Shown in pieces: positions 1-64,000 of a stretch of 64,000 nucleotides of DNA; the stretch's first letter is position 1, and every line of letters starts with the position of its first letter. The stretch lies in NCBI GenBank assembly GCA_945870425.1, contig CAMBSD010000010.1, forward strand, positions 13,653 through 77,652, written 5' to 3'. Source of the DNA: Chitinophaga pinensis. Its GTDB lineage: Bacteria; Bacteroidota; Bacteroidia; UKL13-3. The translations under genes and the position numbers were made by a program. Below the pieces are notes generated by a model that searched no databases, had not been told where the DNA came from, and saw only the letters and a list, made by a program, of their open reading frames with translations.

Positions 1-1819
1 TGAACTTAGTGGTTCTGTTCTGACTATCTAGGATATCAACAAAATACAAACCTGATTTGAAATCTTCTGCGATAAATTTGGCATGGTAAGCATTTATTTC
101 TGCAGTATTCATAAGTTGTCCATTGCTTGAGTATATTTGAATAGTCTTGATTTTAGCATTGTTCAACACCAATTCGGCATCCCCTTTGTTTTGAGAAAAT
201 TCTTGGGTGTTATATAAAATATATTCGTTTGAAGGTATGGTATTAGCAATCGAGCTGATAACATCCAAGCCTCTTGCTGATATGGTAGATTTAATGCAAG
301 AGGTATGTGACTGGTTATAAAGCATACTATCAGCCAATAATACTAGTTTGGCTGCTTGGGGCATATCCGTATTTAATTGAAGCATAGAAGCTGCGCTAAA
401 GAAAAGTTTAAATGCTACATCTGTGCCTGTGCACTCTGCCATATCATTTAAAAATCCAGACCAAATAACTGAATTACCATAAATATCGCTAGAAGATAAG
501 TTGCTTGAATATACTTTTGATGAGTTTGTATTTCGTCCTCCATTGGTGTTTCCTGACCAAAAGTACCCATCCCAATTGGCAAACCAGCGCCAATTGTTTG
601 TTGTTTGCATTTTCGAAAATTGTGTGGCTATAAAATCACAGCTTCCTTCTTCTAAAGATAATCTATCATTAGGATTTGTTGGGTCTATAGTCTTTGGTGC
701 AATTGAGTTTATGCAAGCATGGGTGTATTCATGGTTAATAACGTCAGCATCCTCAGCATCTGGCACTCCACCTGTCCCAAAGATTAAATAAAATGGAGGA
801 TCACCAAACGAAAAGCTTGAATTATCATCGCCACGGCCATGTGCATCCACATGTAATTGGTAATTGGTTAGGTTGCTGATACCAATGCTTCTCATGTAAG
901 TTTGATAATGATGAATATGATAAAGGACCATTTCTTCTTTGAAAGTTGAGGTAGCTCGGGTGAAATCGAAGTTTGCATCAGTTGAACTATAAACAGGCAA
1001 TCTAGGTGACTCAATATCTAAACTAATTGCATATTCATTTTCCATAATGAATGTATCATTAGAAATTCTTATCGGAAGTAATACATCTCTTCTTTGGTTA
1101 TTTATAGCAGGGTAATCAGCATGGTTACTATCTACCCAACGGCCTGATTTATCTGGCCATGGGTCATTGTATTTAGCGTTAATCATTGAGATTGGATCTG
1201 GGTTAAAAATTTTAGCAGCCACCAAAGTATCTTTTTTATCAAATCCTAAATGTAAGGCTTCGGAGTATAAGGTTTCATTGCTTGTAGCATGCTTAATCAC
1301 ATTGTCTTTTAAACCGTATTCAGATTTGATTTTTTCAGAATACGATGGTATAAGTTTATCTCCATCATAGATCCATAATTTTTGCGAATTTGTATTGGCA
1401 TTTGTTTTTGTGAAATAGCTGTCGCTCCAATCACTTGCATCAAATAAATTGTCGGACATAGAGATGATTTTTCCATCAAAATTGATGTTTATTTTTACAG
1501 TTGATTGATAGACTTCAATGTCTTTGTAGGTTTGAATAAATTGAAAATGATAGCCCAACAATGATTGTATAGACGATTGCAATTTCAAACCAATGTTTGG
1601 GTTATTTAGTTTGGGATTATGCTTTGTTAAATATGACTGCGCCTCATTTGCATACATCTCAAGGTTGTTTGAAGCCTTTTGCAATGGGGCATTCAAACTG
1701 ATTTTGTCATTGGTATAGATTATTTGTGTACTTCTGTGTTGCAGAAAATCCTTAACATTTTGTGCAAACAACATTTGTTGAAATGAGAGGGTGAAGATGA
1801 GGAATAATATTTTTTTCAT
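1..1819 (-). CDS. Secreted M36/M4-type zinc metallopeptidase with T9SS C-terminal domain; runs off the left window edge
   Basis: Not in the ORF track because it has no stop inside the window. ATG at 1819, signal peptide MKKILFLIFTLSFQQMLFAQ, motif FGTGGVPDAEDADVINHEYTH (HExxH at 719-733), C-terminal ...EDFKSGLYFVDILDSQNRTTKF typical of a type A CTD. Confidence 0.85.
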   Translation of the reverse strand, partial: MKKILFLIFTLSFQQMLFAQNVKDFLQHRSTQIIYTNDKISLNAPLQKASNNLEMYANEAQSYLTKHNPKLNNPNIGLKLQSSIQSLLGYHFQFIQTYKDIEVYQSTVKININFDGKIISMSDNLFDASDWSDSYFTKTNANTNSQKLWIYDGDKLIPSYSEKIKSEYGLKDNVIKHATSNETLYSEALHLGFDKKDTLVAAKIFNPDPISMINAKYNDPWPDKSGRWVDSNHADYPAINNQRRDVLLPIRISNDTFIMENEYAISLDIESPRLPVYSSTDANFDFTRATSTFKEEMVLYHIHHYQTYMRSIGISNLTNYQLHVDAHGRGDDNSSFSFGDPPFYLIFGTGGVPDAEDADVINHEYTHACINSIAPKTIDPTNPNDRLSLEEGSCDFIATQFSKMQTTNNWRWFANWDGYFWSGNTNGGRNTNSSKVYSSNLSSSDIYGNSVIWSGFLNDMAECTGTDVAFKLFFSAASMLQLNTDMPQAAKLVLLADSMLYNQSHTSCIKSTISARGLDVISSIANTIPSNEYILYNTQEFSQNKGDAELVLNNAKIKTIQIYSSNGQLMNTAEINAYHAKFIAEDFKSGLYFVDILDSQNRTTKF

Positions 1820-1821
1820 TT

Positions 1822-2427
1822 TCAAATTGGTTTAATATCGAAACGAGCCTCTTTCAGTTTTTTGATTAAGGACTCTGCTTTTTGTTTAGAAACCTCAAAT
1901 ATAAGACCTTGCTCCAAAACATCTATGTCAGTAGCGTGTAAATTTATCACACTGTTTTTTAAGATACGATATAGATCGGGATGTTGCTCATATCCGCAGG
2001 GAACAAGGTATTTCTCAGTAATTTCTTTTTCAATAATGTTTGCCCCAGATATAGCTTCTTGTGCTGCTGTCCCATATGCGTGTATTAAGCCCGGTACGCC
2101 TAAAAGTTTACCTCCAAAATAACGAACCACCACCACCAAAACGAAACTTAATTCCTTGCCAACAATGGCTCTTAATATGGGTTTACCGGCTGTATTATTG
2201 GGTTCTCTGTCGTCACTGCTTTTTTGAAATTCTCTATCATTTCCCAAAACCAATGCCCAGCAATGGTGATTAGCCGAAGGTTGTTCTTTTTTGAGTTGAT
2301 TGATTTTTTCTTTGGCCTCAATCTCATTTGTAACAGGATAAGCAAAGGCTATAAAACGACTTCCTTTGTCTTTAAACTCTGATTGAACTTCGGTTGATAT
2401 GGTTTTATATGAATTAGAAAACAGCAA
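1822..2427 (-). CDS. yigZ: YigZ/IMPACT family protein
   Basis: KDKGSRFIAFAYP, ANHHCWA, SSDDREPNNTAGKPIL and VVRYFGGKLLGVPGL motifs; TTG start overlaps the upstream gene. Confidence 0.92.
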   Translation of the reverse strand: MLFSNSYKTISTEVQSEFKDKGSRFIAFAYPVTNEIEAKEKINQLKKEQPSANHHCWALVLGNDREFQKSSDDREPNNTAGKPILRAIVGKELSFVLVVVVRYFGGKLLGVPGLIHAYGTAAQEAISGANIIEKEITEKYLVPCGYEQHPDLYRILKNSVINLHATDIDVLEQGLIFEVSKQKAESLIKKLKEARFDIKPI

Positions 2428-3298
2428 GGTAAACTTCAGAAATTAAAATGATTGAGACCACAGATAGAAGCAAGCCATACCAATTTAATTTGTTCATTTT
2501 TTCTTTGAAAAAAACAATCGAAACTAAACTAGATGCCGCCAAGATGCCAATATTATTTAAAGGGAAAACAACGGCACTTGTATTGTGAAAAGCTGAAAGT
2601 GTTTTTAGTAAAAAATACATACTAAAATAATTGGGAATACCCAACATAAATCCCCAGAAAATATTTTTTATAGTGAGCTTTAAATTGTTTTTGAAAACAT
2701 CATAAAGCAAAACAAAAATACCAAAAACAAAAGCCATAGTAAAGGTGATGGTAATAATGTGTGCCTCGCTATGCGCAGGTATGAAATGGGTTTGAATGAT
2801 TTTTAAAGTGGTATCTATTACACCACTTCCCATAAATACAATAAGTGGAAGTATCCAAAGGTTTTTGCTTTCCGTTTTTCCTGATTGGTCTTTTTTGCTA
2901 ATAAAATACACTGCCACAAGCGACAAACTGATTCCTATTAATTGCATGTATTTTATATGTTCGCTGTACATGATAACTGCAAATAAAATGGGAACCACCA
3001 CTGAGAGTTTGGCTGAAACCATACTCACCGAAACCCCCATCTGTTGGGCTGTTTTTCCTATGGCAAAAAATATGGTAATGAACATAAAGCCTAAGAATAC
3101 CGTGTAAGGAAACCAATCCATTGTCCAAAAAGGTGTGCTAAATACTGCGTCAGAAACACCAACAAAATTGCCTAAGATGGCACAAGCCAAATAATTGAAA
3201 ACAATTCCTGTGAGTATGTGAACCCCAAGTTTTTCAAATACTTTAAAATAACTTACCGTGATGGTGGAAGCGAGGATGCTGAGAAGTAAAAATATCAT
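2414..3298 (-). CDS. DMT/EamA family transporter
   Basis: About 10 hydrophobic segments in two repeats; FFKEK..KLNWYG end motif. Confidence 0.85.
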   Translation of the reverse strand: MIFLLLSILASTITVSYFKVFEKLGVHILTGIVFNYLACAILGNFVGVSDAVFSTPFWTMDWFPYTVFLGFMFITIFFAIGKTAQQMGVSVSMVSAKLSVVVPILFAVIMYSEHIKYMQLIGISLSLVAVYFISKKDQSGKTESKNLWILPLIVFMGSGVIDTTLKIIQTHFIPAHSEAHIITITFTMAFVFGIFVLLYDVFKNNLKLTIKNIFWGFMLGIPNYFSMYFLLKTLSAFHNTSAVVFPLNNIGILAASSLVSIVFFKEKMNKLNWYGLLLSVVSIILISEVYLAVF

Positions 3299-4347
3299 GA
3301 ATGTAAATAATAACTAAGCTGAACATTATCTATTACTTCTTGTTGTAATAGCTTACCTGAGATGAGAGGAGAAGGAACTCCTTGGCTAATGGTTTTATTG
3401 GATGTAAACACAATGGCTTCGTCCCATATACCTTGATTTATAAGGGTGTTTAACAATTGCTCACCGCCTTCAACAATTACACTTTGTATTCCTTTTTGAT
3501 AAAGCGATTTGAGAATAGTATGAATTAAATTTTCATCAAAAGGTATTTGCATATACTCGAGGTTTTCTGAAGATGCTTTTTCTTTTTCGGTATAAACTAT
3601 TGTTGGAATAGAGCCATCAAACAACTTAAGTGTTGAATCCAAACGCAAGTTTTTATCAAGGGTAATTCTGATTGGATTTCTACCTTCCCATTCGCGGGCA
3701 TTCAAAGCTGGGTTGTCAAATAGGGTAGTGTTCGTTCCCACCATAATGGCATCCTCTTGGGTGCGCCATCTATGTACTAATTTTTGAACAATCCTATCTG
3801 TAATATGTCTTTGTTCTTCAAATTTTTCTTTGCTTAACAACCGGGCATCTGGAGCAATGTATCCATTGATGGTTTTGGCCCATTTCAAAATAACATAAGG
3901 CAATTGTTTAGTGTGATATTTGATGAATCTTCTATTCAAGTATTTACACTCTTCCTCCAAGATACCAATTTCCACATCAATGCCTACATCCTTTAGTTTA
4001 GCCATGCCCTTACCATCCACTTTACTAAAAGGATCAATCATGCCAATAACCACCTTTTTAGGACGATGACTTATCAATAAATCTGCACAAGGAAGGGTTT
4101 TGCCATGATGGCTGCATGGCTCAAGGTTTACATATATGGTGGATTCAGCAATTAGGCTTTTGTCTTTTACAGAAGCAATGGCATTTACCTCCGCATGGGC
4201 TTGGCCATATTGCTGGTGCCAGCCTTCTCCAATAATTCTGTCATTGTGCACGATGACACAGCCAACCATTGGGTTAGGTGTAACCTTGCCTGCTCCTAAA
4301 AGAGCCAATTGCAGGCAGCGCTCCATATATAGCTTATGCTGTGACAT
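3295..4347 (-). CDS. ribD: Riboflavin biosynthesis bifunctional deaminase/reductase RibD
   Basis: PNPMVGCVIV, HAEVNA, LEPCSHHGKTLPC, VEGG motifs. Confidence 0.97.
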   Translation of the reverse strand: MSQHKLYMERCLQLALLGAGKVTPNPMVGCVIVHNDRIIGEGWHQQYGQAHAEVNAIASVKDKSLIAESTIYVNLEPCSHHGKTLPCADLLISHRPKKVVIGMIDPFSKVDGKGMAKLKDVGIDVEIGILEEECKYLNRRFIKYHTKQLPYVILKWAKTINGYIAPDARLLSKEKFEEQRHITDRIVQKLVHRWRTQEDAIMVGTNTTLFDNPALNAREWEGRNPIRITLDKNLRLDSTLKLFDGSIPTIVYTEKEKASSENLEYMQIPFDENLIHTILKSLYQKGIQSVIVEGGEQLLNTLINQGIWDEAIVFTSNKTISQGVPSPLISGKLLQQEVIDNVQLSYYLHS

Positions 4348-4351
4348 GGCG

Positions 4352-4359
4352 CGAAAGTA
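4352..4359 (-). promoter_or_regulatory. Bacteroidota -7 promoter box (TACTTTCG) 4 nt before the ribD ATG
   Basis: Minus strand reads TACTTTCG-CGCC-ATG. Confidence 0.6.
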
Positions 4360-4469
4360 ATGGATTTGCTTTTATTTTATGTATTAGGCTTGTTGATGAG
4401 TTTATAATAAACATGGTTTATTCTTTATTTAAGCTATACACATCACATTTCAATTCTCATTATTAAACC

Positions 4470-4477
4470 TACCTTTG
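4470..4477 (+). promoter_or_regulatory. Bacteroidota -7 promoter box (TACCTTTG) 4 nt before the prmC ATG
   Basis: TACCTTTG-AAGC-ATG, an exact TAnnTTTG match. Confidence 0.65.
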
Positions 4478-4481
4478 AAGC

Positions 4482-5327
4482 ATGAATCTTCAGTTGTATT
4501 ACAACAATTACATCAAGCAACTATCAGGGGTGTATGAAGCCGATGAGGCTGTATCCATCACCAATTGGGTTTTTGAAGATATTTTGTTGGTAAAGTCTTT
4601 TCAAATACCCATGCTCGAGAAGCAATTGAGTTTTACTGAAGAAAACGACTTGAATGATATTTTGGAGCGACTCCTGCTCCATGAGCCTTTGCAGTATATT
4701 TTGGGCTACGCCTATTTTTATGAATTGAAATGTATTGTCAATAAATCGGTGTTGATTCCAAGGCCTGAAACGGAAGAATTAGCTAGGTTGATTGTGCAGA
4801 GAGAAAAAGTCAATACATCGCTAAATATTATTGACATTGGAACTGGCAGCGGCTGCATTGCTATTAGTTTGAAGCACCACATGCCTCAATCCAAAGTTTG
4901 GGCGATGGATATTTCTACGGAAGCATTAGTAGTATCAAAGCAAAATGTCTCAGATAATAAAGTGGCTATTCAGTTTGTTCAAGATGATATCAGAGATTCA
5001 CAATTCAAATTTGAAAACCAGAAATTTGATATCATTGTTTCAAATCCACCCTATATCAAAGAGGATGAAAAGGCCGCGATGCATAATAATGTCCTTAATT
5101 ATGAACCTAGCTTAGCTTTATTTGTGCCCAACCAAAATGCATTGCTTTTTTATAAAGCCATTTTAGCATTTGCTAAAGGTAATCTTGCCGAAAATGGAAG
5201 AATTTATTTCGAGATTAATGAAGCGCTTGGTAATGAAATGAAGGAACTCTGCCTATCATTTGGCTTTCAAAATGTTGAATTGCAAAAGGATATGCAAGGG
5301 AAAGATAGGATCTTGGTTGTTAGTTGA
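4482..5327 (+). CDS. prmC: Release factor glutamine methyltransferase PrmC/HemK
   Basis: EPLQYILG, VLIPRPETEEL, DIGTGSGCIA, VSNPPY. Confidence 0.97.
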   Translation: MNLQLYYNNYIKQLSGVYEADEAVSITNWVFEDILLVKSFQIPMLEKQLSFTEENDLNDILERLLLHEPLQYILGYAYFYELKCIVNKSVLIPRPETEELARLIVQREKVNTSLNIIDIGTGSGCIAISLKHHMPQSKVWAMDISTEALVVSKQNVSDNKVAIQFVQDDIRDSQFKFENQKFDIIVSNPPYIKEDEKAAMHNNVLNYEPSLALFVPNQNALLFYKAILAFAKGNLAENGRIYFEINEALGNEMKELCLSFGFQNVELQKDMQGKDRILVVS

Positions 5328-5382
5328 CAATTTTCAGTAAACAATTAGTTCGAGTATATTGAATGCTTACTAAAGTTCATAA

Positions 5383-5417
5383 TTCACACATATACACATT
5401 CTCACATTTCCACATTT
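5383..5417 (+). repeat. Short 8-bp-period tandem repeat (nnCACATT-like, about 4 copies)
   Basis: ttcacacata tacacatt ctcacatt tccacatt in the intergenic space. Confidence 0.55.
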
Positions 5418-5478
5418 ACGTATGCGGTAATTAAGAAAATCAAACAAAATGTATATTCGCCCGCAAATGATAAAACAA

Positions 5479-8421
5479 ATGAAAAAATCAATTTTAGCCC
5501 TTTTAGTGGCTGTATTATTTTCAGTTTCGATGGTTTATGCCCAATACGAAACCGAAACCATCAAAGATGCAAATAGTAAGTTTACCTATACCATGGTAAA
5601 AGGTGATCCTATGAAAGTGCGCACTTACACATTAAGCAATGGCTTAACGGTGATGATCAGTGTAAACAAAAAATCACCACGTGTTCAAACTTTAATAGCT
5701 ACCAAAGCGGGAAGTAAAAACGACCCTGCTGAAAACACAGGTTTAGCGCATTACCTAGAGCACATGTTATTTAAAGGAACTGATAAGTTTGGTTCTAAAA
5801 ATTGGAAGAGCGAAAAAGAGCAATTGGAAATAATTGATGAGTTATATGAAAAATACAACAAAACAACAGATGAGCAAAAGCGCAAAACCATCTACCACGA
5901 GATTGATTCGGTGAGTGGCTTGGCCAGTAAATATGCTATTGCAAACGAATATGATAAAATGATGACATCTATTGGTGCCCAGGGTACCAATGCTTTCACC
6001 TCATTGGAGCAAACAGTATATGTGAATGATATCCCGCAAAACAACATTGAAAAATGGTTAGGTATAGAAGCAGAAAGATTCAGAAACCCAATTCTTCGTT
6101 TATTCCATACCGAACTAGAAGCCGTTTACGAAGAAAAAAACATCTCTTTGGACAACGATGGCAGAAAAGTATTCGAAGCTTTGTTGTCGAATTTATTCCG
6201 CAAACACAGTTACGGAACGCAAACTACGATTGGTACGGTTGAACATTTGAAAAACCCTTCATTGGTTAAGATTAGAAATTATTACAACTCATACTACGTG
6301 CCTAATAATATGGCTATCATTCTAGCAGGAGATATTGACCCTGAGAAAACCATGACTTGGATTGAGGCTAAATTTGGATACATGAAAACCAAAAAAGTAC
6401 CTTCATTTGAATTCTTACCTGAAACCACCAAACCAGTTGAAACCGTTGTGGAAGTTAATGGTCCTGATGCTGAAAATATGATGATTGGTTATCGTTTACC
6501 AGGTATTGGAAACCTAAGAGAAGCAAGACTTTTACAAATTGTAGATGCCATTTTATCAAACTCTAAAGCAGGTTTAATTGATTTGAATTTGTTGAAGAAG
6601 CAAGAAGTGTTAGCGGCATCATCTTCTAACTGGATTAACAAAGATTATAGCATTGAATTTTTAACAGGTAAGCCAAAAGCAGGTCAAAAATTGGAAGAAG
6701 TTAAAGACCTATTATTAGCTCAAATCGAAAATATTAAGAGCGGAAACTTTGATGGAAATTTATTAAAAGCCATCATCAGCAATATTAAAGTGATGAAGAT
6801 AGAAGAGCGCAAAAGCAATGATGCCATTGCTTATACTATGTTGGATGCTTTTACTTTAGGTCGTCAATGGAAGGAAGCAGCAGCTGATTTAGATGCCATG
6901 GCCACATTTACCAAAAAGGATGTGATGGATTTTGCTAAAATGTATTTCACTAACGATCGCGTGGTGATCTACAAACGCAAAGGTGAAGATAAGTCTGTAA
7001 CCAAAATTGTGAAGCCAGAAATAACACCAGTTGATGTAAATCGTGATGATGTTTCTCCTTTTGTAAAAGCAGTATTGGATACCAAAACAGAACCTATCAA
7101 ACCCGTTTTTGTGGATTATAACAAAGCCATCAAACGTTTTGGATATGCCAGCAAAGTGCAAGTGTCATATCTTAAAAATGAAGACAATGATTTATTCAAA
7201 TTATACTATGTGTTGGATATGGGTAAATTCAATGATTTGAAATTGCCTTTAGCTGTAAATTACCTGCAATTTTTAGGAACGGATAAATACTCGGCAGAAG
7301 ATATCAGCAAAGAGTTTTACAAGCTTGCTTGCGATTTTGGTGTGAGTGTTCAAGATGAACAAGTATATGTGTATTTAACTGGATTGAATGAGAATTTTGA
7401 TGCGGCTGTTAAATTGTTTGAACATTTATTGGCCAATGCCAAGCCAGATGAAGAAGCTTTGAAATCAATGGTTGAGCGCAATTTAAAAAACAGAGCTGAC
7501 AATAAATTGAACAAAGGTGTGATTTTCCGTAGGGCATTAAATAGCTATGCCATGTATGGTAAAAACAATCCTTTTACATACAACTTAAGCGAGCAACAAT
7601 TAAAAGCAATTACAACTACTGAGTTGGTAAGTTATATCAAAGCATTAACTTCATACCAACACAAAATTTGGTATTTCGGTCCTCTTGAAATGCAAGGATT
7701 GCGCAAGGCTTTAACTACCTACCATTTATTACCTGCACAATTAAAAGATTATCCAAAGCCAGTTGAGTTTACTAGAAACAATACAAGTGAAAATAAAGTT
7801 TTCTTCACCAATTACGATATGGTGCAAGCAGAAATTATGTGGATTAACCGTGCTTATGATGGATATGATACAAGCAAAACTGCTACTGTTACTTTGTTAA
7901 ATGAGTATTTTGGTGGTGGCATGAGTGGCTTGGTGTTTCAAACCATTCGCGAGTCGAAAGCTTTGGCCTATTCAACCTATTCTTATTTCCAACAACCAAG
8001 CAAAAAGAAAGATCCGAATTATATCATTGCTTATGTAGGAACGCAATCGGATAAAATGAATGATGCCATTCCAGCTATGAATGAGTTGTTGAACAAATTG
8101 CCTAGAGCAGATAAGAATTTTGACAATGCTATTTCATCTATAAAAAATAGCATCGAAACAGAGAGAATAAATGATGAAGAAATTCTTTTCAGATTTGATG
8201 CATTAAACAAATTGGGAATTAACCACGATAACCGTCAACAGATTTACAATAGAATTGGAACTTTGAAATTTGAGGATATTGATAATTTCTTCAATATGTA
8301 TTATGTAAACAAGCCAAGCTATTACTGCATCATGGGTTCTAAAGACAAATTGAAACAAGACGATTTGAAAAAATACGGAAACCTAGTTGAGTTGAGTTTG
8401 GAAGATATTTTTGGATACTAA
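5479..8421 (+). CDS. M16 (insulinase) family zinc protease
   Basis: TGLAHYLEHMLFKGT inverted HxxEH, NAFTS, C-terminal FQTIRESKALAY. Start moved from 5449 to 5479 because a TATATTCG promoter-like box lies at 5452-5459 and MKKSILALL is a signal peptide. Confidence 0.93.
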   Translation: MKKSILALLVAVLFSVSMVYAQYETETIKDANSKFTYTMVKGDPMKVRTYTLSNGLTVMISVNKKSPRVQTLIATKAGSKNDPAENTGLAHYLEHMLFKGTDKFGSKNWKSEKEQLEIIDELYEKYNKTTDEQKRKTIYHEIDSVSGLASKYAIANEYDKMMTSIGAQGTNAFTSLEQTVYVNDIPQNNIEKWLGIEAERFRNPILRLFHTELEAVYEEKNISLDNDGRKVFEALLSNLFRKHSYGTQTTIGTVEHLKNPSLVKIRNYYNSYYVPNNMAIILAGDIDPEKTMTWIEAKFGYMKTKKVPSFEFLPETTKPVETVVEVNGPDAENMMIGYRLPGIGNLREARLLQIVDAILSNSKAGLIDLNLLKKQEVLAASSSNWINKDYSIEFLTGKPKAGQKLEEVKDLLLAQIENIKSGNFDGNLLKAIISNIKVMKIEERKSNDAIAYTMLDAFTLGRQWKEAAADLDAMATFTKKDVMDFAKMYFTNDRVVIYKRKGEDKSVTKIVKPEITPVDVNRDDVSPFVKAVLDTKTEPIKPVFVDYNKAIKRFGYASKVQVSYLKNEDNDLFKLYYVLDMGKFNDLKLPLAVNYLQFLGTDKYSAEDISKEFYKLACDFGVSVQDEQVYVYLTGLNENFDAAVKLFEHLLANAKPDEEALKSMVERNLKNRADNKLNKGVIFRRALNSYAMYGKNNPFTYNLSEQQLKAITTTELVSYIKALTSYQHKIWYFGPLEMQGLRKALTTYHLLPAQLKDYPKPVEFTRNNTSENKVFFTNYDMVQAEIMWINRAYDGYDTSKTATVTLLNEYFGGGMSGLVFQTIRESKALAYSTYSYFQQPSKKKDPNYIIAYVGTQSDKMNDAIPAMNELLNKLPRADKNFDNAISSIKNSIETERINDEEILFRFDALNKLGINHDNRQQIYNRIGTLKFEDIDNFFNMYYVNKPSYYCIMGSKDKLKQDDLKKYGNLVELSLEDIFGY

Positions 8422-8445
8422 TTACTGCCGAACCCAAGAGCTATA

Positions 8446-9258
8446 ATGAATAATTTCGCGCAACGATCATTAACAGGTTTCTTTTTTGTGAGCACCATTG
8501 TTGGATGCACACTATTTAATGAGTGGTCGTATTTTATATTGTTGTTTGCCATCAATTTTCTTTGCTTATTGGAGTTTTATGAATTGATGTTGCCCGATAA
8601 ATCTTGGATTGAAAAGTACTTAGGTGTTATTGCAGGAAGTATCATTTTCTGCATGTTTGTTTTCATCATCAGAGGAACACTATCCTTGAGTTGGTTCTAC
8701 CACTTGATACCTGTTTTCATGCTCATGTTTATTATTAAATTGTTTGAAAACACTAAGCGTGAGTTTGATACCTTGGCTTACCAATTGTTTGGCATCATGT
8801 ATATCTGTTTTCCTTTGGTGATGCTAGCTGATTTAAGTTACTTCAATTCGGTGGATTATAGCTTTGCCTTACCAATGGGATTTTTTATCCTACAATGGGG
8901 GAGTGATACAGGTGCTTATATAGCAGGCAAGCAATTTGGCAAGCATAAGTTTTTTGAAAGAATTTCGCCTAAAAAGACTTGGGAAGGCGGCATTGGTGCT
9001 TTTATTATTAATCTAGCTGTAGCCTATGGCCTATCTATGTTATGGGATGATGTTAGCACCATAGATTGGATGATAATAGCATCTATCATTGTGGTTTTTG
9101 GCACCTTTGGCGATTTGTTTGAATCTTTGCTTAAACGCAATTTAGGAATAAAAGATTCTGGTAATAAACTACCCGGACATGGGGGTGTTTTAGACCGTTT
9201 TGATGGTGTGTTTTTCTCGGCACCTGCGGTTTATTTTTATATGTTATTTACAAACTAA
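8446..9258 (+). CDS. cdsA: Phosphatidate cytidylyltransferase
   Basis: SDTGAY..GK.FGKHK, ISPKKTWEG, GDLFESLLKR..GIKDSG..LPGHGGVLDRFDG. Confidence 0.96.
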   Translation: MNNFAQRSLTGFFFVSTIVGCTLFNEWSYFILLFAINFLCLLEFYELMLPDKSWIEKYLGVIAGSIIFCMFVFIIRGTLSLSWFYHLIPVFMLMFIIKLFENTKREFDTLAYQLFGIMYICFPLVMLADLSYFNSVDYSFALPMGFFILQWGSDTGAYIAGKQFGKHKFFERISPKKTWEGGIGAFIINLAVAYGLSMLWDDVSTIDWMIIASIIVVFGTFGDLFESLLKRNLGIKDSGNKLPGHGGVLDRFDGVFFSAPAVYFYMLFTN

Positions 9259-9279
9259 TTCTAATAGAACATTTAAAAG

Positions 9280-9315
9280 AAAAGGGTTGAAATCTAAGGT
9301 TTCAACCCTTTTTTG
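9280..9315 (+). terminator. Rho-independent terminator after cdsA
   Basis: aaaagggttgaaa...tttcaaccctttt stem followed by a T-tract. Confidence 0.8.
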
Positions 9316-9460
9316 TTTTGCCTATGCTTGTTGTTTAGCGCAGCGCCATCAAGCATATAAAATGTTTGGTGATAATAACAAGCGTAGGCAAAAGACAAAT
9401 CGTATTGAAATACTCAAATTTAAATCAGGTGATGACATATTTGAGTTAATACCATAACCT

Positions 9461-9495
9461 AAAAACAAAAAATCTCGAAGCCACGCTTCGGGATT
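9461..9495 (-). terminator. Rho-independent terminator after the 9499-10506 gene
   Basis: Minus strand: aatcccgaagc-gtg-gcttcgagatt followed by ttttgttttt. Confidence 0.75.
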
Positions 9496-9498
9496 AAT

Positions 9499-10506
9499 TT
9501 ATAGATATACCGCATTGATATTTGATTGCGGAATTCCCATGGATAAAAGCAGTTGTTTCCAATCGTAAAGGGCATTTTCGTCATCACCCAAAACCCATAT
9601 AATATTGGTTTGTTTAATAGCATTAATGTTCTCTTTGCCATATTGGTTGTTGTTTAGCAATTGGTAAAAAGTCTGCGGATTGATGCTGCCATCATTGGTT
9701 TTAATACTAGGGCTAATATCATCAATTACCAGGTAATTGGTGTTTCTCCAATTCCAAAGGTTGTTTATTTTAATGTCATTATCATTCAAATCAGGTTCGT
9801 AAAATTGGTTATACAATTTTGTGGCAGAAGTGTACAAGGCCTTTTTATGCCTAATGGATTCTTCGTTGGCTATGGCTACACTCAAACTGGTTTTACCTCT
9901 TTTGTAGGTGCCAAAAATGAGTAAATGCTGCCCATTTTGGTTGCTGTTAAGGTAATTGGTAATGATTTGCTTGCTGTTTTCGTCCAATTTATTCTGCCAT
10001 TGGCTTAGTCTGAATTGAAAAGGTAGTTTAGCCTCTTGTTGGTACATTTTGGTGGTGTACCAATAGTAAGATGGATAGGCAATGGCTGCAAGTAGCATCA
10101 CATTTAGTAACACCAAAGTAGAACTTAATTGGATGACTGTGGCTGCAAGTAATGCACCTAAAGCAAAGAAGCACACATCTGTGGCAGTGTCGAAGGCCAC
10201 ATTTGATAAATCAGGGTTAAAAACGTAAACATTGGTTTTTCTGAGTATCGGTCCAAGTGAATTGTAGGTTTCAAAAAAGAGCCAAAAAATACTCACCCCA
10301 ATACCTGTGTATAGGTTTAGTCGCTGAGCTGAGAGGTATGGTTTTAGGATTTGGTAAATTAATATGGTGGGGATAAATCCTAATGCAATGTGACCGAGTT
10401 GATTGGCCAACCATGCATAGGTTAGGGTGATTCCGCGATACGAGTCTTTGCCAATTAAATCAAAATTTAATTGTTGCAAAATGTACTTAACCTGAATAAA
10501 TTTCAT
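9499..10506 (-). CDS. Hypothetical protein: N-terminal membrane domain fused to an IstB/DnaC-like P-loop ATPase
   Basis: About 4 TM segments, then HLLIFGTYKRGKTSLSVAIANE (Walker A) and YLVIDDI (Walker B). Confidence 0.7.
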   Translation of the reverse strand: MKFIQVKYILQQLNFDLIGKDSYRGITLTYAWLANQLGHIALGFIPTILIYQILKPYLSAQRLNLYTGIGVSIFWLFFETYNSLGPILRKTNVYVFNPDLSNVAFDTATDVCFFALGALLAATVIQLSSTLVLLNVMLLAAIAYPSYYWYTTKMYQQEAKLPFQFRLSQWQNKLDENSKQIITNYLNSNQNGQHLLIFGTYKRGKTSLSVAIANEESIRHKKALYTSATKLYNQFYEPDLNDNDIKINNLWNWRNTNYLVIDDISPSIKTNDGSINPQTFYQLLNNNQYGKENINAIKQTNIIWVLGDDENALYDWKQLLLSMGIPQSNINAVYL

Positions 10507-10781
10507 AATGATTGGTTTGGGTTTTTTAATTATGTTCTAGAAGCAATATAAACAATACCTAAGTTTTTGGTTGCGAAAATGATTACGAATTTAAATGAGA
10601 CATTCAAATATTTGAAATTTTATATAGCGAAAAGTTGTGGCATTTTGAAGAATTGTTTCAATATGAAATTTGAAGTTCTATTTTGGTAAATATTAGCAAC
10701 ATGCTAATTTTTAAATATTTGATTTTAAGTTATTTGAGAATTGGACTTTTTCTTGTTGTGTGTTAATTACAAAACAATTAA

Positions 10782-10886
10782 ATGATGATACTTTTATTTT
10801 TTGCAACAAGCATAGCGATAGTATGTATTGCTTTTGGAATTATCAAAAGCCGATTGAAATTGAAACTTGTCAAAATTAGAAACTAA
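10782..10886 (+). CDS. Putative 34-aa single-TM small protein MMILLFFATSIAIVCIAFGIIKSRLKLKLVKIRN
   Basis: Translated by hand; A-rich leader aaaacaattaa before the ATG; hydrophobic helix plus basic tail; below the ORF-track length cutoff. Confidence 0.5.
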   Translation: MMILLFFATSIAIVCIAFGIIKSRLKLKLVKIRN

Positions 10887-10927
10887 ATTACTTTAAAAGT
10901 GACCATACAATACCTATGCTAACTCAT

Positions 10928-10965
10928 AAAAAGAAGGCTGCTTTAAAGTGATTAAAGTAGCCTTC
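10928..10965 (-). terminator. Hairpin with a U-tract on the minus strand, possibly bidirectional
   Basis: gaaggctgctttaa-agtga-ttaaagtagccttc, flanked on the left by aaaaa. Confidence 0.6.
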
Positions 10966-11125
10966 GTCTATTGCAGCCATTGCTAAATCATTGCAATTTC
11001 AATATCTCCTGTGACATGCTAGGCATAGATGAATAGATAATAATCTAGGTTGCTAATCTACACATACATTTAATTGAGTGAATTAGAATTTGTGAAAATA
11101 AATTCTATAATTGTACAATAAGAGT

Positions 11126-12277
11126 ATGAGTACAATTCAATCATTTGTAAAAAGATATGCCATCGGAAAAGGCATTGTTAGCGGATACATATCCGTGTTT
11201 TTAAGTCTATTGGCCCTCGGTGGTCTTATATGTTTTTACTTTCCTGAAATATTCACCACCCCCGAATTTAGAGAGGTATATACTGCAAAATCAATGAAAA
11301 CCTTGCTTACTTTAACCATCATAGCTTCCTTGCTTTTTGGTTTAAGCAATGTGTTGTTAAGTAATGAAAGAAAAAGAGGAATCTTAGGCATATTCATAGC
11401 TAGTGTAACCATCGTTATTGGTGGATTTGATGTGCAAGGACGAGCAGTTGAAAAAGTGAATTGGCATTTGGGTCTTGATTGGCTCTTGCTTGATTTATTG
11501 TTGATGGCAATTATTTTTATTCCTATCGAAATGATTTTTCCGAAGCGAGACGAGCAAGATCGGTTTCATGCTGAATGGAGAACAGATTTAATTTATTTTG
11601 CCATCAGTCATCTTTGTATTCAGTTTTTTGGGGTGATTACACAAGAACCAGCAGTGGTATTTTTTGGTAAAATGAATTTAGAAGCATTTCAACTTTGGAT
11701 TCAAAGTTTGCCATTGGCAGTTGAAATATTCCTAGCTTTTTTTATCACAGATGTTTTTCAATACTGGGCACATCGTATATTTCATTCAAATTTTTATTTA
11801 TGGCGTTTTCATGCCGTTCACCATTCAACAAAAACAATGGATTGGTTGGCGGGTTCGCGTACCCATTTCATTGATATTTTCTTTACTCGTTCTATAACAT
11901 TCATTCCTTTATATGTTTGTGGTTTTTCTCCTTTGGTATTTAATATTTACATTGTTGTGATTGCCATACATGCTGTGTTTATTCATGCTAATACTCGCAT
12001 TAATATTGGCTTTTTAAAATACCTTTTAACCACACCCCAATACCATCATTGGCATCATTGTGTTGAAGAGGATAAATACGGAAAGAATTTTGCTGTTTTT
12101 TTTCCTTTTATAGATAGAATATTTGGCACTTATTATTTGCCCGAAAACGAGTGGCCAAGTGGAACAGGCTTAAACGAAGCTCAGTTTCCTAAAGGATATA
12201 CCAAGCAATTGGTTTATCCATTTAAGAACAATCCTTTTGATAAGCAATTAGACGAAGGAAAAGAGAGTTCAAGGTAG
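11126..12277 (+). CDS. Sterol desaturase / fatty acid hydroxylase family membrane protein
   Basis: His boxes HRIFH, HAVHH, HAN and HHWHH; ATG at 11126 preferred over TTG at 11111. Confidence 0.9.
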   Translation: MSTIQSFVKRYAIGKGIVSGYISVFLSLLALGGLICFYFPEIFTTPEFREVYTAKSMKTLLTLTIIASLLFGLSNVLLSNERKRGILGIFIASVTIVIGGFDVQGRAVEKVNWHLGLDWLLLDLLLMAIIFIPIEMIFPKRDEQDRFHAEWRTDLIYFAISHLCIQFFGVITQEPAVVFFGKMNLEAFQLWIQSLPLAVEIFLAFFITDVFQYWAHRIFHSNFYLWRFHAVHHSTKTMDWLAGSRTHFIDIFFTRSITFIPLYVCGFSPLVFNIYIVVIAIHAVFIHANTRINIGFLKYLLTTPQYHHWHHCVEEDKYGKNFAVFFPFIDRIFGTYYLPENEWPSGTGLNEAQFPKGYTKQLVYPFKNNPFDKQLDEGKESSR

Positions 12278-12329
12278 TTGTAGATCCAAAACAAAATCGT
12301 ATTATTTATTTCATCAAAAAAAAATAACC

Positions 12330-13844
12330 ATGCGTTTAATATTTATTTCTCTATTATCATGCCTGCAACTAATGGCAATGGCACAGCCCGCTTTTGTTAA
12401 AGACTCTTTGGAGGCTTATGTTAATAGAGAAATGCAGCGATGGCAAGTGCCAGGTTTGGCTATCGCCATCGTAAAAGATGGAAAAATTGTGCATTGCAAA
12501 GGTTATGGAGTAAAGGACATTCATAAACCCGAAAAGGTGGATGAATATACCTTGTTTCAAATTGCATCCAACAGTAAGGCTTTTACTGGGACTTCCATTG
12601 CCTTATTAAATCAACAAAAGCGATTGCTTTTGGATGACAAGGTAACTAAATACATGCCCGACTTTAAATTGTATGATGATACTTATACAAATCAATGCAC
12701 AGTAAGAGATTTGCTTTGTCATCGCATTGGACTGCAAACTTTTCAAGGAGATTTTTTGAATTGGGGTAGTAATTTAACAAGGAAAGAAATCATTCAACAT
12801 TTGGCTTTGACCAAACCTGTTTATCCATTCAGATACAAGTATGGGTATTGTAATGCGGCCTTTATAACTGCTGGGGAGTTGATCAACAATGTGACTGATA
12901 CCAGTTGGGATGATTTTATTAAATATCATTTCTTTGAACCTCTTCAAATGAAGCACACAAGCAGCACCTATCAAATGATTGCCAATGATGCTAACGCATG
13001 TATACCGCATACACTTGTGAATGGTAAATTAGTTACCATGCCCTTTACTAATATTGATAATATGGGTCCTTCGGCCAGTATTAATTCATGTGCCCGAGAT
13101 ATGGCCAATTGGTTATTGTTTCAATTGGATAGTGGGAGATTTGAAGGCAAACAAGTTATTCCTTTCTCAGTGTTGGCTGAAACCAGAAAATCAAATATGA
13201 TTAGTAATGATGTGAATTCGAGGGTTTTTAAAACAAAGCATTTTTCAACCTATGGACTTGGTTGGCAGAGCTATGATTATGAAGGTAGAAGGGTTTGGGA
13301 GCACAGTGGGGGAGCCAATGGTTTTGTGACAAAGACTGAGTTTATTCCTGAAGAAAATCTAGGTGTTTTGGTTTATACAAACACAGATGCCAATTCGCTT
13401 TATGATGCTTTGGTAAAACAAGTATTGGAATCTTATTTAAATGTACCGTATAGAAATTTGAGTGAGATGTATTTTAAGTCATCTCAAAAATCCAGAGAGG
13501 CAGAGCAAAAAGAATTGGATAGTTTGCAAAAAGTAGCACAATCAAAAAATAAACCTAGCATTGATTTGCAAAGTTATGCGGGCGTTTATAACAATGGTTT
13601 TTATGGAGATGCTGAGGTGAAACTAAGCAAAGGTAAATTGACCTTGCACTTAAGCCATCATCCAAATAATATTGGAAGTTTATCATACTTAAACAACCAC
13701 GATTTTTTATGTACCTATAGTGATGTAACCTGTGGAGTGCAAGTGTTACCATTCAAAGTGGAGGATGGAATAGTAAAAGGCATTACAATTAAAGTAAATG
13801 ATTTTATTGATTACTTGAGTTATGATTTTGTTAAAGTGAAATAA
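12330..13844 (+). CDS. Serine hydrolase (beta-lactamase class C-like) with DUF3471-type C-terminus
   Basis: VPGLAIAIVKDG, FQIASNSK (SxxK), YCN, HSGG. Confidence 0.9.
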   Translation: MRLIFISLLSCLQLMAMAQPAFVKDSLEAYVNREMQRWQVPGLAIAIVKDGKIVHCKGYGVKDIHKPEKVDEYTLFQIASNSKAFTGTSIALLNQQKRLLLDDKVTKYMPDFKLYDDTYTNQCTVRDLLCHRIGLQTFQGDFLNWGSNLTRKEIIQHLALTKPVYPFRYKYGYCNAAFITAGELINNVTDTSWDDFIKYHFFEPLQMKHTSSTYQMIANDANACIPHTLVNGKLVTMPFTNIDNMGPSASINSCARDMANWLLFQLDSGRFEGKQVIPFSVLAETRKSNMISNDVNSRVFKTKHFSTYGLGWQSYDYEGRRVWEHSGGANGFVTKTEFIPEENLGVLVYTNTDANSLYDALVKQVLESYLNVPYRNLSEMYFKSSQKSREAEQKELDSLQKVAQSKNKPSIDLQSYAGVYNNGFYGDAEVKLSKGKLTLHLSHHPNNIGSLSYLNNHDFLCTYSDVTCGVQVLPFKVEDGIVKGITIKVNDFIDYLSYDFVKVK

Positions 13845-13871
13845 TAGTAAGAATCAACATATAGTTTGCTG

Positions 13872-14114
13872 TTAATGTCTCCTGTATTTTCCTCTTGTAT
13901 GATAATAGTACCTTGATCTAGCCTGACTTTTTAAAGCATCTTTTTTCGTGCTTGTTTTAAATCTTACATGCCCTTTTCTATAGCGTCCACGATAGTCAAC
14001 GGAGGGTTTAACATATACAGCACCTGATGAATCTTCATCATATCCATCACTTGAGTTACAACTTGAAATAAGTATACATAAAACAAATGTGATGGCTATA
14101 AAGTTTTTTTTCAT
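13872..14114 (-). CDS. Small basic hypothetical lipoprotein (about 80 aa)
   Basis: MKKNFIAITFVLCILISSC lipobox and an Arg/Tyr-rich tail; the ORF-track extension to 14192 is treated separately as a remnant. Confidence 0.6.
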   Translation of the reverse strand: MKKNFIAITFVLCILISSCNSSDGYDEDSSGAVYVKPSVDYRGRYRKGHVRFKTSTKKDALKSQARSRYYYHTRGKYRRH

Positions 14115-14129
14115 GTGAAACAAATGACT

Positions 14130-14192
14130 AGAAATTCCCCTATTATAAATATGATAGTAAAGATCTGGCTTTAGAGGATTATTTAAGTTCAT
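14130..14192 (-). pseudogene. N-terminal remnant of a REP-associated tyrosine transposase (RAYT/IS200-like)
   Basis: MNLNNPLKPDLYYHIYNRGI matches the Y1 transposase start motif YHIYNRG; the rest of the gene is missing. Confidence 0.55.
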
Positions 14193-14331
14193 AGTAAATA
14201 ATTTATATATCTAATCAAATATATAATTTGATAGAGATTTAGAGAATAAAGTTTAAAACTTTAATAACGATATAAACTAAGCCTTGTATTTAAACCATAC
14301 ATTTAACATATTGCCATCAATAGCCCAGCTT

Positions 14332-14946
14332 ATGTGTTACCATACCAAACAAAGTAAAGACATAAAACCCCTTGAAGAACGATTTGAAGCTACAGTATCC
14401 TATAATAATTTTACAAGCAGCGACCGTTACAACGGTTTTACAAATCCCCCAACACCTGTGATATGTAGCAAGCAAGCAGATCAAATTCAATTGTATCATT
14501 GGGGACTAATTCCCTTTTGGTCTATGGATAAAAACATTCGCAAGCATACCTTGAATGCCAGAATTGAAACACTTAAAGAGCTTCCATCATTTAGAGATGC
14601 TGTAAAAAATCGTTGTTTAATTTTGGTAGATGGTTTTTATGAATGGAAATGGCTTGATCCCAAAGGTAAAGAAAAACAGCAATACCTTATTAGCATGCCC
14701 AATGATGAACCTTATGCTATTGGAGGCATATACAGCGAGTGGACCGATAAAGAAACAGGAGAAATAATGCTTACATACGCCATGGTAACCACTGAAGCCA
14801 ACGAGCTAATGGCTGAGATACACAATACCAAAAAACGAATGCCCCTTATTCTTACACGTGATAACGAAAAATTATGGCTTGATGCTGGTATTAGCCCCGA
14901 TGCTTTTAAAAACTGCCAAGTCGATTTGATAGCAAAGGAAGTATAA
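14332..14946 (+). CDS. SOS response-associated peptidase (SRAP/YedK/HMCES family)
   Basis: Start set to give Met-Cys (MCYH), since this family needs an N-terminal Cys; WGLIPFW, LNARIET, RCLILVDGFYEW, IHNTKKRMPLIL. Confidence 0.92.
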   Translation: MCYHTKQSKDIKPLEERFEATVSYNNFTSSDRYNGFTNPPTPVICSKQADQIQLYHWGLIPFWSMDKNIRKHTLNARIETLKELPSFRDAVKNRCLILVDGFYEWKWLDPKGKEKQQYLISMPNDEPYAIGGIYSEWTDKETGEIMLTYAMVTTEANELMAEIHNTKKRMPLILTRDNEKLWLDAGISPDAFKNCQVDLIAKEV

Positions 14947-14977
14947 ATTTGTTGTTCCCTTCATTTCAAAGAGAGCC

Positions 14978-15051
14978 TGTCATTTTGAGCGGAGTCGAAA
15001 AATAGACGGACTCTAATCATAAGCCAGTTCTCGACTCCGCTCGAACTGACA
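14978..15051. repeat. REP-like inverted-repeat element
   Basis: tgtcattttgagcggagtcgaaaa ... ttctcgactccgctcgaactgaca: imperfect arms of about 24 bp around a spacer. Confidence 0.8.
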
Positions 15052-15276
15052 ACTTTCAACAGTCTACCAAGCACAAATCATAGAGTACTTATTACAAAGC
15101 ACTACTAAACCCTTACCTTTATTATGCGATTGTTAACTTTGATTGATAAACTTTGGAGAAAGAAATAAAATCCTATCATTGTGCTTTAATCTAAAAAATA
15201 AAAAGTTAATGAATGTAAGCGGTTTAGGTATGCAATTTGGCTTCTATCTAATTTCACCTTTAAAAGCAATTATACT

Positions 15277-16305
15277 TTGATTTCCTTTTTAGCAGGATTT
15301 CGCTTTATCATACATTCTTCTTTGCTCAAAAATGAAAGTAAAGGAGAGGAGCGTGAATTGACCTTTTCAAGTGGTAAAAAACCTTTGCTTTTATATAGGC
15401 CTCCTCATAAAGAAAAAGGACTCATCCTTTCCCTTTCTGGTTTTTCTATGAGTGGATATGAAGATAAACGTATAGCAGTAGTAAATAATGCCTTTGCCAA
15501 ATTAGGCTACCGTGTAATAACTCCGAAGATTCATAAAATAGATGCTTTACTAATTGATCCCTCATGTATTGATGAAGTGAAGGAATTTATTACCCGACTT
15601 GAAGCTGATGAGGTTTTGAACCCACACAAATTTTGTCCTGCTGTATTTGCCCCTTCATTTAGCGCTGGCATTGCAGCATTGGCCATTGCCGAAATGCCAA
15701 CAAACAGTGTATCTTCTTTGTGTTTGATAGGAAGTTTTTGTGATTTTGAAACCACCATTCAATTTGCCTTAACCAACGACAAGAATTTAGATGATTATGG
15801 GATGCATATTCTCATGAAGAATTTTCTAAAATATGAAGTTGGCCATCATCCTAAATTAGAAGAAATCATTCAAACTGCCCTTGAAGACAATGGTTTGAAA
15901 AGACAAGTGCCAATGCTGCCAAGCCTGCTTGCGCAAACAGATGAAGAAACCCTTGATTTGTATAATAAGCTTAGGCATGATAAAGAATTAAGAAGAGAAG
16001 TCGTTATGCGTGCTTGGACTAAAATCCCCGATTTTTCCCTTTGGAAAAACCGACTTGATTTATCTAAACATGCTATTAAAATTACTTGTCCAGTAAGTAT
16101 TATTCATGGAAAAGAAGACAATGTAATTCCTTCCTCTGAATCTATATTGCTGCATGCTTTGATTAAAGACAATACTAGAACCCATTTAGAAATATCAAAT
16201 TTATTAGACCATGGCGACATGAAAGTTGGATTTAAAATCTTTAGCGAAATTATCCGCTTGGCAAAGGCATTTCATTATTTTATGAAACATATTGATAAAA
16301 AATAA
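15277..16305 (+). CDS. Alpha/beta hydrolase fold protein
   Basis: APSFSAG nucleophile elbow, IIHGKEDNVIP, LDHGD; start codon uncertain (TTG). Confidence 0.75.
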   Translation: MISFLAGFRFIIHSSLLKNESKGEERELTFSSGKKPLLLYRPPHKEKGLILSLSGFSMSGYEDKRIAVVNNAFAKLGYRVITPKIHKIDALLIDPSCIDEVKEFITRLEADEVLNPHKFCPAVFAPSFSAGIAALAIAEMPTNSVSSLCLIGSFCDFETTIQFALTNDKNLDDYGMHILMKNFLKYEVGHHPKLEEIIQTALEDNGLKRQVPMLPSLLAQTDEETLDLYNKLRHDKELRREVVMRAWTKIPDFSLWKNRLDLSKHAIKITCPVSIIHGKEDNVIPSSESILLHALIKDNTRTHLEISNLLDHGDMKVGFKIFSEIIRLAKAFHYFMKHIDKK

Positions 16306-16588
16306 GCAGCTCGATTGGTTTTTGATTAGCCTCAGATTTCACAAATTACACTGATAAATAAAGAGCTTGACTTGCAGTCGTTGTTGTGTCTCACTAACAA
16401 TAAAATATATTACTTTTTTGTCTTTTTTGATGCTGTCGCTAAAACACCTAAAATTGCCACAAGGGCTGAAAAAAAGTTTAAAATTTATTATTTACTTTAT
16501 AATTGACACTTTGCTTAACAATTGCGAAGGTGAGATTGCGATATTCCCCAATTGGTATATGGCTTAATGAAAATGAGCTAGAATAAAT

Positions 16589-17281
16589 CTACTTCCCCAT
16601 CTCAGCATTCATAATCTCTACCAACTCTTCATCACTTTTAATAAAACGGTAAGAGGCTGGAATTTGAAACAAAACATCACCTACTTTTTCGTCAAAAACT
16701 TGTCTTACTTTTAAGGTCTTTGTAATACCATCTTGCGTAATGGTATATTCCATCATAAATCCTTCAATGGCATCATAATTTGTATCTGTACCATTCATAA
16801 TTTTAGGAAGTTTATCTGTATACCAGCATACATTGTTTATAGTGGTTTCGCCATATTTTAAATGGATGGAGGCCTTTTTACAAGCATAACCAGCAATGAG
16901 TTTAGTTTCTTCACTTTTGGTAACGTTAATAACAGGCGCGTTACTTGCACCTTGCAAATCAATTTGTGCTTTTTTGATGTCTTCAGCGGTTTTCTTCATG
17001 GCAATTTTTTTGCCTTGTAAATTCATTAAGATAATCACATCATTCATGCTGCTATCGGCAATGGTAGTTATTTTACCGGCTGCATTAGGCATTTCTACTC
17101 TGCTTTTTCCATTTTTGAAATATACGGTGGCGTCTTTAGGCAACATGGCTTCAAATCTTTTGGCCTCACCTGTCAGGTCAGGATAAGTGATGTCGTAAAA
17201 CACTTTGCCTTCTGTTAATTTGTTTTGCGCCCAAGTTTGCATGCTTATGCAACATAGTAGTATGAATAATTTGTAGTTCAT
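16589..17281 (-). CDS. Secreted GLPGLI/DUF4412-like protein
   Basis: Signal peptide, ETKLIAGYACKKA, WYTDKLP, GFMMEY, FQIPASY. Confidence 0.75.
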   Translation of the reverse strand: MNYKLFILLCCISMQTWAQNKLTEGKVFYDITYPDLTGEAKRFEAMLPKDATVYFKNGKSRVEMPNAAGKITTIADSSMNDVIILMNLQGKKIAMKKTAEDIKKAQIDLQGASNAPVINVTKSEETKLIAGYACKKASIHLKYGETTINNVCWYTDKLPKIMNGTDTNYDAIEGFMMEYTITQDGITKTLKVRQVFDEKVGDVLFQIPASYRFIKSDEELVEIMNAEMGK

Positions 17282-17286
17282 GTGTA

Positions 17287-18060
17287 TTACCAACTTAATT
17301 TTTCTTTGTTTAAAAATGCATTAATTCCTTTTTTGCAATCATCGCTTTTGCGAGCTTTCATGTTCATTTTGGCAGCATATTGTAAGGCTTCATCCATGGA
17401 TATATTTTGCACCTCAGCAATCATTTGCTTGGTCAAGGCAATGCTTTGAGAAGAAGTTTGTTTACATAGTTTTTTAGCAAATTCAAATACTTCTTCTTCT
17501 ATCAACTCTGCATCAATAATAGCATTAATCAGGCCAAATTGTAATGCCTTTTGTGCATCAATAATATCACCCGTAAGCATCATGCTGCGTGCATTGGTTT
17601 CACCAATTTTTCTAATTAAGAAAACCATCACTATGGCGGGTACGAATCCAATTTTAACTTCGGTGTAAGCAAACTTGCTAGTAGGAGTGGAGAAGCAAAA
17701 ATCGCAAATACTTGCTAAGCCACAACCACCTGCCAATGCTGCGCCTTCAACCTGCGAAATAACCACTTTAGGTGAAAGGTGAATCATTTTGTATAGTTCC
17801 ATCAAATGAAGAGAGTCTTGAAGGTTTTCATCATCCGTATTGGTTTGTAGTTTTTGCAAAGATGCCAAATCAGCCCCGCTACAAAAAGCTTCACCATTGG
17901 CTTTAATCACAATCACTTTGCAGTTTTCATCCGCTTCTGCTTTTTTAAAAGTGTCTTTAATGAATTGAACAAAATCGTAGCTAAGTGCATTGCGCTTTTC
18001 CGGGCGATTAAGCGTGATATAGGCCACGCGTTCTTTTACTTTGTAATTAACTAAATCCAT
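17287..18060 (-). CDS. Enoyl-CoA hydratase family protein (methylglutaconyl-CoA hydratase-like)
   Basis: LNRPEKRNAL, FCSGADL, GAALAGGCGL, YTEVKIGFVPA. Confidence 0.93.
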   Translation of the reverse strand: MDLVNYKVKERVAYITLNRPEKRNALSYDFVQFIKDTFKKAEADENCKVIVIKANGEAFCSGADLASLQKLQTNTDDENLQDSLHLMELYKMIHLSPKVVISQVEGAALAGGCGLASICDFCFSTPTSKFAYTEVKIGFVPAIVMVFLIRKIGETNARSMMLTGDIIDAQKALQFGLINAIIDAELIEEEVFEFAKKLCKQTSSQSIALTKQMIAEVQNISMDEALQYAAKMNMKARKSDDCKKGINAFLNKEKLSW

Positions 18061-18065
18061 ATTGT

Positions 18066-20132
18066 TTATAATGCTATGCTATGTGCACCTGTTTCATTCA
18101 GGTCAACAAATAAAATATTTAATTCCTTTAGTTTATTAGCAAAATACTGACGTTTGCGTGCTGACAAGTCAGAACTTAGTATAAACAAGGCTTCAGGGGT
18201 ATTGGATATTTCATTGAAATCCATAAAAGTTCTTTGTGTGATCAAGATTATGTCATTTTTAGCCACATCTTTCAAGGCAAGCTTGTTTCTATTAATCCAT
18301 AATTTTCTATCTGGTAAATGAATAATGTATGAATGTTCAATACTTCTTTTGTCTATCTTATCAGCTCCTTGCGACCAAATATGTTGTTGCACATGAAAAC
18401 GAAATCTCTCTTCATCATTTATCAAAACACTGTCAGCATAAAAGTAGGATACACCATTTTGAATGATATTAAAAGCGCTGGCTTTAGGAATTTTATAGAA
18501 TGTAATGCTCTTTTTTGTTTGATTAACAAAACTTTCGTATCCATTGTAAACACTGATGGTGAAGCAAAGTGAAAGTGCATACCTCAAATAGCGATGTTTA
18601 ATTTGAATGAACCAGAAAAATACATACAAAATGAGGAGGTAAATCATGATGGTTTCTGCAATGCTTATGTGTATGCCATTTATATATGAATAGGGAATAT
18701 CCTCCACAAGCATGACAATCTTATTGGTGATTATGATGAGCCATTTACTCAAAAATCCTATTATAGAAGCTGTCCAGTCCCAAAAGCTCAAAACCATTAA
18801 TCCAATATCTAGGAATAGGATAATTGTGGTAAGTGGAATGATGATTAGGTTTGAAAATAGAAAGCAAAAAGGGAATTGATGGAAATACAACAATCCAATT
18901 GGAAAGGTAGCAATTTGTGCTGCAATAGATACCGCTGTTATGGTCCAAATTTGATTTGTAATCCAATATTTAGGGGTATACCAATCATAAATTCTTTTTT
19001 GAAAAGTAACTATTCCTAATACTGCCAAATAACTTAGTTGGAAACCCACATTGGCAATGATATTGGTATCAAAAACTAGAATTACAAACGCAGAAGTCGC
19101 AAGCGTATTGTAAATATTAACATCCCGTTTACACAGTTTACCAATAATCATAAAGCTAAACATAACCGTGGCTCTTAAGATAGAAGGAGAGAAGCCACAC
19201 AATAATGAATAAGCCCAAAGTAAAACTAAACTTATAAAAGCCTTAATCAATTGCCCCCATCTTTTTTTGTCTAGGAATAATAAGAGTTTTGAAATGATCC
19301 AAAAGATGATTCCCACGTGCATGCCACTTACTGCCAAAACATGTAAAGTTCCCGTATTTGAGTATGCTTTTACCACATCTGCATCTATGTCATCATCGTA
19401 TCCATATAGCAATGCTTGACTTACTGCCACTTCTGTTTTGGATGAAACAAATTTGTTTAAAACCTCTTTAAAATAGTTTTGTGCTTTGTATGAAAAATCG
19501 AATAGTACATTTTTGTATGACTTACCTGTTTTGATTAAATCATTCACTCGCAAATAACTTTGGTGGTATATATTGTTAAATGCCAAATACCTTTTGTAAT
19601 TGAATTCATAAGGATTTTGGGGAGGAGAGGCTTCTTTATAGTTTGATTTTATCAGTAAAACATCTCCATAATGAATGTTATTGACAATAATACTGTCTTT
19701 TTGAAAATAGATAGCTAAGTTTCCGATACATACTTGCCTATTACCCATACTATCAATGGCACTTATTACCTCAGCCAATGCTTTGTAGGATTTTTTTCTT
19801 TCTAGCAAAGGTTCTTTTATTCGAACCTCTATGTATTGAGATTTATGTTTACTAAAATGATTGGGTTTGAGGATATCTTTTTGTGAAACATGCAATGCAA
19901 TTCCAAAGCAAAAAATGAAAAGATTTAAAGCCAATCCTTTAATCCAATCATGTAAATACGATTTTAGAAATAGCGATAATCCTCCAAACATGGATATGTT
20001 CAGGAGCATCATGATGATGGCTTGTGAATAGCTGAATTCTACAAACATGCTCGAGCCTATACCCAAAATAAAAGGGAAAATGATCCTTACAAAAGGAACT
20101 TGGTGCCAATATGAGTGAAATGAGGTGTTCAC
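18066..20132 (-). CDS. comEC: ComEC/Rec2 competence protein
   Basis: PPQNPYEFNYKRYL, GTLHVLAVSGMHVG, SPSILRA, GFQLSY. Confidence 0.93.
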   Translation of the reverse strand: MNTSFHSYWHQVPFVRIIFPFILGIGSSMFVEFSYSQAIIMMLLNISMFGGLSLFLKSYLHDWIKGLALNLFIFCFGIALHVSQKDILKPNHFSKHKSQYIEVRIKEPLLERKKSYKALAEVISAIDSMGNRQVCIGNLAIYFQKDSIIVNNIHYGDVLLIKSNYKEASPPQNPYEFNYKRYLAFNNIYHQSYLRVNDLIKTGKSYKNVLFDFSYKAQNYFKEVLNKFVSSKTEVAVSQALLYGYDDDIDADVVKAYSNTGTLHVLAVSGMHVGIIFWIISKLLLFLDKKRWGQLIKAFISLVLLWAYSLLCGFSPSILRATVMFSFMIIGKLCKRDVNIYNTLATSAFVILVFDTNIIANVGFQLSYLAVLGIVTFQKRIYDWYTPKYWITNQIWTITAVSIAAQIATFPIGLLYFHQFPFCFLFSNLIIIPLTTIILFLDIGLMVLSFWDWTASIIGFLSKWLIIITNKIVMLVEDIPYSYINGIHISIAETIMIYLLILYVFFWFIQIKHRYLRYALSLCFTISVYNGYESFVNQTKKSITFYKIPKASAFNIIQNGVSYFYADSVLINDEERFRFHVQQHIWSQGADKIDKRSIEHSYIIHLPDRKLWINRNKLALKDVAKNDIILITQRTFMDFNEISNTPEALFILSSDLSARKRQYFANKLKELNILFVDLNETGAHSIAL

Positions 20133-20217
20133 TTATTTGTATTAAAAACAGCTAATGTGGGTTGATAAATACCAATAATGATTTCAAAGAAAGTAATTTA
20201 GCTGAAATTTTAAAACC

Positions 20218-20673
20218 ATGTATCAAACATTACTTTTACTTCACAATGCACTTCGCTGGGTATTTTTACTCTTAGCTGTTTACACCATTTTAAAGGCACT
20301 TATGGGTGTTATTAATAAAACTCCTTTTGGTCCTGAAGACAACAAAGCAGCTAAATTCTTTATTATGGTCTGCCATACGCAATTATTGTTGGGACTAATA
20401 TTATACTTCACAAGCCCCGTTATTAAATCTTATATGGATTTAGGAATGGGTGTTGCCATGAAAGATAAATTGATGAGATTGCAATTGGTAGAGCATCCAT
20501 TAACAATGATTATTGGTGTTGCTATTATACAAACAGGTAAAATAAAAGTGCGCAAAGCCTATGAAGATACCGTAAAGCACAAACGCAGTTTGATTTTTTA
20601 CAGTATTGGCTTGATATTGATTTTATCAAGAATTCCTTGGGGAAATGCTCCTCTACTTAGAGGTATGGAATAA
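20218..20673 (+). CDS. Four-TM membrane protein, cytochrome b-like hypothetical
   Basis: LHNALRW, CHTQLLLG, VEHPLTM, RIPW; His residues 9, 53 and 93 in or near TM helices. Confidence 0.7.
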   Translation: MYQTLLLLHNALRWVFLLLAVYTILKALMGVINKTPFGPEDNKAAKFFIMVCHTQLLLGLILYFTSPVIKSYMDLGMGVAMKDKLMRLQLVEHPLTMIIGVAIIQTGKIKVRKAYEDTVKHKRSLIFYSIGLILILSRIPWGNAPLLRGME

Positions 20674-20700
20674 AAAAAGCCCTTGAAAACAAGGGCTTTA
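20674..20700. terminator. Bidirectional terminator between the membrane gene and tRNA-Cys
   Basis: aaagcccttg-aaaa-caagggcttt with an A-tract on the left. Confidence 0.8.
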
Positions 20701-20703
20701 ATG

Positions 20704-20774
20704 AGGACTCGAGCAGATTCGAACTGCTGTAGGAGCTTTTGCAGAGCTCAGCCTAGCCGCTCGGCCACGAGTCC
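20704..20774 (-). tRNA. tRNA-Cys (GCA)
   Basis: Minus strand GGACTCG...CGAGTCC acceptor stem, anticodon loop CTGCAAA, T-arm AGCAG-TTCGAAT-CTGCT, discriminator U, CCA not encoded; TATATTTG box upstream at 20786-20793. Confidence 0.97.
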
Positions 20775-20893
20775 TTTTGCGGGTGCAAATATAGAAAAAA
20801 TACTTTGTCAAAGAAGTTTTTATGAAAATCTATTCTAAAACACTAATTCATTAGCTAAAAAATTATATTTGTCAAATATTAATTAACAAAAAC

Positions 20894-21337
20894 ATGAAAA
20901 AAATAATAGTAAGCTTTTCGCTGTTTTTTGCGCTAACAGCATTTGTTTCAGCTCAAAACTTTGGTTCAAAAATTACAAAAAAAGGTGCTGTTTCATTATC
21001 AGAAATGAAAAAGAAAATGGGCAGCAAAAAAGAAATGACTACCAAAGTGACAGCTAAAATAGAAGACGTTTGTCAGAAAAAAGGTTGTTGGATGAATTTG
21101 GTTGACAATAAAGGAAACAAAATCAGAGTAACTTTTAAAGACTATGCTTTCTTTATGCCTAAGGATGCTGCCGGTAAAACCGCTATTGTTGAGGGTATTG
21201 CCATGGTTGATGAAACAAGTATAGCTGATTTGAAAGAGTATGCTAAAGATGCAGGCAAGACCAAAGAAGATATAGCTAAAATCAGAGAGCCTAAGCGCGA
21301 ATTGGTATTCGAGGCGAGTGGCGTTATTTTAAAATAA
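20894..21337 (+). CDS. DUF4920 domain protein
   Basis: VCQKKGCWM, VTFKDYAFFMPKD, FEASGV. Confidence 0.88.
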   Translation: MKKIIVSFSLFFALTAFVSAQNFGSKITKKGAVSLSEMKKKMGSKKEMTTKVTAKIEDVCQKKGCWMNLVDNKGNKIRVTFKDYAFFMPKDAAGKTAIVEGIAMVDETSIADLKEYAKDAGKTKEDIAKIREPKRELVFEASGVILK

Positions 21338-21358
21338 TCAATATAAAACTAATTTTGG

Positions 21359-21392
21359 GAAACGAGATGCTGCAAAGTGTCTCGTTTTTTTT
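21359..21392 (+). terminator. Rho-independent terminator
   Basis: gaaacgagatgc-tgcaaa-gtgtctcgttttttt. Confidence 0.75.
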
Positions 21393-21403
21393 ATGTTTGA
21401 TGC

Positions 21404-21904
21404 ATGAAAAAGATAGTTTACAGCCTTTTTGCACTTACCATGCTATCTATGGTATTTTTTGCTTGTGGTGGAAATCAAAATAAGGAAAACAAGAACATAG
21501 CCGACTCAAGTCAAGTGATTGTTGATAGCACAAAGTCAGATTCTTCTTGTAGTTCTGAAACCATAATGGATCCTAACAATGCCAAACCTATGGCATTAAT
21601 GATGCGAGCTTTGGTAAAAAATACATCGGAAATGAGAGAAAAATTGAAAGCAGGTGAAACTTTAGAAACGGCCAAATACCCATTGGTGAGGTTTTGGTTA
21701 GTAGAACCTACCGATCCAGATGTTTTAGAACCTCAATTTTTTGAGAACGCTAGATTGTTTTCAGAATCATATAAAAAATTATCTGCCTCACATGATAATG
21801 CATCGCAAATAAAAGCATACAACGCAGTAATTGGCATGTGTATTAATTGTCATGAAAGTTATTGTAGTGGTCCATTAAAAAGAATTAGAAAATTACCTAT
21901 TTAG
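21404..21904 (+). CDS. Lipoprotein with a single C-terminal CxxCH heme-c motif (cytochrome c'-like)
   Basis: Lipobox FFAC; MALMMRAL helix; CINCH followed by YCSGP. Confidence 0.75.
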   Translation: MKKIVYSLFALTMLSMVFFACGGNQNKENKNIADSSQVIVDSTKSDSSCSSETIMDPNNAKPMALMMRALVKNTSEMREKLKAGETLETAKYPLVRFWLVEPTDPDVLEPQFFENARLFSESYKKLSASHDNASQIKAYNAVIGMCINCHESYCSGPLKRIRKLPI

Positions 21905-21944
21905 TTTAGTTCATATTTTCAAATAGCATTAAATCAACCAACGC

Positions 21945-22760
21945 ATGAGTACTTACAAGGAAATAAAAAAAGTGACTACACATACCCTGCAAGAAATGAA
22001 ATTGAGGGGTGAGAAAATTAGTATGTTAACAGCCTACGATTATAGTATGGCCAAGATATTTGATGCTGCTAAAATAGATGTCCTGCTTGTGGGAGATAGC
22101 GCCAGTAATGTGATGCACGGACATGAAACTACGCTACCAATTACGTTGGATGAAATGATAAGTCATGCGGCTTCCGTTATCAGAGCAGTTGATCGCTCTT
22201 TGGTTGTGGTTGATTTGCCTTTTGGAAGCTATCAAGGTAATTCGAAGGAAGCTTTGAATTCTGCTATTCGAATTATGAAAGAAGCTGAGGCCCATGCTGT
22301 GAAATTAGAAGGTGGATTAGAGGTGGTAGAATCAATTAAAAGAATATTAACTGCAGGCATACCCGTAATGGGACATTTAGGTTTAACACCACAAAGTATA
22401 TATAAATTTGGTACTTATGAGGTAAGAGCTAAAGAGGAGGCAGAAGCTGATAGATTGTTAAATGATGCCCGGTTATTAGAAGAAGCAGGCTGCTTTTCAA
22501 TAGTGCTTGAAAAAATACCATCTAAACTTGCGAAACAAGTGGCTGAAATGGTTAAAATTCCAGTTATAGGAATAGGTGCTGGACCTCATGTGGATGGGCA
22601 GGTTTTGGTTAGTCATGATATGCTTGGCATTAATAAAGATTTTTCACCCAAATTTTTGCGCAGGTATTTAAGCTTATATGATGTGATAAAAGAGGCTGTT
22701 GAACAATATATATCAGATGTGAAATCTGTTGATTTTCCTAACGAGAAAGAGCAATATTAA
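21945..22760 (+). CDS. panB: 3-methyl-2-oxobutanoate hydroxymethyltransferase
   Basis: [32 protein letters not shown]. Confidence 0.98.
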
Positions 22761-22787
22761 TGCTCTTTCATTTCTAGATTTATTTAA

Positions 22788-23441
22788 ATGCCCGATATAA
22801 TTTTTGAAGACAATCATCTAATAGCTGCCGTAAAAAGGAGCGGGCAAACGGTTCAACCTGAGCCTAACAAACCTTTGAGTTTAGAAGAAGAGGTGAAGTC
22901 CTACATCAAACAAAGCAGTAATAAACCCGGTGATGTTTTTCTTGGGGTTATTCATCGAATTGATATGCCTGTTTCCGGTTTGGTATTGTTTGCAAAAACA
23001 AGTAAGGCTTTGACGAGAATGAATGAGATTTTTCAAAAACGAGAAGTTGAAAAATATTATATAGTGAAGGTGCATAACAAACCTGCTCATCATAAAGAAA
23101 TTATTACCCATTGGCTTAGGCGTGATGAAAAAAAGAATATCACCAAAGCATTTGATGAAGAGGTAACACACAGCACAAAGGCTCAATTGGAATATGAATT
23201 ACTTGAAACATCAGGCAGGTTTAGTGTATTAAAAATTCGATTGCTCACAGGTCGCAAACACCAGATTAGAGCGCAACTTGCATATATTGGTTGTTCGATA
23301 GAAGGAGATATGAAATATGGAGCGCCTTCTCCTATGAAAGACCAAAGTATTTCATTACATTCTTACAGTCTGAAATTTGTGCATCCCGTAAAAAAAGATG
23401 AATTAGAATTGATAGCCCCATCAAAAATAAAATTGAATTAA
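22788..23441 (+). CDS. RluA family pseudouridine synthase
   Basis: IHRIDMPVSGLVLFAKT, TGRKHQIRAQL, GDMKYG. Confidence 0.93.
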   Translation: MPDIIFEDNHLIAAVKRSGQTVQPEPNKPLSLEEEVKSYIKQSSNKPGDVFLGVIHRIDMPVSGLVLFAKTSKALTRMNEIFQKREVEKYYIVKVHNKPAHHKEIITHWLRRDEKKNITKAFDEEVTHSTKAQLEYELLETSGRFSVLKIRLLTGRKHQIRAQLAYIGCSIEGDMKYGAPSPMKDQSISLHSYSLKFVHPVKKDELELIAPSKIKLN

Positions 23442-23444
23442 TCC

Positions 23445-24518
23445 ATGAGGCTTGTTGTTTTCACCATATTGTTTTTAATAGGTACTTCAACATTTGCACA
23501 AAATGATTTTTACAAATTAAATTTTGGCTTACAATCCGCTATTGGATTTGCTTGGGCGCATGATGATAAGGTAAGTACAATAAAAGACACCTATTTATCA
23601 AACCTTACTTTTGAAATAAGCAAATACCATTTCGGAAACATGGCTGAAAAATTGTGTAAAAAAGGCTATTACAATGGTTTTCAATTTTCTTATTTCCGTT
23701 TTAATAATGATATTCTAGGGCATTCTTACATTGCTTCCTATTTTTTAGAACCCATTTTATTAAAAACAGAAAACATAAAATTAAGTCTAAGGGCAGCTTT
23801 GGGTTTGGCATATGCTAACAATCCCCATGATAGCATTACCAATCCACTAAATAAAAATTATAGTTTATATGTGAATCCATACCTTAATTTAGGTTTAAAT
23901 GTAAGATACCAAATAAACGGAGGTAGCGCTATTAAAGCTTGCGTGCACTATAACCACATTTCAAATGGCAATATACAAGACCCTAATTATGGTTTAAATT
24001 TTCCTAGTATGAGTCTAGGAATAGAAAAAACAATAAATACCTATAAAAACACTCAAAAGATAATAGATGAAAAGTCAAATTGGCGTTTGGACTTAGCTTT
24101 ATTTGCTAGTAACAAAAGCAGCACACTAAGCCTGAAAGATAGATTTTGGGTATATGGATTAGGTTTGAATCTGAGTAGAAAAGTAAATTTACTTCATGCC
24201 TATACTATTGGTGCAGAATGTATGGCTGATGAATCTGTTCGGTTTTTATACCAAATGGAGTTACGAAAAGGAAGAAGTTTTTATCGTTTAGGAGCCAATG
24301 TTGGACATGAATTCTTATTAGGTAGCAAATTTATATTTAGTCAACAAATTGGAGTTTATATATTCAATCAAACCCCTTATATTTCTTGGATATACCATCG
24401 ATGGGGTCTTAATTACAAACTGACGGAAAATATTATGATTGGATCTAATCTTTTAGCGGATTTGCAAAAAGCAAATTTCCTGGATTTGAGAATGACATAC
24501 AGCATTATCAAAAAATAA
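23445..24518 (+). CDS. Acyloxyacyl hydrolase / PagL-like outer-membrane beta-barrel
   Basis: Signal peptide, YNHISNG..QDPNYGLN catalytic-type motif, alternating beta-strand pattern. Confidence 0.75.
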   Translation: MRLVVFTILFLIGTSTFAQNDFYKLNFGLQSAIGFAWAHDDKVSTIKDTYLSNLTFEISKYHFGNMAEKLCKKGYYNGFQFSYFRFNNDILGHSYIASYFLEPILLKTENIKLSLRAALGLAYANNPHDSITNPLNKNYSLYVNPYLNLGLNVRYQINGGSAIKACVHYNHISNGNIQDPNYGLNFPSMSLGIEKTINTYKNTQKIIDEKSNWRLDLALFASNKSSTLSLKDRFWVYGLGLNLSRKVNLLHAYTIGAECMADESVRFLYQMELRKGRSFYRLGANVGHEFLLGSKFIFSQQIGVYIFNQTPYISWIYHRWGLNYKLTENIMIGSNLLADLQKANFLDLRMTYSIIKK

Positions 24519-24645
24519 AAAATATTGAATTAAGAATAGTTGAAAAAAAATGCCAAGTATGCAACCAATTTTCTAGAATAGTTTACTTCTTATTAAATAA
24601 AAGTAATTTTATTGAAAAATATTATAGATTGGTGGCGGAATTTTG

Positions 24646-25587
24646 ATGCCAATGCAAGTAATAATTGTGGATGATGTTCATCCAATTCTAATAAATGGTT
24701 TGAAGGAAGATAATTTCATAGTTGATTATTTGCCTGGTGCGAGTGAGAATGAAATACTTTCTGTTATTCAGAATTATGAAGGCATAGTAGTGAGGAGTAA
24801 ATTGCAATTGGGTGAACAAGTTTTATCCAAAGGTTCAAAACTAAAATGGATTGCTAGGGCAGGAAGTGGAATGGATAATGTGGATGTTGAATTTGCAACT
24901 AGAAATAATATTATTTGTTTGAATGCTGCAGAAGCCAATGCAGATTCAGTAGGTGAACATACGGTGGGCATGTTGCTATCATTGATGCACAAATTAAATC
25001 AAGCTGATCTTCAGGTAAGAGCCAGTATCTGGGATAGGGAAGGAAACAGAGGCGTTGAAATAAGTAGCAAAACCATTGGTATTGTGGGTTTTGGGCATAC
25101 AGGGAAATCCGTTGCCAAGAAACTAAGTGGTTTTGGATGTAAGATTTTGGTCTATGATAAGTATCTTGAGAATTATGGAACTGGGAATACCCAACAATCT
25201 GAAATGGACCAAATTTTTGAGGAATGTGATATCATTACTTTTCATGTTCCATTGACCAAAGAAACAAAAGGGATGGTAGATAATATTTACCTAAATCGCT
25301 TCAAAAAGTCGATTTATTTGCTGAATTTGAGCCGAGGAAAGGTAATTAGGACAAAAGATTTGGTGAAGTGTATGGAAAGTGGAAAAGTTTTGGGAGTGGC
25401 CTTGGACGTCTTGGAAAATGAAAAAATTGGAAAATTGAGTGAGGATGAAAAAGAGTGGTTTGAATATTTAATTCACTCAAAGCGAACACTTTTAGCCCCT
25501 CATGTGGGGGGGTGGAGTAAAGAAAGCTATCAAAAAATTTCTGAATCGTTATTGTTGAAAATAAAAGAATTAAAGAGCAAAATTTAA
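24646..25587 (+). CDS. D-2-hydroxyacid / phosphoglycerate dehydrogenase family protein
   Basis: IARAGSGMDNVD, GIVGFGHTG, FHVPLT, NLSRG, APHVGG. Confidence 0.9.
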   Translation: MPMQVIIVDDVHPILINGLKEDNFIVDYLPGASENEILSVIQNYEGIVVRSKLQLGEQVLSKGSKLKWIARAGSGMDNVDVEFATRNNIICLNAAEANADSVGEHTVGMLLSLMHKLNQADLQVRASIWDREGNRGVEISSKTIGIVGFGHTGKSVAKKLSGFGCKILVYDKYLENYGTGNTQQSEMDQIFEECDIITFHVPLTKETKGMVDNIYLNRFKKSIYLLNLSRGKVIRTKDLVKCMESGKVLGVALDVLENEKIGKLSEDEKEWFEYLIHSKRTLLAPHVGGWSKESYQKISESLLLKIKELKSKI

Positions 25588-25687
25588 ATTACTTAAAAGG
25601 CAAATAGAGATGATAGTTGATAAATTAAATTAATCTGCTTTTATTTACCACCTTTTAGTAAGCGTAATAAATTAATAAATCTGTAAT

Positions 25688-28600
25688 ATGATGAAAAAAA
25701 TATACATCCTACTCATTGCATTATTTGCCATTCACTTTGCGGCACAAGCACAGTCTGGTTTTGGCGAAATCCGTGGTAAAGTAATTGATGAAAAGACTAA
25801 GAAACCTATGGATTATGTTACGGTAACAGCCTATTTGAATGGTATTGCCAAAGCATCCACCCAAACAGATGACGAAGGTGGTTATACTTTCAAAACGCTT
25901 CAAGTTGGAGAATACAGCATTAAAGCCTACTACTCTGGTTACCCGCTTCAAACAGTTACTGATATTGGTGTAAATCCTGATGGAATTACATTTGTAAATG
26001 TTACAATGGAGCAAAATGTTAATCTGAAAGAAGTTGTAATTAAAGACAAACCTGCCTTGATTAGAAAAGATGGTGTGAGTGGTGCTCAATTTAACGCTGC
26101 CAAGATTATGGCCTTGCCACAACGTAACGTAAATGCAGTTGCAAATTTAACAGCTGGTGTTGAAAGTCGTGGTGGTGCTACGCCAAACATACGTGGTGGA
26201 CGTTCTGAAAATACTGCCTATTATATTGACGGTATTCGTGTGCAAGGCGGATCTAGTACAGGTATCGCTTCAAATGCTATTGACCAAATCCAAGTAATTA
26301 CGGGTGGTACACCGGCACAATATGGTGACTTTATTGGTGGGGCTATCTCAATCACAACAAAAGCCCCAACTAAAAGATTTATTCGTTCAATAGAATATAC
26401 TACTTCAACTCCTTTTACGGGTTATTTAGATAACTCGCAATTTAACCAATTAGAGGGCGTATTGTCGGGCCCACTTAAAATAATAAACAAAGGTAAAGGT
26501 GATAAAGAAAGAGTTTTGATTGGATTTTTACTTTCTACCAATATCAACTACCAATTAGATGGTCGCTTACCTTCAACAGATATTTATAAAGTAAACGACA
26601 CCAAATTAGCCGAATTACAAGCACGTCCTTTGACATTGGCTTCAAATGGTTCGTTGGTTTATTCTGCTGAATTCCTGCGAAAAACAGATTTGGAAAAGGT
26701 TGATTACCGACAAAATGTTCCGCAATATGCTATCAATTTGCAAGGTAACTTCAATTTCCAACCTGCCGAGAATATAAACATACGTTTAGGATATCAAGGT
26801 AATTATTTTAACGGTCGCGACTATAGCTATTATAGTTCTTTGATGAATGCTTCCAACAATCCTTTAAGAAATGATTATACTGTAAGAGCTTATTTACAAT
26901 TCACTCAAACTTTCAACAAAAAGAAAGATGAAGAGAAGGATAAAAAAGAAGCTAAAGGTGGCATAACAGATGCATTCTACACTGTTAGGGTTTCCTATGA
27001 AAATCGATTCGTTGAAGTGATGGATGCAGTTCACCAAAAGAATTTCTTTGATTATGGTTATATCGGACAATTCAAAACCTATAAAGCACCAGCTTTCGAA
27101 AGAATTAGTAAGTCATTTGGTCAAGCCCCTGATACTTTTAAAGTGAATGGAAATGATTATTATTTAACCAGTTATTGGAAGCAAAACTCCTTTAGAGACA
27201 CAGCTTATAGATTTGTTCCTGGTGATGCAAACCCAGTTTTAGCAAATTACACTAAAACTGTTTATGACTTGCTAGGAAACAGTAATATACGCACAGTGGA
27301 TGACTTATTAGGTTCTCGCGGTTTGACAAACGGAAGTCAGCCTGATGGTATTTATTCATTTATGTGGGGTAATGTGGGAACCAACCAAGCTTCATATGCT
27401 AAATTAAATAATGAAACCTATTCGGCATATATTATGAGTGAAGCGAGTGTTGCGCCAAAAAGTAATCCTAAAGCTAAGCACGATTTGCAATTCGGTATTA
27501 ATATAGAGCAACAGTACAATAGATCATACAGTTTAGGTGCTGTAGGTTTATGGACAGCCATGAGACAATTAGCTAATGAGAAATTCCCAGGCGAAGGTAA
27601 CTTAGACCCTGCTACCGCTAAACTAAAATTTGATGCCAACGGTGTTTTCCAAGATACTGTAACCTTTGATAGAGCAGTTGCTGATAGCTTAACCAATCAA
27701 TTTGGTGAAAACTTAAGAAATAAATTGCGTGATATGGGAGCCACCGACATTTCTGGAAGACCTATTGATAGTAAGTCTTACATTGATGTTAATTCATACA
27801 ATCCTAATACCTTCTCTTTAGATATGTTCAGTGCAAATGATTTATTAAGAAATGGTGTAGGTTCATTAGTTAGTTATAATGGATATGACTATTTAGGAAA
27901 TAGAGTGGGCGGACAACCTGGGATCAAAGATTGGATTAAAAACAGAGCATTACCAGCATATCAGCCAACATACGCTGCAGCTTGGTTCCAAGATAAATTT
28001 GTATTTAAAGATTTAATTTTACGTTTAGGTGTGCGTGTTGAAAGGTTTGATGCAAATCAACCTGTGTTAAAAGATCCATTTTCATTGGTTCCAATCTATA
28101 CCGCTGGAGATGTTAAAAACGGCAATATCAAAGGATTGGCAAGTCAAATACCAAGTACCATTGGTGATGGATATGCGGTATATGTTGACAGAGCAGGTGT
28201 AGACCAAGCCCTATCGAATAACAACATTAATATAACTGGATTTAGAAGTGGCGATAAGTGGTATGATAAAAATGGTAATTATGTATCAGACCCAAATACT
28301 TTGAATAAAAACTATCAAACCTTAAATGGACAAAATGCTCCATTATTGGTTGATCCAACCAAACCTGAAACACCAACTGAAAATTCATTTAAAGATTATG
28401 TTCCGGATGTAAAAGTTTCTCCTCGCGTTTGGTTCTCGTTCCCTATTTCAACAACATCGCAGTTCTTCGGTACTTACGATATCTTAACGCAAAGACCTGC
28501 AGCTGCTGGATTTAGTCCAAACAACGCACAATTTGATGATTATTTCTTCTTACAATATAGAAGAGGTGGAGCTATCAATAATCCTGATTTGAAATTTACA

Positions 28601-29488
28601 CAAGTAACTGATTATGAAATTGGTTTCCGTCAACAAATTGGAGATAATTCAAGTTTAGGTATCATTGGTTCATACCGTGAGTTCAAAAACTTGATTCAAC
28701 AATACAAATATGTTCAAGCTTGGCCATTTGACTATATCACCTATGGAAACTTAGATTTCTCTACTGTTAAAAGTTTCCGATTGGAATATGAGTTGAGAGA
28801 TTTAGGTAACGTAAATATCTCAGCAAACTATCAATTGCAATTTGTTGAAGGAACAGGTTCAGGAACTAATACTTCAGGTAATTTAGTCAATGCTGGTTTG
28901 GGCCAGTTAAGAACTGTATTCCCTCTAGATTACGATACACGTCATACCATCAAAGGTACATTTGACTTCCATTATAAAGATGGTAAGAAATATGATGGTC
29001 CAGTTGTAAGAGGTAAGAAAATTTTAGAAAATGCAGGTTTCAATATTATATTTAATACTGTTTCGGGTAGACCGTATACCCAAAATACAATCGCAGTGCC
29101 TGAAGGATTAAGTGGTGTTTCGGCTCGTTCTCCAATTAAAGGTACTATCAATGGTTCAAACCTACCTGCACAGTTTTATACCGACTTAAACGTTGATAAG
29201 AACTTTACTTTCACAAGCAAAAAAATTGATGGAAGAACGGTTGAATACAGAATGAGAATATTCTTAATCATTCAAAACTTATTTAATGAAGCCAACGTTC
29301 TAGGCGTATACAGATATACAGGTAGTGCCTATTCAGATGGGTTTGTTACTTCTCCGCAAGCAATTGAAAGTTTGCGTGCTTCAACCAATGTACAATCTTT
29401 TGTTGACTTGTATAATACAAGGATAGTTAATCCTGGCAATTTTGCCTTGCCTCGTTTAACCCGTTTTGGTATTCAATTAACATTTTAA
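25688..29488 (+). CDS. Large TonB-dependent receptor with N-terminal carboxypeptidase-regulatory-like domain
   Basis: GEIRGKVID N-terminal domain, plug NIRGGR..NTAYYIDG and QVITGG.PAQYGD..GG, barrel motifs LRLGVRVERFD and SPRVWFSFPIS, C-terminal PR..RFGIQLTF. Confidence 0.9.
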   Translation: MMKKIYILLIALFAIHFAAQAQSGFGEIRGKVIDEKTKKPMDYVTVTAYLNGIAKASTQTDDEGGYTFKTLQVGEYSIKAYYSGYPLQTVTDIGVNPDGITFVNVTMEQNVNLKEVVIKDKPALIRKDGVSGAQFNAAKIMALPQRNVNAVANLTAGVESRGGATPNIRGGRSENTAYYIDGIRVQGGSSTGIASNAIDQIQVITGGTPAQYGDFIGGAISITTKAPTKRFIRSIEYTTSTPFTGYLDNSQFNQLEGVLSGPLKIINKGKGDKERVLIGFLLSTNINYQLDGRLPSTDIYKVNDTKLAELQARPLTLASNGSLVYSAEFLRKTDLEKVDYRQNVPQYAINLQGNFNFQPAENINIRLGYQGNYFNGRDYSYYSSLMNASNNPLRNDYTVRAYLQFTQTFNKKKDEEKDKKEAKGGITDAFYTVRVSYENRFVEVMDAVHQKNFFDYGYIGQFKTYKAPAFERISKSFGQAPDTFKVNGNDYYLTSYWKQNSFRDTAYRFVPGDANPVLANYTKTVYDLLGNSNIRTVDDLLGSRGLTNGSQPDGIYSFMWGNVGTNQASYAKLNNETYSAYIMSEASVAPKSNPKAKHDLQFGINIEQQYNRSYSLGAVGLWTAMRQLANEKFPGEGNLDPATAKLKFDANGVFQDTVTFDRAVADSLTNQFGENLRNKLRDMGATDISGRPIDSKSYIDVNSYNPNTFSLDMFSANDLLRNGVGSLVSYNGYDYLGNRVGGQPGIKDWIKNRALPAYQPTYAAAWFQDKFVFKDLILRLGVRVERFDANQPVLKDPFSLVPIYTAGDVKNGNIKGLASQIPSTIGDGYAVYVDRAGVDQALSNNNINITGFRSGDKWYDKNGNYVSDPNTLNKNYQTLNGQNAPLLVDPTKPETPTENSFKDYVPDVKVSPRVWFSFPISTTSQFFGTYDILTQRPAAAGFSPNNAQFDDYFFLQYRRGGAINNPDLKFTQVTDYEIGFRQQIGDNSSLGIIGSYREFKNLIQQYKYVQAWPFDYITYGNLDFSTVKSFRLEYELRDLGNVNISANYQLQFVEGTGSGTNTSGNLVNAGLGQLRTVFPLDYDTRHTIKGTFDFHYKDGKKYDGPVVRGKKILENAGFNIIFNTVSGRPYTQNTIAVPEGLSGVSARSPIKGTINGSNLPAQFYTDLNVDKNFTFTSKKIDGRTVEYRMRIFLIIQNLFNEANVLGVYRYTGSAYSDGFVTSPQAIESLRASTNVQSFVDLYNTRIVNPGNFALPRLTRFGIQLTF

Positions 29489-29499
29489 TAATTACTCAT

Positions 29500-32400
29500 A
29501 TGAAAGTATATACATATAAAACTCAATTTTTTAAAAGTTTATTATTCTTACTTGCTATTGCAACATCAGGCGCTAACCTATACGCAAAAGAGAATGTAAG
29601 AAACAGAGAAGAGAAAAGAACACCCTCTAATCAAATGGCAATCGGACAGATTTTACAGAAAGGTTCAGGATGTACGGTGGGTTCTCAGCAGAAAGAATTG
29701 TCAATTAATAATGTTCGCACTCGTATTTTGAATGGGGGAGACATGTGGTGGGATTTACAAAGCGCGAAATATGAAATACCAAAAGTACCTGCAGGACAAG
29801 TTTCAAAGAACTCATTGTTTGCTGGAGCTTTATGGATTGGTGGTGTAAGTAGTGGAAACTTAAGATTAGCTGCCCAAACTTACCGTCAAGGTGGTAGTGA
29901 TTATTTTCCTGGGCCGCTTATCGCTGGTTCTGCAACTATTTCATCATCTCGTTGTAAAGATTTCGATAAAATTTGGAAGATACAGTTACAAGAGATTGTT
30001 AATTTTCAGAATGATGCACAAGCAGCTGTAGATGCAAATAATGATTTTTTAACTTGGCCAGGTAATGGAAAAGTATCAGACGGAGAGGCTGCATTTCTCG
30101 CACCTTATTACAATGCCCCAAGCGATGAAGCAAAAGGTATCATAAATGACCCCAATTTATATGAGCCTGAAAAAGGAGATTTTCCTTCACTAGACCAAAA
30201 CAGAAAAGACAATATTCCTGATGAAATGATTTATATTCTTTATAATGATAAAGGAAATGTTCATACTGAAACAGGAGGGCTTCCAATTGGATTGGAATTA
30301 CATACACAATGTTTTGCTTTTGCTACAAACAATGAATTGAACAATACTACATTATATAGAACTACTATCTATAACAGAGGAAATGAAACAATTGACTCAT
30401 GTGTTTTTGGTCAATGGGTTGATCCTGATTTAGGTAACTATACAGATGATTATGTTGAGTGTGATTTAGCTGTTGATCCTGTAAACAATGTTCCAAGAAA
30501 TTTGGGTATTTGTTATAATGGTGATGATAATGATGAAGGTGTATTTGGTTATGGATTGAATCCCCCTAGTATTGGTGTTCGTTTTTTCGAAGGTCCTAAG
30601 AAAGCCGATGGAACCTTATTGGGTATGACTAAATTTATTTATTATAACAATGACTTTTCTGTAATAGGTAATCCCAATAGACCATCAGATTATTGGGGTT
30701 ATTTGAATGGAAGATGGAAAGATAACAAAGTAATTACTTACGGTGGAAATGGTAGAGACGGGGCTGATACATCTAGCTTTATGTTCCCTGGTAAAACCGA
30801 TCCAGCTGGAAGGGTTAATTGGACGGAAAGAACTGCCAACAACGCTCCTGGTGATAGACGTTTTCTTCAAACTTCAGGTCCATTCAGTATGTTGCCTGGA
30901 GCCGTAAATAAAGTAACTGTTGGTGTTGTTTGGGCTAGAGCAACCACTGGAGGTGCCACAGGGTCATTCAATTTACTGAAAACAGCTAGTGATAGAGCTT
31001 ATCAATTGTTTAAAGCTGATTTTGTTAATCCCAAATCACCGATTGCGCCTGATGTAACAATTACTGAATTAAATAGAGAGTTAATTTTAACCCTTAATAA
31101 CTATAAGACAACAGAATCTTTTGTAGACACCATCAAAGGGCCTTGCAATGAAAAAACTAAAATTAAATTTCAAGGATATAAAATTTATCAATTGAAAAAC
31201 AATAATTCAGGAGCTGATTTATCAGATCCAACCCAAGCAAAATTGGTAGCTCAGTGTGATATTCAAGATGAATATACCAGATTGACCAATGTTGTAAGAG
31301 ATATAGAGTTGGGTCAATCATATAAAGTTGTTCAAGTAGATGGAGAAAATAAAGGTATTAGACATACTTTTAGTTTAACCCAAGATGCATTCTCTACCCT
31401 TTCAGATAGAAGATTTGTTAATTTTAACGAATACCATTTCTTGTTGGTTGCTTATGCTAATCCTGTAAACTGTCCAATTGTTGAAGAACAATACATTTCA
31501 GGAAGTACAAATATTTCAACAGGTACTTCATTAGTGCATACGGGTACACCTCATGATCCAACCCCAAGAGCAGAAGGTTCTGTTATTAACTCAAGTTTAA
31601 ATACCGGCCCTGAAATTACTAGGATTGAAGGTATTGGAAATGGCGGTAATACAATAAGACTTTCAAGAAAAACAATCGAAGAATGTTTAACTTCACCAAA
31701 TTATGCTGCTATAGCACCTACCTACGAAAAAGGATTTAGCCCTGTTACTATTAGAGTATTTGATCCATTCAAAGTTCCATTAGCTGATTTTGAATTGAAA
31801 TTGGTTGATAGTTCTTCTTATGGCAATAAAGCAGATTCTATTTCAGCTCCAAGCACAAGATGGTTTTTAACTAGACTTGGTCCTAATTCTAAAACTATTT
31901 CATCTGAAGTTGCTATTTCTGTTAATAATGAGCAAATAATAGAAGAGTGGGGATTAGCACTTAATGTCACCTCTACAATCAGGCCGGGAAATCAAACATC
32001 TCAGTTTGACTTGACAAATGGTTTTATTTCGGGAGAATTGACTTATGAAAATACTTCAAACAGATGGTTGACGGGTGTGGCGGATGAAGATGCTAACTAT
32101 CTATCTAGTATGGGATATCCTGAGTCTGTGACCATTCCTTTTAATTGGATTAGGTCGGGGGCAAGTGGAAAATCTAATAACTATAATGATCCTTTAAGAA
32201 ATGACTTTTCGATTGGTGGTGAGGCAATGGATGCTGGTAAAAACTTTGGTAAAATATTAGGAGGCACTTGGGCTCCTTACGGATTGGCTGCAAAAGAGGT
32301 AAGTACGAATACCCCTACTTTAGGACCTGGATGTAAAATCACAACAGGGGGTGGAAGTACTGATAATACATTGAATGATTTACAAAGCGTAGACATTGTG

Positions 32401-33426
32401 TTTACAAACGATAGAAGCAAGTGGAGCAGATGTGCGGTAGTTGAAACAGGAGAGTTAGCTGCATTTAATGTTGGAAATGCCGACAAATTTGACCTTAGAG
32501 CTTCTCCATCTGTAGATAAATTTGGTAAGCCTGACGGCACTGGAAATGGTATGGGTTGGTTCCCTGGCTACGCAATTAATGTTGAAACAGGTGAACGTTT
32601 GAACATTATGTTTGGAGAAGATTCTTCTATTCCATCAGAAAATGGAAATGACATGATTTGGAACCCTACCAAAAATCTTCTTTCAAAAAATTTCTTAAGC
32701 CCGGTATTTGGCGGAAAACATTATGTCTATATTATGGGTAACAAGAAGTTTAAATCGGGAACTAAAGAGGTTGGTACTAAATATGACTTATGTGCCTCAT
32801 ATGCTTCTATATTAAGTGATGCAAGTATCTCTAATAAGTCATTAAGAAAAAGATTGGTATTTTCTCAAGCTATGTGGGTTACTATGCCTATGGTTAAAAA
32901 CGATAGAAATGTAAGTTTAGCTTCAATTGAAGGAGGTATTGTGCCGAATGAAGTTACTGTTCGATTAAGGGTTAAACGTCCTTATGCAAAATACATCAAT
33001 TCGCTAACCACCACACCTTTGGCTAATGACAGCGCTCCATTGTATAGATTCTCAACAGCTAGTGTTTTTCCTGATAAAGCAAATTCAGACGCTGCCAAAA
33101 AAGCTTTGGACATGATTACCGTTTCTCCTAATCCTTATTATGCTTATGCAGGTTACGAGAATCCAAATAACCAATTGGATACCAGAGTTAAGATCATTAA
33201 TTTACCAAATAAATGTACGGTATCAATCTTTACCATGAACGGTTTCTTGGTACGAAGATTTAAAAAGGATGATGACAAAACCCATTTAGATTGGGATTTG
33301 AAAAATGAAGCCTTAGTTCCTATTGTGAGTGGTATATATTTGGTTCATATTGATGCTCCAAATATGGGTGAGAGGGTTATTAAATGGTTTGGAATTATGC
33401 GTCCTGTAGATTTTGATACATTCTAG
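29500..33426 (+). CDS. Large T9SS-secreted protein of unknown function
   Basis: Signal peptide; INNVRTRILNGGDMWWD and LFAGALWIGG; C-terminal VSPNPYY...IINLP..CTVSIFTMNG.LVR...WDLKN...SGIYLVHI (FlgD-Ig-like CTD). Confidence 0.85.
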   Translation: MKVYTYKTQFFKSLLFLLAIATSGANLYAKENVRNREEKRTPSNQMAIGQILQKGSGCTVGSQQKELSINNVRTRILNGGDMWWDLQSAKYEIPKVPAGQVSKNSLFAGALWIGGVSSGNLRLAAQTYRQGGSDYFPGPLIAGSATISSSRCKDFDKIWKIQLQEIVNFQNDAQAAVDANNDFLTWPGNGKVSDGEAAFLAPYYNAPSDEAKGIINDPNLYEPEKGDFPSLDQNRKDNIPDEMIYILYNDKGNVHTETGGLPIGLELHTQCFAFATNNELNNTTLYRTTIYNRGNETIDSCVFGQWVDPDLGNYTDDYVECDLAVDPVNNVPRNLGICYNGDDNDEGVFGYGLNPPSIGVRFFEGPKKADGTLLGMTKFIYYNNDFSVIGNPNRPSDYWGYLNGRWKDNKVITYGGNGRDGADTSSFMFPGKTDPAGRVNWTERTANNAPGDRRFLQTSGPFSMLPGAVNKVTVGVVWARATTGGATGSFNLLKTASDRAYQLFKADFVNPKSPIAPDVTITELNRELILTLNNYKTTESFVDTIKGPCNEKTKIKFQGYKIYQLKNNNSGADLSDPTQAKLVAQCDIQDEYTRLTNVVRDIELGQSYKVVQVDGENKGIRHTFSLTQDAFSTLSDRRFVNFNEYHFLLVAYANPVNCPIVEEQYISGSTNISTGTSLVHTGTPHDPTPRAEGSVINSSLNTGPEITRIEGIGNGGNTIRLSRKTIEECLTSPNYAAIAPTYEKGFSPVTIRVFDPFKVPLADFELKLVDSSSYGNKADSISAPSTRWFLTRLGPNSKTISSEVAISVNNEQIIEEWGLALNVTSTIRPGNQTSQFDLTNGFISGELTYENTSNRWLTGVADEDANYLSSMGYPESVTIPFNWIRSGASGKSNNYNDPLRNDFSIGGEAMDAGKNFGKILGGTWAPYGLAAKEVSTNTPTLGPGCKITTGGGSTDNTLNDLQSVDIVFTNDRSKWSRCAVVETGELAAFNVGNADKFDLRASPSVDKFGKPDGTGNGMGWFPGYAINVETGERLNIMFGEDSSIPSENGNDMIWNPTKNLLSKNFLSPVFGGKHYVYIMGNKKFKSGTKEVGTKYDLCASYASILSDASISNKSLRKRLVFSQAMWVTMPMVKNDRNVSLASIEGGIVPNEVTVRLRVKRPYAKYINSLTTTPLANDSAPLYRFSTASVFPDKANSDAAKKALDMITVSPNPYYAYAGYENPNNQLDTRVKIINLPNKCTVSIFTMNGFLVRRFKKDDDKTHLDWDLKNEALVPIVSGIYLVHIDAPNMGERVIKWFGIMRPVDFDTF

Positions 33427-33439
33427 TACTTTAAAACAA

Positions 33440-34543
33440 ATGAAAATTACAATGAAAAGATCTTTAAAAATAGTATTAATAATTTGTGCAATGGCACTTC
33501 AGAATGTGCAAGCAGGAAATCCTGATAGGGCAGGAGGGGCAGGTGCTACACAGTTATTATTTAACCCTTATGCAAGGTCATTTGGCTATGGAGGTGTAAA
33601 TACGGCATCAGTAAAAGGCCTAGAGTCATTTTACCTGAATATTGCCGGTTTAGCAAATGCTGATAAAACAGAGGTAACCTTCTCTCGTCAAAATTATTTG
33701 ATGGGTGCGGGTGTAAATATTAATAACCTTGGTATTGCACAAAAAATAGGTGAAAATGGTGGTGTTATTGGTTTAGGAGTTATGTCATTTGATTTTGGCA
33801 ATATTCCAACTGCTTCATATGAAAACCCTGATTTAACATTACCTTTTTATAATCTTCAGGTACTTAATTTTGGTTTCTCATATGCAAAGAAGTTCTCGAA
33901 TAGTATATCTGGTGGTATTCTATTGAGAATAGTTTCTGAAGGAGTATCTAATGCAAGTTCTAGTGGTGTTTGCTTTGATGGAGGTGTTCAGTACCAAACT
34001 TCATTAAATAGAACTAAGAAAATCAAAAAAGAGGATTTTAGATTTGGTATCTCTGTTAGAAATCTAGGAGCTAATATGTCTTATTACGGTAATGGTTTGT
34101 CGTTTCGTTCAATTAACCAATCAACTGGTGCTGATAGAAGGGCTTTAATGGCCGCAGAATCATTTAATATGCCAGCTTTGGTGCACATTGGTGCCTCTTA
34201 TGATATGCGTTTAGATGCTAACCCTGATACCTATAATCATAAATTGACCGCGTCTGCTAATTTTAATTATAATGCCTTTCAATCTGATGTTTTGGGTTTA
34301 GGTGCAGAATATTCGTACAAAGATGCTTTTATGGTTAGAGCTGCTTATAACCATATTGATGGTAATTTTAGTTCTACTGATAATAGACAACCGGTTTATG
34401 GAATCTATACAGGATGCACTCTTCAAATGCCAGTTACTAAGACAGGAACTATCTTGGCATTCGACTATGGTTATGCCCCAACTAGATTCTTTAGTGGTAT
34501 TCAAACCATTGGAGTTAGATTATCTTTAGGAAATAGTAAATAA
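33440..34543 (+). CDS. PorV/PorQ family outer-membrane beta-barrel
   Basis: GNPDRAGGAGATQLLFNPYARS, NIAGLA, YAKKFS..ISGG, FDGGVQY, FGISVRNLG; ATG at 33440 or 33452 preferred over TTG at 33413. Confidence 0.85.
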   Translation: MKITMKRSLKIVLIICAMALQNVQAGNPDRAGGAGATQLLFNPYARSFGYGGVNTASVKGLESFYLNIAGLANADKTEVTFSRQNYLMGAGVNINNLGIAQKIGENGGVIGLGVMSFDFGNIPTASYENPDLTLPFYNLQVLNFGFSYAKKFSNSISGGILLRIVSEGVSNASSSGVCFDGGVQYQTSLNRTKKIKKEDFRFGISVRNLGANMSYYGNGLSFRSINQSTGADRRALMAAESFNMPALVHIGASYDMRLDANPDTYNHKLTASANFNYNAFQSDVLGLGAEYSYKDAFMVRAAYNHIDGNFSSTDNRQPVYGIYTGCTLQMPVTKTGTILAFDYGYAPTRFFSGIQTIGVRLSLGNSK

Positions 34544-34564
34544 AGAGTTATATTTGTTCACACA

Positions 34565-34603
34565 AAAGAGAAACGTTCGGCTTCGGTCCGGACGTTTCTT
34601 TTG
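34565..34603 (+). terminator. Rho-independent terminator closing the receptor-cargo-PorV operon
   Basis: agaaacgttcgg-cttcggt-ccggacgtttct followed by Ts. Confidence 0.75.
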
Positions 34604-34638
34604 TTTTAATATTAAACCAAAAACAAGATAAAGAGAGT

Positions 34639-35115
34639 ATGAGCGATATTAATTATGTATCAAAAGAGGGATTTGAAAGAATGCAGAAAGAACTTTATGA
34701 ATATAAATTTGTAAAGCGCCCTTTCATATCGAAACAAATCGCAGACGCACGTGATAAAGGTGATTTGAGTGAAAATGCAGAATACCACGCTGCTAAAGAA
34801 GATCAAGGTTTGCTTGAAACTAAAATTGCCCAATTAGAAGATATTATAACAAAGACAAGAATCATTGATGAATCTAAACTTGATATTAGCAAAGTAATGA
34901 TGCTTACTAAGGTTACAGTTCTCAATCATAATGTAAAAAAAGAATTCACCTATATGATTGTATCCGACTCAGAAGCTGATATGAAATTAGGTAAGATCTC
35001 AACAAAATCTCCAATTGGTGCAGGTTTAATTGGCAAGAAATTGGGTGATATTGTTGAAATAAATGCCCCTGCGGGTGTCATAAAATTAGAAGTTATAAAT
35101 ATTAGTCTTACTTAA
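34639..35115 (+). CDS. greA: Transcription elongation factor GreA
   Basis: ARDKGDLSENAEYHAAKEDQ, ISTKSPIGAGLIGK. Confidence 0.98.
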   Translation: MSDINYVSKEGFERMQKELYEYKFVKRPFISKQIADARDKGDLSENAEYHAAKEDQGLLETKIAQLEDIITKTRIIDESKLDISKVMMLTKVTVLNHNVKKEFTYMIVSDSEADMKLGKISTKSPIGAGLIGKKLGDIVEINAPAGVIKLEVINISLT

Positions 35116-35116
35116 T

Positions 35117-35515
35117 ATGTCGAGTATTTTCACTAAAATTATTAATGGTGAAATTCCATGTTATAAAATAGCTGAAAGCAAAGATTACTTTGCTTTTTTA
35201 GATATAAGACCTTTAACCAGGGGGCATACCTTAGTTGTACCTAAAGTTGAAGTGGATTATATTTTTGATTTGGAAAATGAACTTTATGCAGGGTTGTATT
35301 TGTTTTCTAAAATTGTTGCTGAGGCAATTCAAAAATCTGTTGATTGTAAGAGGGTTGGTACAGCTGTAATTGGCTTAGAAGTGCCTCATGCACATATTCA
35401 TTTGATTCCATTTAATACGATGAATGAAATGAATTTTAGTAATCCCAAATTAGAGTTATCTAAAGAAGAAATGCAGGCTATTGCCAATCATATTAAAAGC
35501 AATCTACCTGCCTAG
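35117..35515 (+). CDS. HIT family protein
   Basis: IFTKIINGEIP, GHTLVVPK, VPHAHIHLIP. Confidence 0.96.
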   Translation: MSSIFTKIINGEIPCYKIAESKDYFAFLDIRPLTRGHTLVVPKVEVDYIFDLENELYAGLYLFSKIVAEAIQKSVDCKRVGTAVIGLEVPHAHIHLIPFNTMNEMNFSNPKLELSKEEMQAIANHIKSNLPA

Positions 35516-35527
35516 TTTTTCGTCTTT

Positions 35528-38500
35528 CTATGGAGTTGACTTAATAATTCCCAAGCTACTATTGATGTCAATCAAAGGATAGTCATTAAAGTCTGTGGAT
35601 GCATCACCATTTAAATCGGTTGCTACATATCCTAAATCTCCATTTGAGCTAGAAATATCTAATGTTGGATAATCATTGAAATCTATGGAACCATCTTGGT
35701 TTATATCTCCACTGAAAATAGCGTATATACCATTCCCCATATCCACCAAGTTACTGCTATAAGCTTGTCCTATTCCACTACTAAAATTGTAGTTGGTTAT
35801 GGCTGAAATGAATACTGGATTTGCACTCCAAGTTTCAATAGCATTCCTATGTAATACTGAGATATAATAGGAGTTGCCAATACTTGCCCCTGGCAATATG
35901 ATGTTTGATAGGCCATTTATATCTAATGTTGATTTTTGAGAGTATTGCGTGGAAAATGGTGCAGTGGATGAATGTAATTCAATCGTAACTGTATCTGCAA
36001 TGCTTAATGATGAGGTGGCATCTGCATTTCTTGGTGCGCTTGTCATTTGATTATTACCAGTGTATAAACCTTGAATGAATGCCGTAATATTTAGGTTAAC
36101 AACATTCGAAGTTATTACTGAGTCAATAGTTGAATTTACTGAGGCGCCACTGGTATTGATGGATTTCAGTCGGTAGTAGTATTTAGTATTAGGATTTAAA
36201 CCTGAAACCATGCTATTATTACCTATAACTGACAAGGCATTGTATCCAGTTATAAAACTTGTAAAGCTTCGATTTGATGATACATCTATGGTGTATGATG
36301 CTGCACCTAGAGCAGGTGTCCAATTTGCCTTGAAACTGTTAGTGCTTATTGTATTTGCAAACAATGCAGTTGGTGGATTGCTGATTGTAGTTATGCTTGA
36401 TTTAGTTGAATTTCCTGAACTGCAGTTACCTATAGATTTTACCCTACAATAATATACTGTTCCAGCAGCCAATCCTGTAATAACTTTGGAATTAGTAGCT
36501 ACGCTTAAAGCATTATAGCCAGAAACAAAGCTGCCAAAATTTGAGTCTATAGATACATCAATTGTATAGGATGTTGCTCCAACTACACTTGACCAATTTG
36601 AGGTAAATGAGTTGACATTTGCTGAAGCACTTGTTAGGTTTGTAGGAGCATTTAGTATGGGGTTAACAGTCACTAATACGGTATCCCTATTTTGAATTCC
36701 TGAAAGGTTATGGGTGGCAGTTACAAAATAGGTGGTTGAAGAACCAGGAGTGGCACTTGGGTTACTAATGTTGGATGCACTTAAACCTGTTATTGGACTC
36801 CATGTGTATGACAAACCATTAACAGATGCACTACCAATACTTGTTGATGCTCCAGTACAAATACTCTTGTCGATGCCTGCATTGGCTGCTACAGTTGCTG
36901 TAACATTTATGTTATCAAGATATAATTTATTGCCATAGCCATTTATATTTTGAAAAGCAATAATCACGCTTGATTGTCCTATATATGGAGTTAAATTAAT
37001 TGAATCCTTTCTCCATTGTGCAGCATTTGGAATAAAGCTAACTGAAGCACTTCCAGCGGTAGATAAGGTAGTTCCACCTTTGGCATATATTCTTGTGAAA
37101 GTGGCACCACAATCTGTAGAAAGTAAAACGGCTAAGGTGTCAGAATATCCCGAATATACTTGGTAGGCTACATCAAAAGTTACCCTAGCAGAATTATAAT
37201 TAGATAAGTCAAACCTGCTAGTTTGAATCTCATCTTTTTGACCCACAATATTCCAACTATAATTATCAAACATCATCGAGTTGGTGGAAGTTGCAAAACC
37301 TCCTGCTGTTGATGCCTTAACCCAAGCATTTCCTACGGTTCCATTATCTATATTTTTCCATCCAATGGGTGGATCAGTGGTTCCTTCAAACCCTTCTGAA
37401 ATGGGCAGATTACCACCACTTGTATTGATGTAATTGCTTTTATTGGCTGTACTGTTGTTTGTGCCATCTGATACCGTTAAGGAAACATTATAAACACCTG
37501 AAGGGAAGGTGACAGTCGGGTTTGATAAAGTTGAACTTGATGGTGTGCCCCCCGTGAAGGTCCAATTTCTGCTTGCTACATTTCCAGTAGATAAATCCGA
37601 AAAGGTAACAGTAGCTCCTGGGCATGGGTTTGTATTGTCAGCTATAAAATTACAGGTAAGGGCTCTTAAATTATTAATAGGTGTTTCCCACATTCCTCTT
37701 CCATAACTTGTATATCGTAACAGTGTATTGGATGTACTGTCGTTAAAAATTGAGATATCAATAGCATCGGTTCTTGAAGGTAAGTTAGTATTGAAAATGG
37801 TCCAGGTATTAGCTGTGGCTATTTTGTAATAAACAGTATTATTGCTTGCAATAAATACCAATTCATTGCTTGAATAATATTCGTCAGCTATAATTTTATC
37901 GTGGTTGACTGAAGGTAGGTTGAATGTGATATTGGTCCAAGTAGCTCCGTTATTTGTTGAGCGATATACCTTGGTATTGATTGTTATGTATATGGTATTA
38001 ATATTTGATTTTATGGTAGTGATATTTGCTTCATTGTTACTTGTGTTGGGTAGTGTGTAGCTTGTAAAACTAGGCGTGGCTGCCAAAGCATTTGTACTCA
38101 CATAAATCAACCCATCGCTTGTGATTACATACAATCTATTTGCATCTGCGAAGTGACAATGCATGGCCATAATTTTTTTACCAAAGTTTGCAATTTGTGA
38201 CCAGCTAGGCGCTCCAGCTGTGAGGTTTGTTGTGCGATAAATTATGGTATCACTTGCAAAAGCTAGGTTAGGATTGCTTCTATGAAAGGTAATATCTGTA
38301 ATATCTTCAACGGTTGATGGAAGTCCATAAGTAGCTTCGCTGCCATTAACTAATCTCCTTTTAGGTAAATTTCTAGCTCCCCAATCTGGATTGTAATAAT
38401 ATGCCATAGAGCTATTAGGCCTGTAATCAAAAACACAATGCGATTGCCAATCGCCACCACGATTGGTGAACCACCCTGATGAATTTGCATATAACTCACC

Positions 38501-39697
38501 ATTGTCTTGTGTGCCAATGCTAAACATATCTCTTCTAGTTGGACTGCAACTACCATGGTATATCTCATATCCCGCTATGCCATCACTTTTGGGAGTCCAA
38601 TTATTTCCCCCATCAACACTTAAAAAAATACCTCCATCATTAACATTGTATAGGTTTGCATTATTATAGGGTGAAGTAATAATTTGGTGCATATCAGTAT
38701 GACATTTTTGCCACCAGTTCGTAAGTTGTGTCCATGTTACTCCGCCATCCGTTGATTTCCAATTATTGTGGGCCACTAGGTATAAAATATTTGCATTGGT
38801 TCTATCTACTCCAATACCAAAATTATAATCTCCTTGACCAGATGAGGTTGGTGAATTATCATAATAGGTAAGGTATGGTGATGCTGTGTTTTTTACTGCC
38901 GAGAATGAAAGTCCTCCATTAATAGACTTGTAAACTGTGCCGCTATTTGCCACCATAGCGAGGTAAACCACATTGGTATCAGCGGGGGTTACTGCAATTC
39001 TACATCCATTTCCGTTGGTAATTCCTGAGGGTAAAACGATACCTGATGTAATTTGTGTCCAAGTATCGCCAAAGTCTAACGAGCGGAAAAATGCCGAATC
39101 TCTGGTAGCTGCATACAATGTTCTTGAAGTAGGTGTTTTTTGCTTTAAATCACCAAAACCCCTTGACGCTGTTTTTAGTGTCCATGTTGAACCTGCATCA
39201 TTGGTTTTATAAATACCTGTATTGGTAATGGCTACTATGCTGTTGTTATTGTTAGGGTCCATTACCATATCAATTACTAATTTACCTGTTAGGGAAGTTT
39301 GGGTAAATGTTTGACCACCATTGGTAGATTTCATTACCCCATTTCCGGAATAATAATAATTACGATCACCTGTTCCCAAGTATATAATTTGGTCATTTGT
39401 ATAATCAATACAAACTGATGCTAATCTAGCACTTGCCATAAAATCAGTACCAGGCGCAACTACCCAATTAGCACCAGCGTCAGTGGTAATAAATAAGCCG
39501 CCCCGAGCACTTACTGCATACATTTTATTGGCATTACTTGCGTGAAATTTTAGTTGACTTACGCGACTAATGCCATTTATTTGACCGCTTGCATTGGTAG
39601 GAAATTTGGTTGGTAATACAGCAGACCAATTGGCTGATTGAGAATAGCCAATGAATGTGCAAATAAGAGATAGTAATAGAAGTAGATATTTTTTCAT
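35528..39697 (-). CDS. Secreted VPS10/BNR (Asp-box) beta-propeller protein with PKD, two FN3 domains and a dockerin-like C-terminus
   Basis: Repeated S/T-x-D/N-G-G-x-x-W/F boxes, PKD (FSDLSTG...WTFTGG), FN3 repeats (ITGLAAGTVYYCRV; VSGLNPNTKYYYRL), paired GDINQDGSID / DLNGDASTD loops. Confidence 0.85.
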   Translation of the reverse strand: MKKYLLLLLSLICTFIGYSQSANWSAVLPTKFPTNASGQINGISRVSQLKFHASNANKMYAVSARGGLFITTDAGANWVVAPGTDFMASARLASVCIDYTNDQIIYLGTGDRNYYYSGNGVMKSTNGGQTFTQTSLTGKLVIDMVMDPNNNNSIVAITNTGIYKTNDAGSTWTLKTASRGFGDLKQKTPTSRTLYAATRDSAFFRSLDFGDTWTQITSGIVLPSGITNGNGCRIAVTPADTNVVYLAMVANSGTVYKSINGGLSFSAVKNTASPYLTYYDNSPTSSGQGDYNFGIGVDRTNANILYLVAHNNWKSTDGGVTWTQLTNWWQKCHTDMHQIITSPYNNANLYNVNDGGIFLSVDGGNNWTPKSDGIAGYEIYHGSCSPTRRDMFSIGTQDNGELYANSSGWFTNRGGDWQSHCVFDYRPNSSMAYYYNPDWGARNLPKRRLVNGSEATYGLPSTVEDITDITFHRSNPNLAFASDTIIYRTTNLTAGAPSWSQIANFGKKIMAMHCHFADANRLYVITSDGLIYVSTNALAATPSFTSYTLPNTSNNEANITTIKSNINTIYITINTKVYRSTNNGATWTNITFNLPSVNHDKIIADEYYSSNELVFIASNNTVYYKIATANTWTIFNTNLPSRTDAIDISIFNDSTSNTLLRYTSYGRGMWETPINNLRALTCNFIADNTNPCPGATVTFSDLSTGNVASRNWTFTGGTPSSSTLSNPTVTFPSGVYNVSLTVSDGTNNSTANKSNYINTSGGNLPISEGFEGTTDPPIGWKNIDNGTVGNAWVKASTAGGFATSTNSMMFDNYSWNIVGQKDEIQTSRFDLSNYNSARVTFDVAYQVYSGYSDTLAVLLSTDCGATFTRIYAKGGTTLSTAGSASVSFIPNAAQWRKDSINLTPYIGQSSVIIAFQNINGYGNKLYLDNINVTATVAANAGIDKSICTGASTSIGSASVNGLSYTWSPITGLSASNISNPSATPGSSTTYFVTATHNLSGIQNRDTVLVTVNPILNAPTNLTSASANVNSFTSNWSSVVGATSYTIDVSIDSNFGSFVSGYNALSVATNSKVITGLAAGTVYYCRVKSIGNCSSGNSTKSSITTISNPPTALFANTISTNSFKANWTPALGAASYTIDVSSNRSFTSFITGYNALSVIGNNSMVSGLNPNTKYYYRLKSINTSGASVNSTIDSVITSNVVNLNITAFIQGLYTGNNQMTSAPRNADATSSLSIADTVTIELHSSTAPFSTQYSQKSTLDINGLSNIILPGASIGNSYYISVLHRNAIETWSANPVFISAITNYNFSSGIGQAYSSNLVDMGNGIYAIFSGDINQDGSIDFNDYPTLDISSSNGDLGYVATDLNGDASTDFNDYPLIDINSSLGIIKSTP

Positions 39698-39713
39698 GTA
39701 AAGTTTACCTTTC

Positions 39714-40172
39714 TTATTTGTAAGATTTATTAAGTTTTTTCATTTCCTCTTGCTGTCTATTCCAAATTTCAAGCTTTTGATCATAGCTTAAAAGATGACC
39801 ATCTTCCTGAACAAATTTCTTCACTTCGCGTTTCCAATTATCAAATCTTTTGCATTCGTATTTCATTCTATCAAACACAGTTCTTTCAGCAGGGGTCATC
39901 TTGGCTAGTTTTTTCTCAAATTTTTCACGCTTTCTTTCTTCTTTTCTTGAGCCATGCTCATTAATTGCATCCTCTTCTTCCTGAGGTCTAAGGCGGTTTT
40001 GCCAATATTGTTCATACGCTTTCAAAGCCTCATAATAATTCACATTGCTATCGTCCATCATTTCAATCCACATAGGTTTGATGCTGTATTCTTTGGGGTT
40101 GTATTGAGTATCTTGGGCCCATACAGCATTGAGGCTTAAAAATAATACAAGGCAGAAAAATAGTTTTTGCAT
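39714..40172 (-). CDS. Secreted helical protein resembling the N-terminal pro-region of VPS10-like proteins
   Basis: Start MQKLFFCLVLFLSLNAVWA (signal peptide); WIEMMDD..VNYY...AYEQYW...KRFDNWKR; ends 16 nt before the 39697 start. Confidence 0.7.
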   Translation of the reverse strand: MQKLFFCLVLFLSLNAVWAQDTQYNPKEYSIKPMWIEMMDDSNVNYYEALKAYEQYWQNRLRPQEEEDAINEHGSRKEERKREKFEKKLAKMTPAERTVFDRMKYECKRFDNWKREVKKFVQEDGHLLSYDQKLEIWNRQQEEMKKLNKSYK

Positions 40173-40400
40173 GTGCTTTTTTTTGAATAAGATATTCAAA
40201 CATATTAAATTATTTTCAATAATTGTTGATGCTACATGTAAAATCAAATAGTTGTCTTAGAAAATATTAAACAAATTAACCTAAACCTTTGCCCTTGATT
40301 AGTCAGCAATTGATTGGGTATATTTTATGGCTATCAATTAACATGTTAGCTTTCGTTAATTTTTGTTTACTTTACATCTTTATCTGCAAACTAAAATCCT

Positions 40401-40748
40401 ATGTCAGAATTACCTGAATGCCCAAAATGTAAATCACCCTACACCTACGAAATGGATAACTTATTGGTATGTCCTGAATGTGCACACGAGTGGAGTGTAG
40501 AATCTGTTTCTGATGCAGTTGCTGCGGGTGATACATTGGTGGTGAAAGATTGCAATGGCAATATTTTGCAAAACGGAGATTCAGTAATTATTGTTAAAGA
40601 TTTGCCTGTAAAAGGTTTTTCGAAAAATATTAAAACGGGTACCAAAGTAAAAAACATTCGCTTGGTGGATGGAGACCACAACATCGACTGCAAAGTAGGG
40701 GAATTTGGGGCTATGGCTTTGAAATCTATTTTTGTGAAAAAAGCTTAG
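40401..40748 (+). CDS. Zinc-ribbon YjdM/PhnA family protein
   Basis: CPKC..YTYE...[26 protein letters not shown]. Confidence 0.93.
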
Positions 40749-40760
40749 TGAGTGTGCTTT

Positions 40761-40844
40761 GTCCTTGGTTTGTGTCCCCACAAACCAAATCTATTTTATA
40801 ATCTATTTTATACAGAAGGATTGGTGAGGACACCAACCTTGGAC
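40761..40844. repeat. Pair of inverted REP-like palindromes with an internal 12-bp tandem duplication
   Basis: gtccttggtttgtg-tccc-cacaaaccaa and its inverted copy ttggtg-agga-caccaaccttggac, with atctattttata x2 between them. Confidence 0.8.
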
Positions 40845-40850
40845 AAAAAA

Positions 40851-40997
40851 TTAAACAAGTACAACATCCAACAAACCTTTACCATCTGCATAATCAATAG
40901 CTGAACTAAATTTATAATGCTCAGGATAATTTACAAACTCAGCTTTAACAGGAGAATCACCTTCAGCAAAATAAATGTCAGGTGGAAACACCTGACA
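40851..40997 (-). mobile_element. Internally deleted RAYT remnant with a flanking REP hairpin
   Basis: SPVKAEFVNYPEHYKFSSAIDYADGKGLLDV matches the RAYT C-terminus (NPV.AG.V..PE.Y.YSSA.DY...KGLL); palindrome tgtcaggtg-gaaa-cacctgaca at 40976-40997. Confidence 0.7.
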
Positions 40998-41053
40998 ATG
41001 TAATCCCGAATGGCATCTTCCCGAATGGCACTCCTCAAAAAGCCAGCCAACCC

Positions 41054-43141
41054 CTATATAAACCCATTCCATTTTCTTATGAACCACTCTAGGCTCAGTA
41101 AACCTAGTATTACAAAGAAAATCCATTTCAAGTTTAACAACTCTTTTACTTCGTTTTGTTTGTATATAACGGGTTTAATGTTTTCGTTTTGTTCAATGGC
41201 TTTTTCCAATGCATCCAATTGGTTTTTATAAAATAATTGTCCACCACTTTGCAAAGCTATGTTATTTAAAAGTTGGTGGTTGGCTTTGGTTTCAATTAAT
41301 TCAGCTTGTAAGGCAGCCACAATAAATTGCCCATTTTTATAATACGTTTTATTGCCGCTTGTTACCTTGGCATTATAGGTATAAGTGCCCACAGGCATAT
41401 TGCCCAACTTGGCATGATAGCTTTTTTCGGTTTTGCTAAAGGTATATTGAAAGAGTTTGCCTTTGCTATCTTTCACTTCCAAACTAACATCAGGTTGGTT
41501 TATCAATTCATAGCTTTCATTGTATAGCTCTGCATCCAATTCGATTTTTTCGTTTTCAAAAAACTTCTTTTTAATGCTGCTAACCCTGAATAAACTGTTG
41601 TCGTTTTTACTTGCCAACAACTGCACTATTTTGCTCATGAGCTCATTGGTAATATCATGGTTTTGTTGGAGCAAATAGTTTTGCAAACGCCATTTCCAAA
41701 AGCCCTCGCCACAGAAATAGCCTGTTTGCTGTCTATTGCTTTTTATAAAAAAAACCAAAGGCACTTGGGTTTTTACATATCCTATTTGCTGATAAAACAG
41801 CACTTGTGCATCTAATGGAACTTTATAGTTGCCATATGGTGCAGATAGAGGTGGAAATTTTTGTATGATATTGGCATTGCTTTCATCCAAACCAAATAGC
41901 GCAAATTGCTTGTTAAATATAGCACTTACATCATTGCTATTGGTTCTGTTGCCAGTAATAATCAGTTCGCCACTTTCATTGCTAATTTGGTTTACACCCG
42001 TGGCATTGCCCAATACAAAAAGAAGCGGAATTTGTTTCTCGCGAAGTGATTTTATCAAGCGCAATCCCTCGTTTCGTGAGCCTGGTAATTGATGGAGGAT
42101 AACCAAATCGTACCTTGATTTTTCATCATAGTTGAAGTTTTCGAGTAGGCTATAGCTCACCTCATAATTAAGATTGCTTTCAATGCTTTGTTTCATGGCA
42201 GACACATCTGGGTGAGGTGCTTGTGCCAGTATCAATACCTTTTGCTTCGATTTGATCACATTGATAAAAACATCATACACATTGTTGGCATAAGAAATTT
42301 CATTACTTAGAGGTAAAATTTGAATACTGTAATGTTCCGTACCTTCTTCGTTTGCTTCTAGTTTTACAGGTATGTTATTGAAGTATGATTGGCTATTGAT
42401 TTGAAGGTTTTGTTCAAAAATCGTTTTACCATTGCGGTTAATTTTAAGCTTACTGTTTTGGTTAAGGCAATTGAAAGTTTTGCATTCTATTTGCATTTCA
42501 AAATTATTGCCTGCAAATACCAATTGGTTGTGTCGCACATTACTAATCAAGGCATCTTTTTGTTGATTGGTATCTCCTAAGGCAATCGTAAATACAGGTG
42601 CTTTAGTATTTTTAGATGTATAGATTGGATTTTCACCTTCATTGTAGATTCCATCACTTGCTAAAATGATGGCACCCAAATTTAGGTTGCTGAATTTGTT
42701 TTCAGCTTCACTAAACACTTTTGATAAGTCGCTTTGCTTTTGGCTGAAATCAATCTTGGTATCTTCGTTTACATCTTTGCCAAGGGTATAGAATTTTACT
42801 TCGTACTTATTGGATAGTTTGTCTTTAAATTCAAGTATTTGCTTGGCAAAATCATTTCTGTAAAAAGCGGAATCTTTGTTACTCACAATTGACTGACTGT
42901 TATCAACTGCTAACATGATAATGGGTTTCTCAACTTTTCGATTTACTAGGTTCAATAAGGGTCCTAAAAGCAAAAAGCAAAGAATGAAAATGCTTGCAAA
43001 ACGCAGGACATGAATTAGCCAAAGTATGTATTTATTGCTGATATCTAAAGGGTTTTTGCGATACAAAAACCAAGCAGAGCTTGCAGCTAATAGGCAACAT
43101 ATAAATAGGTATAAGTAAGGATAAGAAACTTGAAAACTCAT
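41054..43141 (-). CDS. Conserved Bacteroidota membrane protein with VWA-like domain
   Basis: N-terminal TMs, AVDNSQSI, ILASDGIYNEG, GFWKWRL, C-terminal LLSLEWFIRKWNG. Confidence 0.8.
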   Translation of the reverse strand: MSFQVSYPYLYLFICCLLAASSAWFLYRKNPLDISNKYILWLIHVLRFASIFILCFLLLGPLLNLVNRKVEKPIIMLAVDNSQSIVSNKDSAFYRNDFAKQILEFKDKLSNKYEVKFYTLGKDVNEDTKIDFSQKQSDLSKVFSEAENKFSNLNLGAIILASDGIYNEGENPIYTSKNTKAPVFTIALGDTNQQKDALISNVRHNQLVFAGNNFEMQIECKTFNCLNQNSKLKINRNGKTIFEQNLQINSQSYFNNIPVKLEANEEGTEHYSIQILPLSNEISYANNVYDVFINVIKSKQKVLILAQAPHPDVSAMKQSIESNLNYEVSYSLLENFNYDEKSRYDLVILHQLPGSRNEGLRLIKSLREKQIPLLFVLGNATGVNQISNESGELIITGNRTNSNDVSAIFNKQFALFGLDESNANIIQKFPPLSAPYGNYKVPLDAQVLFYQQIGYVKTQVPLVFFIKSNRQQTGYFCGEGFWKWRLQNYLLQQNHDITNELMSKIVQLLASKNDNSLFRVSSIKKKFFENEKIELDAELYNESYELINQPDVSLEVKDSKGKLFQYTFSKTEKSYHAKLGNMPVGTYTYNAKVTSGNKTYYKNGQFIVAALQAELIETKANHQLLNNIALQSGGQLFYKNQLDALEKAIEQNENIKPVIYKQNEVKELLNLKWIFFVILGLLSLEWFIRKWNGFI

Positions 43142-43241
43142 AGTAAATTCAGATAACGAATTAAGGTAAAAATCTGCGGAAAACGAATCATTTTAAAATT
43201 ACCTTGATTATCACGAATTTATTGATGTATTTTGTAATCGT

Positions 43242-43637
43242 TTGAAGAAAATTTGTACCATATTATTGCTTTGCATTTATACGATTGCCAATGTGGGTGT
43301 GTATGCCAATACGCACTACTGTGGCGGGGTTATCACACATTTGGGTTTGTTTGAAAATGCTGATGAGCAGGACCAATGTGAATGTGCAGCCATGAAAAAA
43401 ACGGATTGCTGCGATGATGTGCAAGTAAAAGCCAATGTTAAATCTGAAAGTGTTATCTCACCTGTTTTGCAAAGTAATTTAGTCTTTAAAATTATAAAAG
43501 TTCTTTATTCTAATCATTCAGCCTTTACTCAAAATTTAGGAACAAAATCTATTCAAAAAATATTTATCCATAAATGGCGGTGCGCCTTGCCTAATTTTTC
43601 TCTGCTGGGCACCACCACAACAATTCTCAGGTTTTAG
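43242..43637 (+). CDS. HYC_CC_PP family protein
   Basis: Signal-like N-terminus, THYCGG, CEC....DCCDD, C-terminal ILRF; the canonical PP is replaced by ALP. Confidence 0.75.
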   Translation: MKKICTILLLCIYTIANVGVYANTHYCGGVITHLGLFENADEQDQCECAAMKKTDCCDDVQVKANVKSESVISPVLQSNLVFKIIKVLYSNHSAFTQNLGTKSIQKIFIHKWRCALPNFSLLGTTTTILRF

Positions 43638-43748
43638 GATTTTCGCTCGAATTAGCGTGCGATGAAATTCGCTTGTTGTGCATCGTTAGATGCCAATTCT
43701 AGCTGCATTTAATGTGGCTTTTCTTCACAATACAAATTCTTAAATAAA

Positions 43749-44096
43749 ATGAAAAACATACTATTCATATTAGCTGTCATTGCTATTTCGTTTTCAGTGA
43801 CTGCTCAAAACAAAACTATAAAAACAAGTTTCAAAGTGTATGGCAATTGTACCCAATGCAAAGAGCGTATAGAGTCGGCCTTGGACATTAAAGGAATCAA
43901 AATAGCAGAGTGGAATATCGATACCAAAGTTTTGCAATTGGTATATGATTCATCAAAAATTTCTGAAAGTCAAATTAGACAAAAGGTTGCAGCAGTAGGA
44001 CACGATACCGAAAAAGATAAAGCACCAGATAATGTCTATTTGCGACTACCTGATTGTTGTTTATTTAGGGAAAACAACAATACCCATCATGATTAG
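43749..44096 (+). CDS. Periplasmic heavy-metal-associated (HMA) domain protein
   Basis: VYGNCTQCKERIE, VGHDT, LPDCC. Confidence 0.9.
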   Translation: MKNILFILAVIAISFSVTAQNKTIKTSFKVYGNCTQCKERIESALDIKGIKIAEWNIDTKVLQLVYDSSKISESQIRQKVAAVGHDTEKDKAPDNVYLRLPDCCLFRENNNTHHD

Positions 44097-44119
44097 TTAT
44101 AATTTAATCGATTAAAATT

Positions 44120-46369
44120 ATGAAACGATTTGTATTTTTTGTATGGTGTTGTCTAACACTATACCAAACTGCTGTGTCACAAAACCAAAGTTTAAAAGGC
44201 ATCGTTTTAGAAACCGACCCTAAAGGAAATATTACTGCTTTAAAAGGAGCGCTTGTTTCATGGTTACACACAGCTATTGGCACATCAACAGATAGTTTGG
44301 GTGTCTTTATACTTCCTGCTTCTGAGAAAAGTAATCGCATCGTAGTGAATGCTACAGGTTATGTGAGTGATACCATTTTGATTACTAAAAGCCATTTTGT
44401 GAAAGTAATCATGATAAGTAAAAGTAAACTAGGAGAGCTTACCATTTCATACGAAAGACAGAGCACTGCAATTAGTTTTATTGATCCTTGGAAAACAAGC
44501 ATCATGAATGAAAGAGAATTATTCAAGTCAGCTTGCTGCAATTTAAGTGAGAGTTTTGAAACCAATCCTTCTGTGGATGTAAGCTACAGCGATGCCTTAA
44601 CAGGAACAAAACAAATTCAAATGCTTGGTTTGGCAAGTCAACACGCACAACTAACCCAAGAGGCGATGCCTTCTACACGAGGATTGGCAAGTAATTTCGG
44701 GTTTTCATATACCCCAGGTACCTGGATAAATAGTATTCAATTGAGCAAAGGTGTGGGTAGTGTGGTAAATGGATATGAAAGTATAGCAGGTGGTATCAAT
44801 GTTGAACTTCATAAACCCGATGTGAAAGAGAAATTATATTTTAATGCATATGGTAGCGAGGGTGGGAGATATGAAACCAATCTTATTCTTGCTAACAAAA
44901 TCAATCCAAAGTATAGTCATTCGGTGTTTTTACACGCAAGTACCTTAAACCAAAGGATGGATAGAAATAATGATGGATATCTTGATAATCCATTGGGTTA
45001 TCAATTGAATGCTATGTATCGTTTTAAATTCGAAAACCATAAGGGTTTCATGGTGCAGGGTGCTATAAGGGCTTTGCAAGATAAAAAAACAGGAGGGGCA
45101 TTGGACATTAGTGATGATATGCAATACAATGTCAATCCGAAGGTATATGGCACACAAGTGAAAGGGGAGAGATATGAAGCCTTTTTGAAAGTGGGATATG
45201 TGTTTGAGAAAAAGCGCTACAAGAGCATCGGTCTGCAAATAAATGCTTCAGATCAAAACTATGATAATTTCTTTGGTGTAAATAAATATAATGGAACAGA
45301 GAAAAGTGTTTATTCTAACCTCATTTACCAGAGCATTATTAGCAATACCAATCATAAATTTAGAACAGGTATTAGCTATATGTTGGATGAATATGATGAG
45401 AAGCTATACAACCTTCAAGAATATACTTTCAAACGAAACGAAAATGTAAGTGGTGCCTTCTTTGAATACACCTATTCTTACTTGGCTAAGTTTACTTTGG
45501 TGGCTGGCAACAGAATGGATTATCACAATTTATTTGGATGGTATTGGGTGCCAAGACTGCATGCACGTTATGCATTTAATGAGAATACTGTGTTAAGAGC
45601 CTCAGCTGGTAAAGGTTGGAGAACACCCAATTTGATAGCAGAAAATAGTGGCATGCTGGCAAGTTCAAGACGGTGGAATTTTCTATCTAAGGATAATCAG
45701 AATGCCTTTGGATTTGAACCAGAAGTGGCTTGGAATTATGGTATCAACTTAACCCATGATTTTAAATTGAATTACAGAAAAGGAACCTTTAGTGTTGATT
45801 ATTATTATTCAGATTTTACAAAGCAAGTGGTTGTGGACAGAGATGCTTATGCCCAGCAAGTTTTGTTTTATCAATTAAATGGTGCATCTTTCTCACACAG
45901 CTTACAAGTGCAGTTGGATTATCAGCCTTTAAAGAGATTTGATGTCCGATTGGCTTATAGGTGGTATGATGTGAAAACCCAATACCAGCAAGGTTTATTT
46001 GAAGTGCCAATGATAGCTGCTCATCGAGCCTTTGTGAATTTGGCTTATCAAACCAAAAATAAATGGACATTTGATTTAACGGCACAATGGTTTGGGCAAA
46101 AAAGATTACCTAATACACAAAGCAATCCCGATGGTTTGAGGTTGGCTAATTATTCAGACGCTTATTTTATATTCAATTCTCAACTCAGCAAATCATTGTT
46201 TCAAAAGAAACTTGATTTGTATGTGGGGCTTGAAAATATTTTTGACTTTAAACAAAATAATCCGATTATTGACGGTTCAAATCCGTTCAGTTCATACTTT
46301 GATTCAAGCATGGTGTGGGCACCAGTTTTTGGTAGAATGATATATGCTGGATTAAGATTTAAAATTTAA
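44120..46369 (+). CDS. TonB-dependent receptor, heavy-metal-associated type
   Basis: Plug KSACCNLSESFETNPSVDV, SKGVGSVVNGYESIAGGIN; C-terminal WAPVFGRMIYAGLRFKI. Confidence 0.9.
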   Translation: MKRFVFFVWCCLTLYQTAVSQNQSLKGIVLETDPKGNITALKGALVSWLHTAIGTSTDSLGVFILPASEKSNRIVVNATGYVSDTILITKSHFVKVIMISKSKLGELTISYERQSTAISFIDPWKTSIMNERELFKSACCNLSESFETNPSVDVSYSDALTGTKQIQMLGLASQHAQLTQEAMPSTRGLASNFGFSYTPGTWINSIQLSKGVGSVVNGYESIAGGINVELHKPDVKEKLYFNAYGSEGGRYETNLILANKINPKYSHSVFLHASTLNQRMDRNNDGYLDNPLGYQLNAMYRFKFENHKGFMVQGAIRALQDKKTGGALDISDDMQYNVNPKVYGTQVKGERYEAFLKVGYVFEKKRYKSIGLQINASDQNYDNFFGVNKYNGTEKSVYSNLIYQSIISNTNHKFRTGISYMLDEYDEKLYNLQEYTFKRNENVSGAFFEYTYSYLAKFTLVAGNRMDYHNLFGWYWVPRLHARYAFNENTVLRASAGKGWRTPNLIAENSGMLASSRRWNFLSKDNQNAFGFEPEVAWNYGINLTHDFKLNYRKGTFSVDYYYSDFTKQVVVDRDAYAQQVLFYQLNGASFSHSLQVQLDYQPLKRFDVRLAYRWYDVKTQYQQGLFEVPMIAAHRAFVNLAYQTKNKWTFDLTAQWFGQKRLPNTQSNPDGLRLANYSDAYFIFNSQLSKSLFQKKLDLYVGLENIFDFKQNNPIIDGSNPFSSYFDSSMVWAPVFGRMIYAGLRFKI

Positions 46370-46385
46370 AACATTCAACTACAAA

Positions 46386-47282
46386 ATGAAAAAACTAATT
46401 ACTTCCATTCTTTTAATTTGTGCCATCAATTCATTGTTTGCGCAAACAATTCCCAATGCTAGTTTTGAGAATTGGACTTTTAAAAATTCGAAATTTTATG
46501 ACCCAGATGGCTGGGGCACTTTAAACCCAATGACATCTCCTGCAAATTTAATTACTTGCAACAAAGGCACTGCTTCCCCAGCGCCTAATGCAGGTATTTC
46601 ATATTTGATGTTATCTTCTAAATCACTAAGTGGACAAACTTTGGGTGCAATTGCAGTTTCAGGGACTTTCGATCCACTAACGGAAGAATTCGGTGGAGGT
46701 TTTGCCATTAATTCAAAACCTTCTAAACTAAACGGTAAATGGCAATACATGGCCCAAGGCGCTGATCAAGGTGCCGTGGCTATCATACTTACTAAACAAA
46801 ACGCAACAACGGGAATGAAAGATACCATGGCAATGGGTGGTCAATTACTTCAAGGAATGGCAATGAGTTGGGCTAGCTTTTCAATTGATATTAATTATTT
46901 ATCTAATGCAATGCCTGATTCTTGTTTAATTATTTTCTTAGCAAGTGGCGGAAATCCTGTTGCAGGAAGTTATTTGTACATAGATGATTTGTCATTTTCA
47001 GGAAATACATCAGTGAGTGAAATAAGTAATTTTAGTTTTTATAATGTGTATCCAAATCCTGTAAAAGAAAAGCTTAACCTTGAAATTAATTTAAAACAAA
47101 ACACTTTGGTTCAAGTTGAAGTGATAGACATTCAAGGTAAACAAATTAAAGCGCAAGATTTTGCTATGAATAAAGGCGAAAATCAAGTTTCAATTGATTT
47201 GTCTGATGTTCAAAAAGGAATTTATATTGTAAGAATGACTGCAGACGGAGAGAGCCTTTCTCAGAAATTAGTAGTCGAATAA
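46386..47282 (+). CDS. T9SS type A cargo protein (IPNASFENW / PCMD-like domain)
   Basis: Signal peptide, IPNASFENW, GSYLYIDDLSF, CTD VYPNP...GIYIVRM...QKLVVE. Confidence 0.85.
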   Translation: MKKLITSILLICAINSLFAQTIPNASFENWTFKNSKFYDPDGWGTLNPMTSPANLITCNKGTASPAPNAGISYLMLSSKSLSGQTLGAIAVSGTFDPLTEEFGGGFAINSKPSKLNGKWQYMAQGADQGAVAIILTKQNATTGMKDTMAMGGQLLQGMAMSWASFSIDINYLSNAMPDSCLIIFLASGGNPVAGSYLYIDDLSFSGNTSVSEISNFSFYNVYPNPVKEKLNLEINLKQNTLVQVEVIDIQGKQIKAQDFAMNKGENQVSIDLSDVQKGIYIVRMTADGESLSQKLVVE

Positions 47283-47303
47283 TACTTCAATCATTTATTA
47301 AGG

Positions 47304-47330
47304 AACGCCACTTTTTAGTGGCGTTTTTTG
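47304..47330 (+). terminator. Rho-independent terminator
   Basis: aacgccact-tttt-agtggcgtt followed by tttt. Confidence 0.8.
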
Positions 47331-47397
47331 TTTAATTATCTTTTATGAATTAGTATTTTAGACTTATCTTCGCCCTCCAATAATTTATAACAATACC

Positions 47398-49065
47398 ATG
47401 TCTGAAAACAAGATTATATTCTCAATGGCAGGTGTGAGCAAAACGCATCCACCGCAAAAACAAGTACTGAAAAATATTTACTTATCTTTTTACTATGGTG
47501 CCAAAATTGGTGTCTTGGGTTTAAATGGAAGCGGAAAGTCAAGCTTGCTTCGCATCATCGCGGGTGTTGATAAAAGCTTTCAAGGTGAGGTTGTTTTTGA
47601 TAAAGAATATAAAATTGGGTTTTTAGAGCAGGAGCCAGTTTTGGACGAAACCAAAACGGTTTTGGAATCAGTGAAAGAGGGTGTGAAACACATTACCGAT
47701 TTGCTTGAGGAATTTGATGAGGTAAACAACAAATTGGCTGAACCCATGGATGATAAAGCCATGGAGAAACTCATGAACCGTCAAGGTGAATTGATGGAGT
47801 TGTTGGAGCAACATGATGCATGGGAGCTTGATACCAAATTAGACAAAGCCATGGATGCTTTGCGTTGCCCTGATGCTGATACCCCAGTGAAAGTGCTGTC
47901 GGGTGGTGAGCGCAGAAGGGTTGCCCTTTGTCGTTTGTTACTTAGCAATCCTGATATTTTATTATTGGATGAGCCCACCAATCACTTGGATGCCGAGTCG
48001 GTAGATTGGTTAGAGCAATTCTTGAAAAACTTCCCTGGAACGGTTATAGCCGTTACCCACGATAGGTATTTCTTAGACAATGTTGCAGGATGGATATTGG
48101 AATTAGATAGGGGAGAAGGCATTCCTTACAAAGGAAATTATAGCAGTTGGCTAGAGCAAAAATCTAATAGGTTGTTGCAAGAAGAAAAACAAGAAAGCAA
48201 ACGTGCCAAAGCTTTACAGCGTGAGTTAGACTGGGTGCGTCAAGGTGCCAAAGGCCGTCAAACCAAACAGAAAGCTCGTTTACAAGCCTATGATAGAATG
48301 ATGGGTGAGGAACAAAAAGAGAAAGAGCAAAGCATGGAATTGTTTATTCCAGCGGGTCCACGTTTGGGAGATTTGGTTATTGAATCTAACAATGTGAGCA
48401 AGGCTTTTGGTAATAAATTGTTATATGAGAATTTAAGTTTCAGTCTTCCTAAAGGAGGTATAGTTGGTATTATCGGACCAAATGGGGTAGGTAAAACCAC
48501 CTTGTTCCGCATGATGATGGGTTTGGAACAACCCGATTCAGGTGATTTTAGAATAGGAGAATCTGTCAAGACAGCCTATGTAGATCAAAGCCACAAAGAT
48601 TTATTGCCTGAAAAATCAGTATTTGAAGTAATAAGCGGAGGTACTGAAACCATGATGGTGGGCGACAAGCAAGTAAATGCAAGGGCCTATATTTCTAAGT
48701 TTAACTTTAGTGGAAATGATCAAAGTAAAAAAGTAAATGTATTATCTGGAGGGGAGCGAAACCGTGTGCATTTGGCCATGACTTTGAAAGAAGGTGGCAA
48801 TGTGTTGTTGCTGGATGAGCCTACCAATGATATAGATGTTAATACTTTGCGTGCCTTGGAAGAAGCCATTGAAAACTTTGCTGGATGTGTGGTGGTAATT
48901 AGCCACGATAGGTGGTTTATCAATCGTATTGCAACGCATATCTTAGCATTTGAAGGCAACTCACAAGTGTATTTCTTTGAAGGAGATTATAGCTCATATG
49001 AAGAAAACAAAAAACAACGCCTTGGCGATACCGCTCCACATAAGGTGAGGTTTAAAAATATCTAG
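47398..49065 (+). CDS. ettA: Energy-dependent translational throttle protein EttA (ABC-F)
   Basis: Two ABC domains (GLNGSGKS, GPNGVGKT), [29 protein letters not shown]; 555 aa; TATCTTCG box at 47365-47372. Confidence 0.96.
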   Translation: MSENKIIFSMAGVSKTHPPQKQVLKNIYLSFYYGAKIGVLGLNGSGKSSLLRIIAGVDKSFQGEVVFDKEYKIGFLEQEPVLDETKTVLESVKEGVKHITDLLEEFDEVNNKLAEPMDDKAMEKLMNRQGELMELLEQHDAWELDTKLDKAMDALRCPDADTPVKVLSGGERRRVALCRLLLSNPDILLLDEPTNHLDAESVDWLEQFLKNFPGTVIAVTHDRYFLDNVAGWILELDRGEGIPYKGNYSSWLEQKSNRLLQEEKQESKRAKALQRELDWVRQGAKGRQTKQKARLQAYDRMMGEEQKEKEQSMELFIPAGPRLGDLVIESNNVSKAFGNKLLYENLSFSLPKGGIVGIIGPNGVGKTTLFRMMMGLEQPDSGDFRIGESVKTAYVDQSHKDLLPEKSVFEVISGGTETMMVGDKQVNARAYISKFNFSGNDQSKKVNVLSGGERNRVHLAMTLKEGGNVLLLDEPTNDIDVNTLRALEEAIENFAGCVVVISHDRWFINRIATHILAFEGNSQVYFFEGDYSSYEENKKQRLGDTAPHKVRFKNI

Positions 49066-49187
49066 TAGAATTTTGTCCTTTAAAATGTTCGGTACTTCAT
49101 CTATGTGAGATGTCAAATTTGAATGTTGCATTCCTAATTTACTCTAACTTTCGATATTTTCAATAACTATGTAACGCTACACGAATT

Positions 49188-49232
49188 CCTCTGTGTCCTC
49201 TGTGTTGCATTTTCTCTGTGTCCTCTGTGGTT
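49188..49232. repeat. CTCTGTG-type short repeat element
   Basis: ctctgtgtcctctgtg occurs twice (reverse strand: accacagaggacacagag...). Confidence 0.7.
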
Positions 49233-49244
49233 AATAAATCATGC

Positions 49245-49844
49245 CTAAACAATCGTCCTAAAAGTTAAATTTATGCGTGGTTTTAGAACCCTAGTTGATT
49301 TGGCTAAACTATGCAGCCAATGGCTTTGCACTTGCCCTTTCATGAGAAGTAAACTCCCATGCTCTAGCATCAAATACATAGTTTGTTTGTCTGCTTTATG
49401 TTTGAAACCAAATTTTCTCTCAGTACCCAAACTAACTGATGCTATGGCACCATCCTTTTTCAAGTCTTTTTCATCATCGCTGTGCCAGCCCATGCCTTCA
49501 TTGCCATCATGGTATAAATTTAGCAAACATGAATTATAATTTTCGTTGCTAATCGATTCAACTATGGTTTTTAATTCCAATAGTTCATTGGTCCAAGGCA
49601 AGGCCGTTCTGCTGATATTGGAGTATTTGTATTCAAATGGCCTATCTCCATACCATGCCATTTTTCTCTTTGTAATGATTCGCTTTCCATATATGACTAC
49701 CTCATCATTTCTCCAATCAATACCATTGAGCAAGGCCTCCATAAATTGATTTGCCTTTTCAGTTGAAATGACTTTTCCATAATATTGAACTACTCCATCT
49801 TTGGGTAATAGGTTTGTATGTGAGTTGTTAAATAAATCCATCAA
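49245..49844 (-). CDS. AlkB family 2OG-Fe(II) dioxygenase (ALKBH2/3-like)
   Basis: NSCLLNLYHDG.EGMGWHSDDE, W.HSL, RINLTFR. Confidence 0.93.
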   Translation of the reverse strand: MMDLFNNSHTNLLPKDGVVQYYGKVISTEKANQFMEALLNGIDWRNDEVVIYGKRIITKRKMAWYGDRPFEYKYSNISRTALPWTNELLELKTIVESISNENYNSCLLNLYHDGNEGMGWHSDDEKDLKKDGAIASVSLGTERKFGFKHKADKQTMYLMLEHGSLLLMKGQVQSHWLHSLAKSTRVLKPRINLTFRTIV

Positions 49845-50191
49845 TTATTTAGATTTTCTATTGCAAAATACATCAGATTTTTCTAGATTAAGTATTGTAA
49901 ATTTATGGCGTTATGGCGGGTATCGAAGATATAGGTAGCATAGGTTATTTTATATATTTAAAATCAGTATTTCAAATTTTCCCAATAGGCTATCCAAATG
50001 ATCAATTAGGTTCTTATCATAAATGCCATACGCATTGTTGCCCATATAATAATTGAACTTTCTATTTTTTATGATTGCCCACTCTTAATTCAGCTTGGCT
50101 AATACCAAACAAATCATCATAAATAATAAGAAATCATTTGTTTTTTGAATGTATTTAAAGAAGCCGCCTGATAAAATTTGTTGCATCATCA

Positions 50192-51094
50192 TTACATCCA
50201 ACCTTTGCGTTTAAACCAAATCCAAATGAAGATTGTAATACTTAACATTAACCCTATTACGGCAGGGTAGCCCCACATCCAATGCAGCTCTGGCATAACA
50301 TCGAAGTTCATTCCATAAATGCCAACGATAAATGTGAGTGGTAAGAAGAAGGCAGAGAACACAGTTAAGAAGCGCATCACCTCATTGGTTTTTTGAGATG
50401 ATAGAGAGATGTAGATATTGAGAAGTGAGTGTATGCTATCATGAATTTCATCAATCAATATTTCATATTTTGTAAAAGTATCTTTTAAATCTTGCATATG
50501 AGCATTCTTCTTGCCACTGCTCTCCATTTGTTCAACAATGTTTTTTGAAACTGAGAAAAGCCTTTTTGTGATGTAGGCTTTGCGTTTTATCTCATATAGG
50601 TTTTTGAGTAAATCTGGAATCCTGTTTTTTAAGAATATGCGCGATTCGTAATAATCTATCTCAGTATCAATTTTAGTCAATGGAGCTTCATAGGTTTGTA
50701 TGGCTTGCTTCAATAACTTACATACTATGTCGAAAGGCGTTTTAGCATAAGGATTATTTAAATACTTTTCAGCTGTTTGGCTAATGATATCCGTTTCACT
50801 TCTGTGAATGGTAATCAAATAGTTTTTGCCATAAAATATGGCCAACTTACGGGTAAGTTTTTGTATGGTATCTGAAGATTTATCACAATGTTTATCATAA
50901 AATCTGAAAATGATAAAGGACGCTTCCTCCATTTGTTCAATCTTGGGCAAATGTTCGGGCTCAAGGCAATCTTTGACTGCGGTGGGGTGTAAATGGTATT
51001 TTTCGGCCACTTCAGTTAGCTCTTCCAAACTTGGTCCACTTATGTCAATCCACTTATATGAATGCTCCGTTTCAGCTTTTATTACTGTTAACAT
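50192..51094 (-). CDS. corA: CorA family divalent cation transporter
   Basis: NEVMRFLT, FLPLTFIVGIYGMNF..MPEL.W.WGY. Confidence 0.93.
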   Translation of the reverse strand: MLTVIKAETEHSYKWIDISGPSLEELTEVAEKYHLHPTAVKDCLEPEHLPKIEQMEEASFIIFRFYDKHCDKSSDTIQKLTRKLAIFYGKNYLITIHRSETDIISQTAEKYLNNPYAKTPFDIVCKLLKQAIQTYEAPLTKIDTEIDYYESRIFLKNRIPDLLKNLYEIKRKAYITKRLFSVSKNIVEQMESSGKKNAHMQDLKDTFTKYEILIDEIHDSIHSLLNIYISLSSQKTNEVMRFLTVFSAFFLPLTFIVGIYGMNFDVMPELHWMWGYPAVIGLMLSITIFIWIWFKRKGWM

Positions 51095-51187
51095 TTTTGT
51101 TAGTTAATTAATTGTTATCAATGAGATAGTAGCATGCTATCCCTTAATTTTGCGGTGTAACAAATAAAGAATTTATTGTTTTTATAT

Positions 51188-53812
51188 ATGTATAAAATTA
51201 AACCCATTTTATCCTTTCTTTTATGTGTATGTGTATTTTACTATACTAAGGCTCAAGTTACTAAAAAAGAGGCAGGAGTATGTTTCAGAGTGGATGATAC
51301 CCAGCCCATTAATAAACTTAGGACGTTTGATAGCCTATTTAGAAGCAAGGGCCTTAAGTTCACTTTTGGTTGTAATGCCCAAATTGTAGAAAGAATAGGA
51401 GGGGAAGAATATTGGAAGCTCTTGAAGGAAATGCAAAGCTATGGTCATGATATTGCTGACCACAGTGCCAATCATTATTCGCATTTCTTTGAAGTTACTA
51501 GCATGCAAGATACCCTTATGTATGCTTCAAAGCCAGGGGTTGATCATATCAATAAAGTGTTTTATAATCCCATAGCCAATGGGCCGAGGATTTGTTTAAA
51601 ATATAATTTGACTAATACTAATGGTCTTGGTGATGAGGGAAAGGTGACCTTAATAGGCAATAAACTTATTACGAAAAATAATGGCGAATTTAGCCCTAAT
51701 CGTATCTATGGCGTGCAAAATATAACTAAATTTTATTTGCCAAGTCTCGATTTGGTTTTAGGATTTTCAGGCATTTCAAACGTAAATCCTTTTGATCCGG
51801 ATACAGCTACACTCCTGTCATTTTGGAACGAGGATGTAAACTTTACAAATACAGATACCATTCCCTTTAAAATGCTATCTAATTTCGATATAGAAGTTGA
51901 CAAGGCAGGTTTTTTATTGATGCAACAACATACGCAATACCTTTTTGCAAAGCATGGTTTGAAAAACCCAACTACCTGGATTCAGCCAGGAGGAGAACAA
52001 CCTTATTCAAGTGAAAGTTATATTGAAGAAACATTGGGTCACGAGTTTTCTTACCTCAGTGGTGCTAGTTACCCAACTTGTGTAAAGACATTTAACGAAT
52101 TTGACCCCAATGGTTCAAAGAGGTTTTCGATGCAATGGGGTGATTTTTATGAGGAAACCCAAAGTGTTTCAACTATTCAAAAAACCATAGCCGATAGATT
52201 AGCTCGCCATCATGTTAGCATAGGGCTTAATCACTTTTCGCTCTATGGAGGGTTTGCTTGGAATGATTTAATCAATCATATGAACACTCTTCTTGATTGG
52301 TGCAAAATGAAAAATATCAAAGTTGAAACCTATGATTATTGGGCCAATGAGTTGTATACTAAAATTACAAATCAGAGCGTGAACATTGCCCCAAGTTTGA
52401 ATGTTGATTTGGATGAAGATAGTTTGCCTGATGGATTTGGGAACATAAGTAACTTTGATCGAACAACAGGCGTGGCGCAAAGTGCAGGGAAAAGTTTTTC
52501 GAGTAAAAGTGGTCAAGCATTTACCATACAAAGACTTGGTGGTGTGGAGAATGGTAGAAATGTGATAAGACTTTCAACCAAAGGTGGAACAGAAAATGAC
52601 CAGATAAATATTTTCATCAATGTGCAAGACAAAGACATTAATTACTTTTTTGATGTGCCTGCAAACACGGCTGATTTTACAGAGTACAGCAAAGAGTTTT
52701 GGATACCTGATGATGCCTTTTTAATTAGTGTATATTGTAATGTCTATTCACCTTCTGGCCGAACCATATTTGTTTCTGGCATAGATATTAGAGGGGTTTC
52801 AAAACCAAAAATAAAATTTAAGAAATTAATAAAACAGGTAAATGAAGATTACCCTGTGATCGATTTGGATAAATGTGTTTTTGATACTGCATTTGCTGCA
52901 ACATCAATGAAATGGTATGTCTTAACAGATGCGATGTCCTTTGCCAAATTAGATACCATCCATCGAAAACTGAGTATAATACCGAAACCATTTTGGTTAG
53001 GTACTGATTCAATTGTCGTGTTTGTGATAAATCCTTCAGGCCAAACGGATACTTGTACTTTGTATTTTACATCATCAGGTATAAGTGTTTGTGCAGGGAA
53101 ATTGGTTGAATTAAAAGTACCCTATGATACTACTTGCAAGTATAAATGGATTGCCACACCTGCAGATATAAGTTTGAAAAATGATACTAGCCCAAGCATA
53201 GATGTAAGACCAATTTTAACAGGTGTTTATAAACTTTCAATTACCCAAGTAAATAATGTTACTGAGACATTTACTGTAGGTGTGAATGTAAAGCAAAGTA
53301 GAACATTAAACCCTGAATTGGATACCCTGATTTATAATCCCTCGGAGGATAATATTTTTGAAATAAATAAACCTTTTGGGTATACCTTCTCATTGTTAAA
53401 CCAAGCTAGGTACAAGGTAGAATTAATTAACAGTACTATCAAAACACCAAAGGGGCAGAATAATCTTGGTGATGATTTGGTAAGAATTTATACCAGTAAC
53501 AATAGCTGCGATGTGGGAATTATTGATCTACATATTATGAGTAAGAGAGGCTCTGTAACTGAATTGGAATTAGATAAAAATCTCAAAGTATACCCTAATC
53601 CTGTAAGTGATTATTTAGTAATTGAGACTCTTAATGAAAGTGATTATGATTTGGTTTTAGTGGATTTGAATGGTCAAGTATTAAAAAGAAGTGTTATAAA
53701 TAAAAAGTCAAATAATATAGATATGTTGGACATCCCACAAGGCTTTTATATTTTATATCTTAGCCATCAAATAGGTCCTAAGAGGCATTATTACAAAATA
53801 TTTAGGAATTGA
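51188..53812 (+). CDS. T9SS-secreted polysaccharide deacetylase-like (NodB) multidomain protein
   Basis: CFRVDD, GHDIADHSANH, WIQPGG, LNH motifs; CTD VYPNPV...GFYIL. ATG at 51188 preferred; TAATTTTG box at about 51145-51152. Confidence 0.75.
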   Translation: MYKIKPILSFLLCVCVFYYTKAQVTKKEAGVCFRVDDTQPINKLRTFDSLFRSKGLKFTFGCNAQIVERIGGEEYWKLLKEMQSYGHDIADHSANHYSHFFEVTSMQDTLMYASKPGVDHINKVFYNPIANGPRICLKYNLTNTNGLGDEGKVTLIGNKLITKNNGEFSPNRIYGVQNITKFYLPSLDLVLGFSGISNVNPFDPDTATLLSFWNEDVNFTNTDTIPFKMLSNFDIEVDKAGFLLMQQHTQYLFAKHGLKNPTTWIQPGGEQPYSSESYIEETLGHEFSYLSGASYPTCVKTFNEFDPNGSKRFSMQWGDFYEETQSVSTIQKTIADRLARHHVSIGLNHFSLYGGFAWNDLINHMNTLLDWCKMKNIKVETYDYWANELYTKITNQSVNIAPSLNVDLDEDSLPDGFGNISNFDRTTGVAQSAGKSFSSKSGQAFTIQRLGGVENGRNVIRLSTKGGTENDQINIFINVQDKDINYFFDVPANTADFTEYSKEFWIPDDAFLISVYCNVYSPSGRTIFVSGIDIRGVSKPKIKFKKLIKQVNEDYPVIDLDKCVFDTAFAATSMKWYVLTDAMSFAKLDTIHRKLSIIPKPFWLGTDSIVVFVINPSGQTDTCTLYFTSSGISVCAGKLVELKVPYDTTCKYKWIATPADISLKNDTSPSIDVRPILTGVYKLSITQVNNVTETFTVGVNVKQSRTLNPELDTLIYNPSEDNIFEINKPFGYTFSLLNQARYKVELINSTIKTPKGQNNLGDDLVRIYTSNNSCDVGIIDLHIMSKRGSVTELELDKNLKVYPNPVSDYLVIETLNESDYDLVLVDLNGQVLKRSVINKKSNNIDMLDIPQGFYILYLSHQIGPKRHYYKIFRN

Positions 53813-53940
53813 TATAGCGTTTGAGTGTTGTAAATCAGTTGTATATGATATCTCTATTTCTACCTAAATACTATTTTGTGAGTCTGTTGCCTTGTATATT
53901 GAGTGATTGAATTTTCATAATTGACGAAAGTCTATGAATT

Positions 53941-53968
53941 AAAAACCGAGAGGAGTCTCGGTTTTTTA
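53941..53968. terminator. Rho-independent terminator
   Basis: aaaaaccgaga-ggag-tctcggtttttt. Confidence 0.75.
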
Positions 53969-54082
53969 TTTAATTTGTGCAGCGAGAGATAAAAAAAATG
54001 ATTAAAAATTTGCCCATTCAGTAAAGTTAGGTAGTTTAAGTCAATCCATTTTTTATTTTTGCAAGCATATAACTAAAAGTAC

Positions 54083-55330
54083 ATGGCAGAAATTATTCGC
54101 ATGCCCAAGATGAGCGACACGATGACCGAAGGTGTTATCGTTTCGTGGTTGAAACAAGTGGGCGATGATATTAAACCAGGCGATATACTAGCTGAGGTTG
54201 AGACAGATAAGGCTACAATGGAGTTGGAAAATTACGTAAAAGGAACGCTTTTACACATTGGTATCCCTGACGGAGGCACAGTGCCTGTTGATGCAATTAT
54301 TGCCATTGTTGGAGCTAAAGGTGAGGATATTTCTTCTATTTTGGCATCTGCTGATAGCAAGCCTGTTGTAAGTAGTGCAGCACCGGTTGAAACAATAGAA
54401 ACTATTGTGGCAAGTCCTGAGACAGCCTTAGTTGCTTCTTCAGATATTTCAGATTCAAGAGTGAAAGCATCTCCTTTGGCTAAGAGAATAGCTGAAGATA
54501 GAGGAATAAGTTTGTCACAACTTCATGGAAGTGGCGATGGTGGAAGAATTGTAAAGCGTGATGTCGAGGGATTTGTTCCTGTATCTAAACCCCAAGTTAC
54601 AAGTACCCCAAGCCCAACTCCTGTTGCCTTACCGCAAATTGTAGCCCAAGAAAGTTATGAGGATGTTCAGTTATCTCAAATGCGTAAGGTAATTGCAAGG
54701 AGGTTGAGCGAGAGTTTATTTACTGCACCACATTTTTACCTAACCATGTCTATCCGCATGGATAAAGCTATTGAAGCTCGTAAGGCTATCAATGACATGG
54801 GTGATGTGAAGATATCCATGAATGATATCATAGTGAAAGCTGTAGCGGCTGCATTGCGCAAAAATCCGAATGTAAATGTTAGTTGGTTAGGTGATAAGAT
54901 TCGTTACAACCACCATATTAACATTGGTATTGCGGTGGCCATCGAAGATGGTTTAATTGTACCTGTAGTAAAATTTGCTGATAACAAAACAATTTCGCAT
55001 ATCAGTGCTGAAGTAAAGCAATTGGCAGATAAAGCTAAAAACAAAAAATTACAGCCTACGGAATTTGAAGGAAGTACCTTTACCATATCAAATCTTGGAA
55101 TGTATGGTATTGATCAATTCACTGCTATTATCAATCCACCTGATGCTTGTATATTGGCTGTAGGTGCTGCTACCGAAACTGTTTTAGTTGAAAATGGGCA
55201 AATGGTAGTAGGTAACGTGATGAAGGTTACATTAAGTTGCGACCACAGAGCGGTTGATGGTGCTGTTGGTTCAGCCTTCTTAAAAACGCTAAAAGAATTA
55301 CTTGAAAATCCAATTAAAATGTTGGTTTAA
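54083..55330 (+). CDS. pdhC: Pyruvate dehydrogenase E2, dihydrolipoamide acetyltransferase
   Basis: Lipoyl EVETDKATME, E3-binding ASPLAKRIA...GSGDGGRI, catalytic SCDHRAVDG. Confidence 0.95.
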   Translation: MAEIIRMPKMSDTMTEGVIVSWLKQVGDDIKPGDILAEVETDKATMELENYVKGTLLHIGIPDGGTVPVDAIIAIVGAKGEDISSILASADSKPVVSSAAPVETIETIVASPETALVASSDISDSRVKASPLAKRIAEDRGISLSQLHGSGDGGRIVKRDVEGFVPVSKPQVTSTPSPTPVALPQIVAQESYEDVQLSQMRKVIARRLSESLFTAPHFYLTMSIRMDKAIEARKAINDMGDVKISMNDIIVKAVAAALRKNPNVNVSWLGDKIRYNHHINIGIAVAIEDGLIVPVVKFADNKTISHISAEVKQLADKAKNKKLQPTEFEGSTFTISNLGMYGIDQFTAIINPPDACILAVGAATETVLVENGQMVVGNVMKVTLSCDHRAVDGAVGSAFLKTLKELLENPIKMLV

Positions 55331-55349
55331 TCAATACAATATCTAGATT

Positions 55350-55382
55350 AAAAGTGCTTCAAATTTTGAAGCACTTTTTTTA
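55350..55382 (+). terminator. Rho-independent terminator after pdhC
   Basis: aaaagtgcttcaaa...tttgaagcactttt followed by a T-tract. Confidence 0.8.
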
Positions 55383-55469
55383 TATATGCCCTAAACTAAT
55401 ATATTATTTAAGTCTTCAAATTACGTTGCATTGAGGGATGTAGATTTGTTTGCAAAGGAATTTAAGGTA

Positions 55470-55631
55470 GGTGTTTTGATGTCCCATATTAGGATAATGA
55501 AAGTAAATACTTGTTTGGGTTTTTTAAGATAATATTCGCTTGCATACAATCCCATCTCTGTAATTTGATTTATGATTAAATTCTTTCTACACCATTAAAC
55601 CTCTATGACTTTCTTTTGTATATTTCTACAT
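55470..55631 (-). pseudogene. Possible highly decayed RAYT N-terminal fragment
   Basis: Minus-strand pieces YKRKS*RFNGVE and TEMGLYASEYYLKKP loosely resemble RAYT motifs (RKS.RL.G.DY; LN..G..A...W..IP), broken by a stop and a frameshift. Confidence 0.3.
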
Positions 55632-55735
55632 AGTTTGATTTTTAAATATCATAGGTAATTCAAATAAATTTCTTCAGCCGTGATTTGAAAAATTAATTTT
55701 AAAAATATAAGTAATCCTACTATGTCTATTCACAT

Positions 55736-55921
55736 TTACTTTTTCTTGAATCCATAAGGGCAGTGTCTGCATCCACCTTTGCAGCAAAAGCCTCTTTGTA
55801 TGTGGTAGCTTTCTGTAAAAACCATAAATCCTGATTCCATGTAAAAATGAATACCTTCTTTCATTTCATTTCTTTTTGGAATGTGCTTACTATTTTTATG
55901 CTTTATGATCTCGTTTGCCAT
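55736..55921 (-). CDS. DUF5522 family Cys-rich small protein
   Basis: FYMESGFMVFTESYHIQRGFCCKGGCRHCPY; TAATG overlap with the upstream stop. Confidence 0.85.
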   Translation of the reverse strand: MANEIIKHKNSKHIPKRNEMKEGIHFYMESGFMVFTESYHIQRGFCCKGGCRHCPYGFKKK

Positions 55922-56970
55922 TAATAATTAAAATAAAAATCTCCTGTGATAATACCTGCATTAAATAAACCATTTAACTGTCCTGTATTGGCATTGAATC
56001 TATAGCATTTTGATTTTTGCATATAATCCAATACATCGCTTACATATAATTCATTGTATGTATTGTCGAATGAAAGGCCATAGAAATTCTTGCCATTGGC
56101 GTTCACAAAAGGGTTTTTAGGTAACATACTATCTGTGACCGCCATTTTATAGATGTCTTTTTTTAACCAATATAAGGCTGTTTTGTTTTTATTTAATACC
56201 AGTTTGCTTGGCTTGTCATCCCCTTCAAATGGATAGGATTTGATGAGTCTGAATACATGGTTACTAAAAAAGAGTTTATGTAATGTAGCGTTTATTTTTT
56301 TTGTTTGACTGCCATCACACAGCACCCAAAAAGTGCTATCATTTTCTTGCAATATAGAATGTGTACCATAAGAAAGTTGGATACTGTCTTTGATTTGATC
56401 CTTAAAAATATCAATGCTATAGATAAAGTTACTATTAGGACAAGTCACCAACATGATACTACCTGATAGGAGCATATTTTCGGTCCAAGAAGGAAAAGTG
56501 ATTTTTTTCAATACACTATTGTTCGATAAATCAATCACGGTTATGGCCTTGTCATACAAATCGCTAATGTATGCCTTGTTCGATGAAACAGCCTCTATAT
56601 ACCTTGGTGAGCGGAGGCCTGCTATAGTAGAAATGGATATAAAGTTTCTTTTGTCTAACACCTCAACTTTACCTGAATTATTCACTACCAAGTACAATTT
56701 GTCGTTAATTATACTCATTGATTGTAGCACATCACCCAAGACTTTGTTGTTGGCTTGTTTAAACACATCAGTGTAATACATATTATTATACACATCAATA
56801 AAATCTAGGGTTGCATTCCCTGATTGGAAATTCCCCTCGTTCAATACATAAATACCTTCATGTAATGAATCTGGTAATACCACCAATGGTGGCACCTGAG
56901 GCGCTTTGTCGCAAGACTGTGTTCCAAGCATAAGCAATGTTAAAAATATTAGACTGAATATGTATTTCAT
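55921..56970 (-). CDS. BtuG-like (YncE/DUF5074) beta-propeller surface lipoprotein
   Basis: Lipobox GTQSC; VLNEGNF..GNA, NNKVLGDVLQSM, VVNNSGKV, SPRYI; located in a cobalamin-riboswitch operon. Confidence 0.85.
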   Translation of the reverse strand: MKYIFSLIFLTLLMLGTQSCDKAPQVPPLVVLPDSLHEGIYVLNEGNFQSGNATLDFIDVYNNMYYTDVFKQANNKVLGDVLQSMSIINDKLYLVVNNSGKVEVLDKRNFISISTIAGLRSPRYIEAVSSNKAYISDLYDKAITVIDLSNNSVLKKITFPSWTENMLLSGSIMLVTCPNSNFIYSIDIFKDQIKDSIQLSYGTHSILQENDSTFWVLCDGSQTKKINATLHKLFFSNHVFRLIKSYPFEGDDKPSKLVLNKNKTALYWLKKDIYKMAVTDSMLPKNPFVNANGKNFYGLSFDNTYNELYVSDVLDYMQKSKCYRFNANTGQLNGLFNAGIITGDFYFNY

Positions 56971-57032
56971 TAATGTGGAGGTCAATGTTTATATGTGAAT
57001 GGTTGTAAAGGGAATTAATGGTTTTGTTATTT

Positions 57033-57134
57033 GTTGGGGCGTATCAACATACGCCCCATAATTTTGGGCGAATATTAATTCGCCCCTACATGGTTTGTTT
57101 GCATTTGTGTAGAGGTTTAACTAAACGTCTTTAC
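57033..57134. repeat. Cluster of GTAG-type REP palindromes inside the B12 operon
   Basis: ggggcgtat-caac-atacgcccc; gggcgaat-atta-attcgcccctac; degenerate gtagag...gtctttac. Confidence 0.75.
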
Positions 57135-57150
57135 CAATACATCATGCGGT

Positions 57151-58131
57151 TTATTGTTTTACAAATTTTTTGCTAACTACACCCATTTCTGTTTTGATGT
57201 TTATGAAATACAAGCCATTGTTCAATTCTGAAACATCCATGTTGTTTGAATTTGATGCGCTCATTATTTCTTGACCATTGATTTCTGAAACAATACATTC
57301 AAATGTTCTTATATTTTTAGGTAAATCAATAAACAATTGATTGGCTACTGGGTTAGGGAAAATACTTACATCATTTGATGATAATTTTTCTTCAAGGGAT
57401 TGTTTGATGCTGTATGTTAAATTGTCGATACAAAAATAAGTTGGTGTATTTATTCCAAAACCACCAAAAGTATCACTGGATGCAAAACTGAATGTTAGGC
57501 TATCGAAGCTACCAATTTTACTCAAATCAACCCATCTCCAATTTTTTACAATATAGTCTTTGCTATTGTCTGCAAATCTATAGTCAGCTAAATAAAAATT
57601 AACAATTGAATCCTTTTGTATGCCGTTTTTAAATCCTTTGAAACTTACCATTAAATAATCTGGGTAAGAACCTTGTGCTAAACCACTTTTGGTTCCACTA
57701 GTATCTCCAAATTTGCGGGTAAACGAATCACCTTTCTTCATATTGTAGTAGGCATAGGTATTGTTTGTGATATAAAAACCCATTACATCTTTATTTACTT
57801 TGATATGTCCATAACTATATGCTACACCATAATTATTTGAGTTGTCATAACCACCACCTGTAATGGAGTTCCCTTCATTTTTATAGCCTTCAGCCAATGT
57901 ATCTTTAAGGTTTGAAACTGCAAAGCCGCTCCAATATCCGCCAAATGCCGAATCATATTTGTTAGAATAAAATGCGCCACCGCTATTAAATCCTTTTTTC
58001 CAATCTTCACCTTTATTATAAGTATTCGGTGCAAGGGTGATGTCTTCAAAAGTTGAGACGAATTGTGCATTTACATTTAGTGAAAGCAGGCTGGTGATTA
58101 TAGCGAATAGTAATTTGTAGTTGTTTTTCAT
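57151..58131 (-). CDS. DUF4465 (BtuJ-like) domain fused to a T9SS type A CTD
   Basis: YWSGFAVSN, YITNNTYAY, FYLADYRF, WRWVDLS, NTPTYFCIDNL; CTD IFPNPV...GLYFINI...KKFVKQ. Confidence 0.88.
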   Translation of the reverse strand: MKNNYKLLFAIITSLLSLNVNAQFVSTFEDITLAPNTYNKGEDWKKGFNSGGAFYSNKYDSAFGGYWSGFAVSNLKDTLAEGYKNEGNSITGGGYDNSNNYGVAYSYGHIKVNKDVMGFYITNNTYAYYNMKKGDSFTRKFGDTSGTKSGLAQGSYPDYLMVSFKGFKNGIQKDSIVNFYLADYRFADNSKDYIVKNWRWVDLSKIGSFDSLTFSFASSDTFGGFGINTPTYFCIDNLTYSIKQSLEEKLSSNDVSIFPNPVANQLFIDLPKNIRTFECIVSEINGQEIMSASNSNNMDVSELNNGLYFINIKTEMGVVSKKFVKQ

Positions 58132-58142
58132 ATTTGTATAAT

Positions 58143-60071
58143 TTAAATTTTTATTGATAGTGTGAATTGATAATGACGCATGGGAACGGCCCTACTCACA
58201 ATCACTTGGTAGTTCTCGTTCCAAGCATTGTTTATATTTAGGTTATAGTTTAGAATTGTTTTTTTGATTTTGATGTTTTGACCAATGGAGAAATTGCCAA
58301 TAATATACGAATCTAACCATGCAGTGTTATCGCTCGTGGTGAATCGAATACCTGTGTATGTATGATTATATAAAACATAATACGACTTGATATTAGCTCC
58401 CAAAGTTATACTGTTTTTAAGTCTTGGCGAATAGGCTATTTGTTTGCCCAATGAAGCATCTCCATTTAAATAACTTTTTTCAATGATAGATTGACTAGCA
58501 TCATATAATGCCTTCATAAATATTCGAGAGTCTTTCATGGCAAAGCTGATATCTGCTTGTATTTCCAATCCCATGCTTTTTGTTTGGCTTATATTCATAG
58601 GGCTGCTGAAGCCATTGCTAATGGTCCATTGGATAAAATCATCCATATATCGGTTGTATAATGTTGAAGTAATTTCGCTCTGTATTATTTTGAAGTTGTC
58701 TTTTGGCAATATATATTTTATGGTGAATTCCTCTCCCCAACCTTGTTCGGGTTTAAGATGTATGTTTCCTTTGGCAAATGCATCATTCCAATATAATTCG
58801 TTAAAGGTAGGTAGCCTATAACTTTGGTTGATATTGTAAGATAGCTTTAAGTTTTTTATACCTGTATACTCAAAACCCAAAGAGGAAACTAGAGGCGCGT
58901 CTTGCTCATTGATGAATTCTTTACGGCTACTGAGGCAGCTGTTAAGTTTATGTTTGTTTGATACTATTTTATAAGATGCAAACAAAGCCAATCTATTTTG
59001 TTGCTTGCTCTCTGTATATGCATCTGAGTGTGCCTCTGTATAACTATAATTAGCAGATAATTGTAAAAAATGATTTTGGAAGGGGTGGAAATAATTTTCG
59101 ATAAAAGTATTGTATTGTATGCTGTTGGCTGAGCTTTTGCTTAGGTTGGTATCTCTATAGGCAATGCTTTCTTTTAATAATGCTGAGCGAAGATTCAATT
59201 GATAAAGCTTTCTCATGTATTTCCATTCAGTGCTTAATCTAAGGCTTTCGTCTTGTTGATTGGCTTTATTATCTGGGATATTTACGGCAGGTGGTATTTG
59301 TCTGTAGCTGCCTTGCACCCATAAGTGCAATGAAACCTGGTTGTGGGTGTTTATTTGCAGATATTCATCCCACAAAAGTCCACTTTGTTGCAGTTTTGCA
59401 TTGGTTTGCTTTTGTTCTTTTCCTTGGTTTAAAAAGGTATAACCATTGTCGCCCCATTGGTTGAATATTTTGATAGATGAGAAAGTTTTTTTATTGCCAT
59501 ACCACAATTTTAGAACTTGTTGTTGGTTGTTAAAGCTACCAATTGAATAGCTAATCTGGCTTCTTAATCCTGACTGAAACAAGGCTCCATTTTGAAGTAT
59601 TACTGAACCTCCCACAGCACCACTTCCATAAATGCTAGATGTGCTTCCATAGTCTATTGATACATTTTCAAATAAGCCTGCAGGTAGTAGCGCAAAATCT
59701 GCTTGTCCAAGCATGGGGCTTTGTAAGTTAAATCCATTCCAGAGTATTGCGGTTTGATTGGCCGAAGAGCCTCTAAAACCTGCTGTTGCCAGACCGCCTG
59801 CACCATAGGACTTAATAAATATTTGGCTGTATTTGCTCAATACCTCTGCCACCGAATTGGCTTGTTGGGTTTGGATAAATAAGGTATCAATATGTTGCGT
59901 TTTTACAGCTGTTTTAAATGCATCCAATTTATTTGTATAAATATCAACGGGCTTTAGATTTTTGTTGTGCAATACTTGCTTGTTGCTGTCAACCGGATCC
60001 GATTGATAAGCTTGTGCAACAGCCCATGCGCTTAGCACCAAACATAAAAGCATACAACAATATTTTTTCAT
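58143..60071 (-). CDS. btuB: TonB-dependent cobalamin receptor
   Basis: FIKSYGAGGLAT..FRG, GSGAVGG, YRLPTFNELYW, LKPEQG; first gene after the cobalamin riboswitch. Confidence 0.85.
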   Translation of the reverse strand: MKKYCCMLLCLVLSAWAVAQAYQSDPVDSNKQVLHNKNLKPVDIYTNKLDAFKTAVKTQHIDTLFIQTQQANSVAEVLSKYSQIFIKSYGAGGLATAGFRGSSANQTAILWNGFNLQSPMLGQADFALLPAGLFENVSIDYGSTSSIYGSGAVGGSVILQNGALFQSGLRSQISYSIGSFNNQQQVLKLWYGNKKTFSSIKIFNQWGDNGYTFLNQGKEQKQTNAKLQQSGLLWDEYLQINTHNQVSLHLWVQGSYRQIPPAVNIPDNKANQQDESLRLSTEWKYMRKLYQLNLRSALLKESIAYRDTNLSKSSANSIQYNTFIENYFHPFQNHFLQLSANYSYTEAHSDAYTESKQQNRLALFASYKIVSNKHKLNSCLSSRKEFINEQDAPLVSSLGFEYTGIKNLKLSYNINQSYRLPTFNELYWNDAFAKGNIHLKPEQGWGEEFTIKYILPKDNFKIIQSEITSTLYNRYMDDFIQWTISNGFSSPMNISQTKSMGLEIQADISFAMKDSRIFMKALYDASQSIIEKSYLNGDASLGKQIAYSPRLKNSITLGANIKSYYVLYNHTYTGIRFTTSDNTAWLDSYIIGNFSIGQNIKIKKTILNYNLNINNAWNENYQVIVSRAVPMRHYQFTLSIKI

Positions 60072-60204
60072 TGGTTTTGAAACAATTGTTGAGCCATGAG
60101 AATGAAAATGAATGAATACGAACGAGGAATGACAATAAAATTGAGATACACCTTTATCGCATCACACAGCCTTTTTTCCCGAAAGCTACAATGATAATAT
60201 TTGC

Positions 60205-60395
60205 CTAAGGCAGGTCTTCTGACTTGCACCATTTTTGTTAGTCTTCCCATTCCGCATAGCGGAACAGTGACAAGAAGGAAACAAAAATTTTTGATTTACT
60301 ATATTATAAATCGGTGGTTACAGCAGCGGGTACTGTTCAAGAATTTCACTTGATTCCCTTTTCATCCCGACCCGTGTCGGGAACCAAAAGCAATG
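60205..60395 (-). ncRNA. Cobalamin riboswitch
   Basis: Minus strand: TGGTT...AAAAGGGAATCAAGTGAAATTCTTGAACAGTACCCGCTGCTGTAA...GTCACTG...GGGAAGAC...AAGTCAGAAGACCTGCC (B12 box). Confidence 0.95.
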
Positions 60396-60396
60396 G

Positions 60397-60404
60397 CAAA
60401 ACTA
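60397..60404 (-). promoter_or_regulatory. -7 promoter box (TAGTTTTG) for the riboswitch-btuB transcript
   Basis: Exact TAnnTTTG match immediately upstream of the riboswitch. Confidence 0.7.
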
Positions 60405-60931
60405 CACCTAAACTTAATTTCTGCAAGTCTCTTTTTTGTATTTTGGCTCAAAGCCTGATACTCTAAGCAAGAAATTTTTTACTCAATCTACAAACAAATC
60501 TCAAAATTTAATCTCAAATTATCATTTATGAATCACCACTTATTTCTGTTTGGAGTGATCGCATCAATGTCACAGTTTGATGATATTGGTAAGACTTTAT
60601 TCGCATCTAATTCCAAATATGTCTTCAATTAAAGTGGACAAGGTGAAAATATTTTATACCTAATTTGCAATATTACCAATGAGGATTTATTATAAAAGTA
60701 GGAAAGGATTTAGTTTAAAAGAATTAGGGTGTCAAGTGTTTTTTTTAATTTTAGGTTCATTGAGTATTTTGATTTATATAGTATCTGTGGAAACTATTAA
60801 TATAAATTATACCATTGGGTAAATATGTTTATTCAATAACTTAACTGGTAAATACTTATTAAATTAGTTTGTAACTTAATTTTTTGGTGCAATATTTGTT
60901 TAATTGAATTTGCCGTAACATATTTGAATAC

Positions 60932-61390
60932 ATGAAAAAGCTAATAATATTTATCGCCATTCTTCCAATACTTGTATCATTTGCTCCTAAACAGCAAGAA
61001 ACCCTGAAATGGTATTCTTGGAACGAAGGTTATCCATTGGCTCAAAAACAAGGAAAAATTTTATTGATAGATGCCTATACCGATTGGTGTGGATGGTGCA
61101 AGCGCATGGATCGCGATACATACGCCAATGCGGATGTTGTAAAAAAACTTAACCAACATTTTATTGCCATAAAATTCAACCCTGAATTGAGCGATTTGAA
61201 ATATAAAGTTGATAGCCAAACCTATACAGCATCCGAATTTTTTGGTCAGATTAATAGGGGTGAGTCAACAGGTTTTCCTACCACCTATTTTATTTCACCC
61301 GTAAAACGCAGTTTGTTGATGCAACCGGGCTACCTTGGCCCTGCTGATTTTATGTCGGTCATGGATAAAGTTATCAGCGACAATAAATAA
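60932..61390 (+). CDS. Thioredoxin family protein (SoxW/DUF255-like)
   Basis: DAYTDWCGWCKRMD, GFPTT, signal peptide. Confidence 0.9.
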   Translation: MKKLIIFIAILPILVSFAPKQQETLKWYSWNEGYPLAQKQGKILLIDAYTDWCGWCKRMDRDTYANADVVKKLNQHFIAIKFNPELSDLKYKVDSQTYTASEFFGQINRGESTGFPTTYFISPVKRSLLMQPGYLGPADFMSVMDKVISDNK

Positions 61391-61455
61391 AAATGTTGAG
61401 ATTTATTATATATCCCTTTCAACAAATCAATTAGCTTTGCTGCTCCATTTTTATT

Positions 61456-63351
61456 ATGAGTGACGATATAAAACACGAATGTGGCATTGCCCTAATTCGA
61501 TTATTAAAACCCCTATCTTATTACCAAAAAAAGTATGGTTCAGCTCAATACGGCCTTCAAAAGCTTTATTTGTTGATGGAAAAGCAACACAACCGGGGCC
61601 AAGATGGTGCGGGAGTGGGCGTAGTGAAATTAGACCCTGAACCAGGTGAAACTTTCATCTACCGCAAAAGAGCGAATGCAAGTGGCGCCATTGCCGAGAT
61701 TTTTGATAGCATTTCGAAGAAAATTATTAAATCGGGAAGCAAAGAGCAAATGAACGATGCTGACTATGTGAAGAAAAACGTACCTTTTATGGGCGAGGTT
61801 TTGCTAGGTCACTTAAGATATGGCACACATGGTGGAAATAGTGTGGATTTATGTCACCCTTTCATTCGCGAAAACAATTGGATTAGCCGCAACTTGATGT
61901 TGGCAGGTAATTTCAACCTAACCAATGTGGACGAATTGTTTGATGTTTTGGTAAGTTTGGGGCAACATCCTGTTGAACGCGCTGATACCGTTACCTTGTT
62001 GGAAAAAATTGGTCATTTCTTGGATGATGAAGTGCAAAGAAATTTCACTCGTTTTAAACTAGAAGGTCATAGCAATAAGCAGATTACTGATAAAATTGCT
62101 GAAAATGTAAATGTTTCAAATATACTAAAGCGTGCTTTGAAAGAAGCCGATGGTGGATATGTGATGGCAGGTGTGATTGGCCACGGAGATGCTTTTGTGA
62201 TGCGTGATCCAAATGGTATCAGACCATGTTTTTACTACTATAACGATGAGTTTGCAGTGGTAACAAGTGAAAGACCAGCCATTCAAACGGGTTTCAATAT
62301 TCCCATTCGTGAAATAAAAGAACTAGGTGCTGGAAATGCCCTAATCATCAAGAAAAACGGACATATTGAAGAGGTGAGTATTAAGCCTGAATTAGAGAAA
62401 AAATCATGCTCATTTGAGCGTATTTACTTCTCAAGAGGAAATGACCGCGATATTTACAAAGAGCGTAAAATGTTGGGCTATTTGCTAGCCGACATTATTA
62501 TGAAACAAGTAGGTAACGACTTCAAAAACACCGTATTCTCATACATTCCAAACACTGCAGCTGTAGCTTTTTATGGTATGGTGGATGGTGTTACAGATTT
62601 GTTGGATGTTTGGAAAGCAGAGCAAATAGCCAAGCTAGGTGCGCAGCCTGACCCAACCCAAATCATGAATATCCTTAAAACCCACCCAAGGCGTGAACGC
62701 GTGGCAGTAAAGGATGCCAAACTAAGAACTTTTATTACAGATGATGCACATCGTGAAGACATGGTAGCACATGTGTATGACGTGACTTATGGTATCATTA
62801 ACAATGATAAGGATACACTTGTTGTTATAGATGATTCAATCGTTCGGGGTACTACTTTAAAACAAAGTATTCTGCGTATTTTAGATAGATTGCACCCTAA
62901 GAAAATAATTATTGTTTCATCAGCCCCTCAAATTCGCTACCCTGATTGCTATGGTATTGATATGAGTAAAATGAAAGACTTTATTGCTTTTCAAGCTTTG
63001 ATTGCATTAATAAAAGACCATAAGAAAGAGGCGGTTTTAGACAAGGTATATCAGAAATGTAAAGCCCAAGAAAGCAAACCTAAAGAAGAGATGGTGAATT
63101 ATGTGAAGGAATTATATGCCCTTTTTTCTGTAGAGGAAATTTCGGCTAAAATTTCTCAGATTGCCAAACCAAAAGAGATAAATGCCGAGGTTGAAGTGAT
63201 ATTTAATAGTATCGAAAACTTGCATAAAGCTTGTCCAAATCATACAGGCGATTGGTATTTTAGCGGTGATTACCCTACACCAGGCGGTAACAAAGTAGTA
63301 AACAAGGCCTTTATTAATTTTGTAGAAGGAAATAGCGGAAGGGCTTATTAA
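61456..63351 (+). CDS. purF: Amidophosphoribosyltransferase
   Basis: HECG, QHNRGQDGAG, GHLRYGT, CSFERIYFSR, IDDSIVRGTT, YGIDM; TAGCTTTG box at 61432-61439. Confidence 0.95.
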   Translation: MSDDIKHECGIALIRLLKPLSYYQKKYGSAQYGLQKLYLLMEKQHNRGQDGAGVGVVKLDPEPGETFIYRKRANASGAIAEIFDSISKKIIKSGSKEQMNDADYVKKNVPFMGEVLLGHLRYGTHGGNSVDLCHPFIRENNWISRNLMLAGNFNLTNVDELFDVLVSLGQHPVERADTVTLLEKIGHFLDDEVQRNFTRFKLEGHSNKQITDKIAENVNVSNILKRALKEADGGYVMAGVIGHGDAFVMRDPNGIRPCFYYYNDEFAVVTSERPAIQTGFNIPIREIKELGAGNALIIKKNGHIEEVSIKPELEKKSCSFERIYFSRGNDRDIYKERKMLGYLLADIIMKQVGNDFKNTVFSYIPNTAAVAFYGMVDGVTDLLDVWKAEQIAKLGAQPDPTQIMNILKTHPRRERVAVKDAKLRTFITDDAHREDMVAHVYDVTYGIINNDKDTLVVIDDSIVRGTTLKQSILRILDRLHPKKIIIVSSAPQIRYPDCYGIDMSKMKDFIAFQALIALIKDHKKEAVLDKVYQKCKAQESKPKEEMVNYVKELYALFSVEEISAKISQIAKPKEINAEVEVIFNSIENLHKACPNHTGDWYFSGDYPTPGGNKVVNKAFINFVEGNSGRAY

Positions 63352-63380
63352 TAGATAGTTTTTAACCTGAATAACATAAC

Positions 63381-64000
63381 ATGATTTTACGTTCCGAAAA
63401 TTTAGTTAAACGATACAAGAAACGCACTGTTGTTGACAATGTAAGTATTGAAGTAAACCAAGGAGAGTGTGTTGGATTGTTAGGACCAAATGGGGCAGGA
63501 AAAACCACTTCCTTCTATATGACAGTAGGTTTGATTAAGCCAGATGCAGGTCGTGTGTTACTAGATGGCGAAGAACTAACCAATTTGCCCATGTATAAAA
63601 GGGCTCAAAAAGGTTTGGGATATCTGCCTCAAGAGCCTAGTATTTTCAGGACATTGAGTGTAGAAGATAATATTAGATCGGTGATGGAAATGAATGATAT
63701 ACCTAAAGCCGAAATTGAAGAAAAGCTTGAATCCTTGATTAGCGAATTCACCTTACACAAAGTGCGCAAAAGCATGGGTAATGTGTTGAGCGGGGGCGAA
63801 AGACGTAGAACTGAGATTGCACGAGCCTTAGCCGTTAATCCGAAGTTTATTCTTCTTGATGAACCTTTTGCCGGTATCGACCCCATTGCTGTGGAAGATA
63901 TACAACAGATTGTATCTAGGCTTAAACATAAAAATATCGGAATATTGATTACCGACCATAATGTTCACGAAACCCTCTCTATTGTCGATAGAGCCTATCT
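63381..64000 (+). CDS. lptB: LPS export ABC transporter ATP-binding protein LptB; runs off the right window edge
   Basis: Not in the ORF track. [73 protein letters not shown]. Confidence 0.96.

Follow-up and report, generated by a model that had tools for sequence, protein, structure and literature searches.

Layout and surroundings of the locus

Within the window (the whole 64,000-nucleotide stretch of DNA analysed), three genes on the same strand code for a TonB-dependent transporter, a large putative T9SS cargo protein and a barrel of the PorV/PorQ family (Table 1). The reading frame of gene 3 offers two possible starts, at 33413 and 33440, and ends at 34543; the ATG at 33440 was taken as start codon, as it agrees with the MxMKK with which the aligned homologs begin, and with this choice the intergenic gaps measure 11 and 13 nt. 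A scan of positions 24400–35700 returned three strong terminator-like sites, including the hairpin listed in Table 1, which begins 22 nt past the last stop codon of the triad, and no strong site between the three genes. The arrangement described in the initial annotation, i.e., three closely spaced genes with a single terminator, is therefore seen in both the open reading frames and the hairpin scan; to judge from its sequence, the hairpin that closes the triad is of the intrinsic-terminator-like type. None of the metatranscriptome contigs listed clearly spans a gene junction of the triad (record 16 of X2, 33400–33761, reaches just 27 letters ahead of the cargo stop); the flanks of the triad are almost without coverage in the four RNA runs, and contigs cannot prove absence.

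Table 1. Features of the three-gene locus (positions refer to the window; residues to the encoded protein)
Feature	Position	Strand	Details
Gene 1, TonB-dependent transporter	25688..29488	+	ORF, 1266 aa
CarboxypepD_reg N-terminal extension (gene 1)	25769..26011	+	residues 28-108, PF13620, 54.9 bits
Plug domain (gene 1)	26090..26341	+	residues 135-218, PF07715, 37.8 bits
Gene 2, cargo	29500..33426	+	ORF, 1308 aa
Predicted galactose-mutarotase-like beta-supersandwich (gene 2)	29671..31215	+	residues ~58-572, approximate boundaries
T9SS type A-like CTD (gene 2)	33154..33363	+	residues 1219-1288, TIGR04183 and local PorZ model match
Conserved C-terminal tail KWFGIMRPVDFDTF (gene 2)	33382..33423	+	residues 1295-1308, past usual CTD end
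Gene 3, PorV/PorQ-family barrel	33440..34543	+	367 aa from ATG at 33440
Terminator-like hairpin	34566..34602	+	15-pair stem, 6 G-C pairs, then T run

Profile searches detected no SusD, no clear glycoside hydrolase and no regulator within about 10 kb of the triad, as had been noted from the sequence before. The closest glycoside hydrolase candidate is a convergently encoded protein of 1389 aa (35528–39697) with BNR/Sortilin, fn3 and PKD domains, which scored 97.5 bits against a glycosylhydrolase model with a cut-off of 175. The neighbours are housekeeping genes, namely a serA-like gene upstream and greA and a HIT gene downstream. Lacking any context of regulators, CAZymes or SusD-type genes, the copy in the window thus resembles a core set of genes more than an inducible locus for nutrient uptake. 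The triad is present in a single copy in the genome; a TonB-like match and a PorV-family gene on contig C12 were considered as a second triad and discarded, because a histidine kinase gene and other genes separate the two.

Properties of the three gene products

The product of gene 1 comprises an N-terminal signal peptide, a CarboxypepD_reg extension, a plug scoring above the PF07715 cut-off of 23.9 bits, and a 22-strand-type barrel. An AlphaFold2 model of residues 119–1266 (pLDDT 85.3, pTM 0.82) retrieved whole TonB-dependent transporters in Foldseek, with YddB (6ofr, E 5e-25) followed by PirA, PhuR and XusA; more than 40 solved transporters were matched over their full length with a probability of 1.00 and target-normalised TM scores of 0.6–0.76. 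By its plug and its modelled full fold, gene 1 thus codes for a TonB-dependent transporter. The barrel did not match the Pfam model PF00593 at E ≤ 0.01, indicating that its sequence is divergent, and it holds about 400–450 extra residues, in keeping with the large insertions remarked upon in the initial annotation. No NCBIfam family, SusC/RagA (TIGR04056) included, was matched at E ≤ 0.01, a sequence search of the PDB gave a single chance match (E 0.52), and the ESM Atlas returned generic TonB-receptor clusters. Just ahead of the Plug, the alignment consensus shows a conserved LxEVVI motif, which we take to be a putative TonB box owing to its resemblance.

Gene 2 codes for a secreted, almost all-beta, multi-domain protein. 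Profile searches found no Pfam family in it and no NCBIfam family besides the sorting domain, and its profile had no match among PDB sequences. The more than 4238 homologs are named “hypothetical” or merely “T9SS type A sorting domain-containing”, and the ESM Atlas contained unnamed clusters only, with leads to Zixiibacteriota and Fidelibacterota of one member each. The predicted structure of a 1092-aa homolog (pLDDT 81.2, with residues 725–776 of low confidence) consists mostly of beta strands, the sole helix of more than 8 residues being 441–460. In VIA-align, residues 46–516 of this homolog, from which the domain limits in Table 1 were carried over through the alignment, superimposed on 9ju0 (Z 19.6, 256 residues aligned, rmsd 3.2), on the GH15 structure 1ulv (Z 18.7), and on N-domains of GH94, GH65 and GH116. 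According to the model, the N-terminal domain of the cargo is a galactose-mutarotase-like supersandwich, a fold known from accessory domains of carbohydrate enzymes. The likeness to the N-domains of the GH15, GH65, GH94 and GH116 enzymes extends over about 250 residues (Z 17–19.6) at a sequence identity of 8–12%, with no sequence match in Pfam or PDB. Unlike these enzymes, the cargo homolog has no catalytic (alpha/alpha)6 domain after the supersandwich anywhere in the 1092-residue model, residues 725–776 aside, and the remainder of the model is made up of beta-sandwich domains. Glycan binding cannot be shown by the fold alone, and no ligand site was identified in the cargo.

Neither Foldseek nor VIA-align revealed a peptidase or transferase fold in the homolog model. 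The earlier observation that the cargo has no recognised catalytic motif agrees with both the Pfam search and the structure model, in which no catalytic domain was found. Beyond the N-terminal supersandwich, the structure search against the PDB returned no cargo domain, with the middle and C-terminal parts barely covered. PorZ (5m11) ranked first in Foldseek (E 1.6e-6), but because of TM scores of only 0.10–0.13 it was not taken as a fold assignment.

The CTD of the cargo is a weak match to TIGR04183, with 23 bits, which is exactly the cut-off; in the scan of the whole genome the cargo reached 28 bits and ranked about 89th of 94 proteins. PF18962 did not match the cargo at E ≤ 0.01. Likewise, the type B model TIGR04131 and the PorP/SprF model TIGR03519 gave no match to genes 2 and 3 at this threshold. 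CTD profiles derived solely from the triad cargos of genomes other than the window's gave the top ranks in the window's genome to a 706-aa protein of no known identity, the cargo, PorU (third), PorZ (fourth) and a PorU-like protein, all scoring far above the approximately 90 ordinary CTD proteins. By these profile scores, the cargo CTD belongs to a PorU/PorZ-like subclass. PorU and PorZ keep their CTDs as anchors (PMC10202324), and by analogy the CTD of the cargo would stay uncleaved on the protein, its resemblance to PorU and PorZ being the sole argument for such retention.

The CTD does not form the end of the protein but is followed by 14 further residues. This extra tail, pointed out in the initial annotation, is real and conserved across 24 aligned homologs, in which K1295, W1296, M1300, R1301, D1304, D1306 and F1308 are invariant. 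Among cargos of the orthologous group, each of the 14 C-termini compared carries it, and it is missing from the 16 middle genes of the paralogous cassettes. The C-terminal Phe was considered as a beta-barrel signal; this reading was dropped because the cargo model consists of soluble beta-sandwich domains.

The gene 3 product matches the PorV/PorQ family model NF033709 with 121.4 bits (cut-off 90) over positions 4–307 of 326, but stays below the cut-offs of the models for PorV (NF033710; 57.4 bits, cut-off 250), PorQ (NF033711; 58.2 bits, cut-off 220) and PorV2 (NF052325; 31.2 bits, cut-off 325). There was no match among PDB sequences. In the tree, the barrels encoded beside tail-bearing cargos form one branch (SH-aLRT 100) apart from PorV, PorQ and PorV2. 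The genome has its own SprA, PorU-PorV, PorQ, PorZ and PorV2, so that the barrel of the triad is an extra copy; on contig C6, the gene for PorU is followed by that for the canonical PorV (476 bits), and PorQ (322.8 bits) and PorV2 (410.7 bits) are encoded on C3 and C18, respectively. These positions and the separate branch corroborate the suggestion that gene 3 codes for a paralog and not for the canonical PorV of the genome.

Co-folding of barrel residues 26–367 with cargo residues 1170–1308 gave an ipSAE of 0.82 in each of three runs, which share at least 88% of their contacts with a partner pLDDT of at least 74, compared to a best value of 0.00 among three controls. The mark used is passed by 116 of 157 solved complexes and by 2 of 215 mismatched pairs, and is a rough guide here as our own alignments were used. 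A confident interface, as anticipated for the cargo CTD and the barrel, is thus predicted, and tail residues 1295–1302 contact the barrel in the predicted complex. Structures of PorV-CTD complexes have already been solved, and the result may mirror likeness to these complexes rather than specific binding.

Conservation of the triad and paralogous cassettes

Of 80 related loci, 71 have the order transporter-cargo-barrel, and contig ends cut seven of the remaining nine. Among 20 loci from other classes, which are the best-scoring cargo matches and not a random sample, 19 show this order and one is cut by a contig end. The gene order holds even where the transporter is just 22–31% identical. Synteny of the triad is therefore conserved, and the existence of similar triads elsewhere, as mentioned in the initial annotation, was borne out inside the phylum. 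Wherever the flanking sides fall outside the triad span, which applies to 10 same-class loci, the serA-like, greA and HIT genes are retained as neighbours; of the 18 far loci with scanned flanks, four (L120, L121, L124, L132) have a full-length serA immediately upstream. No cargo match occurred in the families without any SprA match (f25, SprA in 0 of 87 genomes; f20, 0 of 1), nor in family f4, where SprA was found in six of seven genomes.

Of the 22 PorV-family barrels in two genomes from other classes, 16 are encoded in cassettes with the same order of a transporter, a large ORF and a barrel. LacI regulators are located directly upstream of three of these paralogous cassettes, and genes for a GHL10 protein, a chondroitinase-B-like lyase, CBM9 proteins and an MFS transporter were found beside others. 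This PUL-like context belongs to the paralogous cassettes in other genomes, not to the copy in the window. A survey of five genomes with one Pfam model (PF07980) gave no SusD_RagB match at E ≤ 1e-5 in the many-barrel genomes G369, G233 and G165, one in the window's genome (contig C3), and two in G018.

Possible function and relation to known systems

TonB-dependent transporters acting together with surface lipoproteins are the central model of glycan, vitamin and iron uptake in Bacteroidota. The SusCD, RagAB, BtuB-BtuG and XusA-XusB pairs share with the triad a transporter with a CarboxypepD_reg extension whose gene adjoins that of a surface-exposed partner, and as observed for SusC/SusD-type loci, the cassette is multiplied in some genomes, near regulators and carbohydrate-active proteins. 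In contrast to SusC/SusD-type systems, the partner in the triad is neither a lipoprotein nor of the SusD fold, but a predicted T9SS cargo of 1000–1300 aa with a CTD, and a PorV-family barrel is the invariable third gene. Moreover, gene 1 differs from SusC/RagA in not matching TIGR04056, and the many-cassette genomes have no SusD_RagB match.

The reading towards which we lean, with modest confidence, is that the triad encodes a SusD-independent, TonB-dependent uptake machine with a T9SS-exported capture protein held by a private barrel. The substrate, for which a glycan or some other large piece of polymer is the likeliest candidate, would be captured by the N-terminal supersandwich of the gene 2 product, the surface partner, and brought into the periplasm by the gene 1 transporter. 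The cargo would leave the cell through the ordinary T9SS, but unlike normal cargo would be neither cleaved nor released; on the proposal that a CTD of the PorU/PorZ subclass with an extra tail stays on the protein, CTD and tail would plug into the gene 3 barrel. The barrel would fix the cargo to the outer membrane next to the transporter and so take over the job of the lipid anchor in SusD and other surface lipoproteins. CTD retention, binding of the cargo to the transporter, inward transport and the kind of substrate are points that we infer.

Both the barrel family and the predicted CTD-barrel interface would also suit a dedicated export shuttle that collects the large cargo at the SprA translocon, after which PorU processes the cargo, which is set free or linked to LPS and feeds the transporter like a hemophore or binding protein. 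Shuttling of T9SS cargo is the established role of PorV (PMC10202324), and the linkage to the transporter fits this explanation as well as it fits an anchor. Nevertheless, we consider it unlikely: the CTD groups with PorU and PorZ and not with the approximately 90 ordinary, cleaved-type CTDs of the genome, the conserved tail is part of the predicted interface, which suggests a lasting fit, and a canonical PorV is already present.

The resemblance of the barrel and its partner to PorQ-PorZ and PorV-PorU, which likewise combine a PorV/PorQ-family barrel with a protein bearing the same subclass of type A-like CTD, brings to mind a housekeeping envelope module related to the PorU/PorV/PorQ/PorZ attachment complex, with a structural, signalling or export-linked role of the TonB-dependent barrel. 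The single copy of the triad in the genome, the kept serA-like, greA and HIT neighbours and the upstream serA of far loci, the kind of CTD, and the absence of substrate-specific enzymes and regulators within about 10 kb would be in line with such a module. On the other hand, an importer's plug and barrel are both complete in gene 1, paralogous cassettes have LacI regulators, a lyase, CBM9 proteins and an MFS transporter as neighbours, and the cargo model contains no peptidase or transferase fold. In comparison with the PorQ-PorZ and PorV-PorU pairs, the triad barrel falls outside the equivalog models and clades of PorV, PorQ and PorV2, and the cargo, unlike PorU and PorZ, has neither the C25 peptidase fold nor the PorZ propellers, but a conserved extra tail and an invariable linkage to a TonB-dependent transporter. 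We regard a housekeeping role of this kind as rather improbable, slightly more so than the export shuttle.

In pairing a T9SS cargo with a private barrel gene, the triad also recalls SprF/PorP and type B cargo such as SprB, PorP/SprF proteins being co-encoded with their cargo (PMC10202324), but a large, beta-rich adhesin or gliding-type surface protein with a mere neighbour as transporter is very improbable, since the transporter, absent from SprF/PorP systems, keeps its position in 71/80 and 19/20 loci even at 22–31% identity, the CTD is type A-like with no type B match, the barrel is of the PorV/PorQ family with no PorP/SprF match, and the model shows nothing of a filament built from many repeats; the adhesion function entertained in the initial annotation thus gains no support.

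Beyond the copy in the window, the uptake machine favoured here might represent a phylum-wide second solution to nutrient capture at the outer membrane, parallel to SusCD, for which the T9SS supplies the capture or lid protein and a private PorV-like barrel keeps it in place via its retained CTD. We offer this wider view tentatively and with some doubt: an ancient, tail-bearing copy, often located by serA, would belong to the core set, and in lineages without SusD the cassette would have multiplied into a dozen or more substrate-specific, PUL-like loci. Our literature search found no description of a transporter-cargo-barrel cassette; the searched part of the Melioribacter genome paper does not mention such triads, and a term search of a 2026 review of glycoside transporters gave no match. 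The cassette would seem to be a hitherto undescribed alternative to the SusC/SusD pair of Bacteroidota.

Export of enzymes, adhesins and virulence factors is regarded as the main task of the T9SS. If the proposal is true, the T9SS also builds uptake machines, and many “hypothetical” T9SS proteins of at least 1000 aa in environmental Bacteroidota and their relatives are transporter partners. The cassette would account for the function of a large unnamed family (more than 4238 cargo homologs) as well as for the many PorV/PorQ paralogs per genome, and the triad would provide a natural test of whether cognate PorV-like barrels shield the CTD from cleavage. In lineages without SusD, the cassette would be a candidate equivalent of the polysaccharide utilization locus, which would matter for inferring carbon turnover from freshwater and sediment metagenomes.

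Organization, expression and conservation of the three-gene cassette

The initial annotation had described three genes on the same strand, separated by 11 and 13 nt and closed by one terminator, and this layout was confirmed from the ORFs and a hairpin scan (see the table). The gaps hold if the ATG at 33440 is taken as the start of the barrel gene, a choice that agrees with the MxMKK start of its homologs. Only three terminator-like sites, including the hairpin behind the barrel gene, were found in positions 24400–35700, and between the three genes there is none of any strength.

Features of the transporter–cargo–barrel cassette
Feature	Position	Strand	Basis and remarks
Gene 1, transporter ORF	25688–29488	+	ORF call
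Gene 2, cargo ORF	29500–33426	+	ORF call
Gene 3, barrel ORF	33440–34543	+	ORF call; in-frame TTG also upstream at 33413
Terminator-like hairpin	34566–34602		15-pair stem and T run

Housekeeping genes surround the cassette: on the upstream side panB and genes for an RluA-type pseudouridine synthase, a PagL-like protein and a SerA-like dehydrogenase of 314 aa, on the downstream side greA and a HIT gene. SusD, regulators and clear glycoside hydrolases are not encoded within about 10 kb, in agreement with what had been noted of the neighbourhood. The sole hydrolase-like gene near the cassette (35528–39697, minus strand, convergent) codes for a 1389-aa protein with Sortilin/BNR repeats, PKD and fn3 domains, which scores 97.5 bits with the F510_1955 glycosylhydrolase model, below the cut-off of 175. 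At 44120–47282 (plus strand), a gene for a 749-aa TonB-dependent receptor (PF00593 barrel, CarbopepD_reg_2) is followed after 16 nt by that of a 298-aa protein with a strong ordinary C-terminal domain (CTD) of the T9SS, or type IX secretion system (PF18962, 65.8 bits); no barrel gene follows this pair, the next gene coding for an ABC-F ATPase.

Contigs from four freshwater metatranscriptome runs of three studies cover all three genes with 95–100% likeness and leave the flanks 24600–25333 and 34509–34875 almost uncovered; neither strand nor transcript ends nor co-transcription can be read from such contigs. As the runs were picked for containing this stretch and DNA carry-over is possible, the coverage is taken as no more than a hint of expression.

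Among species-representative genomes, a scan yielded 80 loci, all from uncultured Bacteroidota MAGs (the few titled as other taxa were taken as mislabels). Using tblastn with the three window proteins, all three genes were found with order and strand kept at 71 loci. Of the nine others, seven run into a contig end on the side in question, L078 has no transporter within 4.7 kb upstream, and L083 is a second cargo gene that lacks both neighbours, which are present around the other copy (L084) of the same genome. When profiles built from these close loci were applied to the 20 best-scoring loci from other classes of the phylum (chosen, not random), the order transporter, cargo, barrel was recovered in 19, the last breaking off at a contig end behind the cargo gene. 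The triad is syntenically conserved at these loci. A profile search of the phylum gave matches in 209 of 401 sampled genomes, a figure that is not an ortholog count, since many matches span the C-terminal domain alone. No cargo match occurred in families f25 (0/87 genomes) and f20 (0/1), both without any match to the T9SS translocon protein SprA, nor in family f4, in which SprA was found in six of seven genomes.

Conservation extends to neighbouring genes. At 10 of 12 same-class loci an upstream ORF of about 315 aa and downstream ORFs of about 157 and 132 aa correspond in size to the serA-like, greA and HIT genes of the window; in this comparison, the upstream side of L079 and L084 and both sides of L085 were covered by the triad span as computed. 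A full-length serA immediately precedes the transporter gene in L120, L121, L124 and L132, i.e., in 4 of the 18 loci from other classes whose flanks were scanned, and no CAZyme gene or LacI regulator borders this orthologous type of triad. The serA-type phosphoglycerate dehydrogenase is of a short, 314-aa form in the window (24643–25587, plus strand) and carries an ACT domain in the four distant loci. At the barrel end, L121, L122, L126 (opposite strand), L127 and L128 encode a TPR protein of 720–746 aa, with weak multihaem cytochrome-like matches in all but L128, and L130, L132 and L134 have an NHL-repeat protein of about 280–300 aa in its place. Extra copies occur in L079, L081, L084 and G363:C15:28034-37393: some relatives possess two tandem transporter genes upstream of the cargo gene, and one genome contains two full-length cargo genes with about 1.3 kb between them, indicating that the cassette can duplicate locally.

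The barrel profile gave 15–22 matches each in five genomes of other classes. We inspected 19 regions, containing 22 barrels, in two of them (G369 and G233, both chosen, not sampled). Sixteen barrels come third, behind a transporter and a single large ORF (643–1284 aa), two directly follow a transporter (L145, L156), one is a canonical PorV behind a C25-peptidase PorU (L148), and three occur in other contexts (L140, L144, L147a). L144 (G369:C1:450000-461000) has one PorV-family barrel behind a tandem of three paralogous ORFs, each of about 990 aa and CTD-like at its end; a transporter is absent from the fetched region. None of the 16 middle genes of these paralogous cassettes matches a Pfam family; each of them closes with a CTD-like motif of the GK(F/I)A(I/V)IK type, and for 12 there is a match to the cargo profile in its C-terminal part. 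LacI regulators are encoded directly upstream of three cassettes (L143, L146, L158), and genes for an MFS transporter, a GHL10 protein, a chondroitinase-B-like lyase and CBM9 proteins whose CTDs are of the ordinary kind also occur in the flanks. With one SusD model (SusD_RagB, E ≤1e-5) run on five genomes, no match was obtained in G369, G233 and G165, one in the genome of the window and two in G018.

Structure of the transporter and the cargo

Gene 1 encodes a CarboxypepD_reg domain (residues 28–108) and a plug (residues 135–218), and gave no Pfam barrel match and no NCBIfam family, SusC/RagA included. An AlphaFold2 model of residues 119–1266, based on 40 aligned homologs (pLDDT 85.3, pTM 0.82), was aligned by Foldseek with solved TonB-dependent transporters along their whole length, YddB ranking first (E 5e-25), followed by PirA, PhuR, FhuA, XusA and BtuB, with TM values of 0.6–0.76 normalised to targets of 580–860 aa. 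Judging from this alignment of the model, gene 1 codes for a real TonB-dependent transporter; the large insertions ascribed to it earlier amount to some 400–450 extra residues.

The cargo matches no Pfam family, and NCBIfam yields just two matches, to the T9SS type A sorting domain (23 bits, exactly the cut-off; residues 1219–1288) and, locally, to the C-terminus of the PorZ model. Its family is very large, comprising at least 4238 proteins at E ≤1e-3 among 8000 candidates scored. The 120 homologs listed share 43–98% identity over nearly the full length and, where named, are termed “hypothetical” or merely “T9SS type A sorting domain-containing”. Many positions are invariant among 24 aligned homologs, including an Asp/Asn-rich block, FGQWVD.DLGN..DDYV.CD.

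The fold of the cargo was read from a 1092-aa homolog of another class (L118) and not from the window protein itself, using 58 aligned sequences including that of the window (pLDDT 81.2, pTM 0.66). Residues 46–516 of the homolog, corresponding by alignment to residues 58–572 of the window cargo, are predicted to form a galactose-mutarotase-like β-supersandwich (9ju0, Z 19.6, 256 residues aligned, rmsd 3.2); further matches were the GH15 protein 1ulv (Z 18.7), the N-domains of GH94, GH65 and GH116 (Z 16–18) and the P1 domain of YidC (Z 13). The remainder of the model consists of β-sandwich domains, and a catalytic (α/α)6 domain is absent from it. The extra length of the window cargo lies mainly in residues 712–1018.

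The barrel and its predicted contact with the cargo C-terminus

Gene 3 matches the PorV/PorQ subfamily model with 121 bits (cut-off 90), and falls far under the equivalog cut-offs for PorV (57 vs 250), PorQ (58 vs 220) and PorV2 (31 vs 325). The genome of the window (97% complete) has six PorV-family matches, with a canonical PorV (476 bits) directly after PorU on contig C6, PorQ on C3 (323 bits) and PorV2 on C18 (411 bits); SprA and PorZ are present. Since gene 3 misses the equivalog models and the genome has its own PorV, PorQ and PorV2, it is, by sequence, a private extra paralog and not the canonical PorV, in line with the initial annotation. In a quick IQ-TREE phylogeny of 52 PorV-family barrels, rooted at the midpoint only, the 22 barrels adjoining tail-bearing cargos form one branch (SH-aLRT 100), separate from PorV (99), PorQ (97) and PorV2 (100). 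Barrels of the multiplied cassettes group elsewhere, with six unassigned barrels, five from G369 and one from contig C12 of the window's genome (91). Within that genome, the triad barrel has no closer relative than this unnamed 334-aa C12 paralog (L137:6566-8827). A gene for a 418-aa NHL-repeat protein directly follows the paralog, and the two may be another private barrel–partner pair.

The genome contains 94 type A CTD matches, among which the CTD of the cargo ranks about 89th. The extra tail claimed for this CTD was borne out: about 10–14 residues ending in F, L or Y extend past the usual CTD end in all 14 orthologous cargos with C-termini printed, the 24 aligned homologs share the invariant pattern K-W-x-x-x-M-R-x-x-D-x-D-x-F, and the tail is absent from all 16 middle genes of the paralogous cassettes. 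Two CTD profiles were run against all ORFs of the window's genome, the first built solely from paralogous cargos (G369 and G233), the second from orthologous cargos that other genomes encode. Both gave as top matches a 706-aa protein on contig C20, the cargo itself, PorU and PorZ; a 1681-aa PorU-like protein came fifth with the paralogous and seventh with the orthologous profile. All these score far above ordinary CTD proteins. The 706-aa protein (L159:4609-6729, minus strand), without a Pfam or NCBIfam family, is the best match to the G369/G233 profile (E 2.9e-20) and ranks above PorU and PorZ, yet no PorV-family barrel adjoins it. The 1681-aa protein (C3:116973-122018) has a CTD of the PorU/PorZ-like subclass and reaches 155 bits with the PorU model, well below the cut-off; it is additional to the canonical PorU on C6.

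When barrel residues 26–367 were co-folded with cargo residues 1170–1308, all three runs gave an ipSAE of 0.82, and the three controls reached 0.00 at best; contact agreement between the runs was at least 88% and the partner pLDDT at least 74. For comparison, 116 of 157 solved complexes and 2 of 215 mismatched pairs attained the mark, counts that are rough because own alignments were used. The predicted interface includes tail residues 1295–1302. Solved PorV–cargo complexes exist, and the result may therefore partly reflect likeness to them. The confident predicted interface supports binding of the cargo CTD and tail to the barrel, but is no demonstration of it. PorU and PorZ are T9SS components that keep their CTDs, bound to PorV and PorQ, and a review suggests that cognate PorV-like barrels shield the CTD from cleavage (PMC10202324).

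A possible uptake machine and its alternatives

On balance we lean towards the triad being a TonB-dependent uptake machine, in which the cargo would act as a capture protein that leaves the cell through the T9SS and would be held beside the transporter by the private PorV/PorQ-family barrel, its CTD and tail being retained and serving as attachment. Analogues of such a machine would be SusCD and the other assemblies in which a transporter is joined by a surface lipoprotein. It is unlikely, in our estimate, that the barrel is a dedicated shuttle only and the cargo is processed as usual. The core-like genomic setting and the PorU/PorZ-like CTD would both fit a housekeeping envelope module that is no importer, a reading we regard as improbable given the transporter fold predicted for gene 1. 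A further alternative, in which the cargo would serve as an adhesin that has its private barrel and the transporter would be a bystander, is very improbable, as the invariant linkage to the transporter gene speaks against it.

Full-text literature searches, supplements aside, and a term search of a 2026 review of glycoside transporters brought up no account of a cassette that combines a transporter with a T9SS cargo and a barrel of the PorV family. For this copy of the triad a glycan is a candidate substrate, suggested only by the cargo fold and by the setting of paralogs in other genomes, a shared fold being no proof of sugar binding. As far as Table 1 of PMC6987092 goes, the xylan locus of Rhodothermus marinus comprises a LacI regulator (Rmar_1067) and a TonB-dependent receptor (Rmar_1070), followed by Rmar_1071 and Rmar_1072, both hypothetical proteins, the former with a Por sorting domain; judging by these entries, this locus may be a candidate cassette in a cultivable organism.
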